A stretch of 64,000 bases of DNA from assembly GCA_036654655.1 (NCBI GenBank), contig JAVVRP010000001.1, positions 6,251-70,250 of the forward strand, given 5' to 3'. The notes beneath the pieces are model-generated. The model was not told the DNA's origin. It searched no databases and saw only the letters and a list, made by a program, of their open reading frames with translations. Origin of the DNA: Clostridia bacterium (GTDB lineage Bacteria > Bacillota > Clostridia > Christensenellales > UBA1242). Shown piece by piece: positions 1-64,000 of the stretch; within the stretch, counting starts at the first letter, position 1; each line of letters begins with the position of its first letter. The translations under genes were made by a program, and so were the position numbers.

Positions 1-1
1 A

Positions 2-310
2 GGTGCATCTTCCGAAAAGATTGTTAACACAGTTGAAGATGAAATTGTAGATTTGGAAAAAGAACTTGCAGAGGCTCGTCCAACAACAGAGCAATCAGAA
101 AGCGCAGATGATAGCAAAAAACCAAGAAGAAAAAAGAAACCAGTAAAAAAGTTTACAGCAGAAGGAAAAACTGAAACAACAGAAGAAGTTAAAAAAGAAC
201 TTGCAGAACCAGTTATAACAGAATCTTCTGCACAAGACAAAAAGGTTGTTAAAGAAATTGCAAAAGAAAAACCAGCAAAAAAAGCAGTTTTAAAAAAAAG
301 TGTTGAATAA
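2..310 (+). CDS. 3' end of a gene running off the left edge; K/E/T-rich tail, probably ribosomal protein S2 with a C-terminal extension (by synteny only)
   Basis: Frame 2 is open from the window edge (GASSEKIVNTVEDEIVDLEKEL...) to the TAA at 308-310. The start at 53 in the ORF track is only the first in-frame start. It lies directly upstream of tsf, the usual rpsB position. Confidence 0.4.
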   Translation, partial: GASSEKIVNTVEDEIVDLEKELAEARPTTEQSESADDSKKPRRKKKPVKKFTAEGKTETTEEVKKELAEPVITESSAQDKKVVKEIAKEKPAKKAVLKKSVE

Positions 311-339
311 TATAAAAATAAATTAAAAAGGAGATAAAA

Positions 340-987
340 ATGTTTACAGCACAAGACGTTATGAATCTTCGAGCAAAATCGGGCGCGGGAATGATGGATT
401 GCAAAAAAGCACTTACCGAAAATGATGGAAATTTTGACAAGGCAGCAGATTGGCTTAGAGAAAAAGGAATTGCAGCAGTTGCAAAAAAACAAGATCGTAT
501 TGCGGCAGAAGGTGTTGTTGCTTCTTACATTCACATGGGTGGAAAAATTGGAGTGTTATTGGAGGTTAATTGTGAAACGGACTTTGTTGCAAAATCTTCA
601 CAATTTGCAACACTTGTAAAAGATATTGCAATGCAGATTGCAGCATCAAAGCCAGAATTTGTTGCACCAGAAGAGGTTCCAACCGAAAATCTTGAAAAAG
701 AAAAAGCAATTCTTAAAGCACAAGCATTAAATGAAGGAAAACCAGAAAAAATTATTGACAGAATGGTTGAAGGCAGAGTAAAAAAGTATTACGAAGACGT
801 TTGCTTGCTTGAACAACCTTTTGTTAAGGACACATCAAAAACAATTCGTCAGTTAATTCAAGAATCAACACTTGTTATTGGAGAAAAAATTTCTATTCGA
901 CGATTTACAAGATATGAAATGGGCGAAGGTCTTGTTAAACGTTGTGATAATTTTGCAGATGAAGTTAGCAAGATGGGCGTTAAGTAA
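340..987 (+). CDS. tsf: translation elongation factor Ts (short form, 215 aa)
   Basis: N-terminal EF-Ts UBA-like signature ([41 protein letters not shown]), a GGAG RBS upstream, and a hairpin terminator downstream. Confidence 0.93.
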
Positions 988-1010
988 AAAAATATTTAAA
1001 AATTTTAAAA

Positions 1011-1041
1011 AACTTGTCAAAAACGCTTGACAAGTTTTTTT
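1011..1041 (+). terminator. rho-independent terminator after tsf
   Basis: aacttgtcaa / ttgacaagtt 10-bp stem with a 6-nt loop, followed by a T-run. Confidence 0.8.
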
Positions 1042-1054
1042 AAGTGTATTAAAA

Positions 1055-1081
1055 TTGGCAATGTAAGCGAAAGAGTGCTAG
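1055..1081 (+). promoter_or_regulatory. degenerate CIRCE (HrcA operator) inverted repeat
   Basis: TTGGCAATG-N9-GAGTGCTAG compared with consensus TTAGCACTC-N9-GAGTGCTAA. The left arm matches 6/9, the right arm 8/9, and the spacing is exactly 9 nt. It sits 17 nt upstream of the hrcA start. Confidence 0.6.
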
Positions 1082-1097
1082 CAATCAAAAGGAAAAC

Positions 1098-2110
1098 ATG
1101 AAACTATCAGAAAGAAAACATAAACTTTTGGTAAATGCAATTGAGGAGCATATAAAAGATGCCAGCCCAATAACAAGTGGCAGTGTTGCAGAAAAACAAA
1201 ATTTAAATTTGTCAACAGCAACTCTTAGAAGTGAGTTGTCTGCACTTGAAGAAATGGGATATCTTAAACAAATGCACACCTCAGGTGGCAGGTTGCCAAC
1301 AGCAATGGGTTACAAGTATTATGTAAATTCACTTTTAAACAATTTGAAAGCCAGCCCAAAGCAACTTAAAATAATTCATGAGCAGTTGTTAGAGCGGGCG
1401 GATTCTCTTTTAGACATAGTTTCAAAAATTGCAAAAACGGTGGCGGAGCAAACATCATATCCAACAGTTGTACTTTTGGATGGAGCAGGAAAACTTGTTA
1501 TAGAACAAATCCAAATTGTATCACTTGTTGCTAATCAGGCGTTGATATTAATTAAAACTCAAAGTGGATGTGTGTATAACACAATTTCAACAAATGCAAC
1601 CGAAAGTTCATGTAAAGATGTTTCAAACTTTTTAACCCAGCAATTTAAATCCAAAACTCTTGAATTTTTGCTAGAAAATATTAATCAGTTTACAGAGGCT
1701 TATCAAAAAATGTTTTATGATTTTAAAAACATGATAAACAACATTATAGACATAATAAGAAAACTGTTAAAATTTCCACCAATGCAAATAAAAGGGCACG
1801 GAGCGCAGAAAATGCTTTCACAATCAGCAATGGAACAAACTCAAAAAATTTTTGGTTTGTTGGAAAATGAAAGTACACTTGCAAAAGCCGTTAAATCGGA
1901 CAACGATAATTTAACATTATTAATGGAAGATGATGGCGAAATGCAAGGCTGTGCAATAATTAAAGCCCCAATACGCATGGGAGGTCAGCAAATAGCGTCT
2001 ATTGGTGTTGTTGGCCCCGAAAGAATGGATTATGCTTCAATAGCAAGCACGCTCAAACTTGTTACTGATGAACTCAGTGGCCAAACAAAAAATAAAAAAA
2101 AGGAGAAAAA

Positions 2111-2114
<4 letters not shown>
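1098..2114 (+). CDS. hrcA: heat-inducible transcription repressor HrcA
   Basis: 338 aa. N-terminal winged-helix region (SERKHKLLVNAIEEHIKDASPITSGSVAEK...LSTATLRSELSALEEMGYL), first gene of an hrcA-grpE-dnaK-dnaJ order. Confidence 0.9.
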
Positions 2115-4589
<2,475 letters not shown>

Positions 4590-4597
4590 GGGACAAG

Positions 4598-5701
4598 ATG
4601 AAAGATTATTATAAAACACTTGGCGTGGAAAAAAACGCAAGCCAAGACGATATAAAGTCTGCATACAGAAAACTTGCCAAACAGTTGCATCCAGATGTTA
4701 ACAAATCTCCTGATGCGCCTGCTAAATTTAAGGAAATTAATGAGGCGTATCAGTGTTTGGGTGATGAAAGTAAGCGTGCAAACTATGATAATTATGGGTC
4801 CGCAGATGGCCCTCAGGGTTTTAATTTTGGCGGTGCAGAAAGTGGAGGATTTAACTTTGGGGGCGGTGGTTTTACAGACATGTTTTCCGATCTTTTTTCG
4901 GCATTTGGCGGTGGCGGACAGCAAAGACATACAGTGGAAAAAGGTGACGATATAAATGTGGCAATCACAATAACGCTAGAAGAATCAGCATTTGGAGTTA
5001 CAAAAAACTTATTGATAAACAGATATGAATCTTGTGACAAATGCTCAGGTACAGGAGCAAAAAATGGCACAGCATATTCCACATGTCCAGATTGTAATGG
5101 TTTGGGCAGAATTAGAGTGACTCAACAAACAATGTTTGGCACAACAATAAGAGAGGGAGCATGCAAAAATTGTAACGCAACAGGAAAAATAATCCGTGAA
5201 AAATGTGATTTGTGTGGTGGCAAAGGTTCATCAAGAAAAACCTCAACAATAGCCGTTAAAGTTCCGGGAGGAATAGCGGACGGACAAATTCTTAAAATGG
5301 CAGGGCAAGGAAATGCTCCTGTAAGGCAAGGAGTTAATGGAGATTTATTTATAAAAATTAGTGTGGCACCTCATAAAGTTCTTGTAAGGCAGGACAGCGA
5401 TATTCTTTTGGATTTGTTTGTTCCATTTACAACTTCACTTTTGGGAGGGAAAGTAATAATTCCAACTTTGGAAGGTGATTATGAGTTGCAAATAAAAGAA
5501 TTAACTCAAAGCGGAACCGTTATGCGCTTAAAAAACAAAGGTACAAAAGTTTTAAACAGGGAATATAGGGGGGATATGCTTGTAACAATTAAAGCAGAGC
5601 CACCAAGAACTTTGGACAAAAAAACAAAGGACTTACTTAAACAAATAGAAATTCAAAACCCTTTATCATCATATGCAAAATCATGCAAGTTTGAAAAATA
5701 A
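4598..5701 (+). CDS. dnaJ: molecular chaperone DnaJ
   Basis: J-domain with HPD (YRKLAKQLHPDVN), a G/F-rich linker, and four CxxCxGxG zinc-finger repeats (CDKCSGTG, CPDCNGLG, CKNCNATG, CDLCGGKG). Confidence 0.97.
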   Translation: MKDYYKTLGVEKNASQDDIKSAYRKLAKQLHPDVNKSPDAPAKFKEINEAYQCLGDESKRANYDNYGSADGPQGFNFGGAESGGFNFGGGGFTDMFSDLFSAFGGGGQQRHTVEKGDDINVAITITLEESAFGVTKNLLINRYESCDKCSGTGAKNGTAYSTCPDCNGLGRIRVTQQTMFGTTIREGACKNCNATGKIIREKCDLCGGKGSSRKTSTIAVKVPGGIADGQILKMAGQGNAPVRQGVNGDLFIKISVAPHKVLVRQDSDILLDLFVPFTTSLLGGKVIIPTLEGDYELQIKELTQSGTVMRLKNKGTKVLNREYRGDMLVTIKAEPPRTLDKKTKDLLKQIEIQNPLSSYAKSCKFEK

Positions 5702-5710
5702 AATATAAAA

Positions 5711-5741
5711 AAAGCCTTTTAAAATTTTAAAAGGCTTTTTT
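5711..5741 (+). terminator. rho-independent terminator after dnaJ
   Basis: Perfect palindrome aaagccttttaaaa/ttttaaaaggcttt followed by Ts. Confidence 0.8.
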
Positions 5742-5789
5742 ATATCAAAACATTGCAAAATTAACTTAAACTATGATATAATAAAAATT

Positions 5790-6560
5790 ATGTTTATAGA
5801 TACTCATGCACATTTAAATAACGAACAATTGTTCGATATTAGGCAAGCATGCGTTAATAATGCAAAAAATGCAAATGTTAACGCTATTATTTGTGCTTCA
5901 TCCGATTTAATAACCAGCAAAAAGGCATTACAAATTTGCACAGAATTTGACAATATGTTTTGCACAATAGGTTTTCATCCTGATGATATTTCACAAATGG
6001 ATGTGCCTGCGGAAAATTTTTTGTTAGAAAATGCAAAAAATAAAAAAGTGGTTGCCATTGGAGAAATTGGATTAGACTATCACAATAATATAAGCAATCA
6101 CGCAGAACAAAAAGTTGCTTTTAAAAAGCAGATAGAAATTGCAATAAAATCAAAAAAACCAATAGTTGTGCATACAAGGCAATCAATAAATGACACAATA
6201 ACAATTTTAGAGCAATATAAAAATGAAAAAGTCTTTGGAGTTGTTCATTGTTTTGCGGGAGATATATCACATGCAAAAAAAATTATGGAACTTGGTTATG
6301 TTATGAGTTTTGGTGGAACATGTACTTTTAAAAATGCACCAGAAATAAGAGAAGTTTTGGAACAAATTCCGCTTTCTCATATCTTGTTAGAAACTGATTC
6401 GCCATTTTTAACGCCATCACCATTCAGAGGCAAAATTAACGAGCCAAAATATATCCCACTTATTGCACAGCAAATTGCAGATATAAAACGTGTATCACTT
6501 GAACAGGTAGAAAAAACCACCACTCAAAATGCAATACGCGTGTTTGGAATTAACATATAA
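5790..6560 (+). CDS. tatD: TatD-family metal-dependent hydrolase/DNase
   Basis: 256 aa. N-terminal FIDTHAHL motif, with the later GEIGLDYH and HCFAG histidine motifs typical of TatD/YabD. Confidence 0.88.
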   Translation: MFIDTHAHLNNEQLFDIRQACVNNAKNANVNAIICASSDLITSKKALQICTEFDNMFCTIGFHPDDISQMDVPAENFLLENAKNKKVVAIGEIGLDYHNNISNHAEQKVAFKKQIEIAIKSKKPIVVHTRQSINDTITILEQYKNEKVFGVVHCFAGDISHAKKIMELGYVMSFGGTCTFKNAPEIREVLEQIPLSHILLETDSPFLTPSPFRGKINEPKYIPLIAQQIADIKRVSLEQVEKTTTQNAIRVFGINI

Positions 6561-6593
6561 AATAAATTAGTATTTTAGTTAAATGGAGAAATA

Positions 6594-7430
6594 ATGAATG
6601 GAAATCAAAAATTAGCACAAGATTTTACTTTCAAAAAAAAATATGGTCAAAATTTTTTATATGATTTAAACATGCTAAAATTTATTGCAAAAACGGCAGA
6701 AATTTCTTGTGCCGACAACGTTTTGGAAATTGGGGTTGGTGCAGGAACGCTTACAAAAGTTCTTGCAGAAAGTGCAAAACTGGTTGTAGGTTATGAAATA
6801 GATGCAACGCTAGCCCCAGCAATAAAGCAAAACACACAAGGGTTAAATAATTTAAACATAATATATGCCGATGCCTTAAAAACCCCAATAAAAATAATTG
6901 AAAACAATTTTAATGGACAGCCTTATAAAATTGTGGCAAATATTCCATACAACATAACTTCACCACTTCTTATGAAATTTTTGGAAGAATCCACAAATGT
7001 AACAAGTGTTACATTAATGGTCCAAAAAGAAGTTGCAGAAAGGCTTGTTGCAAAGCCATCATCATCAAATTATGGTGCATTAACAGTTGTTGTTGCATAT
7101 TTTGGCACAGCAAAAATTTGCAGAATAGTAAGTAAAAACATGTTTACACCTCGCCCAAAAGTTGACAGCGCAATAATAAATATAAAACTGTTTCAAAAAA
7201 CAAAAGACAATAATTTTGCTTTTGTTGTTAAATCTGCATTTTCAAACAGAAGAAAAACACTTGTTAACAACTTATCACAAAGTTTTAACTTAACAAAAAA
7301 TCAAGTTGAAGAAATACTTGAACAACAAAATATTCCAAAATGTGCCAGGGGGGAAACATTAACTGTTCAAGATTTTCAAAAACTTTCACAAAAAATAAGT
7401 GAGATAAAACGTTTAGACAAAACTTGTTAA
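6594..7430 (+). CDS. rsmA: 16S rRNA (adenine1518/1519-N6)-dimethyltransferase RsmA/KsgA
   Basis: KKKYGQNFL motif, SAM-binding VLEIGVGAGTLT, NIPYNITSP motif. It follows tatD as in Bacillus (yabD...ksgA). Confidence 0.93.
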   Translation: MNGNQKLAQDFTFKKKYGQNFLYDLNMLKFIAKTAEISCADNVLEIGVGAGTLTKVLAESAKLVVGYEIDATLAPAIKQNTQGLNNLNIIYADALKTPIKIIENNFNGQPYKIVANIPYNITSPLLMKFLEESTNVTSVTLMVQKEVAERLVAKPSSSNYGALTVVVAYFGTAKICRIVSKNMFTPRPKVDSAIINIKLFQKTKDNNFAFVVKSAFSNRRKTLVNNLSQSFNLTKNQVEEILEQQNIPKCARGETLTVQDFQKLSQKISEIKRLDKTC

Positions 7431-7501
7431 AATTAGCCAAATTTTTTATTTCATTCACAATGCAAAGTGTTATACAATATATATTGTAATAGAGGTGAAT
7501 T

Positions 7502-8386
7502 TTGAACAAAATAACACTTGTGATGTCATCCACAAATTCTAGCGGACAAAAAGCAGTTTTAAATGTGGAACAATCTGCAAAAGAAACCTGTGGTTCTGTT
7601 AGGTTATTTAATTTTAGCAGAGAACCCGAAGGTATTTTAAGCCTAGGTTTTGCAACAAACGGCACAGTTGTAAAGTGTGGGCTTATGAAGGGTTCCGATA
7701 TGAAGTACAATTTTAAAACAGAAGAGCAAATTGATTTAAATCATATGTCTTGTGCGGTGGTTCAATTTACGTTAGGGTCGTCAATGCCAATTCTTTTTGG
7801 TGGGGTTAATGGAGCAAAAATTTCTGCAACAGAACTTAAACTTGCATCAACTTTGGGAGTTTTGGATCAACCAATTTCAGCCGAAAACACAAAAAAAGTT
7901 TTGGATGAAAACCAAATTTTTTTAGAAGATCAAGATTTAATAGATAAGCAAATAGACAAGGAAATTGAATGTAGTGTTAATTGTAATAAGTGTAAATATA
8001 GAGAAGCGTTTTTTCAAAGTGAAGAAGATGCTCCAAAACAAAACGAGCCAATGTTTTTTGAACAAATAAAAGACTCTCTTTCTTCGCTAATGGAAAAATT
8101 TCCAGAAGAAAATTTTTTAGCAGATATTATTCCAAATTCAAAATGGGTTAAAGTTGATTATGAAAACAACGGAGAATATTATGTGGTTGGAGTAATATAT
8201 CAAGAAGGTGCAGTAAAATATGTTTGTTATGGCGTTCCGGGATATTATTCCAAAGATGCACCCGAAGAACTTAGGGGGTTTTCAAAGTGGCTTCCATTGG
8301 ACGCAAACAAACCAACAGAGTTTGGATATTGGCTTACAACGCAAGATGCAGAAAATGGAGATAATGTTGAACTAGATATAATTTAG
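7502..8386 (+). CDS. hypothetical protein (294 aa), function unknown
   Basis: TTG start 6 nt after a GAGGTG RBS. Central CSVNCNKC (CX3CX2C) cluster and C-terminal YYVVGVIYQEGAVKYVCYGVPGYY...FGYWLTTQDAENG motif. I could not assign a family. Confidence 0.6.
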   Translation: MNKITLVMSSTNSSGQKAVLNVEQSAKETCGSVRLFNFSREPEGILSLGFATNGTVVKCGLMKGSDMKYNFKTEEQIDLNHMSCAVVQFTLGSSMPILFGGVNGAKISATELKLASTLGVLDQPISAENTKKVLDENQIFLEDQDLIDKQIDKEIECSVNCNKCKYREAFFQSEEDAPKQNEPMFFEQIKDSLSSLMEKFPEENFLADIIPNSKWVKVDYENNGEYYVVGVIYQEGAVKYVCYGVPGYYSKDAPEELRGFSKWLPLDANKPTEFGYWLTTQDAENGDNVELDII

Positions 8387-8473
8387 AAAAAAAACATTAT
8401 TCATGTATTTTTTTTAAAAAATTGAGCAAACTTAATTAACAAGGTTAAAGCCTTGAATAATGGAGGTGAAACA

Positions 8474-8626
8474 ATGTTTGGCAAAAACAAACAAGCCGGA
8501 AAAAACAGCAACTCAAAACACTCTAACGGAGCAAATGCGTCAGCAAACAACTCAGAAGTAGACAGTGCAAAGAGTGCAAATTCCAGCAATCGCAACAGCA
8601 ACAGAACAACAAAAAACTGTAACTAA
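8474..8626 (+). CDS. unannotated small ORF, 50 aa, N/S/K-rich (MFGKNKQAGKNSNSKHSNGANASANNSEVDSAKSANSSNRNSNRTTKNCN)
   Basis: Below the ORF-track size cut-off. It has a GGAGGTG RBS 5 nt before the ATG and a hairpin terminator about 40 nt after the TAA. It replaces the antisense 66-aa track ORF 8401..8601. Confidence 0.55.
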   Translation: MFGKNKQAGKNSNSKHSNGANASANNSEVDSAKSANSSNRNSNRTTKNCN

Positions 8627-8668
8627 TGCGAGAGTGACATAAAACACTTAAAGTTTCACAAAAAAGAA

Positions 8669-8696
8669 AAAACGGCTACATAGCCGTTTTTTCTTT
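8669..8696 (+). terminator. rho-independent terminator after the small ORF
   Basis: aaaacggcta / tagccgtttt stem followed by a T-run. Confidence 0.7.
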
Positions 8697-8753
8697 AAGA
8701 ACAAAAATATTAAAAAAATCATATAAAATCTTATGAAATAAGCGTAAAAATTG

Positions 8754-8782
8754 TTGACAAGAGAATTGGTTTCTGATATATT
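8754..8782 (+). promoter_or_regulatory. sigma-A type promoter for the tRNA cluster
   Basis: TTGACA (8754-8759), 17-nt spacer, extended -10 TGaTATATT (8774-8782). It lies about 25 nt upstream of tRNA-Val. Confidence 0.6.
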
Positions 8783-8805
8783 ATATGAGCAATCAGTAAG
8801 GGTGC

Positions 8806-8881
8806 GGGAGTTTAGCTCAGCTGGCAGAGCATCTGCCTTACAAGCAGGGGGTCATAGGTTCGAGCCCTATAACTCCCACCA
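8806..8881 (+). tRNA. tRNA-Val (anticodon TAC)
   Basis: Acceptor gggagtt/aactccc, TAGCTCAGCTGG D-arm, anticodon loop cTTACAa, GGTTCGAGCC T-arm, encoded CCA. Confidence 0.9.
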
Positions 8882-8907
8882 ACTTGGTTGTAATCAGTTT
8901 TTACGTT

Positions 8908-8982
8908 GCGGGAGTGGCTTAGTGGTATAGCGTCGCCTTGCCAAGGCGAAGGTCGCGAGTTCGAGTCTCGTCTTCCGCTCCA
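8908..8982 (+). tRNA. tRNA-Gly (anticodon GCC)
   Basis: Acceptor gcgggag/cttccgc (one G-U pair), anticodon loop tTGCCAa, GAGTTCGAGTCTC T-arm, encoded CCA. Confidence 0.9.
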
Positions 8983-8997
8983 AATTTTTAGGGACTT

Positions 8998-9072
8998 GGT
9001 ACCATAGCCAAGCGGTAAGGCAAAGGTCTGCAAAACCTTCATTCCCCAGTTCAAATCTGGGTGGTACCTCCA
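8998..9072 (+). tRNA. tRNA-Cys (anticodon GCA)
   Basis: Acceptor ggtacca/tggtacc, anticodon stem aaggt/acctt with loop cTGCAaa, CAGTTCAAATCTG T-arm, encoded CCA. Confidence 0.88.
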
Positions 9073-9077
9073 AACCT

Positions 9078-9163
9078 GCCGATGTGGCGGAATGGTAGAC
9101 GCACAGGACTTAAAATCCTGAGGATGTAAGTCCGTGCCGGTTCGAGTCCGGCCATCGGCACCA
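9078..9163 (+). tRNA. tRNA-Leu (anticodon TAA), long variable arm
   Basis: Acceptor gccgatg/catcggc, anticodon loop cTTAAAa, long extra arm (tgaggatgtaagtccgtg), GGTTCGAGTCC T-arm, encoded CCA. Confidence 0.9.
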
Positions 9164-9172
9164 ACATTAAAA

Positions 9173-9200
9173 AAACGCTTACAAAACGTGAGCGTTTTTT
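9173..9200. terminator. bidirectional hairpin terminator between the tRNA cluster and the convergent lipoprotein gene
   Basis: acgcttac / gtgagcgt stem flanked by an A-run on the left and a T-run on the right. Confidence 0.7.
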
Positions 9201-9220
9201 GTTGCAACAAAAAATTGAAA

Positions 9221-10201
9221 TTAAGGTTTTGTTGCTTCAACTTTTTTATTAATTAAAAATGAAATATTAAAGTTAATAAAATTATTATCGTTTGCGCTTA
9301 CAATTTTTCTAATATATTTATTGTTTCCATTTTGTGGCAAACTGTTAAAATTTGCGGTTAAAACGGTTGAGCCATCTTTTGTTTTGGTTTCGGTTATCAT
9401 GTTAATGTCGTCAGTTTTGTCTTCGGGCGTTAAATCAAGTAAAGGTTTTTCAGTATCATTTAAATCTATTTCCAAAAATGTTGAAATTAAACGTGATTCG
9501 CTTGTCCCGTCACCTTTGTTAAATTCATACTCAATTGTAATTAAACAATAAACTATTTTTGATTTAGCAAAAATAAACATCTTTTTGTTAATGTTATCAA
9601 AAATTGAAAAATCTGTTTCTTCTTTAAAGTCTGGCGTTGTAAAATTTTCAAATTTAACTCCGCGAGAGCGAGGGTTTTCATCAGTTGCATTGGCTGAATC
9701 AATGTTTTTATTAAAGTTTTCCAGTTCTTTATCAATTAATAAGTGTGAAGAAAACACATCTTTTAAAAAGTCACGATCATTTGACATTGAAATTTTAAAA
9801 CTGATAATGTTGTTTATGTTTGAGTTTGTTTTATCTTCAAAACAAAAATTATTAACCGAAAGCAATTCTTCATTTTTTTCTTTAAAAACGGAAACGTATT
9901 CACCTTCGGTGTTAATGCCAGCAACAAACGAAAAAGTTGAATTGTATGAAACTATTTCATTGTTTTTAAGCCAAAACATAAAAGTATAAGTATTTCCATC
10001 AAGATTTTTTTTTGCAGTGGTTGAAATGTTTACTGTTTCGCCAGTTGTGTATGTTCCAGAGCCAGAAACGTTGCAAATTCTGATATTATAAGCCTTAACC
10101 ATAATAACATGCGAAAAAACCTCTTCATTGCATGCAGAAAACAAAACTGAACACAAAAGTGTTAAAACAAAAAAAATGTTAAAGCAAATTTTTTTTCTCA
10201 T
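9221..10201 (-). CDS. putative lipoprotein, function unknown (326 aa)
   Basis: Signal peptide with lipobox (LLCSVLFSAC). The rest is N/K/E-rich with no recognisable domain. Confidence 0.65.
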   Translation of the reverse strand: MRKKICFNIFFVLTLLCSVLFSACNEEVFSHVIMVKAYNIRICNVSGSGTYTTGETVNISTTAKKNLDGNTYTFMFWLKNNEIVSYNSTFSFVAGINTEGEYVSVFKEKNEELLSVNNFCFEDKTNSNINNIISFKISMSNDRDFLKDVFSSHLLIDKELENFNKNIDSANATDENPRSRGVKFENFTTPDFKEETDFSIFDNINKKMFIFAKSKIVYCLITIEYEFNKGDGTSESRLISTFLEIDLNDTEKPLLDLTPEDKTDDINMITETKTKDGSTVLTANFNSLPQNGNNKYIRKIVSANDNNFINFNISFLINKKVEATKP

Positions 10202-10389
10202 TACTTATATAATATCAAATTCAAAGAATATAAGTCAAATTTTTTATATGTAATTTTTTTTATAAAGTTAAAATAATATGTAAAAAAAAATAATATATAA
10301 ATAATATTAAAAAATAAACAAAATAAATAAAAAAAAATTGAGTAAAAAAAATCTTTTCACATAAAATACTAAAAAAAGGAGCCCAAAAG

Positions 10390-11133
10390 ATGTGGGAATT
10401 TGTTGTTCGTTTAAATTCGAACTGCTGTGATGTTGCTGACTTCATTTGCAAAAACGTAAAAAAGTTTGCAAACACTTGCGGAGGCGTTGCAACAATGATT
10501 GAGGAGGGCAATACACTTGCGATAGCAATGGCATGTGAAGATTTTGACAAACCTCGCTTTCAACTTTATGTTTTGGACACAATTACTGAGGCAATTTGCA
10601 CTTTTTTTAAAGCAAAATTTTTAAATGAAAACTTAAAAATTCCCCAATCAAATGAGTTGCACACAATTGCACTTAAAAGTGCATTAATTAATTTTGACCG
10701 AGAAACAGACAGATTTTTAATAACAAAAAGTTTGGAAATAGAAAAAAACTTAAATTTAGAGTCGTTTTTTTTGTTTAAACTTAAATCATTACGAGAAAAA
10801 TGGAGTGAACTTGTGTCCATTGCAAACGAAAACGGAATTGAATTAGCAAGCACAACAACATGTGAGGGATTGCTTAAATTTTTGGTGGAAAATTTGGAAA
10901 TTGCAAGTGGTGCAGTGTTAATTGATTGCGTAAACAACGATTATAAAATATTTGATGAAAATGGGAACTTGATTGAGTGCACATATCCAAAAGACGCGTC
11001 TGTTGACGGAATTTTAGTAAGCAAACTTATAACATTAAACCCTAGCAAAATAACAGTAAATTGCCAATTAGAACAAGAACTCCAATTATTTTTAGGAGAA
11101 CTTTTTGGGGCAAAAATTGCGTTTTTAAAATAA
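10390..11133 (+). CDS. YtxC-like sporulation protein (tentative)
   Basis: 247 aa, AAGGAG RBS. Its architecture and motifs (LESFFLFKLKSLREKW..., ...ILVSKLITLNPSKITVN...) resemble my recollection of B. subtilis YtxC. Not verified by a search. Confidence 0.45.
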   Translation: MWEFVVRLNSNCCDVADFICKNVKKFANTCGGVATMIEEGNTLAIAMACEDFDKPRFQLYVLDTITEAICTFFKAKFLNENLKIPQSNELHTIALKSALINFDRETDRFLITKSLEIEKNLNLESFFLFKLKSLREKWSELVSIANENGIELASTTTCEGLLKFLVENLEIASGAVLIDCVNNDYKIFDENGNLIECTYPKDASVDGILVSKLITLNPSKITVNCQLEQELQLFLGELFGAKIAFLK

Positions 11134-11164
11134 TATTTAATTTATAATAAACATACAATAATAT

Positions 11165-12007
11165 ATGAAAAAAAACGCAAAGTTTAAAGTGCATATATTA
11201 TTTTTTTTGTTTGCAATAATACTTGTAATTTTGGGTTATATAAAAGAAATTTTAACATTTTTTTTTGTTGTTAGTTTGCATGAATTAGCACATGCATTTG
11301 TGGCAAAAAAATTGGGTTACAAACTAACAAATTTTAAACTTTTGCCCTATGGTGTAAGTTTAAGTTACAAAGAATTTACAACAAATGCAAACCACGAAAT
11401 TGCAATAGCAATTGCTGGGCCTTTGTTCAACATTGCTTTATGTGTTGTTATTGTTGCTCTTTGGTGGGGTTTTCCTATAACTTATGTTTACACAGATTTT
11501 TTGTGCAAAGCAAGTTTTGTAACGGCGGTGTTTAATTTTTTGCCAGCATTTCCACTTGATGGTGGAAGAGTGCTTGTTGGCATATTATCTCATAAAATAA
11601 AGCGAGAAAAATCAATTAAGATTTCGTGCGTGTTCAATGTTATTTTAACTGCATTTTTTTTAATATTGTTTTGTATGTCACTTTTTATTAAACCAAATTT
11701 TACGTTTATAACAATTTCAATTTTTTTATTTGCTGGTATAATAGAAGGAAAAAATGAGGGTGAATATCAAAGGTTAAGTTTTAAAGATTTTGGAGATATC
11801 AAACATATAAGCGGAGTTAAGGTGCAAGCATTTTTGGCGTCCACACCACTTTACAAAATTGTCATTAAAATGAAAAAAAACAAGTTTAATGTGTTTTTTG
11901 TAATTTTTGCCAATGGAAGTGTAAAATTGTTTTCGCAAATTCAACTTGCAAAAATGGCGGAAAAGTTTGAACTATCAAATTCCATCCAAAACATAATTAA
12001 AAATTAA
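11165..12007 (+). CDS. M50 family site-2 metalloprotease, SpoIVFB-like
   Basis: Multi-TM protein with HELAHAF (HExxH) in a TM helix and a downstream FNFLPAFPLDGGRV (NxxPxxxLDG) motif. Its size (280 aa) and sporulation neighbourhood fit SpoIVFB. Confidence 0.7.
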   Translation: MKKNAKFKVHILFFLFAIILVILGYIKEILTFFFVVSLHELAHAFVAKKLGYKLTNFKLLPYGVSLSYKEFTTNANHEIAIAIAGPLFNIALCVVIVALWWGFPITYVYTDFLCKASFVTAVFNFLPAFPLDGGRVLVGILSHKIKREKSIKISCVFNVILTAFFLILFCMSLFIKPNFTFITISIFLFAGIIEGKNEGEYQRLSFKDFGDIKHISGVKVQAFLASTPLYKIVIKMKKNKFNVFFVIFANGSVKLFSQIQLAKMAEKFELSNSIQNIIKN

Positions 12008-12085
12008 CATAAAAATATTGGCTGTTGAATATTGTTTGCGAATTTGCATATAATGTTGTATACTTGTTTTCAAGAGGAGGGGATT

Positions 12086-12223
12086 ATGAATGACTTTCCA
12101 TCAGAAACAACTAAACTTGCATGGCAACTATTTAAAAACAGTGGACAAATTCAATATGCAATGCTTTTTATTGCATTAAACAATCCCCAATTATTTGAGG
12201 AAACCAACCTCATGACCTTTTAA
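12086..12223 (+). CDS. yqzL: YqzL-family small protein (45 aa)
   Basis: GGAGGGG RBS, then ATG at 12086 (the track ORF starts earlier, at 12032). The motif LAWQLFKNSGQIQYAMLF resembles YqzL. It sits immediately upstream of recO, as in B. subtilis. Confidence 0.55.
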   Translation: MNDFPSETTKLAWQLFKNSGQIQYAMLFIALNNPQLFEETNLMTF

Positions 12224-12233
12224 TTAGGTAATT

Positions 12234-12953
12234 ATGGAAGAACAAAATGGACAACGTGCAATTGTTATTGGCACGCATGATAAAGGTGAAAAAGATGTCA
12301 CAGTTAACTTGTTTTCGCTTGAAAACGGCATTATTTCTGTAACATTAAAAGGTGTTAAAAATTCTAATGCAAAACTTAAATTTGCCAAAGAACTTTTTTT
12401 GTTTGGCAATTTTTTTATTACATCAAAAGGAAATATTGTTACAAATGCAGAGGTAATAGAAAGTTTTTACAATATTTCAAAAGACCTTAAAAAGTTTTAT
12501 GGTGCAAGCGCAATTTTGCAAATAATCAAGGCATCTGTTATGCTTGATCAGCCAAACCCACAATTATTTGTTAATGCGTTAAAAAGCCTTAAAACCTTGT
12601 GCTATGAAAATGTTTCACACAAAATTGTTGTTTGCAAATTTTTGATTTGTGTTTTTGAATTGGTTGGATTAAAACTTTCGCTTAATAAATGTTCAAACTG
12701 TGGTGGAGAATTTTTTGCTAGTTCTTATTTATCTTTAAACTCAGGTGGAATTGTATGTTCAAGTTGTAGGGGTTTTGATGCCGTTAAAATTGAAAAGTCA
12801 ACTCAAACTTCATTGAGATTAATTTCAAATACTCCTTATGAAAAATTAATTTCAGTAAAAATTCCAAACGAAACAACAGAAAAAATGCTTTGCTTGTTAA
12901 CACAAAATTTTAATCAAAGATTTAACAAAAACTTAAATTTTTTACAGTTTTAA
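12234..12953 (+). CDS. recO: DNA repair protein RecO
   Basis: 239 aa with an N-terminal OB-like region and the RecO zinc finger CSNCGG...CSSCRG. Confidence 0.85.
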   Translation: MEEQNGQRAIVIGTHDKGEKDVTVNLFSLENGIISVTLKGVKNSNAKLKFAKELFLFGNFFITSKGNIVTNAEVIESFYNISKDLKKFYGASAILQIIKASVMLDQPNPQLFVNALKSLKTLCYENVSHKIVVCKFLICVFELVGLKLSLNKCSNCGGEFFASSYLSLNSGGIVCSSCRGFDAVKIEKSTQTSLRLISNTPYEKLISVKIPNETTEKMLCLLTQNFNQRFNKNLNFLQF

Positions 12954-12973
12954 CAAAATACACCTAAACAAAA

Positions 12974-13003
12974 TTCATAAATTAACTTTTGTCATCATAT
13001 TTT
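12974..13003 (+). promoter_or_regulatory. possible sigma-E-type (mother-cell) promoter upstream of spoIVA
   Basis: TTCATAAA, 14 nt, then CATATTTT, resembling the B. subtilis sigma-E consensus (kcATAtt-N14-CATAcAnT). It lies about 18 nt before the spoIVA RBS. This is a pattern match only. Confidence 0.3.
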
Positions 13004-13020
13004 ACAGCAACGGAGGATAT

Positions 13021-14493
13021 ATGGAAAAAGAAATTTATGATGATATTGCCACGCGAACATGCGGGGATATTTATATCGGCGTGGTTGGTCCCGTGCGTTG
13101 TGGCAAATCAATGTTTATTACAAAGTTTATGCAAAATTTGGTTATACCAAACATAAAAAACAAACACATGAAACAGCGTGCAATAGATGAACTTCCACAA
13201 AGCGCAGAAGGAAAAACAATTATGACAACTCAGCCAAATTTTGTGCCCAATGAGGCTGTTGAAATTGCACTTGGCAATGTTGAAATGAAGGTAAGAATGG
13301 TTGATTGTGTTGGATATTTAATTGGTGGCGTTATGGGGCATGAGGAAAATCAAAAAGCACGCAAGGTTAAAACACCATGGAGCACACAAAATATGCTCTT
13401 TGAAGAGGCGGCGGAACTTGGCACAAAAAAAGTTATTCAAGAGCATTCCACAATAGGGATTGTGATAACCACCGATGGAAGTATAACGGACATCCCTCGT
13501 GAAAATTATGTGGATGCCGAAAAACGAATAATTGCAGAAATAAAAAAACAAAATAAGCCTTTTGTTGTTTTGATAAATTCAAAACATCCAGCCGACGCAT
13601 TAACAGTGGCTTTGTCAAATGAAATTGCAACAAAATACGGGGTTGTTGCAATGCCGGTTGATGTTTCAAAATTGGATGTGGAAATAGTTGAAGAAATTTT
13701 TGAAAAAATATTATTAGAATTTCCTGTTCAAAGTTTTAAGGTAAAGATGCCTCAATGGCTTCAAGCCCTTCCTTATCAGGACCCAATTATTCAAGAGGTA
13801 ATTACAGAAATTAAAAAGTTTGGTGAAAATGTTAAAAAAATTGGACAAATAGATAAAACAAATGTTGCATTTTTAAATAGTGAAGATTTTGAGCCTGTGG
13901 TTCTTGGAAAAATAAAAATGGGAGAGGGTAATGTGTTTTTTGATGTTACTCCCAAACAGCATTTGTTTTATAAGGTGCTTTCATTGCAATGTGGAACAGA
14001 AATTAAAGATGATTTTGCTTTGGTTTCACACATTCATCAACTTGCATATGCAAAATCGCAGTATGATAAGTTAGAAAATGCCTTAAAAGATGTTAAAGAA
14101 ACAGGTTATGGCGTTGTTAGCCCAAAACTTGAAGACATGAGTTTGGAGGACCCTCAAATTGTAAAACAGGGTGCAAGATTTGGTGTAAAATTAAAAGCAT
14201 CTGCTCCAAGTTTGCACATTATGCGTGTTGATGTTGAAACAGAAATAAATCCGCTTGTTGGAACAGAACAGCAGTCCGAAGATTTGGTTAAATATTTAAT
14301 GGATGAATTTCAAAAAAATCCAAGTTCAATATGGGAAACAAACATGTTTGGAAAATCGTTGCACTCACTGGTTGGTGAGGGAATTAATTCAAAAATAGTT
14401 ATGATGCCGGTTGAGGCACAACGTAAGATGCGAAAAACGCTTGGAAGAATTGTTAACGAGGGTAAAGGCGGAATAATTTGCATATTATTGTAA
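13021..14493 (+). CDS. spoIVA: stage IV sporulation protein A (spore coat morphogenetic ATPase)
   Basis: 490 aa. The N-terminus MEKEIYDDIATRTCGDIYIGVVGPVRCGKSMFITKFM matches the SpoIVA Walker A region, and the C-terminus GGIICILL is typical. Confidence 0.93.
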   Translation: MEKEIYDDIATRTCGDIYIGVVGPVRCGKSMFITKFMQNLVIPNIKNKHMKQRAIDELPQSAEGKTIMTTQPNFVPNEAVEIALGNVEMKVRMVDCVGYLIGGVMGHEENQKARKVKTPWSTQNMLFEEAAELGTKKVIQEHSTIGIVITTDGSITDIPRENYVDAEKRIIAEIKKQNKPFVVLINSKHPADALTVALSNEIATKYGVVAMPVDVSKLDVEIVEEIFEKILLEFPVQSFKVKMPQWLQALPYQDPIIQEVITEIKKFGENVKKIGQIDKTNVAFLNSEDFEPVVLGKIKMGEGNVFFDVTPKQHLFYKVLSLQCGTEIKDDFALVSHIHQLAYAKSQYDKLENALKDVKETGYGVVSPKLEDMSLEDPQIVKQGARFGVKLKASAPSLHIMRVDVETEINPLVGTEQQSEDLVKYLMDEFQKNPSSIWETNMFGKSLHSLVGEGINSKIVMMPVEAQRKMRKTLGRIVNEGKGGIICILL

Positions 14494-14497
14494 AATA

Positions 14498-14539
14498 AAA
14501 AAAAACAATGCTTTTAATATTAAAAAGCATTGTTTTTTT
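14498..14539. terminator. bidirectional terminator between spoIVA and convergent PFOR
   Basis: aacaatgcttttaa / ttaaaagcattgtt 14-bp stem flanked by A-run and T-run. Confidence 0.8.
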
Positions 14540-17500
14540 TTATAAAATTTCTTCTAATTTTTTTAAAAAATCATATCTGTCTTGTGCATCTTTTTTGCAT
14601 TGTTCAAACAAAAATTTTGCTCTATCTGGGTTTATTTTTTCAAGAGCAGAAAACCTTGTTTCGCCACTTAAAAAATCTTCAAATTCAAGGATTGGTAAAT
14701 CGCTATCCATGGTAAATTTTTTTGTTTCATTTGGGTTAAAGCGGAACAAATTCCAATATCCACTTTGCACGGCACGTTTCATTTCTATGTTAGAATTACT
14801 CATATTAAAGCCATGGTTAATACAAGGAGAATAAGCAATTATAATGCTTGGCCCATCAAAGGCTTCCGCCTCCTGAAATGCCTTAATTGTTTGTGTTGGG
14901 TTTGCTCCAAGTGCAACTTGTGCCACATATGCGTTTCCTTGCATAATTGCAAGTAGTGCTAAATTTTTCTTTTTTGTGGACTTTCCGTTTGAAGCAAACT
15001 TTGCAAGCGCTCCACGTTGAGTGGATTTTGATTGTTGTCCGCCCGTGTTTGAGTACACTTCACTGTCCAAAACCAAAACATTAACATTTTCTTTGCTACA
15101 AAGCAGGTGATCCAATCCGCCATATCCAATGTCATATGCCCATCCATCACCGCCAATAATCCAAACACTTTTGCCTTTTTTTGTTGCTTCTCTTGCAAAA
15201 CTCATTCCCATTCCAAATTCTGCATTATCTTCAAACAAACTGTTAGCCCAAGCAGGCCCCTTTCCGTTGCAATCTTTTGCATAAGGGCATGCTGGGGCAG
15301 AACCACCATATATGCTAGAACATCCCGTTGCATTTGCAATCACCATTTTATCACCAAAAAGTTGAGTGGCAATTTTAATATATGGTGTTTCGCCACATCC
15401 TGCACAAGCAAAATTAAATTCAAAATATGGTTTTGCAAATTGTAACCCTTTTGGAGTTGATTTTGAATAAGGGCTTGGTTCTTGTTTTAACAATAAAGAA
15501 AACTTGTAATTTTCCACTTGTGCATCAAGTTGGGTGGAAGTTGGGGCCATTTCCAAGGCCTTGTTTTTAAGGGGACAAACTTTTGCGCAAACTCCGCAAC
15601 CAGTGCAGTCAAGAGGGCTAACTTGCATTCGATATTCAAGGTTGCCTTGTTTTATTGTTTTGTAAGTATCGGGGGCAACTTTCAAATTTTCTTTTGTGGA
15701 AAGTGTTGCACGCAAGCATGCGTGTGGGCAGGAAGCAGAGCAAAGCCCGCAAGCAATACAGTTTTCTGGAATCCATTTAGGCACATTTAAAGCAATTCCA
15801 CGTTTTTGAAATTTTGTTGTGTCTGTTGGAACGGCACCGTTAGGGTTAAATGCCGAAACGCCCAAACAGTTACCTTTTAGTTCATCAATAGGTTTAATAA
15901 AATTATCGTAATAATCATTTCCTGTTTTTAAAGCAGAGCAATGGTCAATTTCTGTAAATTTGTTTACATCAACTTCAATCAAATTGTTGCAACCCGCTTC
16001 AATGGCCTTTATGTTTCCTTCAACAACAGTGGGACCTTTTTTGCCATACGTGTTTTTTACCGCAGTTTTCATTGCAGTAACAGACGTTTCAAAATTTAAA
16101 ATATTTGAAACTTTAAAAAATGATGCTTGCATAATTACATTTATTTTGTTTCCTAAACCGTTTTCAGTTGCAATTTTTTGTGCGTCAATTATAAAAAGTT
16201 TTGCATTTTGAGTTTTAAGGGTGTTTTTAAAATTAAGTGGAAGATTTTTATCAAGTTGATTGGCTGGTAAAACTGTGTTTAAAAGGACAGTAGAATTTTT
16301 TGCAAGTCCGTTTAATAAATCATATCTTCCAATAAAAGAAAAGTTATGTATTGCAACAAACTCTGGTGAAGTGATTGTGTATGGCATGTCAATTGGCTTT
16401 TGCGCAGTTCTTAAATGAGAAATTGTTAAACTGCCAGACTTTTTGCTGTCGTATTCAAAAAATCCTTGTGTAAATAAACTTGAATTTTCTCCAATTATTT
16501 TAATTGTGTTTTTGTTTGCAGAAACGGTTCCGTCAGAACCAAGCCCAAAAAATTTGTATTCTTTGCACTCCAAAGGAAAATCAAAGTTATTTTGTGGAAG
16601 AGATAAATTGCAAACATCATCATTAATTCCAACCGAAAAATTATTTTTAGAATTTTTAAGTTTTAAATTATCAAAAACTGCCTTTGCAAATTCGGGAGTA
16701 AATTCTTTGCCACCAAGCCCATATCTTCCGCCAAAAACTTGAATATTTTTGTTTTGCATTTTAACAGCGGTTACAACATCTTTAAAAAGAGGCTCGCCAT
16801 TTGCGTTTACATCTTTGCATTTGTCCAAAACAGCAATTTTCACAACGGAATTTGGCAAAACTTTGCAAAAATCAGTAGCAGAAAAAGGGCGAAACAATCT
16901 TACATTAAGCACGCCAACATCTTCACCATTTTTACAAATTGTTTCTGCAACTTGTGCAAGTGTTTTTGTTGCACTGCCCATGGCAATTACAACATTTTTT
17001 GCATTAGAACTGCCATAATATTCATAAGGCAAATAAGCCCTCCCTGTTTCATTTTCAAAAGTTTTCATGGCAGATTTTACAATGTTATAAACATTTCCAT
17101 AAGCCACATTACATGCCTCACGATTTTGAAAAAATATGTCGGGATTTTGTGCTGTACCCATTTGAATTGGATTGTTTGGGTCAAGCGCTTTGTTTTTAAA
17201 CTGTTCAATTTTGTTAAGCGGAAGCATATTTTTAATTGTTTGGTCGTCAATTTCTATTATTTTTTGAATTTCGTGAGAAGTTCTAAACCCGTCAAAAAAG
17301 TGAATAAAAGGTAAACTTGAATTAAGCGCAGAAATATGTGTAATCAGCGCCATATCTTCGCATTCTTGAACAGATGCCGAGCAAATCATGTTAAAGCCAG
17401 TGGAACGGCATGCCATAACATCGGAATGGTCTCCAAAAATTGAAAGTGCATGAGATGCAACTGCACGAGCAGTTACGTGAAATACAACGGGCAATAATTC

Positions 17501-17809
17501 TCCCGCTATTTTGTACATGTTAGGAATCATTAAAAGCAAACCTTGTGAGCACGTAAAAGTTGTTGTCAGTGCCCCGCAGATGGCACTGCCATGTACGGCG
17601 CCAGCAACGCCACCTTCGCTTTGCATTTGCTTAACAATAACAGGATTGCCAAAAATATTTTTTTCTCCTTTGCATGCCCACTCATCACTTAGTTCTCCCA
17701 TTGAAGTGGAAGGAGTAATTGGATAAATTGCAATAACTTCGCTTAATTTATATGCAATTTTTGCTACTGCTGTGTTTCCATCAACATTAATATATTTTTG
17801 TTCTTTCAT
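14540..17809 (-). CDS. nifJ: pyruvate:ferredoxin (flavodoxin) oxidoreductase
   Basis: 1089 aa. N-terminus VDGNTAVAKIAYKLSEVIAIYPITPST, two ferredoxin-type 4Fe-4S motifs (CIACGLCSASCP, CTGCGVCAKVCP), and a TPP-binding GGDGWAYDIGYGGLDH motif. Confidence 0.95.
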   Translation of the reverse strand: MKEQKYINVDGNTAVAKIAYKLSEVIAIYPITPSTSMGELSDEWACKGEKNIFGNPVIVKQMQSEGGVAGAVHGSAICGALTTTFTCSQGLLLMIPNMYKIAGELLPVVFHVTARAVASHALSIFGDHSDVMACRSTGFNMICSASVQECEDMALITHISALNSSLPFIHFFDGFRTSHEIQKIIEIDDQTIKNMLPLNKIEQFKNKALDPNNPIQMGTAQNPDIFFQNREACNVAYGNVYNIVKSAMKTFENETGRAYLPYEYYGSSNAKNVVIAMGSATKTLAQVAETICKNGEDVGVLNVRLFRPFSATDFCKVLPNSVVKIAVLDKCKDVNANGEPLFKDVVTAVKMQNKNIQVFGGRYGLGGKEFTPEFAKAVFDNLKLKNSKNNFSVGINDDVCNLSLPQNNFDFPLECKEYKFFGLGSDGTVSANKNTIKIIGENSSLFTQGFFEYDSKKSGSLTISHLRTAQKPIDMPYTITSPEFVAIHNFSFIGRYDLLNGLAKNSTVLLNTVLPANQLDKNLPLNFKNTLKTQNAKLFIIDAQKIATENGLGNKINVIMQASFFKVSNILNFETSVTAMKTAVKNTYGKKGPTVVEGNIKAIEAGCNNLIEVDVNKFTEIDHCSALKTGNDYYDNFIKPIDELKGNCLGVSAFNPNGAVPTDTTKFQKRGIALNVPKWIPENCIACGLCSASCPHACLRATLSTKENLKVAPDTYKTIKQGNLEYRMQVSPLDCTGCGVCAKVCPLKNKALEMAPTSTQLDAQVENYKFSLLLKQEPSPYSKSTPKGLQFAKPYFEFNFACAGCGETPYIKIATQLFGDKMVIANATGCSSIYGGSAPACPYAKDCNGKGPAWANSLFEDNAEFGMGMSFAREATKKGKSVWIIGGDGWAYDIGYGGLDHLLCSKENVNVLVLDSEVYSNTGGQQSKSTQRGALAKFASNGKSTKKKNLALLAIMQGNAYVAQVALGANPTQTIKAFQEAEAFDGPSIIIAYSPCINHGFNMSNSNIEMKRAVQSGYWNLFRFNPNETKKFTMDSDLPILEFEDFLSGETRFSALEKINPDRAKFLFEQCKKDAQDRYDFLKKLEEIL

Positions 17810-17904
17810 TTTTTCTCCATAATAATTAAAGTATATTTGCTTTTTAAATTAAAGTCAACCATAACGTACTTGCAAAATTTAAAAAAAATTGATAGAATAT
17901 TATC

Positions 17905-18639
17905 ATGAAACGGATTTTATTAACAATTCAATATGATGGCACAAATTTTTGCGGTTGGCAAGCACAGCCGGGGCAAAGAAGTGTTCAAAAAGAAATTGAA
18001 AATCAGTTAGAAAAAATTTTTGAACAAAAAGTAGAACTTTTTGCAAGCGGACGTACGGATGCAGGAGTTCATGCAAAAAATCAGTTTGCTCATTTTGATT
18101 ATGATGGCAAGTTTGAAATAACTCATATTTGCAACGCACTTGCCTCATATTTGCCAGAAGATATTTCTGTAACTTGCGCAAAAGAAGTTTTGCCAAATTT
18201 TCACGCAAGATTTTGTGTAAAACAAAAAATTTATCGTTACATTTGCTATGTAAGTGAATTTAAAGATGTTTTTTTGAACAAGTTTGCGCTTCAAATTAAA
18301 AAAATGCCAAATGTTCAAAAAATAAGGCAAAGTGCAAAATATTTTATTGGAACTCATGATTTTTCTGCTTTTTGTGCAAGTGGTTCCAATATTTTAGACC
18401 ATGTTCGAACAATATATAATATAAAAATATTAGAAAATTGTAATCAAATAATTTTTGAATTTTCTGGAAATGGATTTTTGTATAATATGGTAAGAATTAT
18501 TGTCGGAACTCTTTTAGATGTGGGATGTGGCAAAATTCAAGTGGAAAAAATCCCTGAAATAATAGAAAGTAAACAAAGACATAATGCCGGCAAAACCGTT
18601 CAGGCACACGGACTTTGTTTATACGATGTTGTTTATTAA
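17905..18639 (+). CDS. truA: tRNA pseudouridine(38-40) synthase TruA
   Basis: 244 aa with the motifs LTIQYDGTNFCGWQAQPG and SGRTDAGVHA (catalytic Asp). Confidence 0.93.
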   Translation: MKRILLTIQYDGTNFCGWQAQPGQRSVQKEIENQLEKIFEQKVELFASGRTDAGVHAKNQFAHFDYDGKFEITHICNALASYLPEDISVTCAKEVLPNFHARFCVKQKIYRYICYVSEFKDVFLNKFALQIKKMPNVQKIRQSAKYFIGTHDFSAFCASGSNILDHVRTIYNIKILENCNQIIFEFSGNGFLYNMVRIIVGTLLDVGCGKIQVEKIPEIIESKQRHNAGKTVQAHGLCLYDVVY

Positions 18640-18747
18640 TTGCATTAAAAAAAATATATGAATTATTATTCATTTTTTTGCATAAAACCCACAAAAGTAC
18701 TTGATTTTTGTTTTAATAAATGATATTATATAAAAAAGGGGTTGAAA

Positions 18748-19452
18748 ATGTATCCACTGGAAAAAGATAGTGACTTTGAAGAGTTTGTAATGTATTACTG
18801 TCAAGTATATAAAACATATCTGCAAAATATGGGTGAGTTAGCACTTGAAAAAAAATTTAATACGTTTGTAAGTGGGCAGTTAAAATCTGCATTATCAACT
18901 CATTTAACACAAAATAGTGGTGCTGAAATTATTGCAATATTGGAAGGGCAGTTTTTGCCAGAAATTCAAGTAAAAGTTAAAGTTTGCACAACAACAATTA
19001 AAAAAAGTGATGTAATTCATGAACTTTTAGGTAAACTTTGTTATTTAAAAAACAAGGATGAATATTTTTCTAACTTAATAAAAAAAGCAGGCGATAAAAA
19101 AAAGGATCTTAACAATTTCATAAGAACAAATGCTCTTAATATTCAAAGAAGCCAAGCAGTAAAAACTGAAACAGAACTTCAAAAGTTGGGCGTGGCACAC
19201 AAAAATTCAGTCATGTGCTTAAAAACATTTAAAACAGCAATGCAAAGTGAACAAATTGTAAAACAAACATTTTTGGCCAGCCAACTTTCCAAAATTGACT
19301 TTAAAAAACGCTTGGAACTTAGCGAGCATGAATATATTAAATCTGTTGAAGATGCACGAGAAAAAAATTTTTTAGCGTTAATTGATTATGAAACAAATTA
19401 TTTTGCAAATTTTTATTATCAAACAGAAATTCCAAATCTTGCAAATGCTTAA
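18748..19452 (+). CDS. hypothetical protein (234 aa)
   Basis: ATG at 18748 after an AAGGGG RBS (the track start is TTG 18742). K/E/Q-rich, predicted helical, no recognisable motif. Confidence 0.55.
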   Translation: MYPLEKDSDFEEFVMYYCQVYKTYLQNMGELALEKKFNTFVSGQLKSALSTHLTQNSGAEIIAILEGQFLPEIQVKVKVCTTTIKKSDVIHELLGKLCYLKNKDEYFSNLIKKAGDKKKDLNNFIRTNALNIQRSQAVKTETELQKLGVAHKNSVMCLKTFKTAMQSEQIVKQTFLASQLSKIDFKKRLELSEHEYIKSVEDAREKNFLALIDYETNYFANFYYQTEIPNLANA

Positions 19453-19549
19453 ATGATTATTATTTAAATATGCATAATTTACATAGACACAAATTAATAA
19501 TTTCTTGCAAGAAACAAAAATAAGTGTTAAACTAATTCAGCAAAACTTT

Positions 19550-19637
19550 GGAGAGGTGTCAGAGTGGTCTAACGTGCCATCTTGGAAAGGTGGTGTTGTG
19601 AAAGCAACCGCAGGTTCAAATCCTGTCCTCTCCGCCA
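19550..19637 (+). tRNA. tRNA-Ser (anticodon GGA)
   Basis: Acceptor ggagagg/cctctcc, anticodon loop tTGGAAa, long variable arm, GGTTCAAATCC T-arm, encoded CCA. Confidence 0.88.
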
Positions 19638-19645
19638 ATGATGAT

Positions 19646-19690
19646 GCCGTTAAAGTCATTTTAAAAAACACTTTAACGGCATTATTTTTA
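19646..19690 (+). terminator. rho-independent terminator after tRNA-Ser(GGA)
   Basis: gccgttaaagt / actttaacggc 11-bp stem followed by a T-rich tail. Confidence 0.75.
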
Positions 19691-19749
19691 TTTAAAAACA
19701 CATAAAAAATAAATTTGTTTTTTTAATTTGTAAGTGATAATATATATAA

Positions 19750-20454
19750 ATGAATAAAAAAGAATTAAAATTACAAGTTGTTTTGGGCACTTTGCTTAAA
19801 ACAAATAATTGGATAGTGGGTGATAGCGAATGTGCAGTTTTAATTGATTGTTCGGCACCATTGTTAAAAATTAGTGAAATTATAGGAACTCGCAAACTTT
19901 TAGGAGTTATTTTAACGCATGGGCATTGGGACCATTTTCAATCAATAAATGAAATTGTTAATCATTATGATTGCAAAGTGTTTTTACATCAAAATGCTTA
20001 TCAAAAATTAATGTTTATGTCGCGTGGTTATGCAATTAAGCACATTGACATCAAATTAAATTCACAAAGTTTTGTATTTGTAAAAAATGGCGATACAATA
20101 ACTTTTGATAATTTAATATTTAATGTTTTTGAAACGTTTGGGCACACCGATTGTAGCATAAGTTTGCAAATGCGTGAAAATTTAAAAGTTAAAACAAATT
20201 TGCCACTTAAAATTGATGTAAATGAAATATACAAAAAAGGCGCATTAATTGGTGGCAGTGTGTTATTTACGGGGGACACGTTATTTGATTGTTCATATGG
20301 AAGGGTGGATTTGCCAACAGGCAATGCGGAAAGCATGAAAAAAAGTTTAAATTTTTTGCTATCAAATTTTGATGATAAAACTTATGTGTTATCTGGGCAT
20401 GGCAATATTACAACAATTAAAGATTGTAAAAAATATTTTAATGTTAACATTTAA
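19750..20454 (+). CDS. MBL-fold metallo-hydrolase
   Basis: 234 aa with THGHWDH (HxHxDH) and downstream GHTDCS and SGHG metal-ligand motifs. Confidence 0.85.
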   Translation: MNKKELKLQVVLGTLLKTNNWIVGDSECAVLIDCSAPLLKISEIIGTRKLLGVILTHGHWDHFQSINEIVNHYDCKVFLHQNAYQKLMFMSRGYAIKHIDIKLNSQSFVFVKNGDTITFDNLIFNVFETFGHTDCSISLQMRENLKVKTNLPLKIDVNEIYKKGALIGGSVLFTGDTLFDCSYGRVDLPTGNAESMKKSLNFLLSNFDDKTYVLSGHGNITTIKDCKKYFNVNI

Positions 20455-20516
20455 AGCCGTTAAAAAGAAATTAATTGACAACATAATAAAGGTTTGTTAC
20501 ACTAAACAAAAAGCAT

Positions 20517-20604
20517 GGAAAGGTGTCAGAGCGGTTGAATGTGCCAGTCTCGAAAATTGGTGTTGTGAAAGCAACCGAGGGTTCAAATCCCTCCCTTTCC
20601 GCCA
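20517..20604 (+). tRNA. tRNA-Ser (anticodon CGA)
   Basis: Acceptor ggaaagg/cctttcc, anticodon stem ccagt/attgg with loop cTCGAAa, long variable arm, GGTTCAAATCC T-arm, encoded CCA. A TTGACA -35 lies at 20475. Confidence 0.88.
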
Positions 20605-20619
20605 ATAAATGGAGTTGTT

Positions 20620-21204
20620 ATGTTTAATGGGATAAAAAGAATTAAAAGTATGAACAAACAAATTGGTGATGTTCATGAAGAATATGATGAAAATGGAATG
20701 TTAATTGTTAAACTTAATTTAAGAGATGAAGATAATTTTTTGTCACCATTTTCTTATGGAAGTATTCCAATTTTGGATTCTAATATAGAACAATACTTAA
20801 ACAGTTGCGTTCGTCCCGCAAAATGTAAACAAAATATTCACCTTAAAATTTACAGTTATACTATTGATGAAAGCGAAAAAAAAATATATGAGCAGGCAAT
20901 AAGAAATACTTTTAAGCAAAGTTATGTCAGCGAAAAACAACATATGCAAAAAAGTTTGATTGCATCGTTAATAATGCTGTTTGTAAGTTTAAGTTTTTTA
21001 TCATTAATGTTTTTGTTTGATTATTTTAAACTAAATTCAATTTTTATAGAACTTATTGACATAATAGCATGGGTTTTTATGTGGGAGGCGGTTGATATTT
21101 TTTTCTTTAAACGGCATGTAATAAATTGGTCACAACAAAAAAACATTGGTTTTTACAATGCAAAAATCTCTTTTTTATCGGCTCAAACAAAGGAGATTAA
21201 ATAA
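20620..21204 (+). CDS. hypothetical membrane protein (194 aa; soluble N-domain plus two TM helices)
   Basis: A TGGAG RBS precedes the start. Hydrophobic segments are LIASLIMLFVSLSFLSLMFLF and FIELIDIIAWVFMWEAVDIFFF. No family recognised. Confidence 0.55.
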   Translation: MFNGIKRIKSMNKQIGDVHEEYDENGMLIVKLNLRDEDNFLSPFSYGSIPILDSNIEQYLNSCVRPAKCKQNIHLKIYSYTIDESEKKIYEQAIRNTFKQSYVSEKQHMQKSLIASLIMLFVSLSFLSLMFLFDYFKLNSIFIELIDIIAWVFMWEAVDIFFFKRHVINWSQQKNIGFYNAKISFLSAQTKEIK

Positions 21205-21618
21205 ATGAAAAAAATTGTAATAGGTTTGGTTGGCAGTGGAAAAACAACTCTTTACAGAAAATTAAATGAAAGCGGGCAATGTTATGCAGTTGAAATGGAA
21301 TTTCCGCCAAGTTTTAGAAATAATTTTGAAAGCGAAAAAGAAAAGATATTTAAAATATTTTTAAGTTGTAAAGGCGTTGATTGCATAATTTCTCATCCTA
21401 TGTACTTGCCAAAAAATTTTGAAAAGTTTTTAAAAAAAGATGTTGTAATTGAGTTTTTGGATATTGATTTGCAAGAAAGAAAAAGTAGAATTAAAAAAAG
21501 AAGTATGCAAACTTTTAATGGTGAAAACAACTGCATTATTTTTGATGAAAGTTTTTTAAGTCAAGAAGAAGAACTTTTAAAAAAAATAAAACAACAAGTA
21601 TTAAAAAATGGAAGATGA
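21205..21618 (+). CDS. small P-loop NTPase/kinase-like protein (137 aa)
   Basis: Walker A GLVGSGKTT at residues 7-15. AAGGAG RBS. The start abuts the stop of the upstream membrane protein. Confidence 0.6.
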   Translation: MKKIVIGLVGSGKTTLYRKLNESGQCYAVEMEFPPSFRNNFESEKEKIFKIFLSCKGVDCIISHPMYLPKNFEKFLKKDVVIEFLDIDLQERKSRIKKRSMQTFNGENNCIIFDESFLSQEEELLKKIKQQVLKNGR

Positions 21619-21638
21619 TTTAACATTCTTCCATTTTT
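21608..21638 (+). terminator. rho-independent terminator after the P-loop gene
   Basis: atggaaga / tcttccat stem overlapping the stop codon, followed by TTTTT. Confidence 0.65.
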
Positions 21639-21712
21639 AATAATTTTTCAAACTTCCAGTTCGATAATATTTCAGTTTGAACAAATTAATCAATTAATAA
21701 TTTTGTTTAAAT

Positions 21713-22723
21713 TTATCTTGCAATTGGTTCATTAAAACCATCTTCATATGTGTAAATAAATTTTGTTGCATCGTCTTCTTTAACTTTAACTGTAAAAAAG
21801 CCTTTTTCAACTTCGTCAACAGAATATGTTACTTTGTAACCTCCTGTTGCATCTTGTTTAACAAGATATTCAACTCCATCTGCAACGTGTTGTGCATTTT
21901 TAAATTGAATTTCAAGTTCTGGCTTTTCATTTTCTTCACTTTCCCAAGAAACTTCTGTTTCACTAATTACATTTTCACCATCTTTAATTTCATAACCAAA
22001 TTCAATTTCATTAAGTTCAACTGATTGTTTAACAGTAATTGATTTTGTTCCTTTTGTTGTAACAAATTCAACTTCTGCTTCTGTTTCATTTCCTTCGGTA
22101 GTAACAGTACGTTCTCCTGTGATAACAAGTTCTTCTGGTGTTGTTGCTTTTGGATCACCAACAACCATCCAGCCATTAAGAGATGTTGAAACTTCAAGTT
22201 CTTCATCTTCTGCCTTAACAACAATATCATCAGATGGGTCAGTTGCATCAGTACCTTTTGCTACTTCGTTGTAATAAATTGTATATTTAACATTACCTTT
22301 GCTTGTTGCAAGTGTGCTAGAAAGTTTTATGTTATATGCACCATATTTTTCGCCATCAACTTCAACTGTTGGCTTTGCACTTTCTGGCTTAACACTATTG
22401 GCTTTTAAATAACCTTCAAACATACCAATATAGGTGTTTACTTTTTCAATGTCATTTTTAATTAATTCTGGGCGAGCAGTGCCAGCATATGGGGACGCAG
22501 AAAATAAATTATTTTTGTTTAACCCATTTTCATTAGATTGTGAAAGCCCAGTGCCTCCACCTGAGGTTAAGTATTGCCCACTTGTAAACGCAGAAAATGC
22601 GTAAACACTTTTTGCACTTGCAGATGCTTTTGCGGGTGCTCCACAGCAACCAACAAGAATGCCTGCTATTGTTGGCACAAATAATGCAAGCGCTAACACA
22701 AACGGAACTGTTCTTTTTTTCAT
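21713..22723 (-). CDS. putative lipoprotein (336 aa), last gene of the ECF sigma operon
   Basis: Signal peptide with lipobox (TIAGILVGCC). The mature part is rich in beta-strand-like T/V/E repeats. Confidence 0.65.
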   Translation of the reverse strand: MKKRTVPFVLALALFVPTIAGILVGCCGAPAKASASAKSVYAFSAFTSGQYLTSGGGTGLSQSNENGLNKNNLFSASPYAGTARPELIKNDIEKVNTYIGMFEGYLKANSVKPESAKPTVEVDGEKYGAYNIKLSSTLATSKGNVKYTIYYNEVAKGTDATDPSDDIVVKAEDEELEVSTSLNGWMVVGDPKATTPEELVITGERTVTTEGNETEAEVEFVTTKGTKSITVKQSVELNEIEFGYEIKDGENVISETEVSWESEENEKPELEIQFKNAQHVADGVEYLVKQDATGGYKVTYSVDEVEKGFFTVKVKEDDATKFIYTYEDGFNEPIAR

Positions 22724-22827
22724 TTTTTCTCCTTTAATTTTTTTTATCGAACTACATTATATACAATAGCACATAAAAAATTTCTAACAAAACAAAAAAA
22801 ATGTTTATTTTTATAATTTTTTGTAAA

Positions 22828-23814
22828 TTAATCGTTTTTTCCATTAATTAATTCTTTTGCAACTTCAATTAAATCTTGCAAAACATCTAAATATTCGTCC
22901 TCATCCCCACCTGTATTTAAATCTTTTAAAATTTCGGCAAGGTCAGTTGCTTTTTCTTTAAGTTCATTGCATAGTTCTTCAACAAGTTCAAAAATATTTT
23001 CATCATTATCAATATTATCAAAATCATAATCTAACAAATCAAAATTGTTTCTTGCACCAAACACTTTTATTTTTTCAATATTATATTTTATTGCTTCATC
23101 AGTAGCAGTTGCCCAATCAAAATTTAAAAGTTCTTGCGAAAACAAATTATATGTTTTTATTTTAGAGTCCAAACAAGTTAAAAGTTTGGCAAAAAATTCA
23201 TTATTTAGTGTTAATTCAAAATTGTCCAAAGTGGATTTAGAATAAGATTGCAACCACAAGTTAATTTGATTTATATCAATTTGAGAAACAACAACATTTT
23301 TTAGACCTATTTGAGTTGAATAATTATCTACAAAGTTAATAATTTCATTTGATTTTTGTTGTAAAACGTTGTTTTTGCCGTCATCAACAAAAATATTAAT
23401 TTGTTTGCCCGATGTTAAATAGCCATAGGTTTCTGCAAGATAAATTATTTTTTCCGTGGCATTTTTTATTGATAGTCCAAGCAAATTTTCTTTAAACAAA
23501 AGTTTAACACCATCTTCATTTAAAGCAATTTGTTCTGTTACAATTCCATTTTTGTCTGTAATAATTTCAACACGAGGATTAATTGAAAGCGTGATATGAA
23601 ATTCGTTGTTAATATTGGTTTTTATAACGGATGGCACAAAAACACAAGTAAAAATTAAACATAAACTAATAATCATAACAAAAACGGGTTTCCAAATTTG
23701 CTTTTTTGATTTTATTGAACTGTTAAATAGTTGGGCTTTTATTTTGTTTTTTATGTCTGGAATTTCGTACATCAGTTCTTCATTAAGTTTTTTTATTGCT
23801 TTATTTTTCATCAT
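22828..23814 (-). CDS. putative membrane-anchored anti-sigma factor (328 aa)
   Basis: Overlaps the sigma gene stop by 14 nt. It has a short cytoplasmic N-terminus, a single TM helix (PVFVMIISLCLIFTCVFV) and a large extracytoplasmic domain. The assignment rests on position and topology. Confidence 0.5.
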   Translation of the reverse strand: MMKNKAIKKLNEELMYEIPDIKNKIKAQLFNSSIKSKKQIWKPVFVMIISLCLIFTCVFVPSVIKTNINNEFHITLSINPRVEIITDKNGIVTEQIALNEDGVKLLFKENLLGLSIKNATEKIIYLAETYGYLTSGKQINIFVDDGKNNVLQQKSNEIINFVDNYSTQIGLKNVVVSQIDINQINLWLQSYSKSTLDNFELTLNNEFFAKLLTCLDSKIKTYNLFSQELLNFDWATATDEAIKYNIEKIKVFGARNNFDLLDYDFDNIDNDENIFELVEELCNELKEKATDLAEILKDLNTGGDEDEYLDVLQDLIEVAKELINGKND

Positions 23815-24322
23815 ACACCTCCTTATATAAATTTTTTATTTGCTTTAAACAATTGTTATATTGCCAATTAATTGTTGAAATAGGTTTATTTAACATTTTT
23901 GCAACTTCAACTCGTTTATATCCATAAACAATGCAAAGTTCAATAATTTTCCAATCATCAGGCTTTAATTTGTTTTGGCAAAGGTTAAGCAGGGGCGTGC
24001 CATTTTGCGGAAGACTTTGAAATATATTTTCATAATCAGAAACATTCACGGAAGGTTTTTGGCTTTTAATTTTGTTAATAGCAGTGTTATGCGCAATTGT
24101 TAATAGATAAGAGTATGGATTTGATGTTAAATCTATTTTATGTAAATTTCGTAGAAATAACAAATAAGTATCTTGCATAACGTCTTCAATAAGCGAGCGG
24201 TCAAAGCATATTTTTTTGATGGTATAAAAAACACCTACTTTGGTTAAATCGTAAAATTCTTCAAAGTGTTTGTATGTATCTTGTTTAAGTTTTAATATGC
24301 AACTTTCAATAGAAGCGCTCAA
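23801..24322 (-). CDS. ECF-type sigma-70 family RNA polymerase sigma factor
   Basis: 173 aa with a region 2 (DVMQDTYLLFLRNLHKI) and a region 4 HTH (YGYKRVEVAKMLNKPISTINWQYNNCLKQIK). Confidence 0.8.
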   Translation of the reverse strand: MSASIESCILKLKQDTYKHFEEFYDLTKVGVFYTIKKICFDRSLIEDVMQDTYLLFLRNLHKIDLTSNPYSYLLTIAHNTAINKIKSQKPSVNVSDYENIFQSLPQNGTPLLNLCQNKLKPDDWKIIELCIVYGYKRVEVAKMLNKPISTINWQYNNCLKQIKNLYKEVYDEK

Positions 24323-24533
24323 TTTTGTCTCCTTATATATACAAATATAAATGCTATAATTCCAATTAATCTAATTATTTTCATAATAACAAATACAAAT
24401 GCAAAATGCAAATATAAAAAAACATAAAACTTGTTAAAATCGTTTTGAAAAATTTAAAATATCTGCTAATATGAATAAAGACAAAATAAAATAACATAAT
24501 ATTTTAGTCAAATATTCAATATTAAGGAGAAAT

Positions 24534-25163
24534 ATGAAAAGAGTAAAAATTTTAACAACAATTGCTGCCTTGGCGTTAGGAACATTTGCAATGGTGTTTG
24601 GGGTGCTTTCTGCACGAACACTTAATTTTTCTGTTGGAGCAAATCTTTCTTTCGATCTTCAAAGAGTTCAAGTTACAATAAATGGTGGATTAACAGGAGC
24701 CAAAAAAAATGCCACTAATGAAAATTTTGCTATTGCTGACACAACGGCAGCATTAGGAACAGTTGACGCAAATGGGAATATAACAAAATTAATATACGAA
24801 TATAATCCAACGGGAGCCCCAGATGCAATTGGAGAATGGGCAATTGGCCCAATCTTTTTTAACAATAAGTTAAAAACAGATATTGTTTTCAGTGTAAAAG
24901 TAATAAATTACACACCTAACAAAAAAATTAAAGTTTCAATTCAAGAAATGAATTCAACATATACAGCGGTTGCAGACGCACTTGGAACAATTGCAACACA
25001 TAAAGCAGTTGATGCCACAGCACTTGCGGCAACATCAGGCGTAACAATAACTCCATCAGCAGAAGTTGTTGCAACAATGACATACACTTTAAAAGATATT
25101 AACATGGCAACAGCCACTGCAACAAATTTGTATTTAAAAGTAACGCTAGAAGAAACAGTTTAA
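24534..25163 (+). CDS. secreted or membrane-anchored protein of unknown function (209 aa)
   Basis: AAGGAG RBS and an N-terminal signal/anchor (MKRVKILTTIAALALGTFAMVFGVLSA). The body is A/T/N-rich and beta-rich. It is divergent from the ECF operon. Confidence 0.6.
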   Translation: MKRVKILTTIAALALGTFAMVFGVLSARTLNFSVGANLSFDLQRVQVTINGGLTGAKKNATNENFAIADTTAALGTVDANGNITKLIYEYNPTGAPDAIGEWAIGPIFFNNKLKTDIVFSVKVINYTPNKKIKVSIQEMNSTYTAVADALGTIATHKAVDATALAATSGVTITPSAEVVATMTYTLKDINMATATATNLYLKVTLEETV

Positions 25164-25183
25164 AAATTAATCAAAGTAAAAAG

Positions 25184-25209
25184 TAAGCCTTTAAACGGCT
25201 TATTTTTTT
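25184..25209 (+). terminator. rho-independent terminator
   Basis: taagcc / ggctta stem followed by a 7-T run. Confidence 0.65.
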
Positions 25210-25271
25210 GTTTAAAATTTACAAGTGTGCAATTTAGCATAATATTTTAAATTTGTGCACACAATAAATTT

Positions 25272-25868
25272 GTGAATAACAAAATAAAAAAATCTGTTAA
25301 AGACCATAAAAATAATGATTGCAAGCAACTTGCAAAAGTTGTTTCAATAAGTATGGTTTGTTTAACGGCTTTTTTTGTGTTTGCGTGGATGCTTCAAATT
25401 GTTTTGTATCCAATTAAATTTAAAACAGAAATAATTACAAATTGCAAAATATTTAATGTTTCACCTGCACTTGTTGCAAGCGTTATTAACGCCGAAAGCA
25501 GATATAACACTAATGCAATTTCAAACAAGGGTGCCATGGGGCTTATGCAAATTTTGCCGTCAACAGCAACATGGATTGCCACACAAATTGGGCAAAAAAA
25601 TTTTAAGCCAGCAGATTTGTTAATTTCGGAAACAAACATAAAAATGGGATGTTTTTATTTAAATTATCTTTCCCAAAAATTTTTTAACTTAACAACAATT
25701 CTTTCTGCTTATAACGCAGGCGAGGGAGTTGTGTTTTCTTGGCTGAGTTCAAAAAAACTTTCTGCCGATGGAAAACTGTTAAATGAAATTCCTTATAAGC
25801 AAACAGAAATGTACGTTAAAAAAATTGACAGCAACATGAAATTTTATTTAAAAGTATATAAGTGGTAA
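25272..25868 (+). CDS. lytic transglycosylase (SLT domain), membrane-anchored
   Basis: GTG start, N-terminal TM helix, and SLT catalytic signature AESRYNTNAISNKGAMGLMQILPSTA...AYNAGEG. Confidence 0.85.
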   Translation: MNNKIKKSVKDHKNNDCKQLAKVVSISMVCLTAFFVFAWMLQIVLYPIKFKTEIITNCKIFNVSPALVASVINAESRYNTNAISNKGAMGLMQILPSTATWIATQIGQKNFKPADLLISETNIKMGCFYLNYLSQKFFNLTTILSAYNAGEGVVFSWLSSKKLSADGKLLNEIPYKQTEMYVKKIDSNMKFYLKVYKW

Positions 25869-26051
25869 AATAATTAAATGCTAAAAATATTTTATTTTTT
25901 TTAAAAACAGAAAAACATTTCACAAAAACAAAAAAAAATGATAAACTTAAATGTAAGTTATTTAATTTGCCTTGTGTTATCAAAATTTTTGTTGTATAAC
26001 ATAAATCGGCAATTTAAAGATGTTTAATTTAAATTAACAAAAGAGGTAAAT

Positions 26052-28019
26052 GTGGCAGCAGCAAAATATGAATCAAAAGACATAATAGTTTTAGAAGGTC
26101 TTGATGCAGTTAGATTAAGGCCGGGCATGTATATTGGAACAACAGGGCCAAAAGGTTTGCATCATCTTTTGTGGGAAATTGTGGACAACGCAATAGATGA
26201 GGTTACAAATGGTTTTGGAAACAAAATATATATTTCCTTAAATCACGATGGAAGCGCAACTGTTGAGGATAATGGCAGAGGAATTCCTGTTGATTTGCAC
26301 CCAACCCTAAAAAAATCGGGAGTGGAAGTTGTTTTTACAAAACTTCATGCAGGCGGAAAATTTAATAATGATAGTTATGGTTATTCTGGTGGATTGCATG
26401 GTGTTGGAGCATCTGTTACAAATGCATTGTCAACTTGGCTTGTAGTTTCTGTTTGCAAAAATGGTAAAAAATATCAAATGAAATTTGCAAGCGTGGAAGA
26501 TCCATTAAACAAAGATAAAATTAAAAGTGGAGTGCCTCAAACAGAACTTGAAATAATTGGAAGCGCCCACTCAACTGGCACAACGGTAATGTTTTTGCCG
26601 GACATAAGAGTTTTTGGTGATGTAACTTTTGATTATGACACAATTTTAAAGCGTTGTAGGGAACTTGCCTTTTTAAACAAAGGTGTAACAATTGAAGTTA
26701 ATGACAAACGTGAAAATAAAAACATTGTTTTTTGTTATGAAAATGGTTTAAACGATTTTATTAACTATATAAACGATGGCAAAACAATTTTAAACAAAAA
26801 TCCAATTTATGTTACAGGGCAAAGTGCTGTTCTTAAACTAGAAGGTGCCATTCAGTACACAGATTCTTACACTGAAAACACATTTTCATTTGTAAACAAC
26901 ATTCCAACAACTGAGGGAGGCACTCACGAAACTGGTTTCAAAATTGCAATAACAAAAGCACTTAATGATTTTGCCCGTTCAAAAGGCTGGCTTAAAGAAA
27001 AAGATATTAATTTAATTGGTGAAGATTTTAGAGAAGGCATTACAATTTTAATGTCTATTAAAATGCACAATGTTCAATTTGAGGGGCAAACAAAAACAAA
27101 ACTTGGCAATCCAGAGGCAAAAACAGAAGTAGAAAACATTGCCTTAAAAGAAATAACCAAATTTTTGGAAATTAAAGATAATGAAAAGATTGCAGAAGTA
27201 ATAATAAACAAAGCAAAAGGCGCTGCAAAATCACGAGAAGCGGCAAAAAAAGCAAAGGAAATATCACGAGCAAAAAACAGCGTGGACAACTATAATTTAG
27301 TTGGCAAACTTTCTTCTTGCAGTTCCCGAAAACCAGAAATATCTGAACTTTTTATTGTTGAAGGAAACAGCGCAGGTGGCAGTGCAAAGCAAGGCAGAGA
27401 TAGGGCGTTTCAAGCAATATTGCCCCTTAAAGGAAAACCGTTAAACGCGGAGAAAAAACGATTGGATCAGGTTCTTGCAAATGAGGAAATAAGAACAATA
27501 ATTAGCGCATTAGAAACAAGAATAGGCGAGGATTTTGATTTAACAAATTTACGCTACAACAAAGTAATTATACTTTCGGATGCAGATCAGGATGGTGCTC
27601 ACATTCGTGCAATTTTGCTTACATTCTTTTTTAGATACATGCGTGGGCTTATTTCAGAGGGGCATGTATTTATTGGTATGCCTCCTCTTTACAAAGTAGA
27701 AAAAAAGGGAATAGTTGAATATGCCTATTCCGATGTTGAATTACCTGAAACAATAGAAAAAGTTGGCAAAGGATACACAATTCAAAGATATAAAGGGCTT
27801 GGTGAAATGGATCCAAAGCAACTTTGGGACACAACCATGAATCCAGAACATAGACTGCTTGTTCAAGTTTCCATAGAAGATGCCACCGAAGCAGAAAAAA
27901 TGGTGACCACGTGGATGGGCGACAATATTGATGCACGAAAACAATATATTAGTGAAAACTGCAACTTTACAAGAGAAGATAAATTTGCAAAGGAATACGG
28001 AATAGGAGAAAAAAATTGA
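26052..28019 (+). CDS. parE: type IIA DNA topoisomerase subunit B (topoisomerase IV ParE more likely than GyrB)
   Basis: 655 aa, GTG start. GHKL ATPase ([15 protein letters not shown]), Toprim ([27 protein letters not shown]). The ParE call follows from the partner lacking a GyrA box and from a non-origin context. Confidence 0.6.
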
Positions 28020-30433
28020 AAATTGAAGAACTTCAAGAAAATCACCAGCCATACATATTAAAATCAATAGACGAAGTATTGCATGACTCCATGATTCCAT
28101 ACACAGAACATGTTGTTATGGAAAGGGCATTGCCCCGAGTTGAAGACGGTTTAAAGCCAGGGCAAAGACGTATTTTGTATTCCATGCTAGAACTTGGCCT
28201 TGGCAACGACAAAGCATACAGAAAGTCTGCCCGAATTGTTGGCGATTGTTTAGGTAAATATCATCCTCACGGAGATACCTCTGTTTATGAAGCAATGGTA
28301 AGAATGGCACAGCCGTTTTCTTTAAAAGAACCACTTGTAGATGGACAAGGTAATTTTGGCTCAGTAGATGGAGATACTGCTGCCGCAATGAGATACACAG
28401 AGGCAAAATTAACACCTCTTGCAATGGAACTTTTACGAGATTTAGATTGTGACACTGTTCCGTGGAGTTTAAATTTTGATGACACACTCAAAGAGCCGGA
28501 CATTCTTCCGGGGCGTTTCCCAAATTTATTGGTAAATGGTGCTTCGGGAATTGCAGTTGGCCTTGCAACAAATATTCCAACGCATAATTTAAGTGAAACA
28601 ATAAATGGGGTTGTTGCTTTTATTGATAATCCTCATATAACAATAGACCAAATGATGAAATTTATACCTGCGCCAGATTTTCCAACAGGTGGAATTATTA
28701 TTGCAGGAAATGAACTTAAAGACGCATATACAACAGGTAAAGGTAAAATTATAATAAGGGCAAGAGTAAGCATAGAAAAAAACGGGGACAAACAAAACAT
28801 AATTATTTCGGAACTTCCTTATCAAGTGAACAAGGCACTTTTGCTTCAAAAAATTGCAGAACTGAAAGAAGAAAACAAAGACAAACTAACTGGAATTGCA
28901 GAGATAAGGGACGAAAGTGATCGCAAGGGTATGCGTGCAATAATAAAGATTAAAAAAGAATGTAACGCAGAGGCAATTTTGGAGTATTTGTTTAAGGCAA
29001 CAAATATGCAAGTAAGTTTTGGAATAAACATGGTTGCAATTGCAGGCGGAAAACCTAAGCAAATGGGATTATTAGATATTATTGAATATTATGTTGAATA
29101 TCAACGTTGTGTTGTGTTAAGGCGTTCAAAATTTTTATTAGACAAGGCAAAAGATCGTGCACACATTATTGAAGGACTATTAATTGCAATACATAATATT
29201 GATGAAGTTGTAAAAACAATTAAAAAAAGTGAAAGTTATAATGACGCAAAAGCAAAATTGCGTGCAAAATTTTCACTTTCGGAAAAACAAGCACAAGCAA
29301 TTTTGGACATGAGGCTTGCAAGGCTTGTAAATCTTGAAACAACAAAGTTAGAAGAAGAGATGATAGAATTAACCCAGCAAATAAAAAAACTTAGTGAAAT
29401 TGTCAATAGCAAAAAAATGCAATATGAAACAGTTAAAACAGAATTGCTGGAAATTAAAAAAAAATATGGAATGCCACGCTTGTCCACACTGGTTATTAGC
29501 GATGGTGTTGCAAATTTACCAGAAATAAAGGAAGAAGAAGTTTTTGCAAAAGAAGTTTATGTTGCATTAACAATGGCAGGCACAATTAAAAAAATTCCGC
29601 AAAAAAATTATTTAATGAGCCAAAAAGAAATTACAGATGCAACAACATCAAATGAAATTCATACTCAACTGATTTTGGTAAAAACAAACGAAAAGGTTTT
29701 AATATTTACAAATCTTGGTAATTGCATAAAAATTGAAGTTGATGAGATTCCAGAAGCAAGGTGGAAGGATAAAGGCAAAGAACTTAAAAGCCTTGACAGG
29801 GGCATTTCCGCCGAGGAAGTTGGCGTTGCCATTTTTAAAGAAAATCAAGAGTTTTGTGATAAGTTTGTTTTTTTTACAAAATTAGGAATGATAAAATTAA
29901 GTGAATCAAGTGAATATTGTGTTAATAAAAGTGTTTTTCAAGCAATAAAAATTAAGCCAGAAGATGAACTTTTGGACGTTCAAAACTTTACGCCCGAAGG
30001 TGGAGTTTTAATGGTTTCAAAATCAGGAATGGCACTTAATTTTGAAAAAACAAACATTCCAATTCAAAACAGAATTTCAGGCGGAGTTATGGGCATAAAT
30101 TTAGAAAGTGATGACACGGTGATTTATGCATCTCAAACCGACAATGGAGGAGCCATCACCGTTGCAACAGATTATGGATACATTAAAAAAATTCCAATAG
30201 GAGAATATCCAGTAAGTGCAAGATATCGTAAAGGTTTAAAAATGTTTAATTTAAAAAATAATGGAACAAAACTAGTGTTTGCATCTTATGGCTCTTATAA
30301 ACCTATTGTTGGGTGGAATGGAAGTAAATTTGTGTGTATTGATGAATGTGATATAATGTATGATGACAGGGGCGGGAATGGCACACAACTTTTTGGTTCG
30401 CCAATTTCATCAGCAACAATGTTTTTTAATTAA
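28016..30433 (+). CDS. parC: type IIA DNA topoisomerase subunit A (ParC-like; no GyrA box)
   Basis: 805 aa. The TTG start overlaps the parE TGA. Catalytic region [11 protein letters not shown]. Where GyrA has QRRGGKG, this has [14 protein letters not shown], and a ParC-like [14 protein letters not shown] motif is present. Confidence 0.6.
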
Positions 30434-30450
30434 AAATTAAATTTATTTTA

Positions 30451-30476
30451 AAACTCTGCTTAACAGGCAGAGTTTT
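30451..30476 (+). terminator. rho-independent terminator after parC
   Basis: aaactctgc / gcagagttt stem with a 7-nt loop, then TTT. Confidence 0.7.
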
Positions 30477-30624
30477 ATATTTTTTTTAAAAATAATCATA
30501 AAATAAAAAGTAAAATAATACATTATAATCAAGAGGCGAAAAAGTAACAAAAAAAGACATTTCATATCGTAATTCCGCCTTTGAAAAAAGTTGAAAAAAC
30601 ATTACAATAAAGGAGTGATTTCAA

Positions 30625-31392
30625 ATGCCATTTTGTGTTGTGAAATCCAAACACATTAAAATAATTTTGTTAATGATTTTGGTATGCGTGCTTTTAGGGT
30701 TAAGTGTAAACGGGGTAACTTCTGCACAAGTATATTTTGGTTATCCGGCAAGACGTGTTCCAATATACAGTGTTGCAACAACAGAAAAAAAAGTGGCAAT
30801 TAGTTTTGATGCTGCATGGGGAGCGGATAAAACTGAAAAAATCATGGAAATTTGCAAAGATTTTAACGTTAATGCAACTTTCTTTTTAGTTGGATTTTGG
30901 GTGGATAAGTATCCGGAACTTACCAACAAAATTGCCAGTCAGGGTTTTGAAATAGGCACGCACTCAAACACTCATCCAGACATGACAAAACTTGACAGGC
31001 CATCAATGAAGGCAGAATTGCAAACGTGTGTAAGCATGATTGAAAAATCCGCCCAATGCAAAGTTAAGTTGTTTCGTCCTCCATATGGGGCATACAACAA
31101 CACACTAATTGAAGTTAGTGAGGAGTTGGGGCTTACAACAATTCAGTGGAGTGTGGACTCATTGGATTGGAAAGGCTTGTCCGCAGAAAACATTACAACA
31201 AGAGTAATGAATGGCGTTAAAAACGGATCAATTATTTTGTGCCACAACAACTCCGATCATATTTTGGAAGCCCTGCCACTTATGCTGGACAGATTAAAAA
31301 ACATGGGTTACAAAATAACAAATATTGGGGATTTAATTATAAAAAATAATTTTCAAATTGATAAAAATGGAGTGCAAAAAGCAAATAGTTAA
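30625..31392 (+). CDS. polysaccharide deacetylase (NodB domain), PdaB-like sporulation-type
   Basis: 255 aa with an N-terminal TM helix and NodB motifs (FDAAWG, HSNTHPDM, RPPYGAY, ILCHN). Size and topology match PdaB-type proteins. Confidence 0.75.
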   Translation: MPFCVVKSKHIKIILLMILVCVLLGLSVNGVTSAQVYFGYPARRVPIYSVATTEKKVAISFDAAWGADKTEKIMEICKDFNVNATFFLVGFWVDKYPELTNKIASQGFEIGTHSNTHPDMTKLDRPSMKAELQTCVSMIEKSAQCKVKLFRPPYGAYNNTLIEVSEELGLTTIQWSVDSLDWKGLSAENITTRVMNGVKNGSIILCHNNSDHILEALPLMLDRLKNMGYKITNIGDLIIKNNFQIDKNGVQKANS

Positions 31393-31430
31393 ATAGTATG
31401 TGTAAAATTTAAACAAATAGGAGAAAAAAA

Positions 31431-32069
31431 ATGAAAAACTGTGATGCAACAAATAATGTATTTCTTTCTGGAACAATAAAACAACCACCAATATTTAGCC
31501 ATGAAAGTTATGGAGAAGGCTTTTATGAGGTTATGGTGGAGGTTGCAAGGCTAAGTGAGCAAGTTGATTTGGTTCCGGTAACCGTTTCAGAAAAAATAAT
31601 GGGAAACAAATTTGAGGAAGGCAAAAACATATCAATCAAGGGACAGTTTAGATCATACAACAAAATTATTGATGGAAAAAGTAAACTTGTGTTAACGGTT
31701 TTTGTGCGTGAAATTTTGGATAATGACGAATCTTTAAATCCAAATATTGTGGAACTCAGCGGATTTATTTGCAAGCCACCAGTTTACAGAACAACTCCAT
31801 TTAATCGGGAAATATGTGATATTTTAATAGCGGTTAACAGGGCATACAACAAGTCTGATTATATACCTTGCATAACTTGGGGAAGAAACGCAAGATATGC
31901 ACGGGATGCCGAAATTGGAAGTTCAATTGAAATTGTTGGAAGAGTGCAAAGCCGTTCGTACCAAAAGCGGTTGGAAGATGGAAGTGTTGAGGATAGAATT
32001 GCATATGAAGTTTCTGTTGGCAAAATCTTTATCAAAAGCCAACAAGTAGAAGACGTTGTTCAACCATAA
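31431..32069 (+). CDS. SSB-like protein with two tandem OB folds and no acidic C-terminal tail
   Basis: 212 aa. Two similar halves (NNVFLSGTIKQPPIFSH...KGQFRSYNK... and NIVELSGFICKPPVYRT...VGRVQSRSYQKRLEDGSVEDRIAYEVSV). The second half matches the SSB OB-fold signature. Confidence 0.55.
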   Translation: MKNCDATNNVFLSGTIKQPPIFSHESYGEGFYEVMVEVARLSEQVDLVPVTVSEKIMGNKFEEGKNISIKGQFRSYNKIIDGKSKLVLTVFVREILDNDESLNPNIVELSGFICKPPVYRTTPFNREICDILIAVNRAYNKSDYIPCITWGRNARYARDAEIGSSIEIVGRVQSRSYQKRLEDGSVEDRIAYEVSVGKIFIKSQQVEDVVQP

Positions 32070-32080
32070 ACAATTAAAAT

Positions 32081-32117
32081 AAAAAAAACTGCTAATTTTA
32101 ACTAGCAGTTTTTTTTG
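32081..32117. terminator. bidirectional terminator
   Basis: aaactgcta / tagcagttt stem flanked by A8 and T8 runs. Confidence 0.8.
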
Positions 32118-32120
32118 ATA

Positions 32121-35100
32121 TTAGTTATCTTGTTTTTTTGTTTTTTTTGTTTCAAGTTTTTTTTTTAACTGTTCCTTAATTTCAAGTTTTGCTTTTTTGT
32201 TATTTTCTGCAACCATTTTGCGTTGAAGAGTAAGCAAATATTCATCTGTGTTCATATCCAAAACTGCGTTTTCAAGTTTTGTAAGTTTGTTAACAAGAAC
32301 AGTATGTTTGCTTGCATACAACTTAAATTGTTTTTCTGTGGAACGATCAACAACTCTGTTTCCTTTTTTTCTTTCATCTGCAAGACGTTTTGCATTTTCA
32401 TTTTCAAGTTCCACCATGGCAACTTTTATTTCTTCAATTTCAAGTTTTACTTTTTTAACTTGTTGATTTTTAAGATTTTCTGCTTCAATTCTTGCAACAT
32501 CACGATAAAGCGTTTTGTTTCGGTCATATTCATTTTGCTTTTTAATTTCCCATTTATGAAATTTAATTTTTCTTGTTACATATCCAACAAGAGCAATAAC
32601 AAGTGTAACGCTTAACAAAATGGATGGCACCAAAAGAAAACTAAACTGTGATTCTGTTGGGGTTGGTTTGTTGTCTGGTTCGTTTTCGTTTTCTGTAATG
32701 GTGGAGTTAACAAGTAAAACATTTTTATTTTCATTTGCTTCATTTTTTGTTCTTGCAGTGCTAAATGCTTTTTCATCAATTGTTTCAAATTTAATGTTGT
32801 CAAATGCAACAAGTCCACGTGCTTCACTTGAAAAAGAATTAAGTGCAAATCTTAAAGTGCAGGATGCTGTTTCTGTTGCCTTAATGTAAATGGTGTATGT
32901 TCCCCATTCGCTGTTGCATATTATGTTAGAAAGCAATGCTTTTTCAATTCCTATCAGACCAAATTCTGCGCCATAATCTGTTTTTTCTGGAACATCAAGT
33001 GATGATTTAAGTTTTGTTAAAACATCAACAGAAAGTTTATAATAATTATCTTTTGTTAAAGAAAGTTTGTCATTTGCAGAAATGGTGTAAAAACTTCTGC
33101 CAAATGTTTCAATACCAAGAAGGTTTTTTATTATACTTGTGTTGTTTGGGGATGCGGACAACCCGTAGGCATTGTTTCCAGACTGCAAAATACCTGCGCT
33201 TGCATTAGCGTTTGAACCTGCAAGAGCAGACATTGTGTAAGCAAAAGGTTTGTGAAAATTATAAACAATTTCACCCATTAAGTTTGTTTTAAAATTTGAA
33301 AAGTCAATAAAGCCGTTTGATGTGTTTTTAACGTAATCTGTGTATTCTGCTTCTGTCATTTTGCTTGTAGAAATTAAAACTTTGTCAATCCAAACATAGC
33401 CCTTAACTGGTTCTTTCAATGTTCCAAGAGCAAATTTAACCGTCATATTTTGGGTGGTTTCATCACTCCTTATAACAACGTTATGTTCTGCCCAATTAAG
33501 CGAGGAAAGTCCGTTTTGTGAAAATAACAAATTATTCAAACTGTCATAAACAAAAAAACTAAGTAACTTTGATTGATTAACATCATTTTGTGCGGTTTTA
33601 AAAAAGAAAGAGAGGTTGTGAAATGTTGAACCTGTAACAGAAAATGAAGAACTTGTAACATTTTGATATGCAAGTTCGTTGTTTCCCATAACAAGAACAT
33701 TTTCTACTTCACTGTTATTTGAACTTCCTGGGTTTCCATTTGGCAGGGTTGAATCATTTGATTTAACAACACCACTTATTGTGCTAAGTTTATCACTTGT
33801 TGCTTGTGTCCAAGATGTTGGAACAAGTGGATATTTTAATGTGTTTTCTGCTTTTTCTGCCGAGTTAAACAAGCCATTTTTTATGCTGGGTTCCGCGGTA
33901 AGGGTTGTTAGTTTAACTGTTTCTTCAACCCCGCCACTTGTGTGATTGTTTAATGTTGCAGTTGAAATTGTTTCAAGTGTAACATTATCAAAAAACACGG
34001 TTCCTGATGATGCGGTTGTTGCCTCTGCGTCTTTATACCCAAGCCATAAGCCAAGTTTTAAAGATGTGTCATATAAGTTATGCCCAGAAACATAAAATGA
34101 AATAGGAGTAAAATCATTTGTGAATTTATTTGTGTTATTGGAAGAAACCTGAATTTTTTTTACAACAGGTGTGTAAAAGTCTTTATCCATCTGGTTGTTT
34201 TTATAAAAATCTAAAATATCGTTATTTTCTGTAAGAACAACATACGCAGACCCAGATAAATCTGCAACCTTAACCCAAACGGTTATTTTTACATTTTCAA
34301 AACGTGGCAAATTTATATTTGTGCTTTCATAACCAAGTGCCACTTTTGTGTTTTTATCACTGTGAATAACAAGTGCATTTGAATTTGTTGTCTTTTTGTT
34401 GTTTGCAGGAAGAAGGTGGCTACCTTGCCATTTAATTCCATAAGAATTTAATGCTGATGCGGAACTAATGTCAACAACTCTTGAAATCCCGCCACTTGTG
34501 GAATTTGTTGTTTTGGTCCAAAAATTAAGCGAGTCCTCAAAGTCAAAATTTGCAACGGCAGGTGTGTGTTGTCTTAAATCTTTAAAAACAGCCAAAACTA
34601 AATCGGTCGGATATTTTACAGCCCTGTTTGATTCTGCTTCTTTGCTGTTTTGCCATACGTCACCAGAAATTTGAAAGGCCTTAACTTCGTCAAAAAAAAC
34701 AGCACCAATAGATTTTGTTCCTGCTTTTGAGCCAAGCCAAAGTTCAATATTAACGTTTTGTGACGTTTCACCTGTTGCTACAAAAAATTTAAGTTCTTGC
34801 CAGTTACCTTCTTTTTTAACAAGAGTAAACGAAAGTTCTTTGTCCATTCCAGTTAAATAAGCGGAGGCAACAGCGTCGTTTTGAGTTTTAACAAGAAATG
34901 AAACATAATAATAAGAGTATGCCGAAAAAGTTAAAGGTGAAGAAGTTGAGTACCCTTGCCTACGCTCACCAGTAAAATTGGTTTTTGTTTTTGAGTTTAA
35001 CATTAAAACAAAAGTATCAGTTGACATTGCTGGTTTTTCTGGATTTTCAGTCAAAAAATAGGTTTCTGCTTTGTTGGCGGAAAATTTTTCGGTGTCTATA

Positions 35101-35351
35101 TTAATAGCACCAGATGTTCCGCTATCTCCAATTTTTTTTGTCCAGTTAGAAGGGTTGTTAACAAAATTTGAATAACTAGAATTAAAACTCCCGTTGTTCA
35201 CAACAATTGGAGAAATAACTGAATTTGAAAAAGCCGTGCTTTCACAAATTGCAATGCCAGAATATGGAAGTATGAATAATGATAATAATGCCAAAATAAT
35301 TGATGCTGAAAGTTTTAAAAATTTGTTTTTTTTCATAGTTTGCTTGTCCAC
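32121..35351 (-). CDS. large surface protein (1076 aa): signal peptide, several CBM4/9-like beta-sandwich modules, C-terminal TM anchor and cytoplasmic coiled-coil tail
   Basis: N-terminal signal (LSASIILALLSLFILPYSG). Recurrent NGxF...NW/FW module starts (VVNNGSFNSS...NWTKK; VANFDFEDSLNFWTKT; IKNGLFNSAEK...SWTQA). TM helix FLLVPSILLSVTLVIALVGYV, then about 145 aa of K/E-rich heptad-like sequence. Confidence 0.7.
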   Translation of the reverse strand: MDKQTMKKNKFLKLSASIILALLSLFILPYSGIAICESTAFSNSVISPIVVNNGSFNSSYSNFVNNPSNWTKKIGDSGTSGAINIDTEKFSANKAETYFLTENPEKPAMSTDTFVLMLNSKTKTNFTGERRQGYSTSSPLTFSAYSYYYVSFLVKTQNDAVASAYLTGMDKELSFTLVKKEGNWQELKFFVATGETSQNVNIELWLGSKAGTKSIGAVFFDEVKAFQISGDVWQNSKEAESNRAVKYPTDLVLAVFKDLRQHTPAVANFDFEDSLNFWTKTTNSTSGGISRVVDISSASALNSYGIKWQGSHLLPANNKKTTNSNALVIHSDKNTKVALGYESTNINLPRFENVKITVWVKVADLSGSAYVVLTENNDILDFYKNNQMDKDFYTPVVKKIQVSSNNTNKFTNDFTPISFYVSGHNLYDTSLKLGLWLGYKDAEATTASSGTVFFDNVTLETISTATLNNHTSGGVEETVKLTTLTAEPSIKNGLFNSAEKAENTLKYPLVPTSWTQATSDKLSTISGVVKSNDSTLPNGNPGSSNNSEVENVLVMGNNELAYQNVTSSSFSVTGSTFHNLSFFFKTAQNDVNQSKLLSFFVYDSLNNLLFSQNGLSSLNWAEHNVVIRSDETTQNMTVKFALGTLKEPVKGYVWIDKVLISTSKMTEAEYTDYVKNTSNGFIDFSNFKTNLMGEIVYNFHKPFAYTMSALAGSNANASAGILQSGNNAYGLSASPNNTSIIKNLLGIETFGRSFYTISANDKLSLTKDNYYKLSVDVLTKLKSSLDVPEKTDYGAEFGLIGIEKALLSNIICNSEWGTYTIYIKATETASCTLRFALNSFSSEARGLVAFDNIKFETIDEKAFSTARTKNEANENKNVLLVNSTITENENEPDNKPTPTESQFSFLLVPSILLSVTLVIALVGYVTRKIKFHKWEIKKQNEYDRNKTLYRDVARIEAENLKNQQVKKVKLEIEEIKVAMVELENENAKRLADERKKGNRVVDRSTEKQFKLYASKHTVLVNKLTKLENAVLDMNTDEYLLTLQRKMVAENNKKAKLEIKEQLKKKLETKKTKKQDN

Positions 35352-35451
35352 CTTGTAATGTATATTTTTTTGTTGTTATATCTAAGGGGAATTATATACT
35401 AAAATCTTGCGTACGTCAAATAATTTCTTCAATTTGTGGCAACATATTTTT

Positions 35452-35826
35452 ATGAAAAAGCAAAGTAAGTTTAAAAACTGGGTGTTAACAGTTATATGTG
35501 GATGTGTAATCGGTTTTGTAAATGGTTTTTTTGGTGCTGGTGGCGGAATGATTTGTGTGCCACTTTTAGAAAAAGTTTTAAAATTATCAAATCAAACAAG
35601 CCATGCAACAGCAATTGGTGTAATTTTGCCCATAAGTGTGATCAGTGCAATTGTTTACTCTCAAAAAGTGGATGTGCAAAATCTTAATCTTTTGTGGGTG
35701 ACCGCGGGAGTGATGGTTGGCGGAATTGTGGGGGCGTTATTATTAAAAAAACTAAGTTCAAAAGTTGTTCGGCTTGTTTTTGCACTTGTAATGTTAAGTG
35801 CAGGAATATGGATTGTGGTTAGGTAA
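35452..35826 (+). CDS. TSUP (TauE/SafE) family transporter, N-terminal half-size protein
   Basis: 124 aa from ATG 35452 (the track start is TTG 35407). 4 TM helices with the TSUP motif GFFGAGGGMICVPLL. Confidence 0.7.
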   Translation: MKKQSKFKNWVLTVICGCVIGFVNGFFGAGGGMICVPLLEKVLKLSNQTSHATAIGVILPISVISAIVYSQKVDVQNLNLLWVTAGVMVGGIVGALLLKKLSSKVVRLVFALVMLSAGIWIVVR

Positions 35827-35830
35827 TTAA

Positions 35831-36208
35831 ATGCAAACAATTTTAGTAATATTATTTGGAATTTTAGGTGGGCTTTTGGGAGGAATGGGAATGGGCGGAG
35901 GCACTGCACTAATTCCATTATTAACAATTTTTTTAGGATTCAACCAACAATTAGCGCAGGGGTTAAATTTAATTTCATTTATTCCAATGGCGGTTGTCGC
36001 CTTGCTAATACATTTAAAAAATAATATGATAGAAAAAAAAGTGCTTTTACAAATTATAATAAGTGGAGTGTTTTTTTCTGCTGTGGGCTCGATATTAACA
36101 AATTTGGTAGACGGCAAAATATTAAAAAATTTGTTTGGTATTTTTTTAATAATTTTATCGGTCATTGAGTTGATAACATTTTTTATATCTTTAAAAAACA
36201 AAAAATAA
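35831..36208 (+). CDS. TSUP (TauE/SafE) family transporter, C-terminal half-size protein
   Basis: 125 aa, starting 4 nt after the preceding stop. Second copy of the motif (GMGMGGGTALIPLL). Confidence 0.7.
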   Translation: MQTILVILFGILGGLLGGMGMGGGTALIPLLTIFLGFNQQLAQGLNLISFIPMAVVALLIHLKNNMIEKKVLLQIIISGVFFSAVGSILTNLVDGKILKNLFGIFLIILSVIELITFFISLKNKK

Positions 36209-36284
36209 CAAAAACTGTAATAAATGTTTGATTTGCTTTGTAAAAAATGCTATTATGTAAAGTACATAACATATTGGAGAAAAG

Positions 36285-38465
36285 ATGCAATTATTAATTA
36301 CGGCAAATCAAATAAACGAACAACTCGAAAAAATTTTTGAATTTAGTGCTTCATTATTTCAAGATGATGCAGAGTTTATATCTTCAAAAATTTCTGACGA
36401 GAAACTAAAACAAATGGTTTTAAACACAAAAGATTTAAACATAAGAAAACAAGGAATAGACGATTTGTGCGGGCTTGTATTCCAACTTAAAAATCCACTT
36501 TTTGCACTTGCTAATATGACAAAAATGATGCTAATAAGCAAAAACTTTGATGCTATTTTTAATTTTGTTTGCAGATTGTTTGTTAGCCATATTGGGCAAA
36601 CAAATTATCTTAGCCAAACACCAAACATAACAATAATAGAACGATATTTTGATCGTTTTGTTGAGATAATTAAAAATTGCGACATAAGCCCAGAAATGTT
36701 TATGCCATTAATTTTAGATATTTTTCGCAGTGATAAGGTGGGCGGGATTGTTGCATGGCGCAGACCATCCATTGAATTTCTGCAATCTTTTTGGGACAAA
36801 AATCAACAATGGACAATTGACTATTTATCCAAAAATAATGAACTGAAATACCAACTATTACTTGCAATCACAGAGTTTAACACATTAAAAGGTATTAATT
36901 TGCTTGTTCAAGATTTTTTAAATGGTGGTGATCAAGAAAATATTTTACATGTGCTTAAAAATTATAAACGTGAAACATTAATGGTAATTGATAAAGAACT
37001 TATGACTGCGGATGACCAAACAAGATTAAAATTAATTGAACTTATGTGTTTGTTTGACACAGATACAGAAGTTTTAACCCGTTTGCAAGAAATTTATTTA
37101 AAAGAAGTTTCCGAAGATATAAAAAGTTTGATTGCATCAAAAGTGGGAGTTACAAAAGTTTTACCTTTTAAAACAGAAAAACAGTTTCAATACATTGCAA
37201 AACGAAAAGTTAAAGAGCCACAAGAGCGTTCGTTAGGCATTGCATTTCAAAACTTGCCTTTGTTTTTTGAAAGCGGAATAGAAGCCACCAGTGTTGACAA
37301 AACAATGCTTATAACTTTGTTTAAAGATGAAAAACAACTTGTAAATTTGAGTAAATTAAAAATATTAAATACAATTTTTAATGTTGAGTCATTTTCTAAC
37401 TTTGCATTTAAGTTATTTGATACATTAACAAAAAAAGATGATATTAAGGAAGCAAAATGGTGCCTTAGGTTGGCGTCTGTGGCATGCGGTGGCAAACATA
37501 TGCAAACAATTTTGGACTTTGCAATTTTACTCTTTCAATGCAATCGTGCAAAAGAAGGTAAATATCTTTTACTTTGTTTAACACATTGTGCAAGAGACGA
37601 AGTTTTGGACATATTTAGGCGGTTGTCAGATATTAAAATGCAGGAGTTTTTAAACAACAAAAAAAGTTTTGTAGAATTGTTCTCGCAGTCTGCCAGCATA
37701 AGCCGTGACCTTGTTTTTGATAAGATTGCTAGTGAAAATTTTGACGACAAAATAATTAAAGAAGAAACAGAAAGGCTGTATTGGACTTTTATTGGTGGCA
37801 GAATGTATTTGCCCGAAGAATTTAATCAAATATTTTTAGCAAAAAGATTGTTTAATTATTTAGGACAAAAACTTGTTTTTGGCGAATATATTTTTGGAAG
37901 ATTACATTCTGCATTTATATTAGAAGGAAAAGAAAAAAAATATTTATACGGAAATGCAATTATAAACGAGAATCTTCAAATTTCAATAATTCACACACTA
38001 GATTTAAGTTTTAGACAAGAATTTTTAAAAGATGTTATTGCAAAACCACTTTTTGAGCAATTTCCAGAAAGCAGGTTTAATGTTAATGATTTTTCACGAT
38101 CTTCAATTTCTGTTGCAAGATTTGATGGCATGTTTGTTAATTTGCCTGAATTTACAAAAAAAATGATTTCATATGGTTTTGAAATTAACAAAAGGGACGA
38201 CCAAGCAGAATTTGAAAGTTTTGTTCACGATTTTAAGGGTGGAAATTTAATTGCAGAACTTTCTTTAAAGCACAGTGCAACAATAAACACAAAAACTGCA
38301 ACACTGGGCGCTGTGTATTTTGTTCGTGAATGTGACGTTTTGAACGATAATGGTGAATTTATAATATTAAAAACAAACGCAATTAGTGTTGGGGCATTGC
38401 CATACAGATACTTTGATTTTGTACTTTCAGCAATTTATAACGCATGTATTGCGGGTATAAATTAA
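36285..38465 (+). CDS. large cytoplasmic protein (726 aa), helical-repeat N-terminal region plus DUF4132-like C-terminal region (tentative)
   Basis: The C-terminal third (ERLYWTFIGGRMYLPEEFNQIFLAKRLFNYLGQKLVFGEY...ISIIHTLDL...KPLFEQFPESRF...) resembles my recollection of the DUF4132/MolR-type domain. Not verified. Confidence 0.4.
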   Translation: MQLLITANQINEQLEKIFEFSASLFQDDAEFISSKISDEKLKQMVLNTKDLNIRKQGIDDLCGLVFQLKNPLFALANMTKMMLISKNFDAIFNFVCRLFVSHIGQTNYLSQTPNITIIERYFDRFVEIIKNCDISPEMFMPLILDIFRSDKVGGIVAWRRPSIEFLQSFWDKNQQWTIDYLSKNNELKYQLLLAITEFNTLKGINLLVQDFLNGGDQENILHVLKNYKRETLMVIDKELMTADDQTRLKLIELMCLFDTDTEVLTRLQEIYLKEVSEDIKSLIASKVGVTKVLPFKTEKQFQYIAKRKVKEPQERSLGIAFQNLPLFFESGIEATSVDKTMLITLFKDEKQLVNLSKLKILNTIFNVESFSNFAFKLFDTLTKKDDIKEAKWCLRLASVACGGKHMQTILDFAILLFQCNRAKEGKYLLLCLTHCARDEVLDIFRRLSDIKMQEFLNNKKSFVELFSQSASISRDLVFDKIASENFDDKIIKEETERLYWTFIGGRMYLPEEFNQIFLAKRLFNYLGQKLVFGEYIFGRLHSAFILEGKEKKYLYGNAIINENLQISIIHTLDLSFRQEFLKDVIAKPLFEQFPESRFNVNDFSRSSISVARFDGMFVNLPEFTKKMISYGFEINKRDDQAEFESFVHDFKGGNLIAELSLKHSATINTKTATLGAVYFVRECDVLNDNGEFIILKTNAISVGALPYRYFDFVLSAIYNACIAGIN

Positions 38466-38480
38466 AAACATAGGTGAATA

Positions 38481-39200
38481 ATGAAAAGAGTATTTATAGA
38501 AACTCCAATAATTACAGAATATATAGACGTTTATGGTGATGAATTTTTACATTTATGCGTTGTTTTGCGTTCAGAAGTTGGGGAAAATGTTGTTGCAATT
38601 TGTGATGACCAATTTGATTATAATTGCACCATTTTTAAAATAAACAAAAAAAGTGTGGTGCTTAAAGTAATTAATAAAATTAAAAACTTGGCAAATCCAA
38701 CAAAACGGATAACACTTTTTCAAGGCATGCCAAAATTTGACAAACTTGAACTTATTTTGCAAAAAGCAACTGAACTGGGTGTTTTTTCTCTTTGCCCTTT
38801 TACAAACGATTTTTGCATTGTAAAACCAACAAATTTTAAGGAAGAAAGGTTTAAAAAACTTGTTGTTTCGGCATGTAAACAATGTGGCAGAAGTAAATTA
38901 CCAACAATTTTGCAACCAGTTAAATTTGAAAATATGATAAATATACTTTCCAGTTATGACATAGTTGTTTTTTATTGCGAAACAGCAAAAAAAACAAACA
39001 TGCAAGATGTTATTAATATGCTAAAACCTGCAAACAACATTGCAATTGTTATTGGCAGTGAAGGCGGTTTTTCCGATGCAGAGCGTAAACAATTGGAGTT
39101 GCCAAACGTGATTGAAATTGGGCTTGGAAAAAGAATTTTGCGAACAGAAACAGCATCAATAGCGGGGATTGCGTTAATTTCACAAATGTTGGAAATTTAA
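38481..39200 (+). CDS. rsmE: 16S rRNA (uracil1498-N3)-methyltransferase RsmE
   Basis: 239 aa with C-terminal SPOUT motifs (IVIGSEGGFSDAE...LGKRILRTETA). It precedes mtaB as in Bacillus (yqeU-yqeV). Confidence 0.88.
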   Translation: MKRVFIETPIITEYIDVYGDEFLHLCVVLRSEVGENVVAICDDQFDYNCTIFKINKKSVVLKVINKIKNLANPTKRITLFQGMPKFDKLELILQKATELGVFSLCPFTNDFCIVKPTNFKEERFKKLVVSACKQCGRSKLPTILQPVKFENMINILSSYDIVVFYCETAKKTNMQDVINMLKPANNIAIVIGSEGGFSDAERKQLELPNVIEIGLGKRILRTETASIAGIALISQMLEI

Positions 39201-39209
39201 AGGAGAATC

Positions 39210-40481
39210 ATGAACTTGAAAGTATGTTTTTTAACTTTGGGTTGCAAAGTTAATCAATGCGAGGCAGATTCTCTTGCAACAATTTTTGAGCAAAAAGGAT
39301 ATCAAATTTTAAATAAATTAGAGCCAGCCGATGCATACGTTTTGTCAACCTGTGCGGTTACAAATTTGGCTGAACGTAAGTCAAGGCAAATGATTGCAAA
39401 AATTAAAAAAATAGCACCAAACTCAATAATATATGTTTGCGGTTGTGCAAGCCAAAAACAACCAAACCAGTTTAAAAATCTTGCAAATGTTATTGTTGGT
39501 GCAAGCAATAAAATTTTAATTTTTGAGCAAGTTGAAAAACAAATAAACAATAATTTAAACAGCAAAATCAACCCAATTCAAGTTTATGAAAATTTGCCTT
39601 TCCCAAGGCAAAACACATTACGCCCGCATTTAAAAATTCAAGATGGTTGCAACAACTTTTGCTCTTATTGCATTATCCCATATTTGCGGGGGCAAAGCAG
39701 GTCTAGGGATTTTGAAGATTGTATTAACGAGGCAACACAGATGGCAAAATTAGGCGCAAAAGAAATTGTTATAACAGGAATTGATGTTTCTGATTTTAAA
39801 AATAAAAATAAATTTGCTTTGGGAAAATTAATTGCACAATTAGATAATTTGAACGTAAGAATAAGGTTAAGTTCACTTGAAGTTGGAGTTGTTACATCCG
39901 AATTTATTGAGCAAACAAAAAACTGTAAAAATTTTTGTCCGCATTTTCATTTATCTTTGCAAAGTGGTTGTGATAGCGTTTTAAAAAAAATGAACAGAAA
40001 ATACACAACACAGCAGTATTATAACGCAGTTCAAAAACTAAGACAATCATACACAAATGCATCAATTACAACTGATGTTATTGTTGGTTTCCCAACCGAA
40101 ACAGATGGTGATTTTGAACAAACTTTAAGTTTTTGCAAGAAAGTTGGTTTTGCAAAAATGCACATCTTTCCATATTCAAAACGTGATGGCACTGTTGCTA
40201 GCAAATGGGGGACACTGGATGGCAAAGTTGTTAAACAACGGATCAAAAATCTTGCAAAATTGGACAAAAAAATGGCTTTAAAATTTGCAAAATCAAGCAT
40301 CGGGCAAGTTCATGAAGTTTTGATTGAAAAATCAATTAAAGGCGTTGCACAAGGATATACAAAAAATTATTTATATGTTCAAGTTAATGCAGAATTAAAA
40401 CATGACGATATTGCACAAATAAAAATTGTTAAAGTTCAAGATGAAAAAACGCCACAAATTTTTGCAGAATTGTTAAAATAA
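39210..40481 (+). CDS. mtaB: tRNA (N6-threonylcarbamoyladenosine37) methylthiotransferase MtaB
   Basis: 423 aa with an N-terminal UPF0004 domain (FLTLGCKVNQCEADS), radical SAM CNNFCSYC and a C-terminal TRAM-like region. Confidence 0.85.
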   Translation: MNLKVCFLTLGCKVNQCEADSLATIFEQKGYQILNKLEPADAYVLSTCAVTNLAERKSRQMIAKIKKIAPNSIIYVCGCASQKQPNQFKNLANVIVGASNKILIFEQVEKQINNNLNSKINPIQVYENLPFPRQNTLRPHLKIQDGCNNFCSYCIIPYLRGQSRSRDFEDCINEATQMAKLGAKEIVITGIDVSDFKNKNKFALGKLIAQLDNLNVRIRLSSLEVGVVTSEFIEQTKNCKNFCPHFHLSLQSGCDSVLKKMNRKYTTQQYYNAVQKLRQSYTNASITTDVIVGFPTETDGDFEQTLSFCKKVGFAKMHIFPYSKRDGTVASKWGTLDGKVVKQRIKNLAKLDKKMALKFAKSSIGQVHEVLIEKSIKGVAQGYTKNYLYVQVNAELKHDDIAQIKIVKVQDEKTPQIFAELLK

Positions 40482-40495
40482 AAAACATATTTTTA

Positions 40496-40524
40496 TTGAC
40501 AAAACATTTATAAAAGCATATAAT
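40496..40524 (+). promoter_or_regulatory. consensus sigma-A promoter of rpsU
   Basis: TTGACA (40496-40501), exactly 17 nt, then TATAAT (40519-40524). Confidence 0.75.
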
Positions 40525-40557
40525 ATACAAGAATATAAGTAAGGGGAGGTGATTTTA

Positions 40558-40752
40558 ATGACAGCAATCAAAGTTGGCGAAAACGAAAGTTTGGAAAGCG
40601 CGCTTAAACGCTTTAAACGTAAATGCCAAAAAGACGGAATCATTGGTGACCTCCGCAAAAAAGAAGCATACGACAAGCCAAGTGTTGCTCGCAAGAAAAA
40701 AGAATTGCAGGCACGCAAACGTGCACGTAAACGTGGTTTATTTTCAATTTAA
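40558..40752 (+). CDS. rpsU: 30S ribosomal protein S21
   Basis: 64 aa from ATG 40558 after GGGGAGGTG (the track start is GTG 40549). Sequence ESLESALKRFKRKCQKDGIIGDLRKKEAYDKPSVARKKK is typical S21. Confidence 0.93.
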   Translation: MTAIKVGENESLESALKRFKRKCQKDGIIGDLRKKEAYDKPSVARKKKELQARKRARKRGLFSI

Positions 40753-40757
40753 AAATT

Positions 40758-40781
40758 CGGGTGCAAATGCACTCGTTTTTT
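40758..40781 (+). terminator. rho-independent terminator after rpsU
   Basis: cgggtgca / tgcactcg stem (one G-U pair) followed by a T-run. Confidence 0.75.
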
Positions 40782-40851
40782 ATTTAAAAATTTGAATAAT
40801 TGTTTGCAAACAAATTGTGTTATATTGTATAATAATTTTATGGAGAAAGCA

Positions 40852-41781
40852 ATGTTTGATATTGTTATAGTTGGCGGAGGGCCTGCTGGTTTAACATCTG
40901 CAATTTATGCCAGGCGAGCGGGCAAAAGTGTGGCCTTAATAGAACACTCAGTGCCGGGTGGGCAGGTTGGATTAACTCATGTTATAGAAAATTATCCGGG
41001 TTTTGAAAAAATTGACGGCGCAGAACTTGCAACAAAAATGTTTGAACAGGCATCTAACTTAGGCACCGAAATTTTTTTTGATGAAGTTTTGGGTTATAAT
41101 TTAACGTCAAAAATCAAGGTTATTAAAACTCATAATAATGTGTTTGAGTGTAAAGCATTAATTATATGTACAGGTGCGTCCGCCAAAGAACTTAATTTAA
41201 AAAATGAAAAACTGTTTTTGGGCAGGGGGGTAAGTTATTGCGCAACGTGCGATGGCAATTTTTTTAAAGATAAAATCGTTGCAGTTGTAGGTGGCGGAAA
41301 CACTTCTTTTGAAGATTGTTTATATCTTGCCAATATTGCAAAAAAAGTTTATTTAATTCATCGTAGAGATGAGTTCAGGGGTGATAAGCACACTTTGGAA
41401 AAAATAAAATCTCAGTGTCTTGGAGATAACCCTAAAATTGAACTTGTACTTTCAAGTGTAATTAGTCAAATTAACGGTACAAATAAACTGGAAAGCATTG
41501 TTGTGGAAAACAAGCAAACAAACACAAAAAGCACTATAAATGTAGATGGCCTTTTTGTTGCAATTGGAAGATCCCCAGACACTGGTTTAATTAAAGGCAT
41601 TGTTAATCTTACAGAAAATGGATTTATTATAACAGACGTTAAAAAACGCACTAATATTCAAGGTGTTTTTGCTGGCGGGGACGTTTGTGACAATCCGTTA
41701 AGGCAAATTGTTACTGCATGTGCGGATGGTGCAATTTGCGCAACTTCTGCACACGAATATATTTCACAAAACTTTAACTAA
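40852..41781 (+). CDS. trxB: thioredoxin-disulfide reductase
   Basis: Starts MFDIVIVGGGPAGLTSAIYARRAG (FAD GxGxxG) after a GGAGAAA RBS. Redox-active CATCDG and a second GGGNTSFED NADPH motif. The alternative start at 40840 adds 4 aa. Confidence 0.9.
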   Translation: MFDIVIVGGGPAGLTSAIYARRAGKSVALIEHSVPGGQVGLTHVIENYPGFEKIDGAELATKMFEQASNLGTEIFFDEVLGYNLTSKIKVIKTHNNVFECKALIICTGASAKELNLKNEKLFLGRGVSYCATCDGNFFKDKIVAVVGGGNTSFEDCLYLANIAKKVYLIHRRDEFRGDKHTLEKIKSQCLGDNPKIELVLSSVISQINGTNKLESIVVENKQTNTKSTINVDGLFVAIGRSPDTGLIKGIVNLTENGFIITDVKKRTNIQGVFAGGDVCDNPLRQIVTACADGAICATSAHEYISQNFN

Positions 41782-41822
41782 AAATTTTTATGTTTCATAT
41801 AAATTAAAATGGAAACAAAAAA

Positions 41823-42158
41823 ATGAAAGTAAAAATTTGTGATGCAAAAAAATTTGGAACTGCATTGTCAATTTTACAAGGTCGAACTGGCGCAAACATC
41901 ATTGTTGTGTGCACAACTTGTGAAACGCAAAAAAATATTGTTACTGGCATACAAAACGCTTTATGCAAACCGATAGTTTTGGAAAAACTGCCCTTAAACA
42001 AAGTGGAAAAGGCCATAGAAAACTTTAATGCAAATTTATGTGTTAAAGTTATGTTTTGCAAAAATATCTCAAATTTTTTTGAAACAACAATATTTAATGG
42101 AAGTGGAAAGCCAATTATTAAGCAACAGCAAATTAATTTGGAATTTTTATTGAAATAA
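41823..42158 (+). CDS. hypothetical small protein (111 aa)
   Basis: Chosen over the fully overlapping antisense ORF 41804..42163 because it is co-directional with its neighbours and has a less hydrophobic/low-complexity composition. No motif recognised. Confidence 0.4.
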   Translation: MKVKICDAKKFGTALSILQGRTGANIIVVCTTCETQKNIVTGIQNALCKPIVLEKLPLNKVEKAIENFNANLCVKVMFCKNISNFFETTIFNGSGKPIIKQQQINLEFLLK

Positions 42159-42321
42159 AGCATATACTACAAAATAAAACCCAAAAAAAACAATAAATAA
42201 TTAAAATATAAAAAGTTTGTGCGGGTTGTATAAAAGTACATTATTTGGCAAATATTTTAGCCAATTGTTTGACTATTTTAAATTTGGAGTTGTATACTAC
42301 TAACAGTTGAAAGGAGACAAC

Positions 42322-44079
42322 ATGAAAAAAATTTTATCTACATTATTACTCACCTTGCTTTTTATACCTTTTTCGTTTTTATTTTCCGCTTGTGGAGAAA
42401 AGGCGGTTGTAGGCATTGAAATTGCTGGGAATATTATATCAACAGGTATAATTGCCAAAAACACAGAACTTACTGGGCTTCAAGTACGATTTGCATATGA
42501 AGATAGCACAAAAAGCGAATATGTTGAAGTTACTGCTGATATGATAAGCGGTTACACAAAAACATATGCTGGAAAGCAAACTGTAACAGTTACATATCAA
42601 GAAAAAATTAATACATTTGATGTAATTGTTTATGATAAACTTATCACAACAAAGGCAGAACTACAAAGTGCTCAAACACAACAAACAGACAATGAGGTTT
42701 GGGCAATCAATGGAACAATTGGTTCAACCGAAGATTACATTATAACAAAACTAAGCAAAAAAGTTCAAATTTATGGAACAAAAAATGCCACTGTTTATGG
42801 AACTTTTTTTGTTGGTTCCGACAATGTAATAATTGATGGAATTAACTTATTTGTACGTGGTGGTGGTGGAGATTTTCTTAAAAATGGAATGAATTTGGTT
42901 TGCAAAATTGTAACAATTAAAAATTGCAAATTCACATTGCCAAATCCAACCGCACTTGCATTAACAGGCGGTGTTGGAAATGGAATTGTTATTTGGCCAT
43001 ATGGAACAGCAAATGCAAACATTCAAATTGTTAAAAACACTTTTATTGGTTTTAATGCAGTGGTGGCTGAATGGTGTTCATCAGCAATTGTTACAGCCGA
43101 AAATCTTGCAATGGATCGCTTTGGCAAAACAGGTGAAAGTTCAGTTACACTTGGGCTTACACAACAGCAAGAAGTTGCTTTTGGCTCAGAAAACACATTT
43201 AATGGTTGCACAATTAATTATGGAAGACAAAATTGGGCGGTAGGCAGTGATTCAATTATAACAATTTTAGGTGAAGAAACAGTTGAAGTATCAGGCACTG
43301 TTTTTGACAAAAATTGCAAATTTGTTTCACAAAATGTAATGGCTGGTTTAAAAGAAAAAAGTGAAGCACTTTTCACAAATTATTATAATAAGGAAAATAC
43401 ATCATCAGATAAAAAATCAAGACAAACAGTTGAAGTAACAGATCAAGAATTTTATATTGAAGTAACAAAAAATTTGATAATGAACCAAAATTCGTCAGTT
43501 TTAAAAATTAATAATATTATTGTAAATAACAATATTACAGGTTTCAGTACTGGAAATAACCGTTTCTTTGACAAAAAACCATATTTTATTAAAGACCAAA
43601 AACTTTATATTGCAGTTCCTGTGTTATCTGTTGAAGCAATAAATGGAAAAGTTATATGCAATTTAGATAATCAAGATTTTACAGTGTATGCATTTCCAGC
43701 AGGTGATAATCAATTGCAACTTAGCAACGTTTCAGCCGTAGCACCAGGAGATCATACAGGCACAGCAGGAAAAACATTTGCAAATAATGTTTACACAATT
43801 AATCATACAAAATCTCACGGAGATGTTTATATTCTATTTACATACAAAGTTGGAGAAAACACTTCTGTTGCAAGTGGAACACACGTGTTTACAAAAAAAG
43901 TTAAACAAAGTGGAACATCTTACGGGATGGATGTAACCGGAACAAATGGAACAACATTTTACTATCCAACTGCTTATAACACCGAGATTTACACAGGTAT
44001 CACTGAAATAAATTACACAGTAAACATTGTTGGATTGGGCACTGTTCATATGTTGGTTAAAGTTTCACCAGTTGCGTAA
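42322..44079 (+). CDS. surface lipoprotein with a Big_3-like Ig domain and probable right-handed beta-helix region (585 aa)
   Basis: AAGGAGA RBS, then ATG 42322. Lipobox LFSAC. Ig-like module ending GKQTVTVTYQEKINTFDVIVYD. G/N/T-rich repeats (VIIDGINLFVRGGGG..., IVKNTFIGFN) suggest a pectate-lyase-like fold. Confidence 0.6.
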   Translation: MKKILSTLLLTLLFIPFSFLFSACGEKAVVGIEIAGNIISTGIIAKNTELTGLQVRFAYEDSTKSEYVEVTADMISGYTKTYAGKQTVTVTYQEKINTFDVIVYDKLITTKAELQSAQTQQTDNEVWAINGTIGSTEDYIITKLSKKVQIYGTKNATVYGTFFVGSDNVIIDGINLFVRGGGGDFLKNGMNLVCKIVTIKNCKFTLPNPTALALTGGVGNGIVIWPYGTANANIQIVKNTFIGFNAVVAEWCSSAIVTAENLAMDRFGKTGESSVTLGLTQQQEVAFGSENTFNGCTINYGRQNWAVGSDSIITILGEETVEVSGTVFDKNCKFVSQNVMAGLKEKSEALFTNYYNKENTSSDKKSRQTVEVTDQEFYIEVTKNLIMNQNSSVLKINNIIVNNNITGFSTGNNRFFDKKPYFIKDQKLYIAVPVLSVEAINGKVICNLDNQDFTVYAFPAGDNQLQLSNVSAVAPGDHTGTAGKTFANNVYTINHTKSHGDVYILFTYKVGENTSVASGTHVFTKKVKQSGTSYGMDVTGTNGTTFYYPTAYNTEIYTGITEINYTVNIVGLGTVHMLVKVSPVA

Positions 44080-44094
44080 AAATATTAGCAAAAA

Positions 44095-44128
44095 CAAAAA
44101 ATGGTTGCTGTTACAACCATTTTTTTTA
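44095..44128 (+). terminator. rho-independent terminator
   Basis: aaaaaatggttg / caaccatttttt stem-loop with a T8 tail. Confidence 0.8.
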
Positions 44129-44235
44129 ATCTAAAACATATTAGTTCATTGACAAAAAACATGCTTAGTGGTATTTTAATTAAAATATTTTGTATTTAAA
44201 AATAAAATATTAAAGAAACAAAAGGTAAAAAAAAT

Positions 44236-46161
44236 ATGTTAAAAAACATTGAAAGCAAATTTAACAAATATTTAAATTTGGTGTGCAAAGACAAAGATTT
44301 AATTTTATATTCGCAGTGTTTTTTTAATGATTTATGTAAAGAATTTAATGGAAAAGTTTTTACAAAAAGTGATTTTGAAACACAAGTTTATAAAGGGAAA
44401 ACATATATACAGGACAGTGTAAAGTCACTGTTTAAGTTTAAAAGAGAAAGAAAAATTGACGAAATTTTTTATTATCTTTTTAAAAATAATGTTAACGTCA
44501 TTGAATATTTTTTACCCGAGCCATATGAAAACACATCTGCAGATTATGCTTATTACCGCAAAACAATAAGAATTGCAAAAATTAACATGGAAGAATTAAT
44601 TCAAAGTATTTTGGCAGAAAAAGATTTTAAAACAGAAACATTAACAGAGGAGCAAATATATCAAAAAGCATTGGGAGTTGCAAACGAAGTTGCAAGTTTT
44701 GAAAATAAAGAAAATTTGTATCATGAATTAGGGCATGTTTTGGACTTTAAAAGATTTAAGCATAAAAGCATAATTAAACATAGTTTTCAAACTCATTTTG
44801 TTTTAAGAAATATATTCGAAGATTATAAAACTTGTGAAACTGAAAGTTTAAATAAAAATGCTGATAAAACAATAATGTCAAATAAAAAAGTACTTAATTT
44901 GGCAAAGATGCAGGTTAAAAGAATTCAATTAGAAGGTGAAAGTGCATTAGATGAAATTTCAAATGAAGTATTTGTAAACAAACTTAATAATTGTTTTATA
45001 ATTAATCATTTTCAAAATATATCTTTAAATCGTGAAAGTTTGTTTCAAGGTGTGATGGAAGGTAATTGTTCATATAATGAAGACATTGATATTTTAACTT
45101 TTTTAGAAATGGCGTCAAAAAAAACAAGAGTGAAAGACACGTTGTTTAATTCTCATTTAATTATTAATGAACTAAATGGCAAAAATTTTGTTTCAAAATT
45201 GCCAATGTATAAAAAAAAGATAATAGAAGAAATTTCAAAAGATGTAATTATCAAAAAAAATGATTTTGAATTTTTTGAATGTGAAAAACTTATTAAAAAC
45301 TTTTCTATTTTTGACACAATAACTTTTGCAATGGGAGTGGTTAAGTTATTTAGACAAAGTTGCAAAAATAGTTGTGATAAAATAAAAATTAATGAAATAC
45401 AGTTAAAAGAGGAAATAAAAACTAAAACGAATAAAAATTTATATTTAACTACTTTATTAAAAGATGGCAATGGAAAAATTAAGGAATTAAAATTTAAAAA
45501 TAAAAAATTGGCAGAAGAAGTTGAATTGAGCAAAAAAATCCAGTTAAATTTTAAAAAAATTTTAAAAGAAATGTTTTTAGAAATTATTAAAGAAAATATG
45601 CTTAAAGAAATTAATGATTCAAAAACAATTAAGGATGAAAAATATTTTGTAGAGTTAAATAATAAACTTGAAAACATTAATACTTTTATTGGGTATGATT
45701 TTGAAATTGAATACAAAAATTATTATAATTTTGATACCAAAGAGGGCAATTTAAATTTAGTTTTGTTAAATGATAAAACTGTTGAAAATTATGCAACAGA
45801 AAAACCAAACGAAAATTTATATCAGTTATTTAATGAAATTGTAAAACTTGCTGAAAACGAAGTGATAACCCATTCGTCAAATGCAAAAGATTTTATTCCA
45901 ACAATGACATTTTTGTTAAAACAAATTAAATTAAAACAAAAATTAAAAACAAGAGAAACTTTAACAAAAATGGAATTAAATTATTTGGATAGTCAAAGCA
46001 AGTTAAACAATAATTACAACAATTTAAATAACCAACAAGAACTGGAAATGCAAGAGGAAATTAACAGGCGAAAAAAAATTTATCAACAATATTTGCAAGT
46101 GCATAACATAAAAGTTCACAACAAAAATGTTAATCAAAAATCGCAAGAAATTAATTTATAA
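44236..46161 (+). CDS. large K/N/E-rich hypothetical protein (641 aa) with a single HExxH motif
   Basis: Long uninterrupted ORF with a LYHELGHVLDF zincin-like motif around residue 163. The remainder is low-complexity helical. It appears to be the most AT-rich coding region of the window by eye. Confidence 0.55.
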   Translation: MLKNIESKFNKYLNLVCKDKDLILYSQCFFNDLCKEFNGKVFTKSDFETQVYKGKTYIQDSVKSLFKFKRERKIDEIFYYLFKNNVNVIEYFLPEPYENTSADYAYYRKTIRIAKINMEELIQSILAEKDFKTETLTEEQIYQKALGVANEVASFENKENLYHELGHVLDFKRFKHKSIIKHSFQTHFVLRNIFEDYKTCETESLNKNADKTIMSNKKVLNLAKMQVKRIQLEGESALDEISNEVFVNKLNNCFIINHFQNISLNRESLFQGVMEGNCSYNEDIDILTFLEMASKKTRVKDTLFNSHLIINELNGKNFVSKLPMYKKKIIEEISKDVIIKKNDFEFFECEKLIKNFSIFDTITFAMGVVKLFRQSCKNSCDKIKINEIQLKEEIKTKTNKNLYLTTLLKDGNGKIKELKFKNKKLAEEVELSKKIQLNFKKILKEMFLEIIKENMLKEINDSKTIKDEKYFVELNNKLENINTFIGYDFEIEYKNYYNFDTKEGNLNLVLLNDKTVENYATEKPNENLYQLFNEIVKLAENEVITHSSNAKDFIPTMTFLLKQIKLKQKLKTRETLTKMELNYLDSQSKLNNNYNNLNNQQELEMQEEINRRKKIYQQYLQVHNIKVHNKNVNQKSQEINL

Positions 46162-46166
46162 AACTG

Positions 46167-47864
46167 TTATTTTTCAACTGAATTTTTTTTTGGAGAATAT
46201 GTCGGTTTTATTTTACTGTGGAAAAACTTTTTATTGCCAGTCGTGCTTTTTGTCCCAATTGTTTTTTTCTTTTCAAAAGAAAAATTTTTATCGGCAAATT
46301 TTTGTTTGCCGTTAAATCTGGAAGTTTCTTTAAATTCACTTTTTGGTGCATAACTTCTTTTTTCTCCAAATTTTGAACGAGATAAGTTTTGGTCTTGAAA
46401 AGAATCTTTTGTTTTATCATAAGACGATTTAGAATATGTTGTTTTTTTGTCCGTATAACTTTTATTTAATTTTTCGTTTATTTTTAAGGCATATCTTGGT
46501 GAAGAATGTGCTTTACTTGCATAATGAACTTCTGCACTTTTTGTTGCCAATTCATTATTAAAAGATTTTCCAAGTGGTTTGCTATTTGTTCTTTTTGATA
46601 TATTAAAATTTTGTGATTTGCCTTGGTGCGACCCAGTAAAGTTATTTTTAAAAGATGGTGCAGAAAAATTTTTTTTTCTTTCACCAGAAAAACTTACACC
46701 CCTAGAACTTTTCTCATTCAAAAAATTTGTTTCTTGCAAATATTTATCTTGCGCTGTGTCCCCATTAAGCAATATTTGATTAATTGTTGCTTTTGTTTCT
46801 TTTTCAATTAAAGCAAGTTGTTTAATTTGCATTCTTGTTGTAACAAAAGAAATTGCCACTCCTGTTAACCCCGCACGCCCAGTTCTGCCAATGCGGTGAA
46901 TGTAATATTCAACATCTTTTGGAATGTCATAATTAAAAATTATATCAACATTTTTAACATCAATTCCACGTGCAGCAACGTCAGTTGCCACCAAGTAATT
47001 AACTTTTCCAGATTTAAGTTCTTGCATTGCTTTTTGTCTGGCACTTTGCCTCATATCTCCATGAAGAGAAACAGCCTTTAACCCGTTTAAAACAAGCATA
47101 TCTGTAACATCGTCAACCATTTTCTTTGTGTTGCAAAAAATAATTGAAGTTGTTGGTTTCATATCTAAACATAATTGAATAAGAGCGTCTTTCTTTTCAT
47201 GAAAAACAAACGACTGTTTAATTAATTTTGTTGTTTCATTTTTATTTCCAACTTCAATAAGAATTGGATTTTTCATAAATTCGTTTGTTATTTTTAAAAT
47301 TGGAGCGGGTAGTGTTGCAGAAAACATAACAGTTTGTCGTTCTGGATTAACTTTTGCTAAAATTGTTTCAATGTCTTCTTTAAAACCCATGTTTAACATT
47401 TCATCTGCTTCATCAAGAACAGCCATTTTTAAAAAGTCCATTTTAAGGGTGCGTCTTCGCAAGTGATCCATAATCCTTCCCGGTGTGCCAACAACAATTT
47501 TTGCACCATTTTTAAGCGCCATTTTTTGCCTGTCCATGCTGTTGCCACCAAAAATAGGAACAACCTTGCAAGATTCTTTAAAAGCAGTTATTTTTTTAAA
47601 TTCTTCACATACTTGAATTGCAAGTTCGCGTGTTGGGCAAACCACAAGTACCTGAACGCAACTTCGTGTGGTGTCAACTTTTTCTATTGCTGGAATTGCA
47701 TATGCAATGGTTTTTCCACTTCCAGTTTGTGATTTTCCAATAACGTCTTTGCCTTCCATTATAAGAGGTAAACATTTTGATTGAATTTCAGTGGCTTCTT
47801 CAAACCCCTGCTTTGCAACTGCGTCTATTATGTATTGTGGTAAATTAAGTTCGGTAAATTTCAT
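46167..47864 (-). CDS. DEAD-box ATP-dependent RNA helicase (CshA-like) with a long basic S/K-rich C-terminal tail
   Basis: Q-motif (GFEEATEIQ), Walker A SQTGSGKT, DEAD (VLDEADEM), SAT, HRIGRTGRAG, followed by about 190 aa of K/S/N-rich tail. Confidence 0.93.
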   Translation of the reverse strand: MKFTELNLPQYIIDAVAKQGFEEATEIQSKCLPLIMEGKDVIGKSQTGSGKTIAYAIPAIEKVDTTRSCVQVLVVCPTRELAIQVCEEFKKITAFKESCKVVPIFGGNSMDRQKMALKNGAKIVVGTPGRIMDHLRRRTLKMDFLKMAVLDEADEMLNMGFKEDIETILAKVNPERQTVMFSATLPAPILKITNEFMKNPILIEVGNKNETTKLIKQSFVFHEKKDALIQLCLDMKPTTSIIFCNTKKMVDDVTDMLVLNGLKAVSLHGDMRQSARQKAMQELKSGKVNYLVATDVAARGIDVKNVDIIFNYDIPKDVEYYIHRIGRTGRAGLTGVAISFVTTRMQIKQLALIEKETKATINQILLNGDTAQDKYLQETNFLNEKSSRGVSFSGERKKNFSAPSFKNNFTGSHQGKSQNFNISKRTNSKPLGKSFNNELATKSAEVHYASKAHSSPRYALKINEKLNKSYTDKKTTYSKSSYDKTKDSFQDQNLSRSKFGEKRSYAPKSEFKETSRFNGKQKFADKNFSFEKKKTIGTKSTTGNKKFFHSKIKPTYSPKKNSVEK

Positions 47865-48365
47865 TTTTTCTCCTTTGATTTTTAAAGTTAATTATATTTT
47901 TTTAATGTTATTTTAAATTAGAAAACAAAATTTTAATTAACCAATAAAATTTTTGCCTCATTCACAATTTTTAAAACCTGCATCACCAGATTTTTTTGAA
48001 CGATTTGCAAGTTTACAAGTATTAATACTTAACAGAACACACAACAACAAAAATAAATATGCGTTTGTTAAAGCACAACAATGCAAAACTTTTAATTTAG
48101 CATAATATTAAATTTTTTAAAAAATAAAATTTATATAAATGCCTCGAACAAGTTCCAAAGCGAACATCACTCAATTATACATCAAAATAATGATGTTTTT
48201 TTGTTCGAGGCGTTTGCTTTACACAATAATTGTTTTTAATAACGCTTAATCATATCACACATAACACGTTTAGTCAATAACAATAAAAACTTTTTTAACA
48301 AACAAAAATATTTGCAAATATTTTTGTTTTAAGTTATTATTATTGCAAAGATAATCACAAAAAAC

Positions 48366-48851
48366 ATGGAGAACGCTATGCGACAATTTGAAAAGGTTGC
48401 TAAACAACATATTAAATATAATAATTTTAATGTAAAACTACCCGCAAGAGCAACAGCACATTCTGTGGGCTATGATTTTTACTCGCCAATAGAATGTGTG
48501 ATAAAACAAAATGAAACAAAACTTATTTTTACAAATGTAAAAGCAAAATTTAATTTTAATGAAGCATTAATTTTATCATCAACAAGCGGAATGGGAAAAA
48601 AAGGAATAATTCTTGCAAATGGCATTGGAGTTGTTGAATGCGACTATTATGGAAATAAAGATAATGATGGCAACATTGGGTTTATGTTGCATAATCAATT
48701 AGAAAACGATTACATAATTAACATTGATGACAAAATAGGGCAAGGATTTTTTATCAATTATTTAACTGTTGATAATGAAAAAGAAGTTATTACTCAGCGT
48801 GTCGGTGGCTTTGGAAGCACAAATAAAACAATTAAAAATATCAATAACTAA
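48366..48851 (+). CDS. dut: dUTP diphosphatase
   Basis: 161 aa with motifs SVGYDFYSP, GVVECDYYGN and C-terminal RVGGFGSTNK, typical of trimeric dUTPases. A TTGCAA-17-TATTAT promoter lies at 48312-48340. Confidence 0.8.
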   Translation: MENAMRQFEKVAKQHIKYNNFNVKLPARATAHSVGYDFYSPIECVIKQNETKLIFTNVKAKFNFNEALILSSTSGMGKKGIILANGIGVVECDYYGNKDNDGNIGFMLHNQLENDYIINIDDKIGQGFFINYLTVDNEKEVITQRVGGFGSTNKTIKNINN

Positions 48852-48996
48852 ATTAGTTTTAACAACTTGTTTTGCACATATTCCCACACAAGTTTTGGAG
48901 TTGGGGTTAAAATATATTGTTTATTTTCTAGTTTTTTTACAAAAAGGTTTTGCGTTTGCGACAAATTCTGCTATAATAATCAAAAGGAGGCAAGAA

Positions 48997-50142
48997 ATGG
49001 AAAAGGAAAAATATTTGAATGGAATGTTGGATAATGTTGGGATTTATGAACTAAGAGAACTTGCCCGACGTGTTGGGGTTGCTTCACCAACCACAAAAAC
49101 AAGAAACGTTTTGGTTGAAGAAATAGAAAAAGTTTTAAATGGAGAACAGCCAAAACCATTGCATGTTGTAAGTTCTGCAAGCACAGGCAGACCTCCTAAA
49201 AAAATGGAAGATTTTGATGCGTTGTTTGATTTAATTGTTCCAAAGGCAATTAGAGATATGGCTCCTCAAATTCAAGAATCGGCAACTTTTACATTTGGAA
49301 GTGATGATGAAAGCACAAGGCCACAAAACAAAACAGTTTCGGGTGTGTGCAGAATAATTGAAGGAGCAGTGTATTTTCATGATACATCAACTTTAAGTAG
49401 CCCAAGAGTTGTTTCTGCACCTTCGCAGGTGGTGGAATTGTATAATCTTGAAGAGGGTGACAGAATTGTTGGCGAGGCAAAAGTTTTGCGTGGCAGAGGG
49501 TTTTGTGTACTTACAGATATATTTTCAATAAATAACAACTTAAAACTTGAAAACAGAAAAAAAATTGATTTTAGTGCTATTGTTAAAAGCAATGAAATAA
49601 TTAATATTGCTGCTCAAAAAGTAAACGAGGGAACAAGGGCTGTGTTTTATTCTCCAAGTACAACAGAATTTGCTCAAAAACTTGCAAAGGAGTTATGCTC
49701 ACTTAAAAATCAAGGATATGTTCCAATTTTGCTTGCAACAAATGTTTCACCAGAAAATCTGAGCGCCCTGCGTTCTGCTCTTTCGGATACAAGTTTTATA
49801 ACGCAATATGAAGACACTCTTTTTGTGTGCGAACAAAACATAACAGATGCAATAATAAGTGCAAAAGCATTGGCAAGAAGTGGCAAAAAAGTTGTTTTTG
49901 TGGCTTTTGAACTGGAACAGATTGTGCAGTCCTTAAACCTATATCATGCGTCAAATGGTGCTCATTTTTTTCAGGGGCACACAATAAAAGCAATAGAAAC
50001 TGTTAAGGCAATGTTTTCTCTTGCAAGGTGTTTGGATAATGGCGGAAGCATAACAACAGTTGTTTCGTGCTCAACCCCGCTTCGTGATGATGTGTTAAAA
50101 ACAGAATTAGAAAAACTTTCTTTTAAAATGTTTAACTTTTAA
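48997..50142 (+). CDS. Rho-homologous protein with degenerate Walker A/B motifs and truncated C-terminus (381 aa)
   Basis: AAAGGAGG RBS, then ATG 48997 (the track ORF extends spuriously to 48769). Rho_N-like IYELRELARRVGV..., Rho RNA-binding-like VSAPSQVVELYNLEEGDRIVGEA, and a RecA-like core colinear with Rho but with SPSTTEF in place of PPKAGKT. Confidence 0.6.
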   Translation: MEKEKYLNGMLDNVGIYELRELARRVGVASPTTKTRNVLVEEIEKVLNGEQPKPLHVVSSASTGRPPKKMEDFDALFDLIVPKAIRDMAPQIQESATFTFGSDDESTRPQNKTVSGVCRIIEGAVYFHDTSTLSSPRVVSAPSQVVELYNLEEGDRIVGEAKVLRGRGFCVLTDIFSINNNLKLENRKKIDFSAIVKSNEIINIAAQKVNEGTRAVFYSPSTTEFAQKLAKELCSLKNQGYVPILLATNVSPENLSALRSALSDTSFITQYEDTLFVCEQNITDAIISAKALARSGKKVVFVAFELEQIVQSLNLYHASNGAHFFQGHTIKAIETVKAMFSLARCLDNGGSITTVVSCSTPLRDDVLKTELEKLSFKMFNF

Positions 50143-50229
50143 ACAATTTTTCAATAATAAGAGCAAATCGTTTGCAAAATTTTTTATATTTTGATACTAT
50201 TTTATAGTAAAAAAACAACAGGAGAGTAT

Positions 50230-52863
50230 ATGAAAAAAGAAAAATATGTTTACGCATTTTCAGAAGGAAATGCAAAAATGGTTGAATTGTTGGGTGGAAA
50301 AGGTGCCAACCTTGCAGAAATGACTAATATTGGCTTGCCAGTTCCATTTGGATTTACAATTTCAACAGAGGCTTGTAATCAATATTACAATAATAATGGA
50401 AATTTGCCTGAAAATATTTTGCAAGAAATAAAAGTTGCAATTCAAAAATTAGAAAAGCAAACAGGCAAAAAGTTTGGTGATTTATCGAATCCACTTTTGG
50501 TTTCTGTTCGTTCGGGAGCAAGAGTATCAATGCCAGGAATGATGGACACAGTTTTAAATTTGGGCTTAAATGATTCTGTGGTTAACGGGTTGGCAAAACT
50601 TACAAACAACAAAAAATTTGCCTTGGATTGTTACAGAAGATTTATTCAAATGTTTTCTGATGTTGTTATGGGAATTGAAAAAAGTAATTTTGAAAAAATT
50701 ATAAGCCAAATGAAAAGCAAAAAAAACATAAAATTTGACACAGAATTTTCTGCAGAAGACATTATGGAAATGGTTAAAAAATTTAAGGCATATTATAAAG
50801 CAGAAAAGGGAGAAAACTTTCCAGAAGACCCACAAATTCAACTTTTTGAGGCAGTTAAAGCAGTGTTTCGTTCGTGGGATAATCCACGTGCAAATATATA
50901 TCGCAGAATGAACGATATATCTGCAAAGTGGGGCACGGCAGTTAATGTTCAAATGATGGTTTTTGGAAATATGGGAGAAACATCTGGAACAGGAGTTGCA
51001 TTCACTAGAAATCCGTCAACGGGTCAGAAAGAATTGTTTGGAGAATATTTAATGAATGCACAAGGCGAAGATGTTGTTGCTGGCGTAAGAACTCCAATGC
51101 CTATTAGTTCACTAGAAAAACAAAATCCAGAAATTTATAATCAATTTGTTAAAATATGCAACACACTGGAATCGCATTACAACGACATGCAGGATATGGA
51201 ATTTACAATAGAAAATGGAAAGTTGTTCATGCTTCAAACCCGAAACGGAAAAAGGACTGCAAGGGCTGCTTTAAAAATTGCTGTTGATATGGTTAATGAA
51301 AAAAAATTAACAAAGGAACAGGCACTTTTAAAAATAGATCCAAGACAACTTGATGCACTTCTTCATCCACAGTTTAAAGCGTCATCATTAAAATTGGCAA
51401 AGGTTATTGCAACAGGATTGCCAGCATCGCCGGGAGCAGGCTGTGGTAAAATTGCGCTTACTGCAAAAACAGCAGTTGCAATGAAATCTGCAAAAGAAAA
51501 AATAATTCTTGTAAGGCAAGAAACATCTCCCGAAGACATTGAGGGTATGATGGTTTCACAAGGCGTTTTAACGTCTAGGGGAGGAATGACTTCACATGCC
51601 GCTGTTGTTGCACGAGGGATGGGGACGGCTTGCGTTGCAGGTTGTGGGGCATTAACAGTTTATGAGGACAAAAAATATTGCACAATTGATGGCAAAAAAT
51701 ATTTAGAGGGCGATTATATATCTTTGGATGGTTCAACAGGTAAAGTTTATGGTGAAAAAGTTGAAACGGAACCAGCAAAATTGTCCAAAGAATTTGCAAC
51801 AATAATGGAATGGGCTGATAATGTAAGCGTTCTTAAAGTAAGAACAAATGCGGACACCCCAAAAGATGCAGAAACAGCATATAATTTTGGTGCCAAGGGT
51901 ATTGGATTATGCAGAACAGAGCATATGTTCTTTGATCCAGAACGTATCTCAAAAGTTAGAGAGATGATTGTTTCAAACACAGTTGAAAGCCGAGAAAAGG
52001 CACTTGCAAAACTTCTTCCAATGCAGAAAAAAGATTTTATAGGATTGTTTAAAGCAATGAAAGGTAATCCAGTAACAATAAGATTTTTGGATCCACCTCT
52101 TCACGAGTTTTTGCCAAACAAAGAAGTTGAGATAAAATCTTTGGCAAAAGAAATGGGGTTAACATATGAAGAACTTAAAGCCACCGTTGAAAAATTGCAT
52201 GAAGTAAATCCAATGATGGGGCATCGTGGGCTTCGTTTAGCAGTTACTTATCCAGAAATTGCAAAAATGCAAACACGTGCAGTAATTGAAGCCGCACTTG
52301 CTGTTAACAAGGAAGAAAAATATAAAATTATACCAGAAATTATGATTCCACTTACTTGTGAGAAAAAAGAATTAGAATATGTAAAAAATGTTGTAACACA
52401 AGTGGCAGATGAATTAATTGCAAAAAGTGGGCAGGAGTTAACATACAAAGTAGGCACAATGATTGAGATCCCTCGTGCAGCATTAACCGCCGACAAAATA
52501 GCGGAAGTTGCAGAGTTCTTTTCATTTGGCACAAACGACTTAACACAAATGACTTATGGATTTTCTCGAGATGATGCAGGCAAGTTTATTAATGATTATT
52601 ATGAAAAGAAAATTTTGGAGCAAGATCCATTTGCAAGATTAGATCAAATTGGCGTTGGAAAGTTAATTGAAATTGCCGTTAAACTTGGAAAGCAAACTCG
52701 TCCAGACATAAAACTGGGCATTTGCGGAGAGCATGGTGGTGATCCATCTTCAATTGAATTTTGTCATAAAAATGGATTACAATACGTTTCTTGCTCACCA
52801 TTTAGAGTTCCAATTGCAAGATTGTCCGCAGCACAAGCAGCATTAAAATTTCCCATTAAATAA
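50230..52863 (+). CDS. ppdK: pyruvate, phosphate dikinase
   Basis: 877 aa from ATG 50230. Motifs KYVYAFSEGNAKMVELLGGKGANLAEM, phospho-His motif GGMTSHAAVVARGMG, C-terminal PEP-utilising domain (GICGEHGGDP). Confidence 0.95.
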   Translation: MKKEKYVYAFSEGNAKMVELLGGKGANLAEMTNIGLPVPFGFTISTEACNQYYNNNGNLPENILQEIKVAIQKLEKQTGKKFGDLSNPLLVSVRSGARVSMPGMMDTVLNLGLNDSVVNGLAKLTNNKKFALDCYRRFIQMFSDVVMGIEKSNFEKIISQMKSKKNIKFDTEFSAEDIMEMVKKFKAYYKAEKGENFPEDPQIQLFEAVKAVFRSWDNPRANIYRRMNDISAKWGTAVNVQMMVFGNMGETSGTGVAFTRNPSTGQKELFGEYLMNAQGEDVVAGVRTPMPISSLEKQNPEIYNQFVKICNTLESHYNDMQDMEFTIENGKLFMLQTRNGKRTARAALKIAVDMVNEKKLTKEQALLKIDPRQLDALLHPQFKASSLKLAKVIATGLPASPGAGCGKIALTAKTAVAMKSAKEKIILVRQETSPEDIEGMMVSQGVLTSRGGMTSHAAVVARGMGTACVAGCGALTVYEDKKYCTIDGKKYLEGDYISLDGSTGKVYGEKVETEPAKLSKEFATIMEWADNVSVLKVRTNADTPKDAETAYNFGAKGIGLCRTEHMFFDPERISKVREMIVSNTVESREKALAKLLPMQKKDFIGLFKAMKGNPVTIRFLDPPLHEFLPNKEVEIKSLAKEMGLTYEELKATVEKLHEVNPMMGHRGLRLAVTYPEIAKMQTRAVIEAALAVNKEEKYKIIPEIMIPLTCEKKELEYVKNVVTQVADELIAKSGQELTYKVGTMIEIPRAALTADKIAEVAEFFSFGTNDLTQMTYGFSRDDAGKFINDYYEKKILEQDPFARLDQIGVGKLIEIAVKLGKQTRPDIKLGICGEHGGDPSSIEFCHKNGLQYVSCSPFRVPIARLSAAQAALKFPIK

Positions 52864-53206
52864 GTAATTATTTTTTAAAGTCAATATCAAATATTTAAAA
52901 AATGTATAAAATATAAATTAAGGATTTAAGCAAAATAACTTTAAAACGTTACTAGCAAAAATTCTTTTTTTATTTTAAAATTTAAGCGAAATTTATTTTA
53001 AAAGTTTGATAAGGGTTAAATATTAATCAGAATAATAAAATTTTCATAAAAATTAAGTAACAATTAATTTATATTTATTAAAAATTGGCAAAAAAATAAA
53101 CTAAAAACTTAAATTTGCAAACCAATAATTGTAAAAAATAATTAAAAAAATCTAGTAAAAAAATAAATTGTAATTAATTTGTTAATAATTTTAGTTGCAA
53201 AAATGA

Positions 53207-53235
53207 TTGACAACATTTATAATTTTTGATATTAT
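53207..53235 (+). promoter_or_regulatory. strong sigma-A-type promoter with no obvious cognate gene
   Basis: TTGACA (53207-53212), 17 nt, extended -10 TGaTATTAT (53227-53235), preceded by phased A-tracts. The nearest downstream feature is tRNA-Thr, about 290 nt away. Confidence 0.5.
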
Positions 53236-53527
53236 AATAATGCATTTAAGTTAGTTGTAAAACTGGTTTAAAAAATGATAAACGTGGGGAGGCGTAGTTT
53301 GCAAATTATATTTTTATAAACTTAAATAAGTATGCTGGCATTATAAAATAAAAAAGCAAAAACTTGCTTAAAAAAATATAATTAAACGAAGTTAACTTTA
53401 AAAATCAGAATTGCAACTATAATATTTTGTTTGTATGTTGAACCCGTTGTTATTAATTGTTTTTATTAATTCTAAAAATGCAAAAAAGTATTACAATTCA
53501 AAAAATAGTACAAAACATCTAATTTAT

Positions 53528-53602
53528 GCTGGTGTGGCTTAGCGGTATAGCACCGCCTTGGTAAGGCGGAGATCGCGGTTTCAACTACCGCCACCAGCTC
53601 CA
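53528..53602 (+). tRNA. tRNA-Thr (anticodon GGT)
   Basis: Acceptor gctggtg/caccagc, anticodon stem cgcc/ggcg with loop tTGGTAa, T-arm gcggtTTCAACTaccgc, encoded CCA. Confidence 0.85.
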
Positions 53603-53625
53603 AGATATAATAAATCTTACAGTAT

Positions 53626-53650
53626 AAAAAGTGCCTAAAAGCACTTTTTT
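53626..53650 (+). terminator. rho-independent terminator after tRNA-Thr
   Basis: aaaagtgc / gcactttt stem with a 6-nt loop, followed by a T-run. Confidence 0.75.
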
Positions 53651-53670
53651 ATATTTCAAAATCACTCAAA

Positions 53671-53794
53671 TTTAGTACTTTTTACTAAAACTGCGACTAA
53701 TTTTATGGCACAAAAAAGACAGAAAGTTCATTTTTAGTACTTTTTACTAAAACTGCGACCAATTTTATGGTACAAAAAAGACCGAAAGTTCATT
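53671..53794 (+). repeat. 62-bp direct tandem repeat, two copies (59/62 identical), each containing a TTAGTA-N5-TACTAA palindrome
   Basis: Copy 1 is 53671-53732 and copy 2 is 53733-53794. They differ at 3 positions (T/C, C/T, A/C). Palindromes lie at 53672-53688 and 53734-53750. Confidence 0.9.
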
Positions 53795-53945
53795 ACAAAC
53801 CTTTGATCTTTTTCAATAATTTATTTGAAATTATGTTGTATTATAAAATTAATTGTGCTATACTTTTAAAAAAATAGAGAGCATGAAATTGCGGATATTT
53901 TGGCAAAAAATTGGAAATAAAAAACAAAGTAGGAAAAATAACAAA

Positions 53946-55679
53946 ATGACATTAGCACAGTTTTTTAACAATCTGGGTTTATCAAAACAGCAAGTGGAAT
54001 ATGTTTTGCAATCACACTATAACTCATTTAATGCTAATGTTGAAACATTGCAAAAAAAGGTTGAATTTTATAAAAAAACATTTAATCTTACAAATGAAGA
54101 ATTTAACAAAATTTTTGTAAGTTTGCCTGCTTTGCTTAATCGTGCGGAGTCCACAGTTTTATTAATTATAAAATTTTATAAAGAAAAACTAAAAATAACT
54201 GATGCAGAATTTAACAAGATGTTTATTTTGTATCCATCTTTGTTAACACATTCAAAAGAAGGGCTAGAAAATAAACTTATTTTTTATAAAAATCAGTTTG
54301 AATTAAACGAAGCCCAACTCCAAAAATTAATAGTTGGTTTTCCAAACTTATTAAATTATGCTATAAATGGAGTTGTTGAAAAAATCTTATTTTATAAAAA
54401 TCTTTTAAATTTATCTATAAAAGAAGTTAATAATTTACTTGTTTTAAACACAAGGCTAATTGGATTTTCGCAAGAAAGTGTATTAAATAAAATAGATTTT
54501 TATAAAAAAACATTTAATTTAAATAATGACCAATTTAAAAAAATATTAACAGTCCAACCAGCCCTTCTTAATTATGCAGAAGAAAGCATACAAGGAAAAG
54601 TTAATTTTTATAAATCAACATACAAAATAAATGATGAGGAATTTAAAAAAGTTTTTTTAGCCCAACCAGCCATACTTGGGTACGCAGAATGTTCGGTTTT
54701 AGAAAAAAATGCCACATACAAAAAACTTTTTTGCTTGAATGATAAGGATTTAAAAAAAATATTTTTAATTTTGCCATCAATTTTATGTTTTTCTAATGAG
54801 GGACTTAATGAAAAATACAAACTTATTGCAAATTTAATAAATTTGAGCGAGCAAGAACTAGCAAAAATTTTTACAAACCAGCCAACAATAATTTGCCACT
54901 CAAATCAAAGTATTGTTAACAAAATTAAATTTTATAAAAGCACATTTAAAATGAGTGACCAGCAATTTAAACATGCATTTGTTTCTCAGCCATCAATTAT
55001 TAGTTTTGCAGAAAAAAGCGTATTGCAAAAAGCGGACTTTTACACAAAAATTTTTATGCTAAGCGAAAATGAATTAATAAATGCCATTGTAACTCAACCA
55101 GGACTTTTATGTTTTGCTGAGGAAAGCGTAAAAGCAAAAATCAAACTTTATGCGGAAACATTTGGGCTAAGCGAAAAGGAAATAAAAAAAGTTTTTTTAC
55201 AAATGCCAACCATGTTATGTTTGGCAGAAAAAAGCGTGATTGCAAAAAAGAAAGCATTAGACGAAGTTGGAATTACAAAAAAAGAAATTGTTGATAATTT
55301 TGTTATGATTGTAACGCCATCAAATAAATTGAAAATAAGGTTTATGTTATTAGCAAGTAATTTTGGGCGAGAGCAGGTTATTGATTCGAAAAGATGGTTT
55401 ATGACAGGCGAGCAAAAGGTTTACGCAAGGTTGTTTTTTTTAAAAGAAAACAACAAAAAATTTACCTTGACGCAGTTGTTGTATGATGAAAAACGCTTTA
55501 TCTCAAAGTACAAAATTTCAAATGACGAACTTGTTAAAAAATATCCAATAACCAATTGTTCATTAAAGGAAATAGAGCAAGGCTACAAACAAAAATTTGC
55601 AGGTTCTGCAATAAGTTTAAATGATTATGTTTTAGAAGACAAAATGGAGAATGAAAAATGTCAAGCGTTGAATTTATAA
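53946..55679 (+). CDS. mTERF-like repeat protein (11 tandem 36-aa helical repeats)
   Basis: The ORF is open from 53853. ATG 53946 (MTLAQFF...) is favoured because a TTGTAT-17-TGcTATACT promoter ends near 53872; ATG 53883 is the alternative. Repeat consensus: (V/I)xFYKxxFxLxxxEFxKxFxxxPxLLxYAExSVxxK. Confidence 0.7.
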   Translation: MTLAQFFNNLGLSKQQVEYVLQSHYNSFNANVETLQKKVEFYKKTFNLTNEEFNKIFVSLPALLNRAESTVLLIIKFYKEKLKITDAEFNKMFILYPSLLTHSKEGLENKLIFYKNQFELNEAQLQKLIVGFPNLLNYAINGVVEKILFYKNLLNLSIKEVNNLLVLNTRLIGFSQESVLNKIDFYKKTFNLNNDQFKKILTVQPALLNYAEESIQGKVNFYKSTYKINDEEFKKVFLAQPAILGYAECSVLEKNATYKKLFCLNDKDLKKIFLILPSILCFSNEGLNEKYKLIANLINLSEQELAKIFTNQPTIICHSNQSIVNKIKFYKSTFKMSDQQFKHAFVSQPSIISFAEKSVLQKADFYTKIFMLSENELINAIVTQPGLLCFAEESVKAKIKLYAETFGLSEKEIKKVFLQMPTMLCLAEKSVIAKKKALDEVGITKKEIVDNFVMIVTPSNKLKIRFMLLASNFGREQVIDSKRWFMTGEQKVYARLFFLKENNKKFTLTQLLYDEKRFISKYKISNDELVKKYPITNCSLKEIEQGYKQKFAGSAISLNDYVLEDKMENEKCQALNL

Positions 55680-55948
55680 AAAACACTTTTGGAATTGATA
55701 ACGAAACCATAATGAATATGATTAATATTTGTGAAGGGATTTTAATTATCGATAAAGATAGAATTTTGCAAAATGCTAAAACATTAATTGAATTTGGCTA
55801 TCCCAAAAATGAACTTGGCATGCTTTTTTCAGTTAATCCTGCTGTTTTGTGCTATGATTACAAAGAATTAACTGCAAAACTTAAACAAGTGATAAAAAAT
55901 AATAATAATTTAGAAGAATTGTTAAAAAATAATCCTTTTTTAATATAA
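55658..55948 (+). CDS. small mTERF-like protein (96 aa, about two repeat units)
   Basis: GGAGAA RBS. The start overlaps the upstream stop by 22 nt. It contains VEFIKNTFGIDNETIMNMINICEGILIIDKDRILQNAKTLIEFGYPKNELGMLFSVNPAVLCYDYKELTAKLK. Confidence 0.6.
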   Translation: MSSVEFIKNTFGIDNETIMNMINICEGILIIDKDRILQNAKTLIEFGYPKNELGMLFSVNPAVLCYDYKELTAKLKQVIKNNNNLEELLKNNPFLI

Positions 55949-56167
55949 TTATTGTTCTTTTTTTAATTTTTTTAACCGATTATTTATTTCAGTTATTTGG
56001 ACATTATTATTTTTAAATTCATCATAAAGTTTAACAAGATTTTCATTATTTTCGTTAATAGTTTTAGGTTCAATTTTGCAAAGTTTTTCACACAAAATTT
56101 TATATTCAGATGATTTAGTTTCAAGTTCATTTACAAGTTTTTCAAGTTCATTTTGTTTAACTTTCAT
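55949..56167 (-). CDS. small coiled-coil protein (72 aa), function unknown
   Basis: Heptad-like K/E/N/L-rich sequence with an AGGAG-containing leader (aaggagtaaataataaaATG). Its stop codon directly abuts the stop of the convergent 96-aa gene. Confidence 0.5.
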   Translation of the reverse strand: MKVKQNELEKLVNELETKSSEYKILCEKLCKIEPKTINENNENLVKLYDEFKNNNVQITEINNRLKKLKKEQ

Positions 56168-56205
56168 TTTATTATTTACTCCTTAATTCTATTTTAATTT
56201 TTTGT

Positions 56206-57222
56206 TTATTTTTTACAACACTGAGCAACGGTTTTAATAATTATTTCATCCAAATTGTCTGCGGATTTAAAGCCGAGTTTTAAATAATTAAGTTCTTTTT
56301 GAGTTGGAGTGGGATCAATAAAAAACTTTTTACACAAAATTTGCGTCATAAGTTTTGGAATGTTTAATCCACTTTCAAGATTTTTTGATTTTTCTTTATT
56401 AACCAATTTTTTTGTTCCAAGCGCACATAAAAAGGCGGGGACGCCAACAAACTTTCGGTCAGGGCTAATTTGTTTAAGCATGGTTAAAATTAAATCTTTA
56501 AACATCATGTTTTTGTTTCCAACTGGATAGCATATTTTATTTTTTCCATAAAATGCTGTTGCCACAACTGCTTTTGAAACATCACTAACATCAACAACAG
56601 CAGTTCCGCCATTATTTGGGAACATAATGTTTTTCATCGAATTAAATCTGTCCAAAAAATGTTCTTTCCAAAGGGGTTTGCGATTTGGCATTGTTCCAAA
56701 AATATACGGAAGTTGTAAAATCATAATGCTAAATTTGCTATCGCCAAGTTTGATTAATTGTTTTTCTTGTTCTGCCCTTGCTTTAATATATGGATGAAAT
56801 TTAGATAACTCGCCGTTTTCTTTTTTGTCAAACAAAGTGAAATAAGATCCAAGTATTATACAGCGTTTAATATTTGCCTTTTTTGCACATTCGCAAATTC
56901 TTTTGCACTGAACAACCAATTTTTCGTAAAAAAATGGATAAGCAGGGGCTTTTGGAACAACCCTATCATCTGGGCCAAGTGCATAAACAAAAACATCATA
57001 CAAACGCACGGAAAACATCTTTTCTAGTTCTTCGTTGGTCATTTCAAACAAATTTCCAGTTTGCAACCCAATTTCTTTTGGGAACCAGTTGTCAAGATTA
57101 ATTTCGTTGGGCAAAGCAATTGTGTCCACATTTATTTTTAATTTTAAAAATTCCAGTGCAGAGTGATATCCCAAAAAGCCTGTGCCACCAGCAATAAAAA
57201 CATTTTCAATTTCTTTATTCAA
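56206..57222 (-). CDS. NAD(P)-dependent epimerase/dehydratase family protein
   Basis: 338 aa with an N-terminal Rossmann motif VFIAGGTGFLGYH. SDR-extended-like length. Confidence 0.75.
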   Translation of the reverse strand: MNKEIENVFIAGGTGFLGYHSALEFLKLKINVDTIALPNEINLDNWFPKEIGLQTGNLFEMTNEELEKMFSVRLYDVFVYALGPDDRVVPKAPAYPFFYEKLVVQCKRICECAKKANIKRCIILGSYFTLFDKKENGELSKFHPYIKARAEQEKQLIKLGDSKFSIMILQLPYIFGTMPNRKPLWKEHFLDRFNSMKNIMFPNNGGTAVVDVSDVSKAVVATAFYGKNKICYPVGNKNMMFKDLILTMLKQISPDRKFVGVPAFLCALGTKKLVNKEKSKNLESGLNIPKLMTQILCKKFFIDPTPTQKELNYLKLGFKSADNLDEIIIKTVAQCCKK

Positions 57223-57290
57223 TTTGTCTCCTAAAAGTAAATTTTAATTAGTATATAACTATTTAATAAAATAATACAATTAGTTTTAAC

Positions 57291-58589
57291 CTAGTAAATT
57301 TTGTGTTTTAATAATTTTGCGTTACAAATAATTTCTTTTTTAATATTTTTAATTTTTAAATTTGCATTTTTAATATCTTTTTTTTGTGCTGTTTTTATCA
57401 GTGTTTTTATTTTATATTCACTTAATTGATTAATTGTTTTTTCGTCATAATATATTGAATTGTTAAATGAATACATAAAGTCGCAAATATTTTTCAATGC
57501 ATTTGGTTTTTTTATCTTTTCAATATTGCTTCTTAATGTGTCAAGTTTGTTTGGAAATAAAATAAGTTGTTGAATAATATCTTCCAATTTGTTGTTTTTA
57601 TCAATTGTTAAACATGCGTTATTTTTTTGTAAAAATCTTACATTTCCAAGTTCTTGCCTTGTAAGTTTTGAAATTGAAATTAATGGTAGTTTTTTACACA
57701 AAGTTTCGGTTGAACTTATTCCTCCGCATTTTCCAACCATGCAATCGCTTGCTGTCATATAGTCTTGAATGTTGGATACAAAACCTAAATTATGAAAAAT
57801 GTGGCTACTTTTGTTTTTTGCAATAAAGGAATCAATTTTTTTCTTGCTATGTTCATCTTTTCCATTAATTGAAATTATTTGAATTGGCACATTAACTTTT
57901 GTTAGTGATAAAAATAACTTAATCATTCCACCAAATCCACCACCGCCAGTCATAAGCATAACAGTAAACATATTTTGTTTAAGTCCCAATTTTTGTATTG
58001 TTTCAGTTTTATTTGTTTCAAATAAAAAATTTTCCTTTACTGGCAAGCCAAAACATTTAATCTGCTCTTTTTTAAACCCCTTTTTAATTAAAATTGTTTC
58101 GGCATCTTCACAAGGTGTAAAAATATAATCTATGTTAGTTGCAGATTCATAAAATGGGTGAGGTTCGTAATCGGTTAAAATTGCGCCAACTTTTGCGTCT
58201 ATTTTAAAAATTTTTTTTAAATTTGTTAAGGCTATTGCTCCATATAAATGCGATGTAACAATTATGTCCGGTTTAAAATTATAAATTTGTTTAAGCAAAA
58301 AGGGAAGTTCATTTTTAACTGCAAGTTGAACAGGAGTTGTTTCTCTTTTGTTTGGATCCCGATTTGCTATGTAATTGTAAATTTTGTTATAAGCCCCAAG
58401 AGCATATTTACATGACGCTCTGTAAGCGTTATCAAAAATGAAACATTTAAATTTATTTCCACATTCTTTATATATGTCTAACAATTTTACTTCTGTGTTA
58501 GCATATGTTTTAAACTTATCTGCCAGTGCTTTTGCCACTGAATTGTGACCTTCACCAGCGGTTACAGTTAGTATAAGAATTTTTTTCAT
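57291..58589 (-). CDS. glycosyltransferase, MGDG synthase/UgtP-like (diacylglycerol glycosyltransferase family GT28)
   Basis: 432 aa. The N-terminus MKKILILTVTAGEGHNSVAKAL is typical of UgtP/MGDG-synthase N-domains. Central GGGGFG and C-terminal GKCGGISSTE nucleotide-sugar-binding-like motifs. Confidence 0.7.
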   Translation of the reverse strand: MKKILILTVTAGEGHNSVAKALADKFKTYANTEVKLLDIYKECGNKFKCFIFDNAYRASCKYALGAYNKIYNYIANRDPNKRETTPVQLAVKNELPFLLKQIYNFKPDIIVTSHLYGAIALTNLKKIFKIDAKVGAILTDYEPHPFYESATNIDYIFTPCEDAETILIKKGFKKEQIKCFGLPVKENFLFETNKTETIQKLGLKQNMFTVMLMTGGGGFGGMIKLFLSLTKVNVPIQIISINGKDEHSKKKIDSFIAKNKSSHIFHNLGFVSNIQDYMTASDCMVGKCGGISSTETLCKKLPLISISKLTRQELGNVRFLQKNNACLTIDKNNKLEDIIQQLILFPNKLDTLRSNIEKIKKPNALKNICDFMYSFNNSIYYDEKTINQLSEYKIKTLIKTAQKKDIKNANLKIKNIKKEIICNAKLLKHKIY

Positions 58590-58680
58590 TGCTTCTCCAT
58601 TTTTTAATACATTGTAGCCAATTATTTATGAATAAGCAAACATTTTACATTAAAAACTAAAAATAAACAATTATTGTTTT

Positions 58681-58721
58681 AAAAATAAAAACACAGTTTA
58701 AAACAAATGCTTTAAACTGCG
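58681..58721 (-). terminator. hairpin terminator downstream of the 90-aa gene
   Basis: cagtttaaa / tttaaactg 9-bp stem. On the - strand it is followed by a T-rich tract (gtgtttttatttt). Confidence 0.65.
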
Positions 58722-58746
58722 TTTTATCATTACAAAATAATGTATT

Positions 58747-59019
58747 TTAAGGCTTTATAGTTTTTGAAAACAAACTGAGTTTATTTTGTAAAATCATTTC
58801 TAAATTAGAAATTGAATTTACCATGCTTTGTACAGATGAGTTAACGGCAAGAAGTTGTTCTGGGGTTACGCCTGGAATAGCAAGCATTGCTTGAATTTTT
58901 TCACCTTCTGCATTCAAAATGTGTGAAAGCCCAGTTTCTTGCAAAGCAACAGATTCAATTAAATCGTTTATTGCTTGCTCGGTGGTTGTTGTGCCTGGCA
59001 CAATTACTGGCATTGACAT
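58747..59019 (-). CDS. small protein (90 aa) with conserved ETGLSHILNAEGEKIQ domain; paralog of the N-terminus of the next gene
   Basis: AAGGAGA RBS, then ATG at 59019 (MSMPVIVPG...); the track ORF starts at 59067. It aligns with 59098..59676 over about 65 aa (LIESVALQETGLSHILNAEGEKIQ...SVQSMVNSISNLEMILQNKL). Confidence 0.65.
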   Translation of the reverse strand: MSMPVIVPGTTTTEQAINDLIESVALQETGLSHILNAEGEKIQAMLAIPGVTPEQLLAVNSSVQSMVNSISNLEMILQNKLSLFSKTIKP

Positions 59020-59097
59020 GTTTTTTCTCCTTTTATGTTTTATAAGAGTTAGTTCTCTCTGATACATGTTATGTTGTTTTATAAAAAGTGTGAAAAA

Positions 59098-59676
59098 TTA
59101 ACATATATTAAAAATTTTTAATTCAAAACAATAATGCGAAAGCAGTGCTTTGTTTATTGTTATAACAACACTTCTTTGTCCATTGCATTCAGCATATATG
59201 CTTAATTTATCACAAACTTCAAAACAAGGGATGCAAAAATATCCACAATTATTTGTATGAGTTGTTGTGATATTTTTTCCGCAGGCAAAAACTTCTGCGT
59301 TAATTAATCGTTTCCCGCATTGATTATAAACAATTCCTTCAACACTAACCAAGTGTGGAATGCATGGAGGAGGTGGGCAAGGTGGTGTTGGTGGGCAAGG
59401 TGGAATTGGTGGACATGGTGGACAAGGGCAACAATCACAACAACAAGCAGTTTTTAATTTATTGTAAAGCATGATTTCAAGGCTGGTTACATCCATTATT
59501 GTACTTTGAACAGAACAGTTGATTTTTAAAAGATCATCAACACAAGTTGCAAGTTCAAGTGCTTTTTGTAACTTTTCTCCTTCTGCGTTAAGTATGTGCG
59601 CAAGTCCGGTTTCTTCCAAAGCAATAGATTCAATCACGTTGTTTTTTTGACAATATTTTTCATTTTTTTCAATCAT
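59098..59676 (-). CDS. Cys-rich protein (192 aa): [16 protein letters not shown] domain, CPPCPP-type Cys/Pro hinge, C-terminal Cys-rich beta-sandwich-like domain
   Basis: AAGGGGAAAAAA RBS. Residues 78-105 read [29 protein letters not shown]. The C-terminus [38 protein letters not shown] resembles carboxypeptidase-regulatory-like folds. Confidence 0.65.
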   Translation of the reverse strand: [192 protein letters not shown]

Positions 59677-59701
59677 TTTTTTCCCCTTTGTTTTTCATGT
59701 A

Positions 59702-59744
59702 TTACATATTATTTCCGCTATTTTAAAGTGGAAATAATATGTAA
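59702..59744. repeat. 15-bp perfect inverted repeat with a 13-nt spacer in the upstream region of the Cys-rich gene
   Basis: ttacatattatttcc (59702-59716) / ggaaataatatgtaa (59730-59744). It lies 26-68 nt upstream of the ATG at 59676 on the - strand. Confidence 0.85.
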
Positions 59745-59938
59745 AACAATTTGGGAAGTTTGGAGCAAGAAAAATATGTTTAAAGATTAATTGCATAAAT
59801 TTATCACACTTAAAACATTGATAATTTTATATATCATATTATGAAAGGAATAAAATTTTGTTACAAAAGCACTTTTAAAGTTGATGGCATAAAATTGACT
59901 TGTTGTTAAAATTAATTTTTAAAAAAAGCAAAACATAG

Positions 59939-59967
59939 TTGACAATAAGATTATGATTTGTTATTAT
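59939..59967 (+). promoter_or_regulatory. sigma-A promoter of the small-membrane-protein/secG/rnr/smpB unit
   Basis: TTGACA (59939-59944), 17 nt, TATTAT (59962-59967), with TATAAT 3 nt further on. Confidence 0.6.
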
Positions 59968-60044
59968 AATATAGATTTTGTGCCACAAGTTAAAAACATA
60001 AAATCAAGGCCAACAAATCACAACAAAACAAGGGGGCAAAGGCG

Positions 60045-60251
60045 TTGTTTGAGCAAATATTTTCTTGGATACGCAATTTGTCAATGCTTAACAGGGGCTT
60101 AATAATTGGTGTAATGTTTATATTTGGGCTTTTGGCATTAAAGTCGATAATAAAATCAACATATGGAGCCGAAAAACCAAAAATTAAATTACTTCACATT
60201 ATGGGCGTTATAATTTGTTTTGGCATAGTCGTGCTTTTTGCGGTTGCATAA
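60045..60251 (+). CDS. small membrane protein (68 aa, two TM helices), unknown function
   Basis: TTG start after a GGGGGCAAAGG RBS. Hydrophobic segments are LIIGVMFIFGLLAL and IMGVIICFGIVVLFAV. Confidence 0.45.
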   Translation: MFEQIFSWIRNLSMLNRGLIIGVMFIFGLLALKSIIKSTYGAEKPKIKLLHIMGVIICFGIVVLFAVA

Positions 60252-60264
60252 AAAAGGAGAAAAA

Positions 60265-60576
60265 ATGTTTTTATCAAGTTTATTAGATGGTTCACTTGTT
60301 CCACAATGGGTAACAGTTTCGTTTCCAATTGTGAGATATGTTTTGGTAGGAGTTATGTTTGTTTCTGCACTTGTAATTATTGTAACAGTGCTTATGCAAA
60401 ATGAAAGTGAGGGAGGCGGAACAAACGCAATCTCTGGCGTTCAAGAAAGTTTTTATCAAAACAACAAAAGTGGAACGCGTGAAGGAAAACTTAAACGTGT
60501 GACAATTACAATGGCAATCATAATAGCCGTAAGTATTGTTTTGTACTTTGCGTCTTTGCTTATTCAACAGGGTTAA
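60265..60576 (+). CDS. secG: preprotein translocase subunit SecG
   Basis: AAGGAGA RBS, then ATG 60265 (the track start is 60238). Two TM helices flank the Gly-rich loop LMQNESEGGGTNAISG. It sits upstream of rnr-smpB-ssrA, as in Bacillus. Confidence 0.75.
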   Translation: MFLSSLLDGSLVPQWVTVSFPIVRYVLVGVMFVSALVIIVTVLMQNESEGGGTNAISGVQESFYQNNKSGTREGKLKRVTITMAIIIAVSIVLYFASLLIQQG

Positions 60577-60650
60577 AAATTGTTGGCTTTGCATTTTGCG
60601 GAGCCAAAATTTTTGTTAATTACTTAATAATTTACACAAAGGAGAAATAA

Positions 60651-62777
60651 ATGGGGCTTCAAGAGGCAATATTAGAGTATATAAACAAAAACGCGGGAGT
60701 AAAAGTTTTGTTCAAGGACATTGTAAATGAGTTCGGCAGTCAGCATGATGTTGCCAAAGCAATAGCAAGATTAAAATCAAAAGGAGATATTCTTATTACT
60801 AAATCAAAAGACTTTGTGGTCAACCCCAAAAAACTTAAATTATCAAAAGCAAAAGTTGTTGTGCTGTCTAATAATGTTAGAATTTGCAACAGTTTAGACG
60901 ACGGCAAAGATTATTTTATTAAAAACAACAAATCTTTAGACGCCTTTGTTGGTGATTTGGTTTATATAAAAACTTTTGGAGATAACAACGGTGCGGAAAT
61001 AGTTTCAATAATAAAAAAAGCAACAAACAGTGAAATTTTGGGTTTTGTAAAAGAAACCACTAACAAGGAAAAATATATTGTTCCTAAAAACAGGAATTAT
61101 AAAATAAAAATTAGAGTGCCTGATAATCAACTTGGTGGGGCAAATGTTGAAGATGCCGTTATGGTTACAGTGCATAAAGTTGATCAAGGAGATGTTTACG
61201 AAGGAAGGGTTCAAAGTGTTTTAGGAGAAATTAACACAAAAGAGCAACTTGAAAATGCTGTATTTCACGAATTTAATGTTAAAAGGGTTTTTCCAAAAGA
61301 AGTTTTGGAAGAATGTGAAAAAATTCCAACAGAAGTAACTTCCCAAGATATAATTGGAAGGCGAGATTTAAGAAATTTAAACGTTTTTACAATTGATCCT
61401 GCAACCGCATTAGATTTTGATGATGCAATATCTGTTGAAAAAATTGGTGAAAATTGGAGATTGGGTGTTCATATTGCCGATGTTTCACACTATGTAAAAG
61501 AAGGATCAAGGATTTATTCGGAAGCAATGTTAAGGGGCACAAGTGTGTATTTTCCAAATGGCGTGATTCCAATGTTGCCATCAAAACTTTCAAATGGAGT
61601 TTGTTCACTCTTGCCAAATTTAGATCGTTTAACTCTTTCTGTTTTTATGGATATAAATCAACAAGGCGATGTTATAAAAAATGATATTTGTGAGTCGGTT
61701 ATAAACAGCAAGTCCCGAATGAATTATGAAGAAGTTATGGCAATTTTTAATGGTGATAAAATTATTGCAGAAAAATATAATAATGTTTTGCCAGATCTTT
61801 TGGAATCGCGAAATCTTGCAAAAGCATTAAAAGGGCAAGCAGAAAGGCGTGGCGAACTTCGTTTAGATATATCGGACATAGAAGTTCATGCCGACCTTGG
61901 CAAATTTACAAACATAACAATTTCAAAAGATGTACAAGATGAAAGCCATGAATTAATAGAGCGTTTTATGGTTATTTGTAATAGTGTTGTTGCAGGTTTT
62001 ATGGATTCAAAGGGGCTCCCATGTGTTTATCGTGTTCACCCAGAGCCAGATGGAATACGAGAGTTTGCAAAATTTATGAAATTAAATTTTGGTATAATTT
62101 GTCCAAAAGAGCCGTCTAGTTTTGATTTGCAAAACTTAATTGATAAAGTGCCAGAAAAGGTAAGAGATATTGTATGCTCTAAAATGCTATGTGCACTTGC
62201 AAAGGCAATTTATTTAAATCATCAGTTAAATGGGCATTATGCTCTTGCTTTAAAACATTACTGCCATTTTACCGCGCCAATTAGAAGAACTCCGGACCTT
62301 GTTGTTCACGCAACACTTAAAAAATTTATACGCAATACATTAGACATGGTTCATTGTGGCGCAAAAGAAGAGAGCAAGGTTTTTGAATGTGCAGTTGAAA
62401 GTAGCGAAAAAGAAAGAAATGCCGATAGCGTTGAGAGAGCACTAGCAAAGTTGTTTTGTTGTTTTGATCTTGAAAGTAGCATAGGGAAAAAATTTAAGGG
62501 AACTGTGTATAACATTAATGAAGATGAAATACAAATAAAACTTGAAAATGGAATTTTTGGTGCAATACCGATAGCAGAACTTAGTGGTGATTATAAATTA
62601 GATTTAGATAGGGTGGCTTTAATAGGAAATAAAAATTCATATAAATTTGGGCAAACTGTTGATGTTACGCTTATAGATGTTCAGCCAAGTACAAGACAAA
62701 TATTTTTTAAACCCACATTGCAACTAAAAAATAGCCCTAAATTTGAAGACGATAAAAAATTTGAAATAACATCTTGA
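60651..62777 (+). CDS. rnr: ribonuclease R
   Basis: 708 aa with an RNB domain (FTIDPATALDFDDAISVE, HYALALKHYCHFTAPIRRTPDLVVH) and a C-terminal S1 domain (KFKGTVYNINEDEIQIKL). Confidence 0.93.
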   Translation: MGLQEAILEYINKNAGVKVLFKDIVNEFGSQHDVAKAIARLKSKGDILITKSKDFVVNPKKLKLSKAKVVVLSNNVRICNSLDDGKDYFIKNNKSLDAFVGDLVYIKTFGDNNGAEIVSIIKKATNSEILGFVKETTNKEKYIVPKNRNYKIKIRVPDNQLGGANVEDAVMVTVHKVDQGDVYEGRVQSVLGEINTKEQLENAVFHEFNVKRVFPKEVLEECEKIPTEVTSQDIIGRRDLRNLNVFTIDPATALDFDDAISVEKIGENWRLGVHIADVSHYVKEGSRIYSEAMLRGTSVYFPNGVIPMLPSKLSNGVCSLLPNLDRLTLSVFMDINQQGDVIKNDICESVINSKSRMNYEEVMAIFNGDKIIAEKYNNVLPDLLESRNLAKALKGQAERRGELRLDISDIEVHADLGKFTNITISKDVQDESHELIERFMVICNSVVAGFMDSKGLPCVYRVHPEPDGIREFAKFMKLNFGIICPKEPSSFDLQNLIDKVPEKVRDIVCSKMLCALAKAIYLNHQLNGHYALALKHYCHFTAPIRRTPDLVVHATLKKFIRNTLDMVHCGAKEESKVFECAVESSEKERNADSVERALAKLFCCFDLESSIGKKFKGTVYNINEDEIQIKLENGIFGAIPIAELSGDYKLDLDRVALIGNKNSYKFGQTVDVTLIDVQPSTRQIFFKPTLQLKNSPKFEDDKKFEITS

Positions 62778-62802
62778 AAAAGGTTTAGAAAGGTGGTATA
62801 AT

Positions 62803-63261
62803 ATGGATGGAAATAAAATTATTGCAAACAATAAAGTTGCTTATCATAACTATTTTATTTCTGATATCCATGAGGCAGGCATTTCATTACAAGGAAGTGA
62901 GGTTAAGTCCATAAGAGATGGTGGCATAAGCATTTTGGGTAGTTATATCATTATTGAAAATAATGAATTATATCTTAAAAATGCGTTTATAAAACCATTT
63001 GAAAAGGCTTCCAATTATATCCCAGATTCCAGACGAAACCGAAAACTTTTACTTAATAAAGACGAAATTTTAAAATACGAAAAAAAAGTAAAAGAAAAAG
63101 GATTCACACTTGTCCCGTTAAAAGTATATTTAAAAAGGGGGCTTGTAAAAGTTGAAATTGGGCTAGGAGAGGGAAAACAACTTCATAACAAAAAGCAAGA
63201 TATGATAGAAAAAACTGCCAAACGAGAAATTGACAGAGCAATGAAAGTCAATTTTAAGTAA
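62803..63261 (+). CDS. smpB: SsrA-binding protein SmpB
   Basis: 152 aa with IANNKVAYHNYFI, GSEVKSIR and a basic C-terminal tail. It lies immediately upstream of the tmRNA. Confidence 0.95.
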   Translation: MDGNKIIANNKVAYHNYFISDIHEAGISLQGSEVKSIRDGGISILGSYIIIENNELYLKNAFIKPFEKASNYIPDSRRNRKLLLNKDEILKYEKKVKEKGFTLVPLKVYLKRGLVKVEIGLGEGKQLHNKKQDMIEKTAKREIDRAMKVNFK

Positions 63262-63265
63262 ATGT

Positions 63266-63612
63266 GGGGGCGACATGGCTTCGACGTGCTTGGGTTCAAA
63301 AGTGTAAAGCGTGTGGCAGAACTTGAACTGCCTAAAAAATCAGGAAAAAATTTAAACGCAAATAATTATCAAAGCCCAGTTGCAGCGTAATGCAACTTGC
63401 TTGTTTCAGTTGGCTCATTTGCTGATTTCAAGCACGAGAAAATGAGATGCTGTTGTCACACTTCTCCGATGACAACCTAAGATAAGGGGGAATAGCAAAC
63501 AAAAAGAGTGTTTATGTTCGTTTTATTTGCAAATTTAAATCATAAACTGCACACGGAGAAAGGCTTATTGCATCAAGTTCGGACGCGGGTTCAATTCCCG
63601 CCGTCTCCACCA
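63266..63612 (+). ncRNA. ssrA: tmRNA (SsrA); predicted tag (A)GKNLNANNYQSPVAA
   Basis: 5' GGGGGCG pairs with 3' CGTCTCC (G3-U wobble), then ACCA. T-arm GGGTTCAATTCCC. The internal ORF gga aaa aat tta aac gca aat aat tat caa agc cca gtt gca gcg taa ends in the canonical ...VAA. Confidence 0.92.
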
Positions 63613-63639
63613 AAAAAATATAGGCAGAGGGGTGAAAAT

Positions 63640-64000
63640 ATGTTCACAGACGCAATCATACAAGTTTTGGCAATAATAGGGATTGTTTTAGCAGGCGGAT
63701 TCTTGGTTTTTTTTATTGGCGATATTGTAATTTCAATTTTTGATGGAAAAGGTTTTAGAGAAAGACGTCAAAAAACAACGTCAGAAAATGCAAGGGTTGC
63801 AAACAAGCAAGTTAAAGCAAATGCTAATGTTTCTGCATATGTTCCTCTTATTGAAGAAAAATCAAAAGAAAGTTCAGTTTCTGTGAGCAATAAACCTCAA
63901 ACAGAACTTAAAGAAGAAAAATCTGTTTTTGAGCAAGAATTAGAACGCTTAAAAAACAAAGATAAGCAAATAGAAATGCCATTAGGAAAAAGTTCGTTTG
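63640..64000 (+). CDS. 5' part of a membrane-anchored K/E-rich protein (runs off the right edge)
   Basis: GAGGGGTG RBS, then ATG 63640. The frame is open to the window end (MFTDAIIQVLAIIGIVLAGGFLVFFIGDIVISIF...). It is absent from the ORF track because no stop is reached. Confidence 0.55.
   Translation, partial: MFTDAIIQVLAIIGIVLAGGFLVFFIGDIVISIFDGKGFRERRQKTTSENARVANKQVKANANVSAYVPLIEEKSKESSVSVSNKPQTELKEEKSVFEQELERLKNKDKQIEMPLGKSSF

Follow-up and report, generated by a model that had tools for sequence, protein, structure and literature searches.

The DNA analysed, referred to here as the window, is a 64-kb stretch from a Clostridia bacterium, and on its forward strand it carries a CDS (48997..50142, stop included) that runs from an ATG at 48997 to a stop codon at 50140-50142 and encodes a 381-amino-acid, motor-less Rho-like protein. 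The start point is shared by the homologues, and the same 381-residue protein was recovered from three independent assemblies (the NCBI MAG GCA_036653055.1 and two Logan runs). A frameshift or assembly error, which the sequence-only reading of this DNA had listed as an objection to its own proposal, is therefore excluded. The gene context is dut - rho-like - ppdK, and since the gap between the stop of the rho-like gene and the next gene is only 88 nt, there is no C-terminal remnant downstream of the open reading frame. The encoded protein is not basic (pI 6.3).

A ribosome-binding site, AAAAGGAGG (48982..48990, forward strand), was read directly from the sequence, with GGAGG at 48986-48990 spaced 6 nt from the ATG. 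A candidate sigma-A promoter (48950..48977, forward strand) consists of TTGCGT at 48950-48955, a 16-nt spacer and the extended -10 element TGcTATAAT at 48969-48977. All of these signals had been described before and all are present, but the -35 box is weak, matching the consensus at only three of six positions, and for this reason the promoter was not listed by the consensus scan. Relatives of the gene carry near-perfect TTGACA-17-TATAAT boxes located 18-19 nt from the ATG, as in the window gene, and this equal distance supports the promoter call. The gene may be transcribed from its own vegetative sigma-A-type promoter.

The relationship of the product to transcription termination factor Rho was studied by sequence, profile and predicted fold. 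The NCBIfam Rho equivalogs matched the window protein with E values of 1.6e-11 and 5.6e-11, colinear across residues 12-357, at scores of 43.6 bits (cut-off 315) and 42 bits (cut-off 509) against TIGR00767 and NF006886, which lie below the equivalog thresholds. Rho chains in the PDB were matched at E 3e-5 with the single sequence and at E 5e-26 with a profile of the family, and hhalign comparison of the rho-like family with canonical Rho gave a probability of 100% (E 9e-44) over 355 columns. An AlphaFold model based on an alignment of 107 sequences reached a pLDDT of 89.4 and a pTM of 0.86, and was used in place of a model from a 3-sequence alignment, for which the pLDDT was only 56. When the model was compared with the PDB using Foldseek, the top 50 matches were all Rho (best E 6.6e-17). 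A tblastn search with a clostridial Rho (P0225) also matched the window gene (E 2.9e-11), while E. coli Rho as query gave no match in the window or in the loci, the target gene included, this query being too distant. The product is thus a genuine Rho homologue, and the homology first proposed by eye has statistical support. E. coli residue numbers given below follow what we take to be the Rho sequence of that organism, and are consistent with the PDB alignments.

The most conserved part of the family is the Rho N-terminal helix-hairpin signature, GIYELRELARRVGVASPTTKTRNVLVEEI, at residues 15-43 (49039..49125, forward strand). Among the first 50 columns of the family alignment 13 are conserved at 80% or above; R20 is invariant, and conservation reaches 90% or more at G15, L19, A23, R24, G27, P31, T32, L39 and I43. 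Residues 12-47 aligned to the Rho N-terminal domain (NTD) in the NCBIfam, PDB-profile and hhalign comparisons, and the region forms three helices in the AlphaFold model. The NTD is followed by an insertion, located before the OB fold, that carries an AT-hook-like basic motif, GRPPKK (residues 64-69; 49186..49203, forward strand), in which, across 107 sequences, G64 and R65 never vary and conservation is 90% or more at P66 and K68. The GRPPK motif is common to the rho-like family and to an intact, GRPPK-type clostridial Rho.

The OB-fold equivalent of the Rho RNA-binding domain, which holds the primary site, occupies residues 111-180 (49327..49536, forward strand) and is partly degraded. Its beta strands are present in the AlphaFold model, and G154 and D155 are nearly invariant in the family. 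The helix-hairpin recognized from the sequence is borne out by the NCBIfam, PDB-profile and hhalign alignments of the NTD. In Pfam no Rho_N match was reported in the window protein, and Rho_RNA_bind (PF07497) scored below the cut-off (E 0.0066 over residues 116-180). At the primary site the window protein retains F64 (as Y) and Y110 (as F), while Y80 is replaced by V, R66 by H, E108 by R and F62 by A. In the family as a whole (n = 139) position 64 is F or Y in 93 sequences and position 80 is F or Y in 95. Since Y80 and R66, two of the key RNA-stacking or contact residues of this site, are lost, RNA binding by the window protein is not assured.

The motor elements of the RecA-like core were then located by alignment. 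When PDB Rho was aligned with HMMER, only a vestige of the Walker A region was seen, EGTRAVFYSPSTTEF (residues 211-225; 49627..49671, forward strand), which is without Gly-Lys-Thr and three residues shorter: GQRGLIVAPPKAGKT of Rho lies opposite GTRAVFYSPS---TTEF, so that the P-loop PKAGKT of Rho corresponds to SPS---TTEF and no P-loop exists. P-loops were called by alignment together with a GK[ST] scan, the pattern [AG]xxxxGK[ST] being one that misses the SPPKAGKT of intact clostridial Rho. GK[ST] was absent from the Walker A position in all 207 family proteins examined, and every alignment agrees, so the Walker A loss noticed earlier is genuine and not a mis-alignment. The segment ILLATNVSPEN (residues 244-254; 49726..49758, forward strand) is the equivalent of LLIDERPEE, with DERPE of Rho aligned to TNVSPE and with the catalytic Glu211 and the Arg-valve residue Arg212 replaced by Val-Ser. 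This segment had been taken for Walker B; a motif is indeed lost there, but LLIDERPEEV is the catalytic-Glu/Arg-valve segment, and the true Walker B strand of Rho is VIILLD265 (KDVIILLDSITRL), whose Asp is also lost. The equivalent strand is KKVVFVAFELEQI (residues 297-309; 49885..49923, forward strand), in which VIILLD265 aligns with VVFVAF(E) and LLDS with AFEL, such that Asp265 has become Phe and a Glu follows one position later.

The Q- and R-loops of Rho fared no better. The Q-loop position, part of the secondary RNA-binding site, is occupied by HASNGAHFFQGHT (residues 317-329; 49945..49983, forward strand), and is not conserved, the family columns being mostly gaps or variable. The R-loop position is occupied by STPLRDDV (residues 359-366; 50071..50094, forward strand). 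The columns of both loops are gapped or unconserved, and neither T286 nor K326 has an equivalent. The protein ends with the strand FKMFNF and the stop codon (50122..50142, forward strand; strand 377-380 in the model), at the point that corresponds to NMELHL of E. coli Rho (around residue 349). The C-terminal truncation described from the sequence alone is therefore real: some 70-75 residues of Rho are missing, and these include the Arg finger R366. Loss of the motifs was seen in every alignment, for the window protein and for 139 full-length relatives. Because Walker A, the catalytic Glu and Arg valve, Walker B, the loops, the Arg finger and the C terminus are all gone, the protein should be unable to work as a translocase powered by ATP. 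With these motifs missing, it would neither bind nor hydrolyse ATP in the manner of Rho, nor would it translocate on RNA.

A survey of relatives, as had been suggested, demonstrated that the degenerate form is widespread: the window protein is no isolated case but one member of a large family without a name. The family is defined as proteins of ~350-395 residues that combine the N-terminal signature GI[YF]ELRxLARxxGVxSPT, a GRPxK insertion and an OB fold with a RecA-like core from which Walker A is absent. This architecture was found in at least 150 clusters (50% identity). The family profile matched the window protein best (E 1.4e-178), and all signature columns are present in it. Starting from the single sequence, a word-indexed protein search had returned only two relatives, and with a profile it gave 16 proteins, the query's own members included; an exhaustive profile search returned 1274 representatives at E<=1e-3, while 96 reached E<=1e-30. 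The best 150 family matches were all without a P-loop and mostly 350-395 residues in length. No Pfam or NCBIfam model and no family name was found, and the sole named member is a 'hypothetical protein'. A literature search for a described P-loop-less Rho found none; Moreira et al. 2024 mention 'Rho-like' sequences, in a supplement only. A JGI metagenome scan for related loci also found none. The hosts are uncultured, low-GC, endospore-forming gut Clostridia, and the window genome is itself that of a spore-former, as SpoIVA scored E 1.7e-103. An origin from a mobile element was rejected because PHROG, phage and plasmid matches were all absent.

Selection on the family was quantified from pairs of loci. 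The rho-like genes of L012 and L013 differ by dN 0.045 and dS 1.02 (omega 0.045), while for the neighbour genes of the same pair omega was 0.056 (ypeB) and 0.025 (sleB); the rho-like genes of L006 and L011 gave an omega of 0.04. By domain, pN/pS came to 0.13 in the NTD, 0.15 in the linker and 0.29 in the RecA-like domain, all of them constrained, and the NTD had the lowest pN. The family is under purifying selection (dN/dS about 0.04), which acts most strongly on the NTD and on the linker that holds GRPPK, and the view that the gene looks expressed rather than decayed stands, as far as sequence comparison of the relatives can tell.

The best canonical match was a GRPPK-type Rho for 191 of 192 degenerate members. 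Intact Rho proteins of this type (P0216-P0234) have the sequence SPPKAGKT and share the NTD and the GRPPK motif with the rho-like family; one of them is named 'transcription termination factor Rho' by NCBI. A graded series leads from these intact proteins to P0144 and P0139, in which Walker A is broken and DERPE, Walker B and the C terminus are retained, then to P0081 and P0085, and finally to the truncated forms. Canonical rho was found in the contexts spoIIR-sleB-ypeB-prs-MBL-rho and prs-x-MBL-rho-fba-MTS-rsmI. The P0144 gene lies directly after prs. In 11 loci, where the YpeB proteins are only ~34% identical, sleB-ypeB is immediately followed by a degenerate gene, and one degenerate gene follows MTS-rsmI. 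The window copy lies outside the conserved sleB-ypeB and prs contexts. The gene had been described as a Rho paralogue or orthologue. Its homology is confirmed, and the shared neighbourhoods and graded intermediates point to the lineage's own rho as its ancestor more than to a side paralogue. The rho-like family thus probably derives from the GRPPK-type clostridial rho itself by stepwise decay. In such a scheme the loss of Walker A would have come first, that of the remaining catalytic motifs and the RNA-translocation motifs next, and that of the C terminus last; the decay would have taken place at the original chromosomal position, and the window genome would later have been rearranged to dut - rho-like - ppdK.

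Several known systems bear comparison with this protein. Canonical Rho (TIGR00767 / NF006886; PDB 1PV4, 3ICE) has the same colinear order of Rho_N helix-hairpin, OB fold and RecA-like core, whereas the rho-like protein is without Walker A, catalytic Glu/Arg valve, Walker B Asp, Q-loop, R-loop, Arg finger and ~75 C-terminal residues. Closest are the GRPPK-insertion Rho proteins of uncultured Clostridia, with the same NTD signature, insertion and chromosomal neighbourhoods. The short-form Rho paralogue (Group B / Type 4; NF041509, paralog_Rho2) is likewise a shortened Rho relative, of ~360 residues, in which the N-terminal domain is absent but both the catalytic residues and the pocket for bicyclomycin are retained (PMC11347177). 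The rho-like protein is its opposite, having kept the NTD as its most conserved part and lost the catalytic residues, and NF041509 matched the window protein at only 29.9 bits, against a cut-off of 628, over residues 285-357. Plant RHON1 and the cyanobacterial DUF4912 proteins also have a Rho N-terminal domain in the absence of a working Rho ATPase, but they have neither an OB fold nor a RecA-like domain, both of which are present here; DUF4912 had no match in the window protein. In the ATP-synt_ab superfamily, the V/A-ATPase B subunit and F1 alpha have a RecA-type ring-ATPase fold in which a degenerate or non-catalytic nucleotide site is kept under selection. These subunits function only beside a catalytic paralogue in a hetero-hexamer, whereas the synteny of the rho-like genes points to replacement of the only rho.

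The same arrangement could be imagined here, with the window protein as a dead protomer, a non-catalytic subunit or regulator that co-assembles with a canonical Rho encoded elsewhere in the genome, in the way that V-ATPase B subunits, which have no P-loop, are paired with catalytic A subunits. Having neither P-loop nor Arg finger, it would poison termination or tune it. Rho obligately forms a ring, the RecA-like core of the rho-like protein is kept and constrained, its NTD and GRPPK signature is common to intact clostridial Rho, and where a species has two rho genes, hetero-hexamers have been proposed (PMC11347177). We consider such a mixed ring unlikely, however, as the decayed forms fill canonical rho slots, for which in-place decay of the only copy is a simpler account, and no second rho was found within +/-10 kb of any distinct locus or in the 64-kb window. 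The loss of ~75 C-terminal residues and a RecA-domain identity of 20-25% also make the fit of the interface doubtful, and 30% of Bacillota are already known to be without functional Rho.

A role in the spore is more improbable still. The Rho scaffold might have been recruited for sporulation or germination, as a nucleic-acid-binding protein tied to the sleB-ypeB germination genes, and the window genome is, as noted, a spore-former's; the order veg-sipL-spoIIR-sleB-ypeB-[rho-like] is kept in 11 loci despite the low YpeB identity (~34%) and inversions of neighbours. Intact rho of the same lineage already adjoins sleB-ypeB, however, which makes the linkage an inherited one that is not peculiar to the dead form, and the linkage is gone in the window, in L006/L011 and in L018. 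The genes have their own sigma-A-type TTGACA-17-TATAAT promoter and not one for a sporulation sigma factor. Given this promoter and the equal linkage of intact rho, membership of a sporulation operon was downgraded. As for a functionless, decaying pseudogene or an assembly or annotation artefact, the disappearance of every catalytic motif and of the C terminus speaks in its favour, but the reading frame is uninterrupted and the same in three assemblies, equal length is shared by more than 150 diverged clusters, omega is about 0.04 as in the neighbour genes, the NTD and GRPPK residues are invariant, the predicted fold is confident, the ribosome-binding site is strong and the promoters are conserved. 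This explanation is refuted by purifying selection and the breadth of the family, and can be given almost no credence.

The best joint explanation, and one we hold to be probable, is that the gene is a catalytically dead, C-terminally truncated descendant of Rho, decayed in place and retained for an ATP-independent role. The motor is wholly lost and the gene is nevertheless under selection, so a new, ATP-free job is most likely. The NTD-GRPPK-OB module might bind nucleic acid and/or RNA polymerase independently of ATP, and the dead RecA-like domain could be a scaffold, possibly for oligomerization. More tentatively, at somewhat under an even chance, a whole radiation of spore-forming gut Clostridia may have turned its only rho into a motor-less protein that is kept for an ATP-independent function of the NTD, GRPPK motif and OB fold, such as the binding of RNA polymerase or nascent RNA.

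Rho is the textbook example of a ring-shaped RNA translocase, and to our knowledge all of its known roles (termination, R-loop removal, silencing) need ATP-driven movement. That a large family under selection has the Rho fold and the NTD module, while the motor is gone from it, implies that the Rho scaffold has a second activity which does not depend on the motor, and in the rho-like family nature provides a separation-of-function mutant with which to look for it. A functional Rho is reported to be absent from about 30% of Bacillota (PMC11347177), and the graded series offers one concrete route to Rho loss, through Walker A first, then the other catalytic sites with the RNA loops, and last the C terminus. 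The series further suggests that a Rho derivative under constraint persists in some of the genomes counted as "Rho-less". At present the rho-like genes are annotated as hypothetical and their intact-looking relatives as Rho, two errors that a family model of their own would avoid. If the conversion of an only rho proposed above is correct, the graded intermediates would record it step by step, and these bacteria would live without Rho-dependent termination yet still need 'Rho'.

The relationship of the 381-aa product of the open frame at 48997-50142 (+) to transcription termination factor Rho was studied using profile, structural and pairwise comparisons. Both NCBIfam Rho equivalog models matched the protein colinearly (E 1.6e-11 and 5.6e-11), with residues 12-357 falling on model positions 7-315; at 42-44 bits the matches stay well short of the 315 and 509 bits set as curated cut-offs. 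Pfam returned Rho_RNA_bind only, below threshold at E 0.0066. Against PDB Rho chains, the protein alone gave E 3e-5 and a profile built from 107 relatives 5e-26; hhalign comparison of this profile with 18 intact Rho sequences gave a probability of 100% (E 9e-44, 355 columns). An AlphaFold model built from the 107-sequence alignment was confident (pLDDT 89.4, pTM 0.86), and its best 50 Foldseek matches in the PDB were all Rho (best E 6.6e-17). The homology with Rho proposed earlier is upheld by sequence, profile and fold. The chain comprises a three-helix Rho_N-type N-terminal domain (NTD; residues 1-47), an insertion (48-110) carrying GRPPKK at 64-69, an OB fold (111-180), a connector (181-205) and a RecA-like core (206-381).

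Motif losses were concordant across every alignment made. Residue numbers follow E. coli Rho and are consistent with the PDB alignments. In the Walker A region, GQRGLIVAPPKAGKT is aligned with GTRAVFYSPS---TTEF; the P-loop is gone, as had been claimed, and the loop has lost three residues. Alignment of LLIDERPEE with LLATNVSPE places the loss of catalytic Glu211 and Arg-valve Arg212 in a segment previously mislabelled Walker B; the true Walker B (VIILLDS, here VFVAFEL) has also lost its Asp265. The Q-loop and R-loop positions are gapped or unconserved. The chain ends at the NMELHL-equivalent strand and is therefore without Arg-finger R366 and about 70-75 residues, in agreement with the C-terminal truncation first seen by eye. 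At the primary RNA site, F64 is kept as Y and Y110 as F, and Y80, R66 and E108 are lost; across the family, roughly two in three members have an aromatic residue at the F64 position, and likewise at Y80. Together with the model, the alignments show the Rho fold without any element for ATP binding or hydrolysis, for central-channel RNA grip, or for completion of a neighbour's active site. A frameshift or a sequencing or assembly error as the cause was ruled out, since NCBI MAG GCA_036653055.1 encodes the identical protein, as do two independent Logan assemblies.

A mechanical ORF list extended the frame to a TTG at 48769. All homologues start 10-18 residues ahead of a conserved GI[YF]ELR motif, which supports the ATG start, and the upstream sequence AAAAGGAGG places GGAGG 6 nt ahead of this ATG. 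A candidate promoter, TTGCGT-16 nt-TGcTATAAT, was read at 48950-48977 (+). The ribosome-binding site and extended -10 box described earlier are thus both present; the -35 box is weak (3/6 matches), and for that reason the promoter was absent from the consensus scan output. In orthologues the boxes are close to perfect (TTGACA-17-TATAAT) and again lie 18-19 nt from the start codon, which argues that the family has in common a sigma-A-type promoter followed by a very short leader. No intrinsic terminator was found between the gene and upstream dut or downstream ppdK.

An exhaustive HMMER search over 1.84 billion representatives returned 1274 proteins at E<=1e-3, of which 96 reached E<=1e-30; the best 150 are mostly 350-395 aa long. 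By a GK[ST] scan and alignment, 0/207 family proteins have a Walker A motif at the expected position. The family has no model in Pfam or NCBIfam, the Rho model is reached at E<=1e-3 by only 62/107 members, and the sole source-named member is a "hypothetical protein [Eubacteriales bacterium]". The window gene is representative of a large unannotated family, not an accident. Genome matches come from MAGs of uncultured Clostridia, Candidatus Caccopulliclostridium gallistercoris among them, and no phage, plasmid or PHROG matches were found. The window genome (31.5% G+C) encodes SpoIVA (13021-14493 (+), E 1.7e-103), and the organism is therefore an endospore-forming Clostridia-type bacterium; a YtxC-like protein (10390-11133 (+)) and an M50 peptidase (11165-12007 (+)) lie nearby.

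In the least-saturated orthologue pair (loci L012/L013, 93% identical), dN was 0.045, dS 1.02 and omega 0.045, with 0.056 and 0.025 for the adjacent ypeB and sleB; a second rho-like pair (L006/L011) gave 0.04. Selection is purifying in both pairs, and the pseudogene reading is refuted. Mean pN/pS was 0.13 in the NTD, 0.15 in the GRPPK linker, 0.28 in the OB fold, 0.39 in the connector and 0.29 in the RecA-like part. Among 107 sequences, 13 of the first 50 columns were at least 80% conserved and 2 in the 176-residue RecA-like part; R20, G64 and R65 were invariant. Judged by these substitution patterns, the Rho-like protein is functional and under purifying selection, and its N-terminal module matters most.

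A search with P0144, the most Rho-like member, led to a clostridial Rho group (P0216-P0234, 486-520 aa) that is intact in SPPKAGKT, DERPE, Walker B, Arg finger and C-terminus, and that has an N-terminal signature and GRPPK insertion equal to those of the degenerate family. No description of this insertion in an otherwise canonical Rho was found in the literature. All but one of 192 degenerate proteins (191/192) had their best match in GRPPK-type Rho, ahead of all 99 other canonical Rho sequences compared. A graded series connects intact Rho with the window form: P0144 and P0139, with Walker A alone broken (SPKTDTA, QDKFKKI), still match E. coli Rho at 1e-66 and 1e-64; P0081, P0085 and P0123 show further losses and retain a C-terminal region; and the 350-395-aa forms, including the window protein, end at the NMELHL strand.

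Intact genes occupy the orders spoIIR(-)-sleB-ypeB-prs-MBL-rho (P0225) and prs-x-MBL-rho-fba(-)-MTS-rsmI (P0229). The run prs - MBL-fold hydrolase - rho is conserved for intact GRPPK-type rho (L021/L022, 4979-11521; L023/L024, 7672-14203), in one lineage directly after spoIIR-sleB-ypeB. The P0144 gene directly follows prs, degenerate genes directly follow sleB-ypeB at L004/5, L007-10, L012-13, L014, L015 and L016/17, and one more lies between MTS-rsmI and ftsH. Between the genomes with the sleB-ypeB linkage, YpeB identity is only ~34%, and the orientation of veg and spoIIR has flipped. The context is rearranged in the window (dut - rho-like - ppdK) and at L006/L011 (macB - x - rho-like - lgt). 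The decayed forms thus sit in slots of intact rho, which speaks for decay in place of the gene native to the lineage rather than for a side paralogue. Neither the 64-kb window nor the +/-10 kb around the gene at any locus contained a second Rho-like sequence.

Other neighbours were also recorded. Giant genes flank the rho-like gene at L007-L010, L012, L013 (downstream), L014 and L015; the product at L007-L010 and L012 has a signal peptide and >3300 aa and is still running where the locus ends (L008, for example, about 11170 onwards), and those at L014 (11469-18935 (-)) and L015 (11451-18725 (-)) have 2424-2488 aa on the opposite strand. In the window, a DEAD-box RNA helicase gene (46167-47864 (-)), divergent from dut and the rho-like gene, encodes a Lys/Ser/Asn-rich C-terminal tail of about 230 aa; in assembly L001 (10 Ns) it is called as 455 aa + 124 aa. 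Two adjacent mTERF-repeat genes (PF02536; 53853-55679 (+), E 2.5e-39 with four stretches, and 55658-55948 (+), E 3e-8) follow the dead Rho gene at a distance of only 3.7 kb in this bacterial genome; the mTERF family is known chiefly from mitochondria and plastids. An SSB-domain protein (31431-32069 (+)) has its fold at residues 105-196 only, preceded by about 100 aa of N-terminal extension. Pfam gave no match for three large ORFs at 32121-35351 (-), 36285-38465 (+) and 44236-46161 (+), of 1076, 726 and 641 aa, the last Lys/Asn/Glu-rich. Housekeeping loci are hrcA-grpE-dnaK-dnaJ (1098-5701 (+)), a gyrB/gyrA-type pair (26052-30433 (+)), pyruvate:ferredoxin oxidoreductase (14540-17809 (-)) and a sigma factor with RsgI-like anti-sigma (22828-24322 (-)).

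Homology, motif loss and purifying selection support the earlier proposal of a candidate pseudo-ATPase Rho that looks expressed rather than decayed. The favoured interpretation is that it acts independently of ATP through the NTD-GRPPK-OB module. The Rho NTD class consists of helix-extended-helix binders of nucleic acid and protein, and the NTD touches RNA polymerase in published Rho-polymerase complexes; the most economical guess is therefore that the window protein binds polymerase or RNA and that its dead RecA-like domain serves as a scaffold. The GRPPK motif is presumably comparable to an AT-hook core. Note, however, that the protein is not basic (pI 6.3) and its primary site is partly degraded, both of which speak against simple nucleic-acid binding. 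Less probably, it would serve as the non-catalytic partner, or the poison, of a canonical Rho encoded elsewhere in the genome. A spore-linked function, suggested by gene position, is weakened by the equal linkage of intact rho to spore genes and by the vegetative-type promoter.

Six defining features of canonical Rho were tested and not found in the window protein, which is thus not a member. Nor is it a Rho_N-only protein (RHON1, DUF4912) or a short-form Rho (Group B/Type 4, NF041509), which lacks the NTD and retains the catalytic residues (PMC11347177). Moreira et al. 2024 counted as "Rho-like", in 421 species, sequences with one domain or with NTD plus RNA-binding domain, and cultured relatives of the family may be tallied there; the literature search returned no description of the P-loop-less family or its graded decay, the "Rho-like" detail of that study being confined to its supplement. 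The window gene is a selected, motor-less Rho derivative.

Follow-up and report, generated by a model that had tools for sequence, protein, structure and literature searches.

A bacterial mTERF-type protein with eleven regular repeats and a conserved small partner gene on a Clostridia chromosome

Results

The window, the whole stretch of 64,000 nucleotides analysed here, is part of a bacterial chromosome with tmRNA, SmpB, tRNAs and densely spaced genes, and the bacterial host taken for granted in an earlier note on this DNA is thus the right one. Two overlapping genes of its plus strand are the subject of this report. The longer, upstream gene had been delimited mechanically as an ORF of 608 codons from TTG 53853 to 55679. 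This ORF exists, but TTG 53853 is probably not its start. Because the N termini of homologues align with M32 (MTLAQFF...), sequence comparison makes ATG 53946 the most likely true start, and the gene would then extend from 53946 to 55679 and encode 577 amino acids, the length also given by independent gene calls on identical contigs. AGGA is located at 53931-53934, 11 nt 5' of this ATG, and the predicted protein opens directly with its first motif, like its homologues. By inspection of the sequence, TGcTATACT at 53856-53864 (plus strand) is a low-confidence candidate for an extended -10 element of the pair; promoter-like hexamers are common in the AT-rich DNA around it. If used, this element would make the transcript begin downstream of TTG 53853.

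The second gene (55658 to 55948, plus strand; 96 amino acids) overlaps the end of the first by 22 nt (55658-55679), and both ORFs lie where the earlier note had placed them. A GGAG Shine-Dalgarno sequence for the small gene (55646-55649, plus strand) lies 8 nt 5' of ATG 55658, still within the 3' end of the long gene. The stop codon of the small gene abuts, with 0 nt between, that of a convergent Lys/Glu-rich ORF of 72 amino acids (55949 to 56167, minus strand), which has AAGGAG upstream of its ATG, is also called on identical contigs, and closes a minus-strand epimerase/glycosyltransferase unit. A terminator scan detected no terminator-like site between the converging units. RNase R, SmpB and tmRNA are encoded about 5-8 kb 3' of the pair, and a DEAD-box helicase about 6 kb 5' of it.

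Upstream of the pair, the gene-less AT-rich tract, the tRNA and the tandem repeat reported before are real. The tract comprises 664 bp (52864-53527) of about 24% GC without an ORF of at least 50 amino acids. It is followed on the plus strand by tRNA-Thr(GGT) at 53528-53602 and a terminator-like hairpin at 53626-53649 (together 53528-53649; ARAGORN, Rfam and terminator scan), which on sequence grounds appear to mark the upstream boundary of the transcription unit of the pair. The tandem direct repeat (53671-53794; TRF, 62 bp x 2.0, 95% matched) consists of units that each open with the palindrome TTAGTA-N5-TACTAA, and neither unit nor palindrome is found elsewhere in the window. The repeat gave no fold signal (z = -0.03) and no Rfam match as a structured RNA, and no counterpart was found upstream of seven homologous loci. 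The suggested link between the pair and these repeats therefore lacks comparative support, and a function as operator or structured RNA for the pair is not supported by the sequence comparison.

The core of the long protein is formed by eleven 36-residue mTERF motifs (54060 to 55247, plus strand; residues 70-465 of the 608-codon ORF), which start at residues 70, 106, ... 430 and keep exact register with 0 indels. The lag-36 BLOSUM62 autocorrelation is 1.67, compared with -0.77 +/- 0.12 for 500 shuffles (z = 20.8). The number and register of the units are as previously described, and the six units quoted at that time are present verbatim. The statement that the ORF consists almost entirely of such units went too far, given that the regular units make up 396 of 577 residues (69%), that degenerate motifs flank them, and that the last ~108 amino acids form a non-repeat tail. 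The consensus of the eleven units is xxFYKxxFxLxxxExxKxFxxxPxLLxxAExSVxxK, with a mean pairwise identity of 29%. In the DNA of the long gene, a tandem-repeat scan detected no 108-nt period, which argues that the repeats are old and not a recent expansion.

The hallmark of the mTERF motif is a proline at position 8 with hydrophobic residues at positions 11, 18 and 25 (Roberti et al. 2009, quoted in PMC11417379). With the register rotated by 15, this canonical spacing is present in the long protein as P23 (10/11 units), L/I26 (11/11), V/I/L33 (11/11) and Y4 of the next unit (10/11). Variable positions are situated on both sides of the invariant proline, at 21 and 24 and also at 27/28. This variability correlates across family members, and position 24 differs in five of five near-identical repeats of one relative, P0054. 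The long protein is basic (pI 9.2, net charge +20; family median pI 8.9), whereas some family members are not (pI 5.3-6.0, for example at loci L091 and L093).

Profile matches and predicted structures place the long protein, a bacterial one, within the mTERF fold and so support the proposal of the earlier note. In hmmscan searches, both proteins scored far above the gathering cut-off of Pfam PF02536 (23.1 bits), the long one with 135.5 bits (E = 2.5e-39) over four stretches within the repeat region and the small one with 33.3 bits (E = 3.1e-8), and no TPR, PPR, HEAT/ARM or TALE family matched at E <= 1. Sequence matches of the long protein in the PDB were MTERF1, MTERF3 and mS93, the best being mS93 of the Tetrahymena mitoribosome (6Z1P chain BY; E = 8.4e-7). 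An AF2 model of the long protein, of moderate confidence in the C-terminal half (pLDDT 50-70), has three helices of ~14, 10 and 5 residues per 36-residue unit. The top 17 Foldseek matches of this model were all mTERF proteins, with MTERF3 as the best structural match (TM 0.74), MTERF4 and mS93 also among the matches, and DNA-bound MTERF1 at TM 0.57-0.65 (E about 1e-5); structural alignments with eukaryotic mTERFs have 12-17% identity. A left-handed twist of the superhelix may be read from the superposition on MTERF structures and from a weak match (E = 0.08) to 4yxx, a left-handed alpha/alpha toroid obtained by design. Other solenoid folds were rejected, since Foldseek returned no TPR, PPR or HEAT match to the long model, and for TALE only 4hpz (E = 0.16, TM 0.26-0.32). 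The small protein was modelled with high confidence (pLDDT 94, pTM 0.83) as a free-standing mini-mTERF of ~2.5 motifs, which superimposes on MTERF3 with a query-normalised TM of 0.80 and an rmsd of 2.1 A; its structural matches, too, were confined to mTERF proteins.

The tail of the long protein is a family-specific C-terminal helical extension (55353 to 55676, plus strand) with the signature K..YAR...EK.F.....S..LM..YPL. Among the matches listed, 112 of 153 long-family representatives carry it, and these 112 fall into two subgroups with 36- and 41-residue periods. In alignment A5 of the extension, A25 and F49 are invariant and K22, R26, L60 and Y64 near-invariant, and in the AF2 model it has a pLDDT of about 76-91 over model residues ~491-550. 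We rejected an assignment to a known domain because Pfam gave no match and the PDB no significant one, RpoD being marginal (E = 0.02).

The long family was recovered by exhaustive HMMER search; the low-complexity repeats saturate word-index searches of proteins, which yielded no more than 5-7 relatives. There are more than 100 divergent relatives in bacterial context, in a family with its own tail and partner, and no family representative found shares more than about 34% identity with the window protein. One member is the Clostridia bacterium MAG protein MCQ2382455.1, and one family locus holds SpoIIE. A peptide-pattern scan of species-representative genomes found no relatives of the long protein. 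The closest relatives of the neighbouring ppdK gene (72-74%) are from uncultured Clostridia MAGs, and the 80 loci reached via ppdK had no mTERF-like gene and shared no gene order with the window.

The small proteins form a family of 44 clusters with lengths of 93-97 amino acids. Within the window, the two genes are 24% identical (tblastn, E = 0.001), and by sequence the small one belongs to a separate conserved family. The small protein can be aligned to the final motifs of long-family proteins. Of the earlier description as a co-transcribed mini-paralog, co-expression is thus supported by the GGAG site and by conserved pairing, but the small gene is no recent paralogue of its neighbour. In a census of 12 distinct loci from exact-protein look-ups, the small gene is immediately 3' of the long gene in 11, with a spacing of -22 to +11 nt. 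A Shine-Dalgarno sequence precedes every small gene in the loci examined, and nine other loci have a GGAG/AGGAG arrangement like that of the window. Small-protein identity and long-tail identity co-vary across pairs (Pearson 0.84). The small protein of the window is acidic (pI 5.0), as is its family (median pI 4.1, net charge -10).

At the loci L091, L093 and L096, which belong to one lineage, the pair is located between aspS-ygjV-rimM-trmD and khpA-rpsP-ffh-ylxM-ftsY, and at two other loci it is convergent with ileS. The binding site of MTERF1 sits inside a tRNA gene; as a conserved feature of the bacterial pair, tRNA adjacency was rejected, because it occurs in 2 of 10 loci including the window. 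PADLOC gave 0 matches to defence or toxin-antitoxin models for the three proteins tested, and no phage or plasmid homologues of the pair were found, so that we rejected an origin from such systems. There is a weak match to phrog_3915, of unknown function.

Discussion

Proteins of the mTERF family are textbook organelle-specific regulators. Eukaryotic members are nuclear-encoded and targeted to mitochondria or plastids, and the long protein described here differs from them by its presence on a bacterial chromosome, a difference of distribution and not of fold. The family is stated to be absent from bacteria in literature as late as 2026 (PMC12977773). That no bacterial member had been characterised, as the earlier note held, is out of date, given that a 2024 screen introduced the name "pTERF" for a family of proteins in Bacillota MAGs that have 3-11 tandem repeats of ~35 residues (cluster TR_35_C32; mTERF motifs annotated in the repeats) and measured the DNA binding of two members (Nucleic Acids Res 2024;52:10464, PMC11417379). 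pTERF1 (GenBank MBQ3414883.1) and pTERF2 were found to bind distinct DNA motifs with nanomolar Kd (1.87 nM for pTERF1) using EMSA, BLI and SELEX, with a GFP reporter in addition for pTERF1, and pTERFs have 9-18% identity to eukaryotic mTERFs (PMC11417379).

The long protein of the window fits the pTERF type, to which we liken it by shared description and not by alignment. Shared are the origin from uncultured Bacillota or Clostridia gut MAGs, contiguous repeats of ~35-36 residues with three helices each, a number of units within the range of 3-11 (11 here), and Pfam mTERF motifs within the repeat region. The window protein is not new as a kind. Its proline/hydrophobic spacing is clear, whereas the P8/L11/L18/L25 pattern was reported not to be seen in pTERF1 (PMC11417379), and the two could thus represent different subfamilies. 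With its high Pfam score of 135 bits, canonical spacing and eleven perfectly regular units, the locus is a clear case that ties the bacterial proteins firmly to the canonical mTERF family. The pTERF paper, the single screen to establish that prokaryotic mTERFs exist and bind DNA tightly, contains nothing on their biology and makes no mention of a C-terminal extension, genomic context or a small partner gene (PMC11417379). Three points appear to be new: the conserved family of small acidic mini-mTERF partners, apparently not described before; the conserved ~108-residue C-terminal extension; and the variable positions flanking the proline.

On balance, we consider it probable, if by no great measure, that the pair comprises a DNA-binding mTERF regulator and a translationally coupled acidic mini-mTERF partner. 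In the long protein, about 13 three-helix motifs, of which 11 are perfectly regular, would stack into a superhelix, and the basic inner face of this solenoid would most likely bind a specific double-stranded DNA site. Once bound, the protein may work like MTERF1 in mitochondria, as a site-specific transcription factor or roadblock. Specificity may be set at repeat positions 21 and 24, and also at 27/28. The 96-residue mini-mTERF, whose gene is translationally coupled to the long one, most likely associates with the long protein via the C-terminal extension or the solenoid end and may complete or modulate its activity. For DNA binding, this proposal draws by analogy on the literature on two pTERF proteins (PMC11417379). 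For the pTERF1 motif ACTNNNAGTC, 2.2 occurrences would be expected in the window and none is present, which is uninformative because specificity differs between pTERF members; with the 62-bp repeats not conserved at other loci, no candidate target site is supported.

Human MTERF1 (PDB 3MVA/3MVB) shares the fold, the motif hallmarks and the basic solenoid. It differs in its ~8 motifs of irregular spacing, its mitochondrial presequence and its nuclear gene, compared with eleven regular 36-residue units with degenerate flanks, a bacterial chromosome, a 108-residue tail and a coupled partner gene here; to our knowledge, MTERF1 has no small partner. TALE and PPR proteins likewise consist of helical tandem repeats of ~34-36 residues with few hypervariable positions per repeat that perhaps encode specificity, but belong to other folds and families (TALE at E = 0.16 and TM about 0.3). 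We know of no one-repeat-one-base code for mTERF proteins. If the variable positions are a recognition code, this would matter for reprogramming such proteins as DNA-targeting tools.

For many eukaryotic mTERFs the ligand is RNA or the ribosome and not DNA. It is conceivable, though in our view rather unlikely, that the pair serves in RNA binding or ribosome biogenesis in the manner of MTERF3, MTERF4-NSUN4, plant mTERF9 or the ciliate mitoribosomal protein mS93, with the solenoid on precursors of rRNA or tRNA and its small partner as an adaptor. The best sequence match in the PDB, mS93, and the best structural match to both proteins, MTERF3 (3M66), point in this direction, as does MTERF4, known from mitoribosome assembly intermediates; these proteins differ from the window pair in acting on ribosomes or rRNA in organelles. 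The translation genes flanking the pair at L091, L093 and L096, the convergence on ileS at two more loci, and the tRNA-Thr, RNase R, SmpB, tmRNA and helicase genes around the window pair are in line with such a role. However, translation genes are very frequent in carrier genomes, which makes adjacency weak evidence, and the tRNA is not a conserved neighbour. In MTERF4-NSUN4 (4FP9), an mTERF is part of an obligate heterodimer, which is a precedent for a two-subunit mTERF, but the partner there is an RsmB/F-type methyltransferase and not a mini-mTERF, and no rRNA methyltransferase or other enzyme is consistently adjacent to the bacterial pair. The only experiments on prokaryotic mTERF-like proteins demonstrated tight, sequence-specific binding of double-stranded DNA (PMC11417379).

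It appears quite improbable that the pair is a regulator-inhibitor module, in which the acidic small protein would be an antagonist, a decoy of the DNA face or an anti-factor releasing the basic solenoid, comparable to anti-sigma factors or antitoxins. The charge asymmetry and the tight translational coupling agree with this possibility, and the small protein, by its alignment with the last long-family motifs, could compete for the motif-stacking surface. By contrast, some long partners are themselves acidic, toxin-antitoxin and defence models gave no match, phage or plasmid copies are lacking, and the pair has a stable housekeeping context within the lineage of L091, L093 and L096. Such a module would be a variant of the DNA-binding regulator with a mini-mTERF partner and not a distinct identity.

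For the DNA-binding pair, we tentatively propose, as a possibility that may well prove wrong, that bacterial mTERFs are an obligate two-subunit system, in which a long basic solenoid carrying specificity and a docking extension would be capped, completed or switched by a coupled acidic mini-mTERF of ~95 residues. We know of no mTERF with this heteromeric architecture. If it is correct, the published pTERF binding data came from half of the native complex. The conserved partner gene and the conserved tail are in any case first handles on how bacterial mTERFs work in the cell.

The suggestion that these are eukaryote-derived ORFs, through contamination or recent non-functional transfer and without a bacterial role, would suit a family that is overwhelmingly eukaryotic and still described as absent from bacteria (PMC12977773) and a local GC content of 24%, below the window average, but is refuted by the contiguous 64-kb bacterial context with tmRNA, SmpB and tRNAs, by the recurrence of the gene in several assemblies made independently for the same strain, by bacterial Shine-Dalgarno sequences, overlapping genes and intact reading frames, and by the many divergent relatives with their own tail and partner. 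A bacterial mTERF lineage could bear on the origin of organellar mTERFs, either as an ancestral bacterial fold or through transfer from a eukaryote to a gut bacterium.

The long gene encodes a bacterial mTERF-type solenoid

The long ORF (53853-55679, plus strand, 608 codons counted from a TTG) is followed on the same strand by a 96-aa ORF (55658-55948) that overlaps it by 22 nt, as the earlier note had described. From residue 70 of the long ORF onward, cuts of 36 residues yield 11 units with zero indels and in constant register, and all six units quoted earlier are among them. Their consensus is xxFYKxxFxLxxxExxKxFxxxPxLLxxAExSVxxK, pairwise identity averages 29%, and BLOSUM62 autocorrelation of the protein has its sole peak at lag 36 (1.67 versus -0.77 +/- 0.12 after shuffling; z = 20.8). 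Because Tandem Repeats Finder detected no 108-nt period in the gene, the units are of old date and have each diverged. Residues 70-465 make up the regular array, with one degenerate motif at either side, and the final ~108 residues are non-repeat. The true start is likely the ATG at 53946 (MTLAQFF...), with which the N-termini of homologues coincide exactly and which is preceded at 11 nt by AGGA; the resulting length of 577 aa is also what gene calling gave on further assemblies of this strain.

Both proteins match the Pfam mTERF family (PF02536) well above its gathering score of 23.1, the long one with 135.5 bits (E 2.5e-39) and the small one with 33.3 bits; an NCBIfam search gave no match for either. 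A sequence search of the PDB returned mTERF proteins only, namely Tetrahymena mitoribosomal mS93, human MTERF1, and MTERF3. An AlphaFold2 model of the 577-aa form, computed from an alignment of 8 sequences, has a mean pLDDT of 72 (mostly about 75-90 across roughly the first 280 residues) and shows three helices per unit, of about 14, 10, and 5 residues. The best 17 Foldseek matches of this model in the PDB were all mTERF-family chains (MTERF3, TM 0.74; DNA-bound MTERF1, 0.57-0.65; also mS93 and MTERF4), with no TPR, PPR, or HEAT fold and a TALE at E 0.16 only. In the classical mTERF hallmark, hydrophobic residues stand 3, 10, and 17 positions after a proline; here, 10-11 of the 11 units show it, in the form of P23, L/I26, V/I/L33, and Y4 of the following unit. 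The observation of the earlier note is confirmed, and its mTERF interpretation is supported by the profile and fold tests that it had itself proposed.

Relationship to the pTERF family

Recent plant literature still calls mTERFs absent from prokaryotes (PMC12977773). In 2024, a screen for DNA-binding tandem-repeat proteins led to the naming of a "pTERF" family of 3-11 units, with about 47 known members, mainly from Bacillota MAGs (PMC11417379). Its founder pTERF1 (MBQ3414883.1), from a ruminant-gut Clostridia MAG, has a repeat period of about 35, as inferred from the cluster name TR_35_C32, and its Kd for ACTNNNAGTC is 1.87 nM; another member has a different binding motif (PMC11417379). The earlier statement that no characterized bacterial member is known is out of date, and the window protein is not the first of its kind. 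Compared by description only, it matches every descriptive feature of the pTERF family, and we consider membership likely on the basis of this description. The canonical Pro/hydrophobic pattern was not seen in pTERF1 (PMC11417379), whereas it is obvious in the window protein after rotation of the register. The long protein is probably a divergent addition to a bacterial family that was described only recently and is still obscure. PMC11417379 makes no mention of operons, neighbors, or a partner gene, and our literature search found no further paper on these bacterial proteins. What the present analysis adds is a conserved, translationally coupled acidic mini-mTERF partner, a family-specific tail, and candidate specificity positions.

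When 1.84 billion representative proteins were searched exhaustively with HMMER, a profile of the first homologues retrieved 1,504 proteins at E <= 1e-3, 127 of them at E <= 1e-30. The C-terminal region of the window protein is common to 112 of the 153 family proteins collected; these are bacterial-type, 170-713 aa long, and fall into two subgroups with 36-aa and 41-aa repeats, the former (for example the homologues P0054, P0039, and P0032) having the same appearance as the window protein. The others are long, tail-less, eukaryote-looking mTERFs. No family representative is more than about 34% identical to the window protein. The tail carries the signature K..YAR ... EK.F ... S..LM..YPL in its last ~108 residues and has no significant match in Pfam or the PDB, which makes it a family-specific extension past the canonical mTERF region. 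Variability among repeats falls at the same positions across family members (Spearman 0.35-0.66) and peaks close to the invariant proline. The window protein varies most at position 21, and in P0054 five repeats that are nearly identical elsewhere all differ at position 24; such positions are candidate specificity positions, judging from sequence variation.

Neither phage and plasmid collections, searched for homologues, nor defense-system models, nor phage genomes searched by tblastn gave a match. The phage family phrog_3915, to which no function is assigned, matches weakly at 54876-55028 (E 5.5e-5, 24 bits; residues 311-361 of the 577-aa form) and may contain an mTERF-like motif.

A conserved acidic mini-mTERF partner

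The 96-aa ORF is more than a casual overlap. Its ATG is preceded at 8 nt by GGAG, within the end of the long gene. A profile built from the window's small protein and four neighbors of homologues retrieved 44 protein clusters, every one of 93-97 aa, with invariant G47, P49, N60, P61, and P93 and a C terminus fixed as ...LK.[ND]P..I. Modeled with AlphaFold2 at very high confidence (pLDDT 94, pTM 0.83), the small protein of the window superposes on part of MTERF3 (TM 0.80, rmsd 2.1 A) as well as on MTERF1 and MTERF4; in profile-profile comparison, it aligns to the last repeat of the long family together with the motif after it (E 7.4e-5). The small family is acidic throughout, with a median pI of 4.1 and a net charge of -10. 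A few long-family members are acidic too, but the family median is pI 8.9, and the window's own long protein is basic at pI 9.2 and net +20.

In a census seeded with six long (P0002-P0007) and four small homologues (P0175, P0197, P0205, and P0207), a long gene is followed by a small gene on the same strand at 11 of 12 distinct loci including the window, the sole exception being the locus of P0001. The two genes overlap by up to 22 nt or are separated by up to 11 nt, and every small gene is preceded by GGAG or AGGAG. At the metagenomic locus L089 (3-2243; likewise L090), the C-terminal part of a long gene, a 97-aa partner, and a second long paralogue (P0005, 475 aa) follow one another, so that two solenoid genes share one partner gene. 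Contigs of matching length point to further pairs beyond the census. Across pairs, identities of the small proteins rise and fall with those of the long tails (Pearson 0.84, Spearman 0.41), as expected from joint inheritance and compatible with co-evolution.

Possible functions

Fold homology, charge, and the published binding data point to a protein whose basic inner face would wrap around a specific site on DNA; a site-specific DNA-binding transcription regulator or roadblock is the most likely function by this analogy. The acidic mini-mTERF is made in step with it and most likely binds to it, through the conserved tail or by stacking onto one end of the solenoid, and thereby might complete, target, or antagonize it.

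The main alternative is a role on RNA or the ribosome, as for MTERF3, MTERF4-NSUN4, mTERF9, and mS93. The pair lies between aspS-ygjV-rimM-trmD and khpA-rpsP-ffh-ylxM-ftsY at three homologous loci (L091, L093, and L096), converges on ileS at two others, and comes after a tRNA gene in the window; however, in genomes this small and dense, such neighbors carry little weight as evidence, and a tRNA gene is not a conserved neighbor among homologous loci.

Genomic setting

The ORF-free AT-rich tract, tRNA, and tandem repeat noted previously upstream of the long gene are all present. The tract measures 664 bp at about 24% GC, and the tRNA-Thr gene (53528-53602) is followed by a terminator-like hairpin. 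Between this terminator and the long gene lie two 62-bp units (53671-53794, 95% match), each beginning with the palindrome TTAGTA-N5-TACTAA. Neither unit nor palindrome has another copy within the window, the repeat gave no sign of RNA folding and no Rfam hit, and none of seven homologous loci has an equivalent upstream; as binding sites of the long protein, these repeats have nothing but proximity in their favor. The tract also contains, about 290 nt before the tRNA-Thr gene, a near-consensus sigma-70-type promoter (53207-53235; TTGACA, 17 nt, TATTAT, with TG; 11/12 matches) that may drive an extended leader of the tRNA or a small RNA not yet annotated.

Downstream, the stops of the small gene (+) and of a converging 72-aa Lys/Glu-rich ORF (55949-56167, -; AAGGAG upstream) abut at 55946-55951 with 0 intergenic bases, and no terminator-like hairpin separates the two units. 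At L091, L093, and L096 (about 4500-6300 each), the pair is on the opposite strand and splits the usually contiguous rpsP...rimM-trmD ribosome-biogenesis cluster, and the khpA-rpsP block extends to ...ftsY-smc.

The window is bacterial, with dense coding, seven tRNAs, and a tmRNA adjoined by SmpB and RNase R. RNase R (RNB + CSD2 + S1), SmpB, and tmRNA (tag ANNYQSPVAA) stand in a row at 60651-63612, the usual trans-translation cluster. A neighboring pyruvate phosphate dikinase has its closest relatives in uncultured gut Clostridia MAGs (72-74% identity). Window DNA occurs 100% identical on other assemblies, including GCA_036653055.1, whose contig JAVVUR010000003.1 (L099) matches only from 54280, within the repeats, onward. 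Its nt 1-128 are unrelated to the window, and gene calling gives only a truncated long product of 473 aa on this contig; the mismatch is an assembly break at the repeats. The full-length long protein is missing from protein databases, probably because of this break.

A DEAD-box helicase is encoded at 46167-47864 (-). Two large ORFs at 42307-46161 have no Pfam match at E <= 1e-5. One (590 aa) has a lipoprotein-like signal peptide (...LFSAC), and the other (641 aa, Lys/Asn/Glu-rich) falls where GC is lowest in the window (21-24%, 44-46 kb). Our Pfam scan of a 192-aa ORF (59098-59676, -) gave nothing at E <= 1e-5; this ORF and its 88-aa neighbor are assigned PF26595 (A_ENA) in the precomputed annotation of an identical contig.
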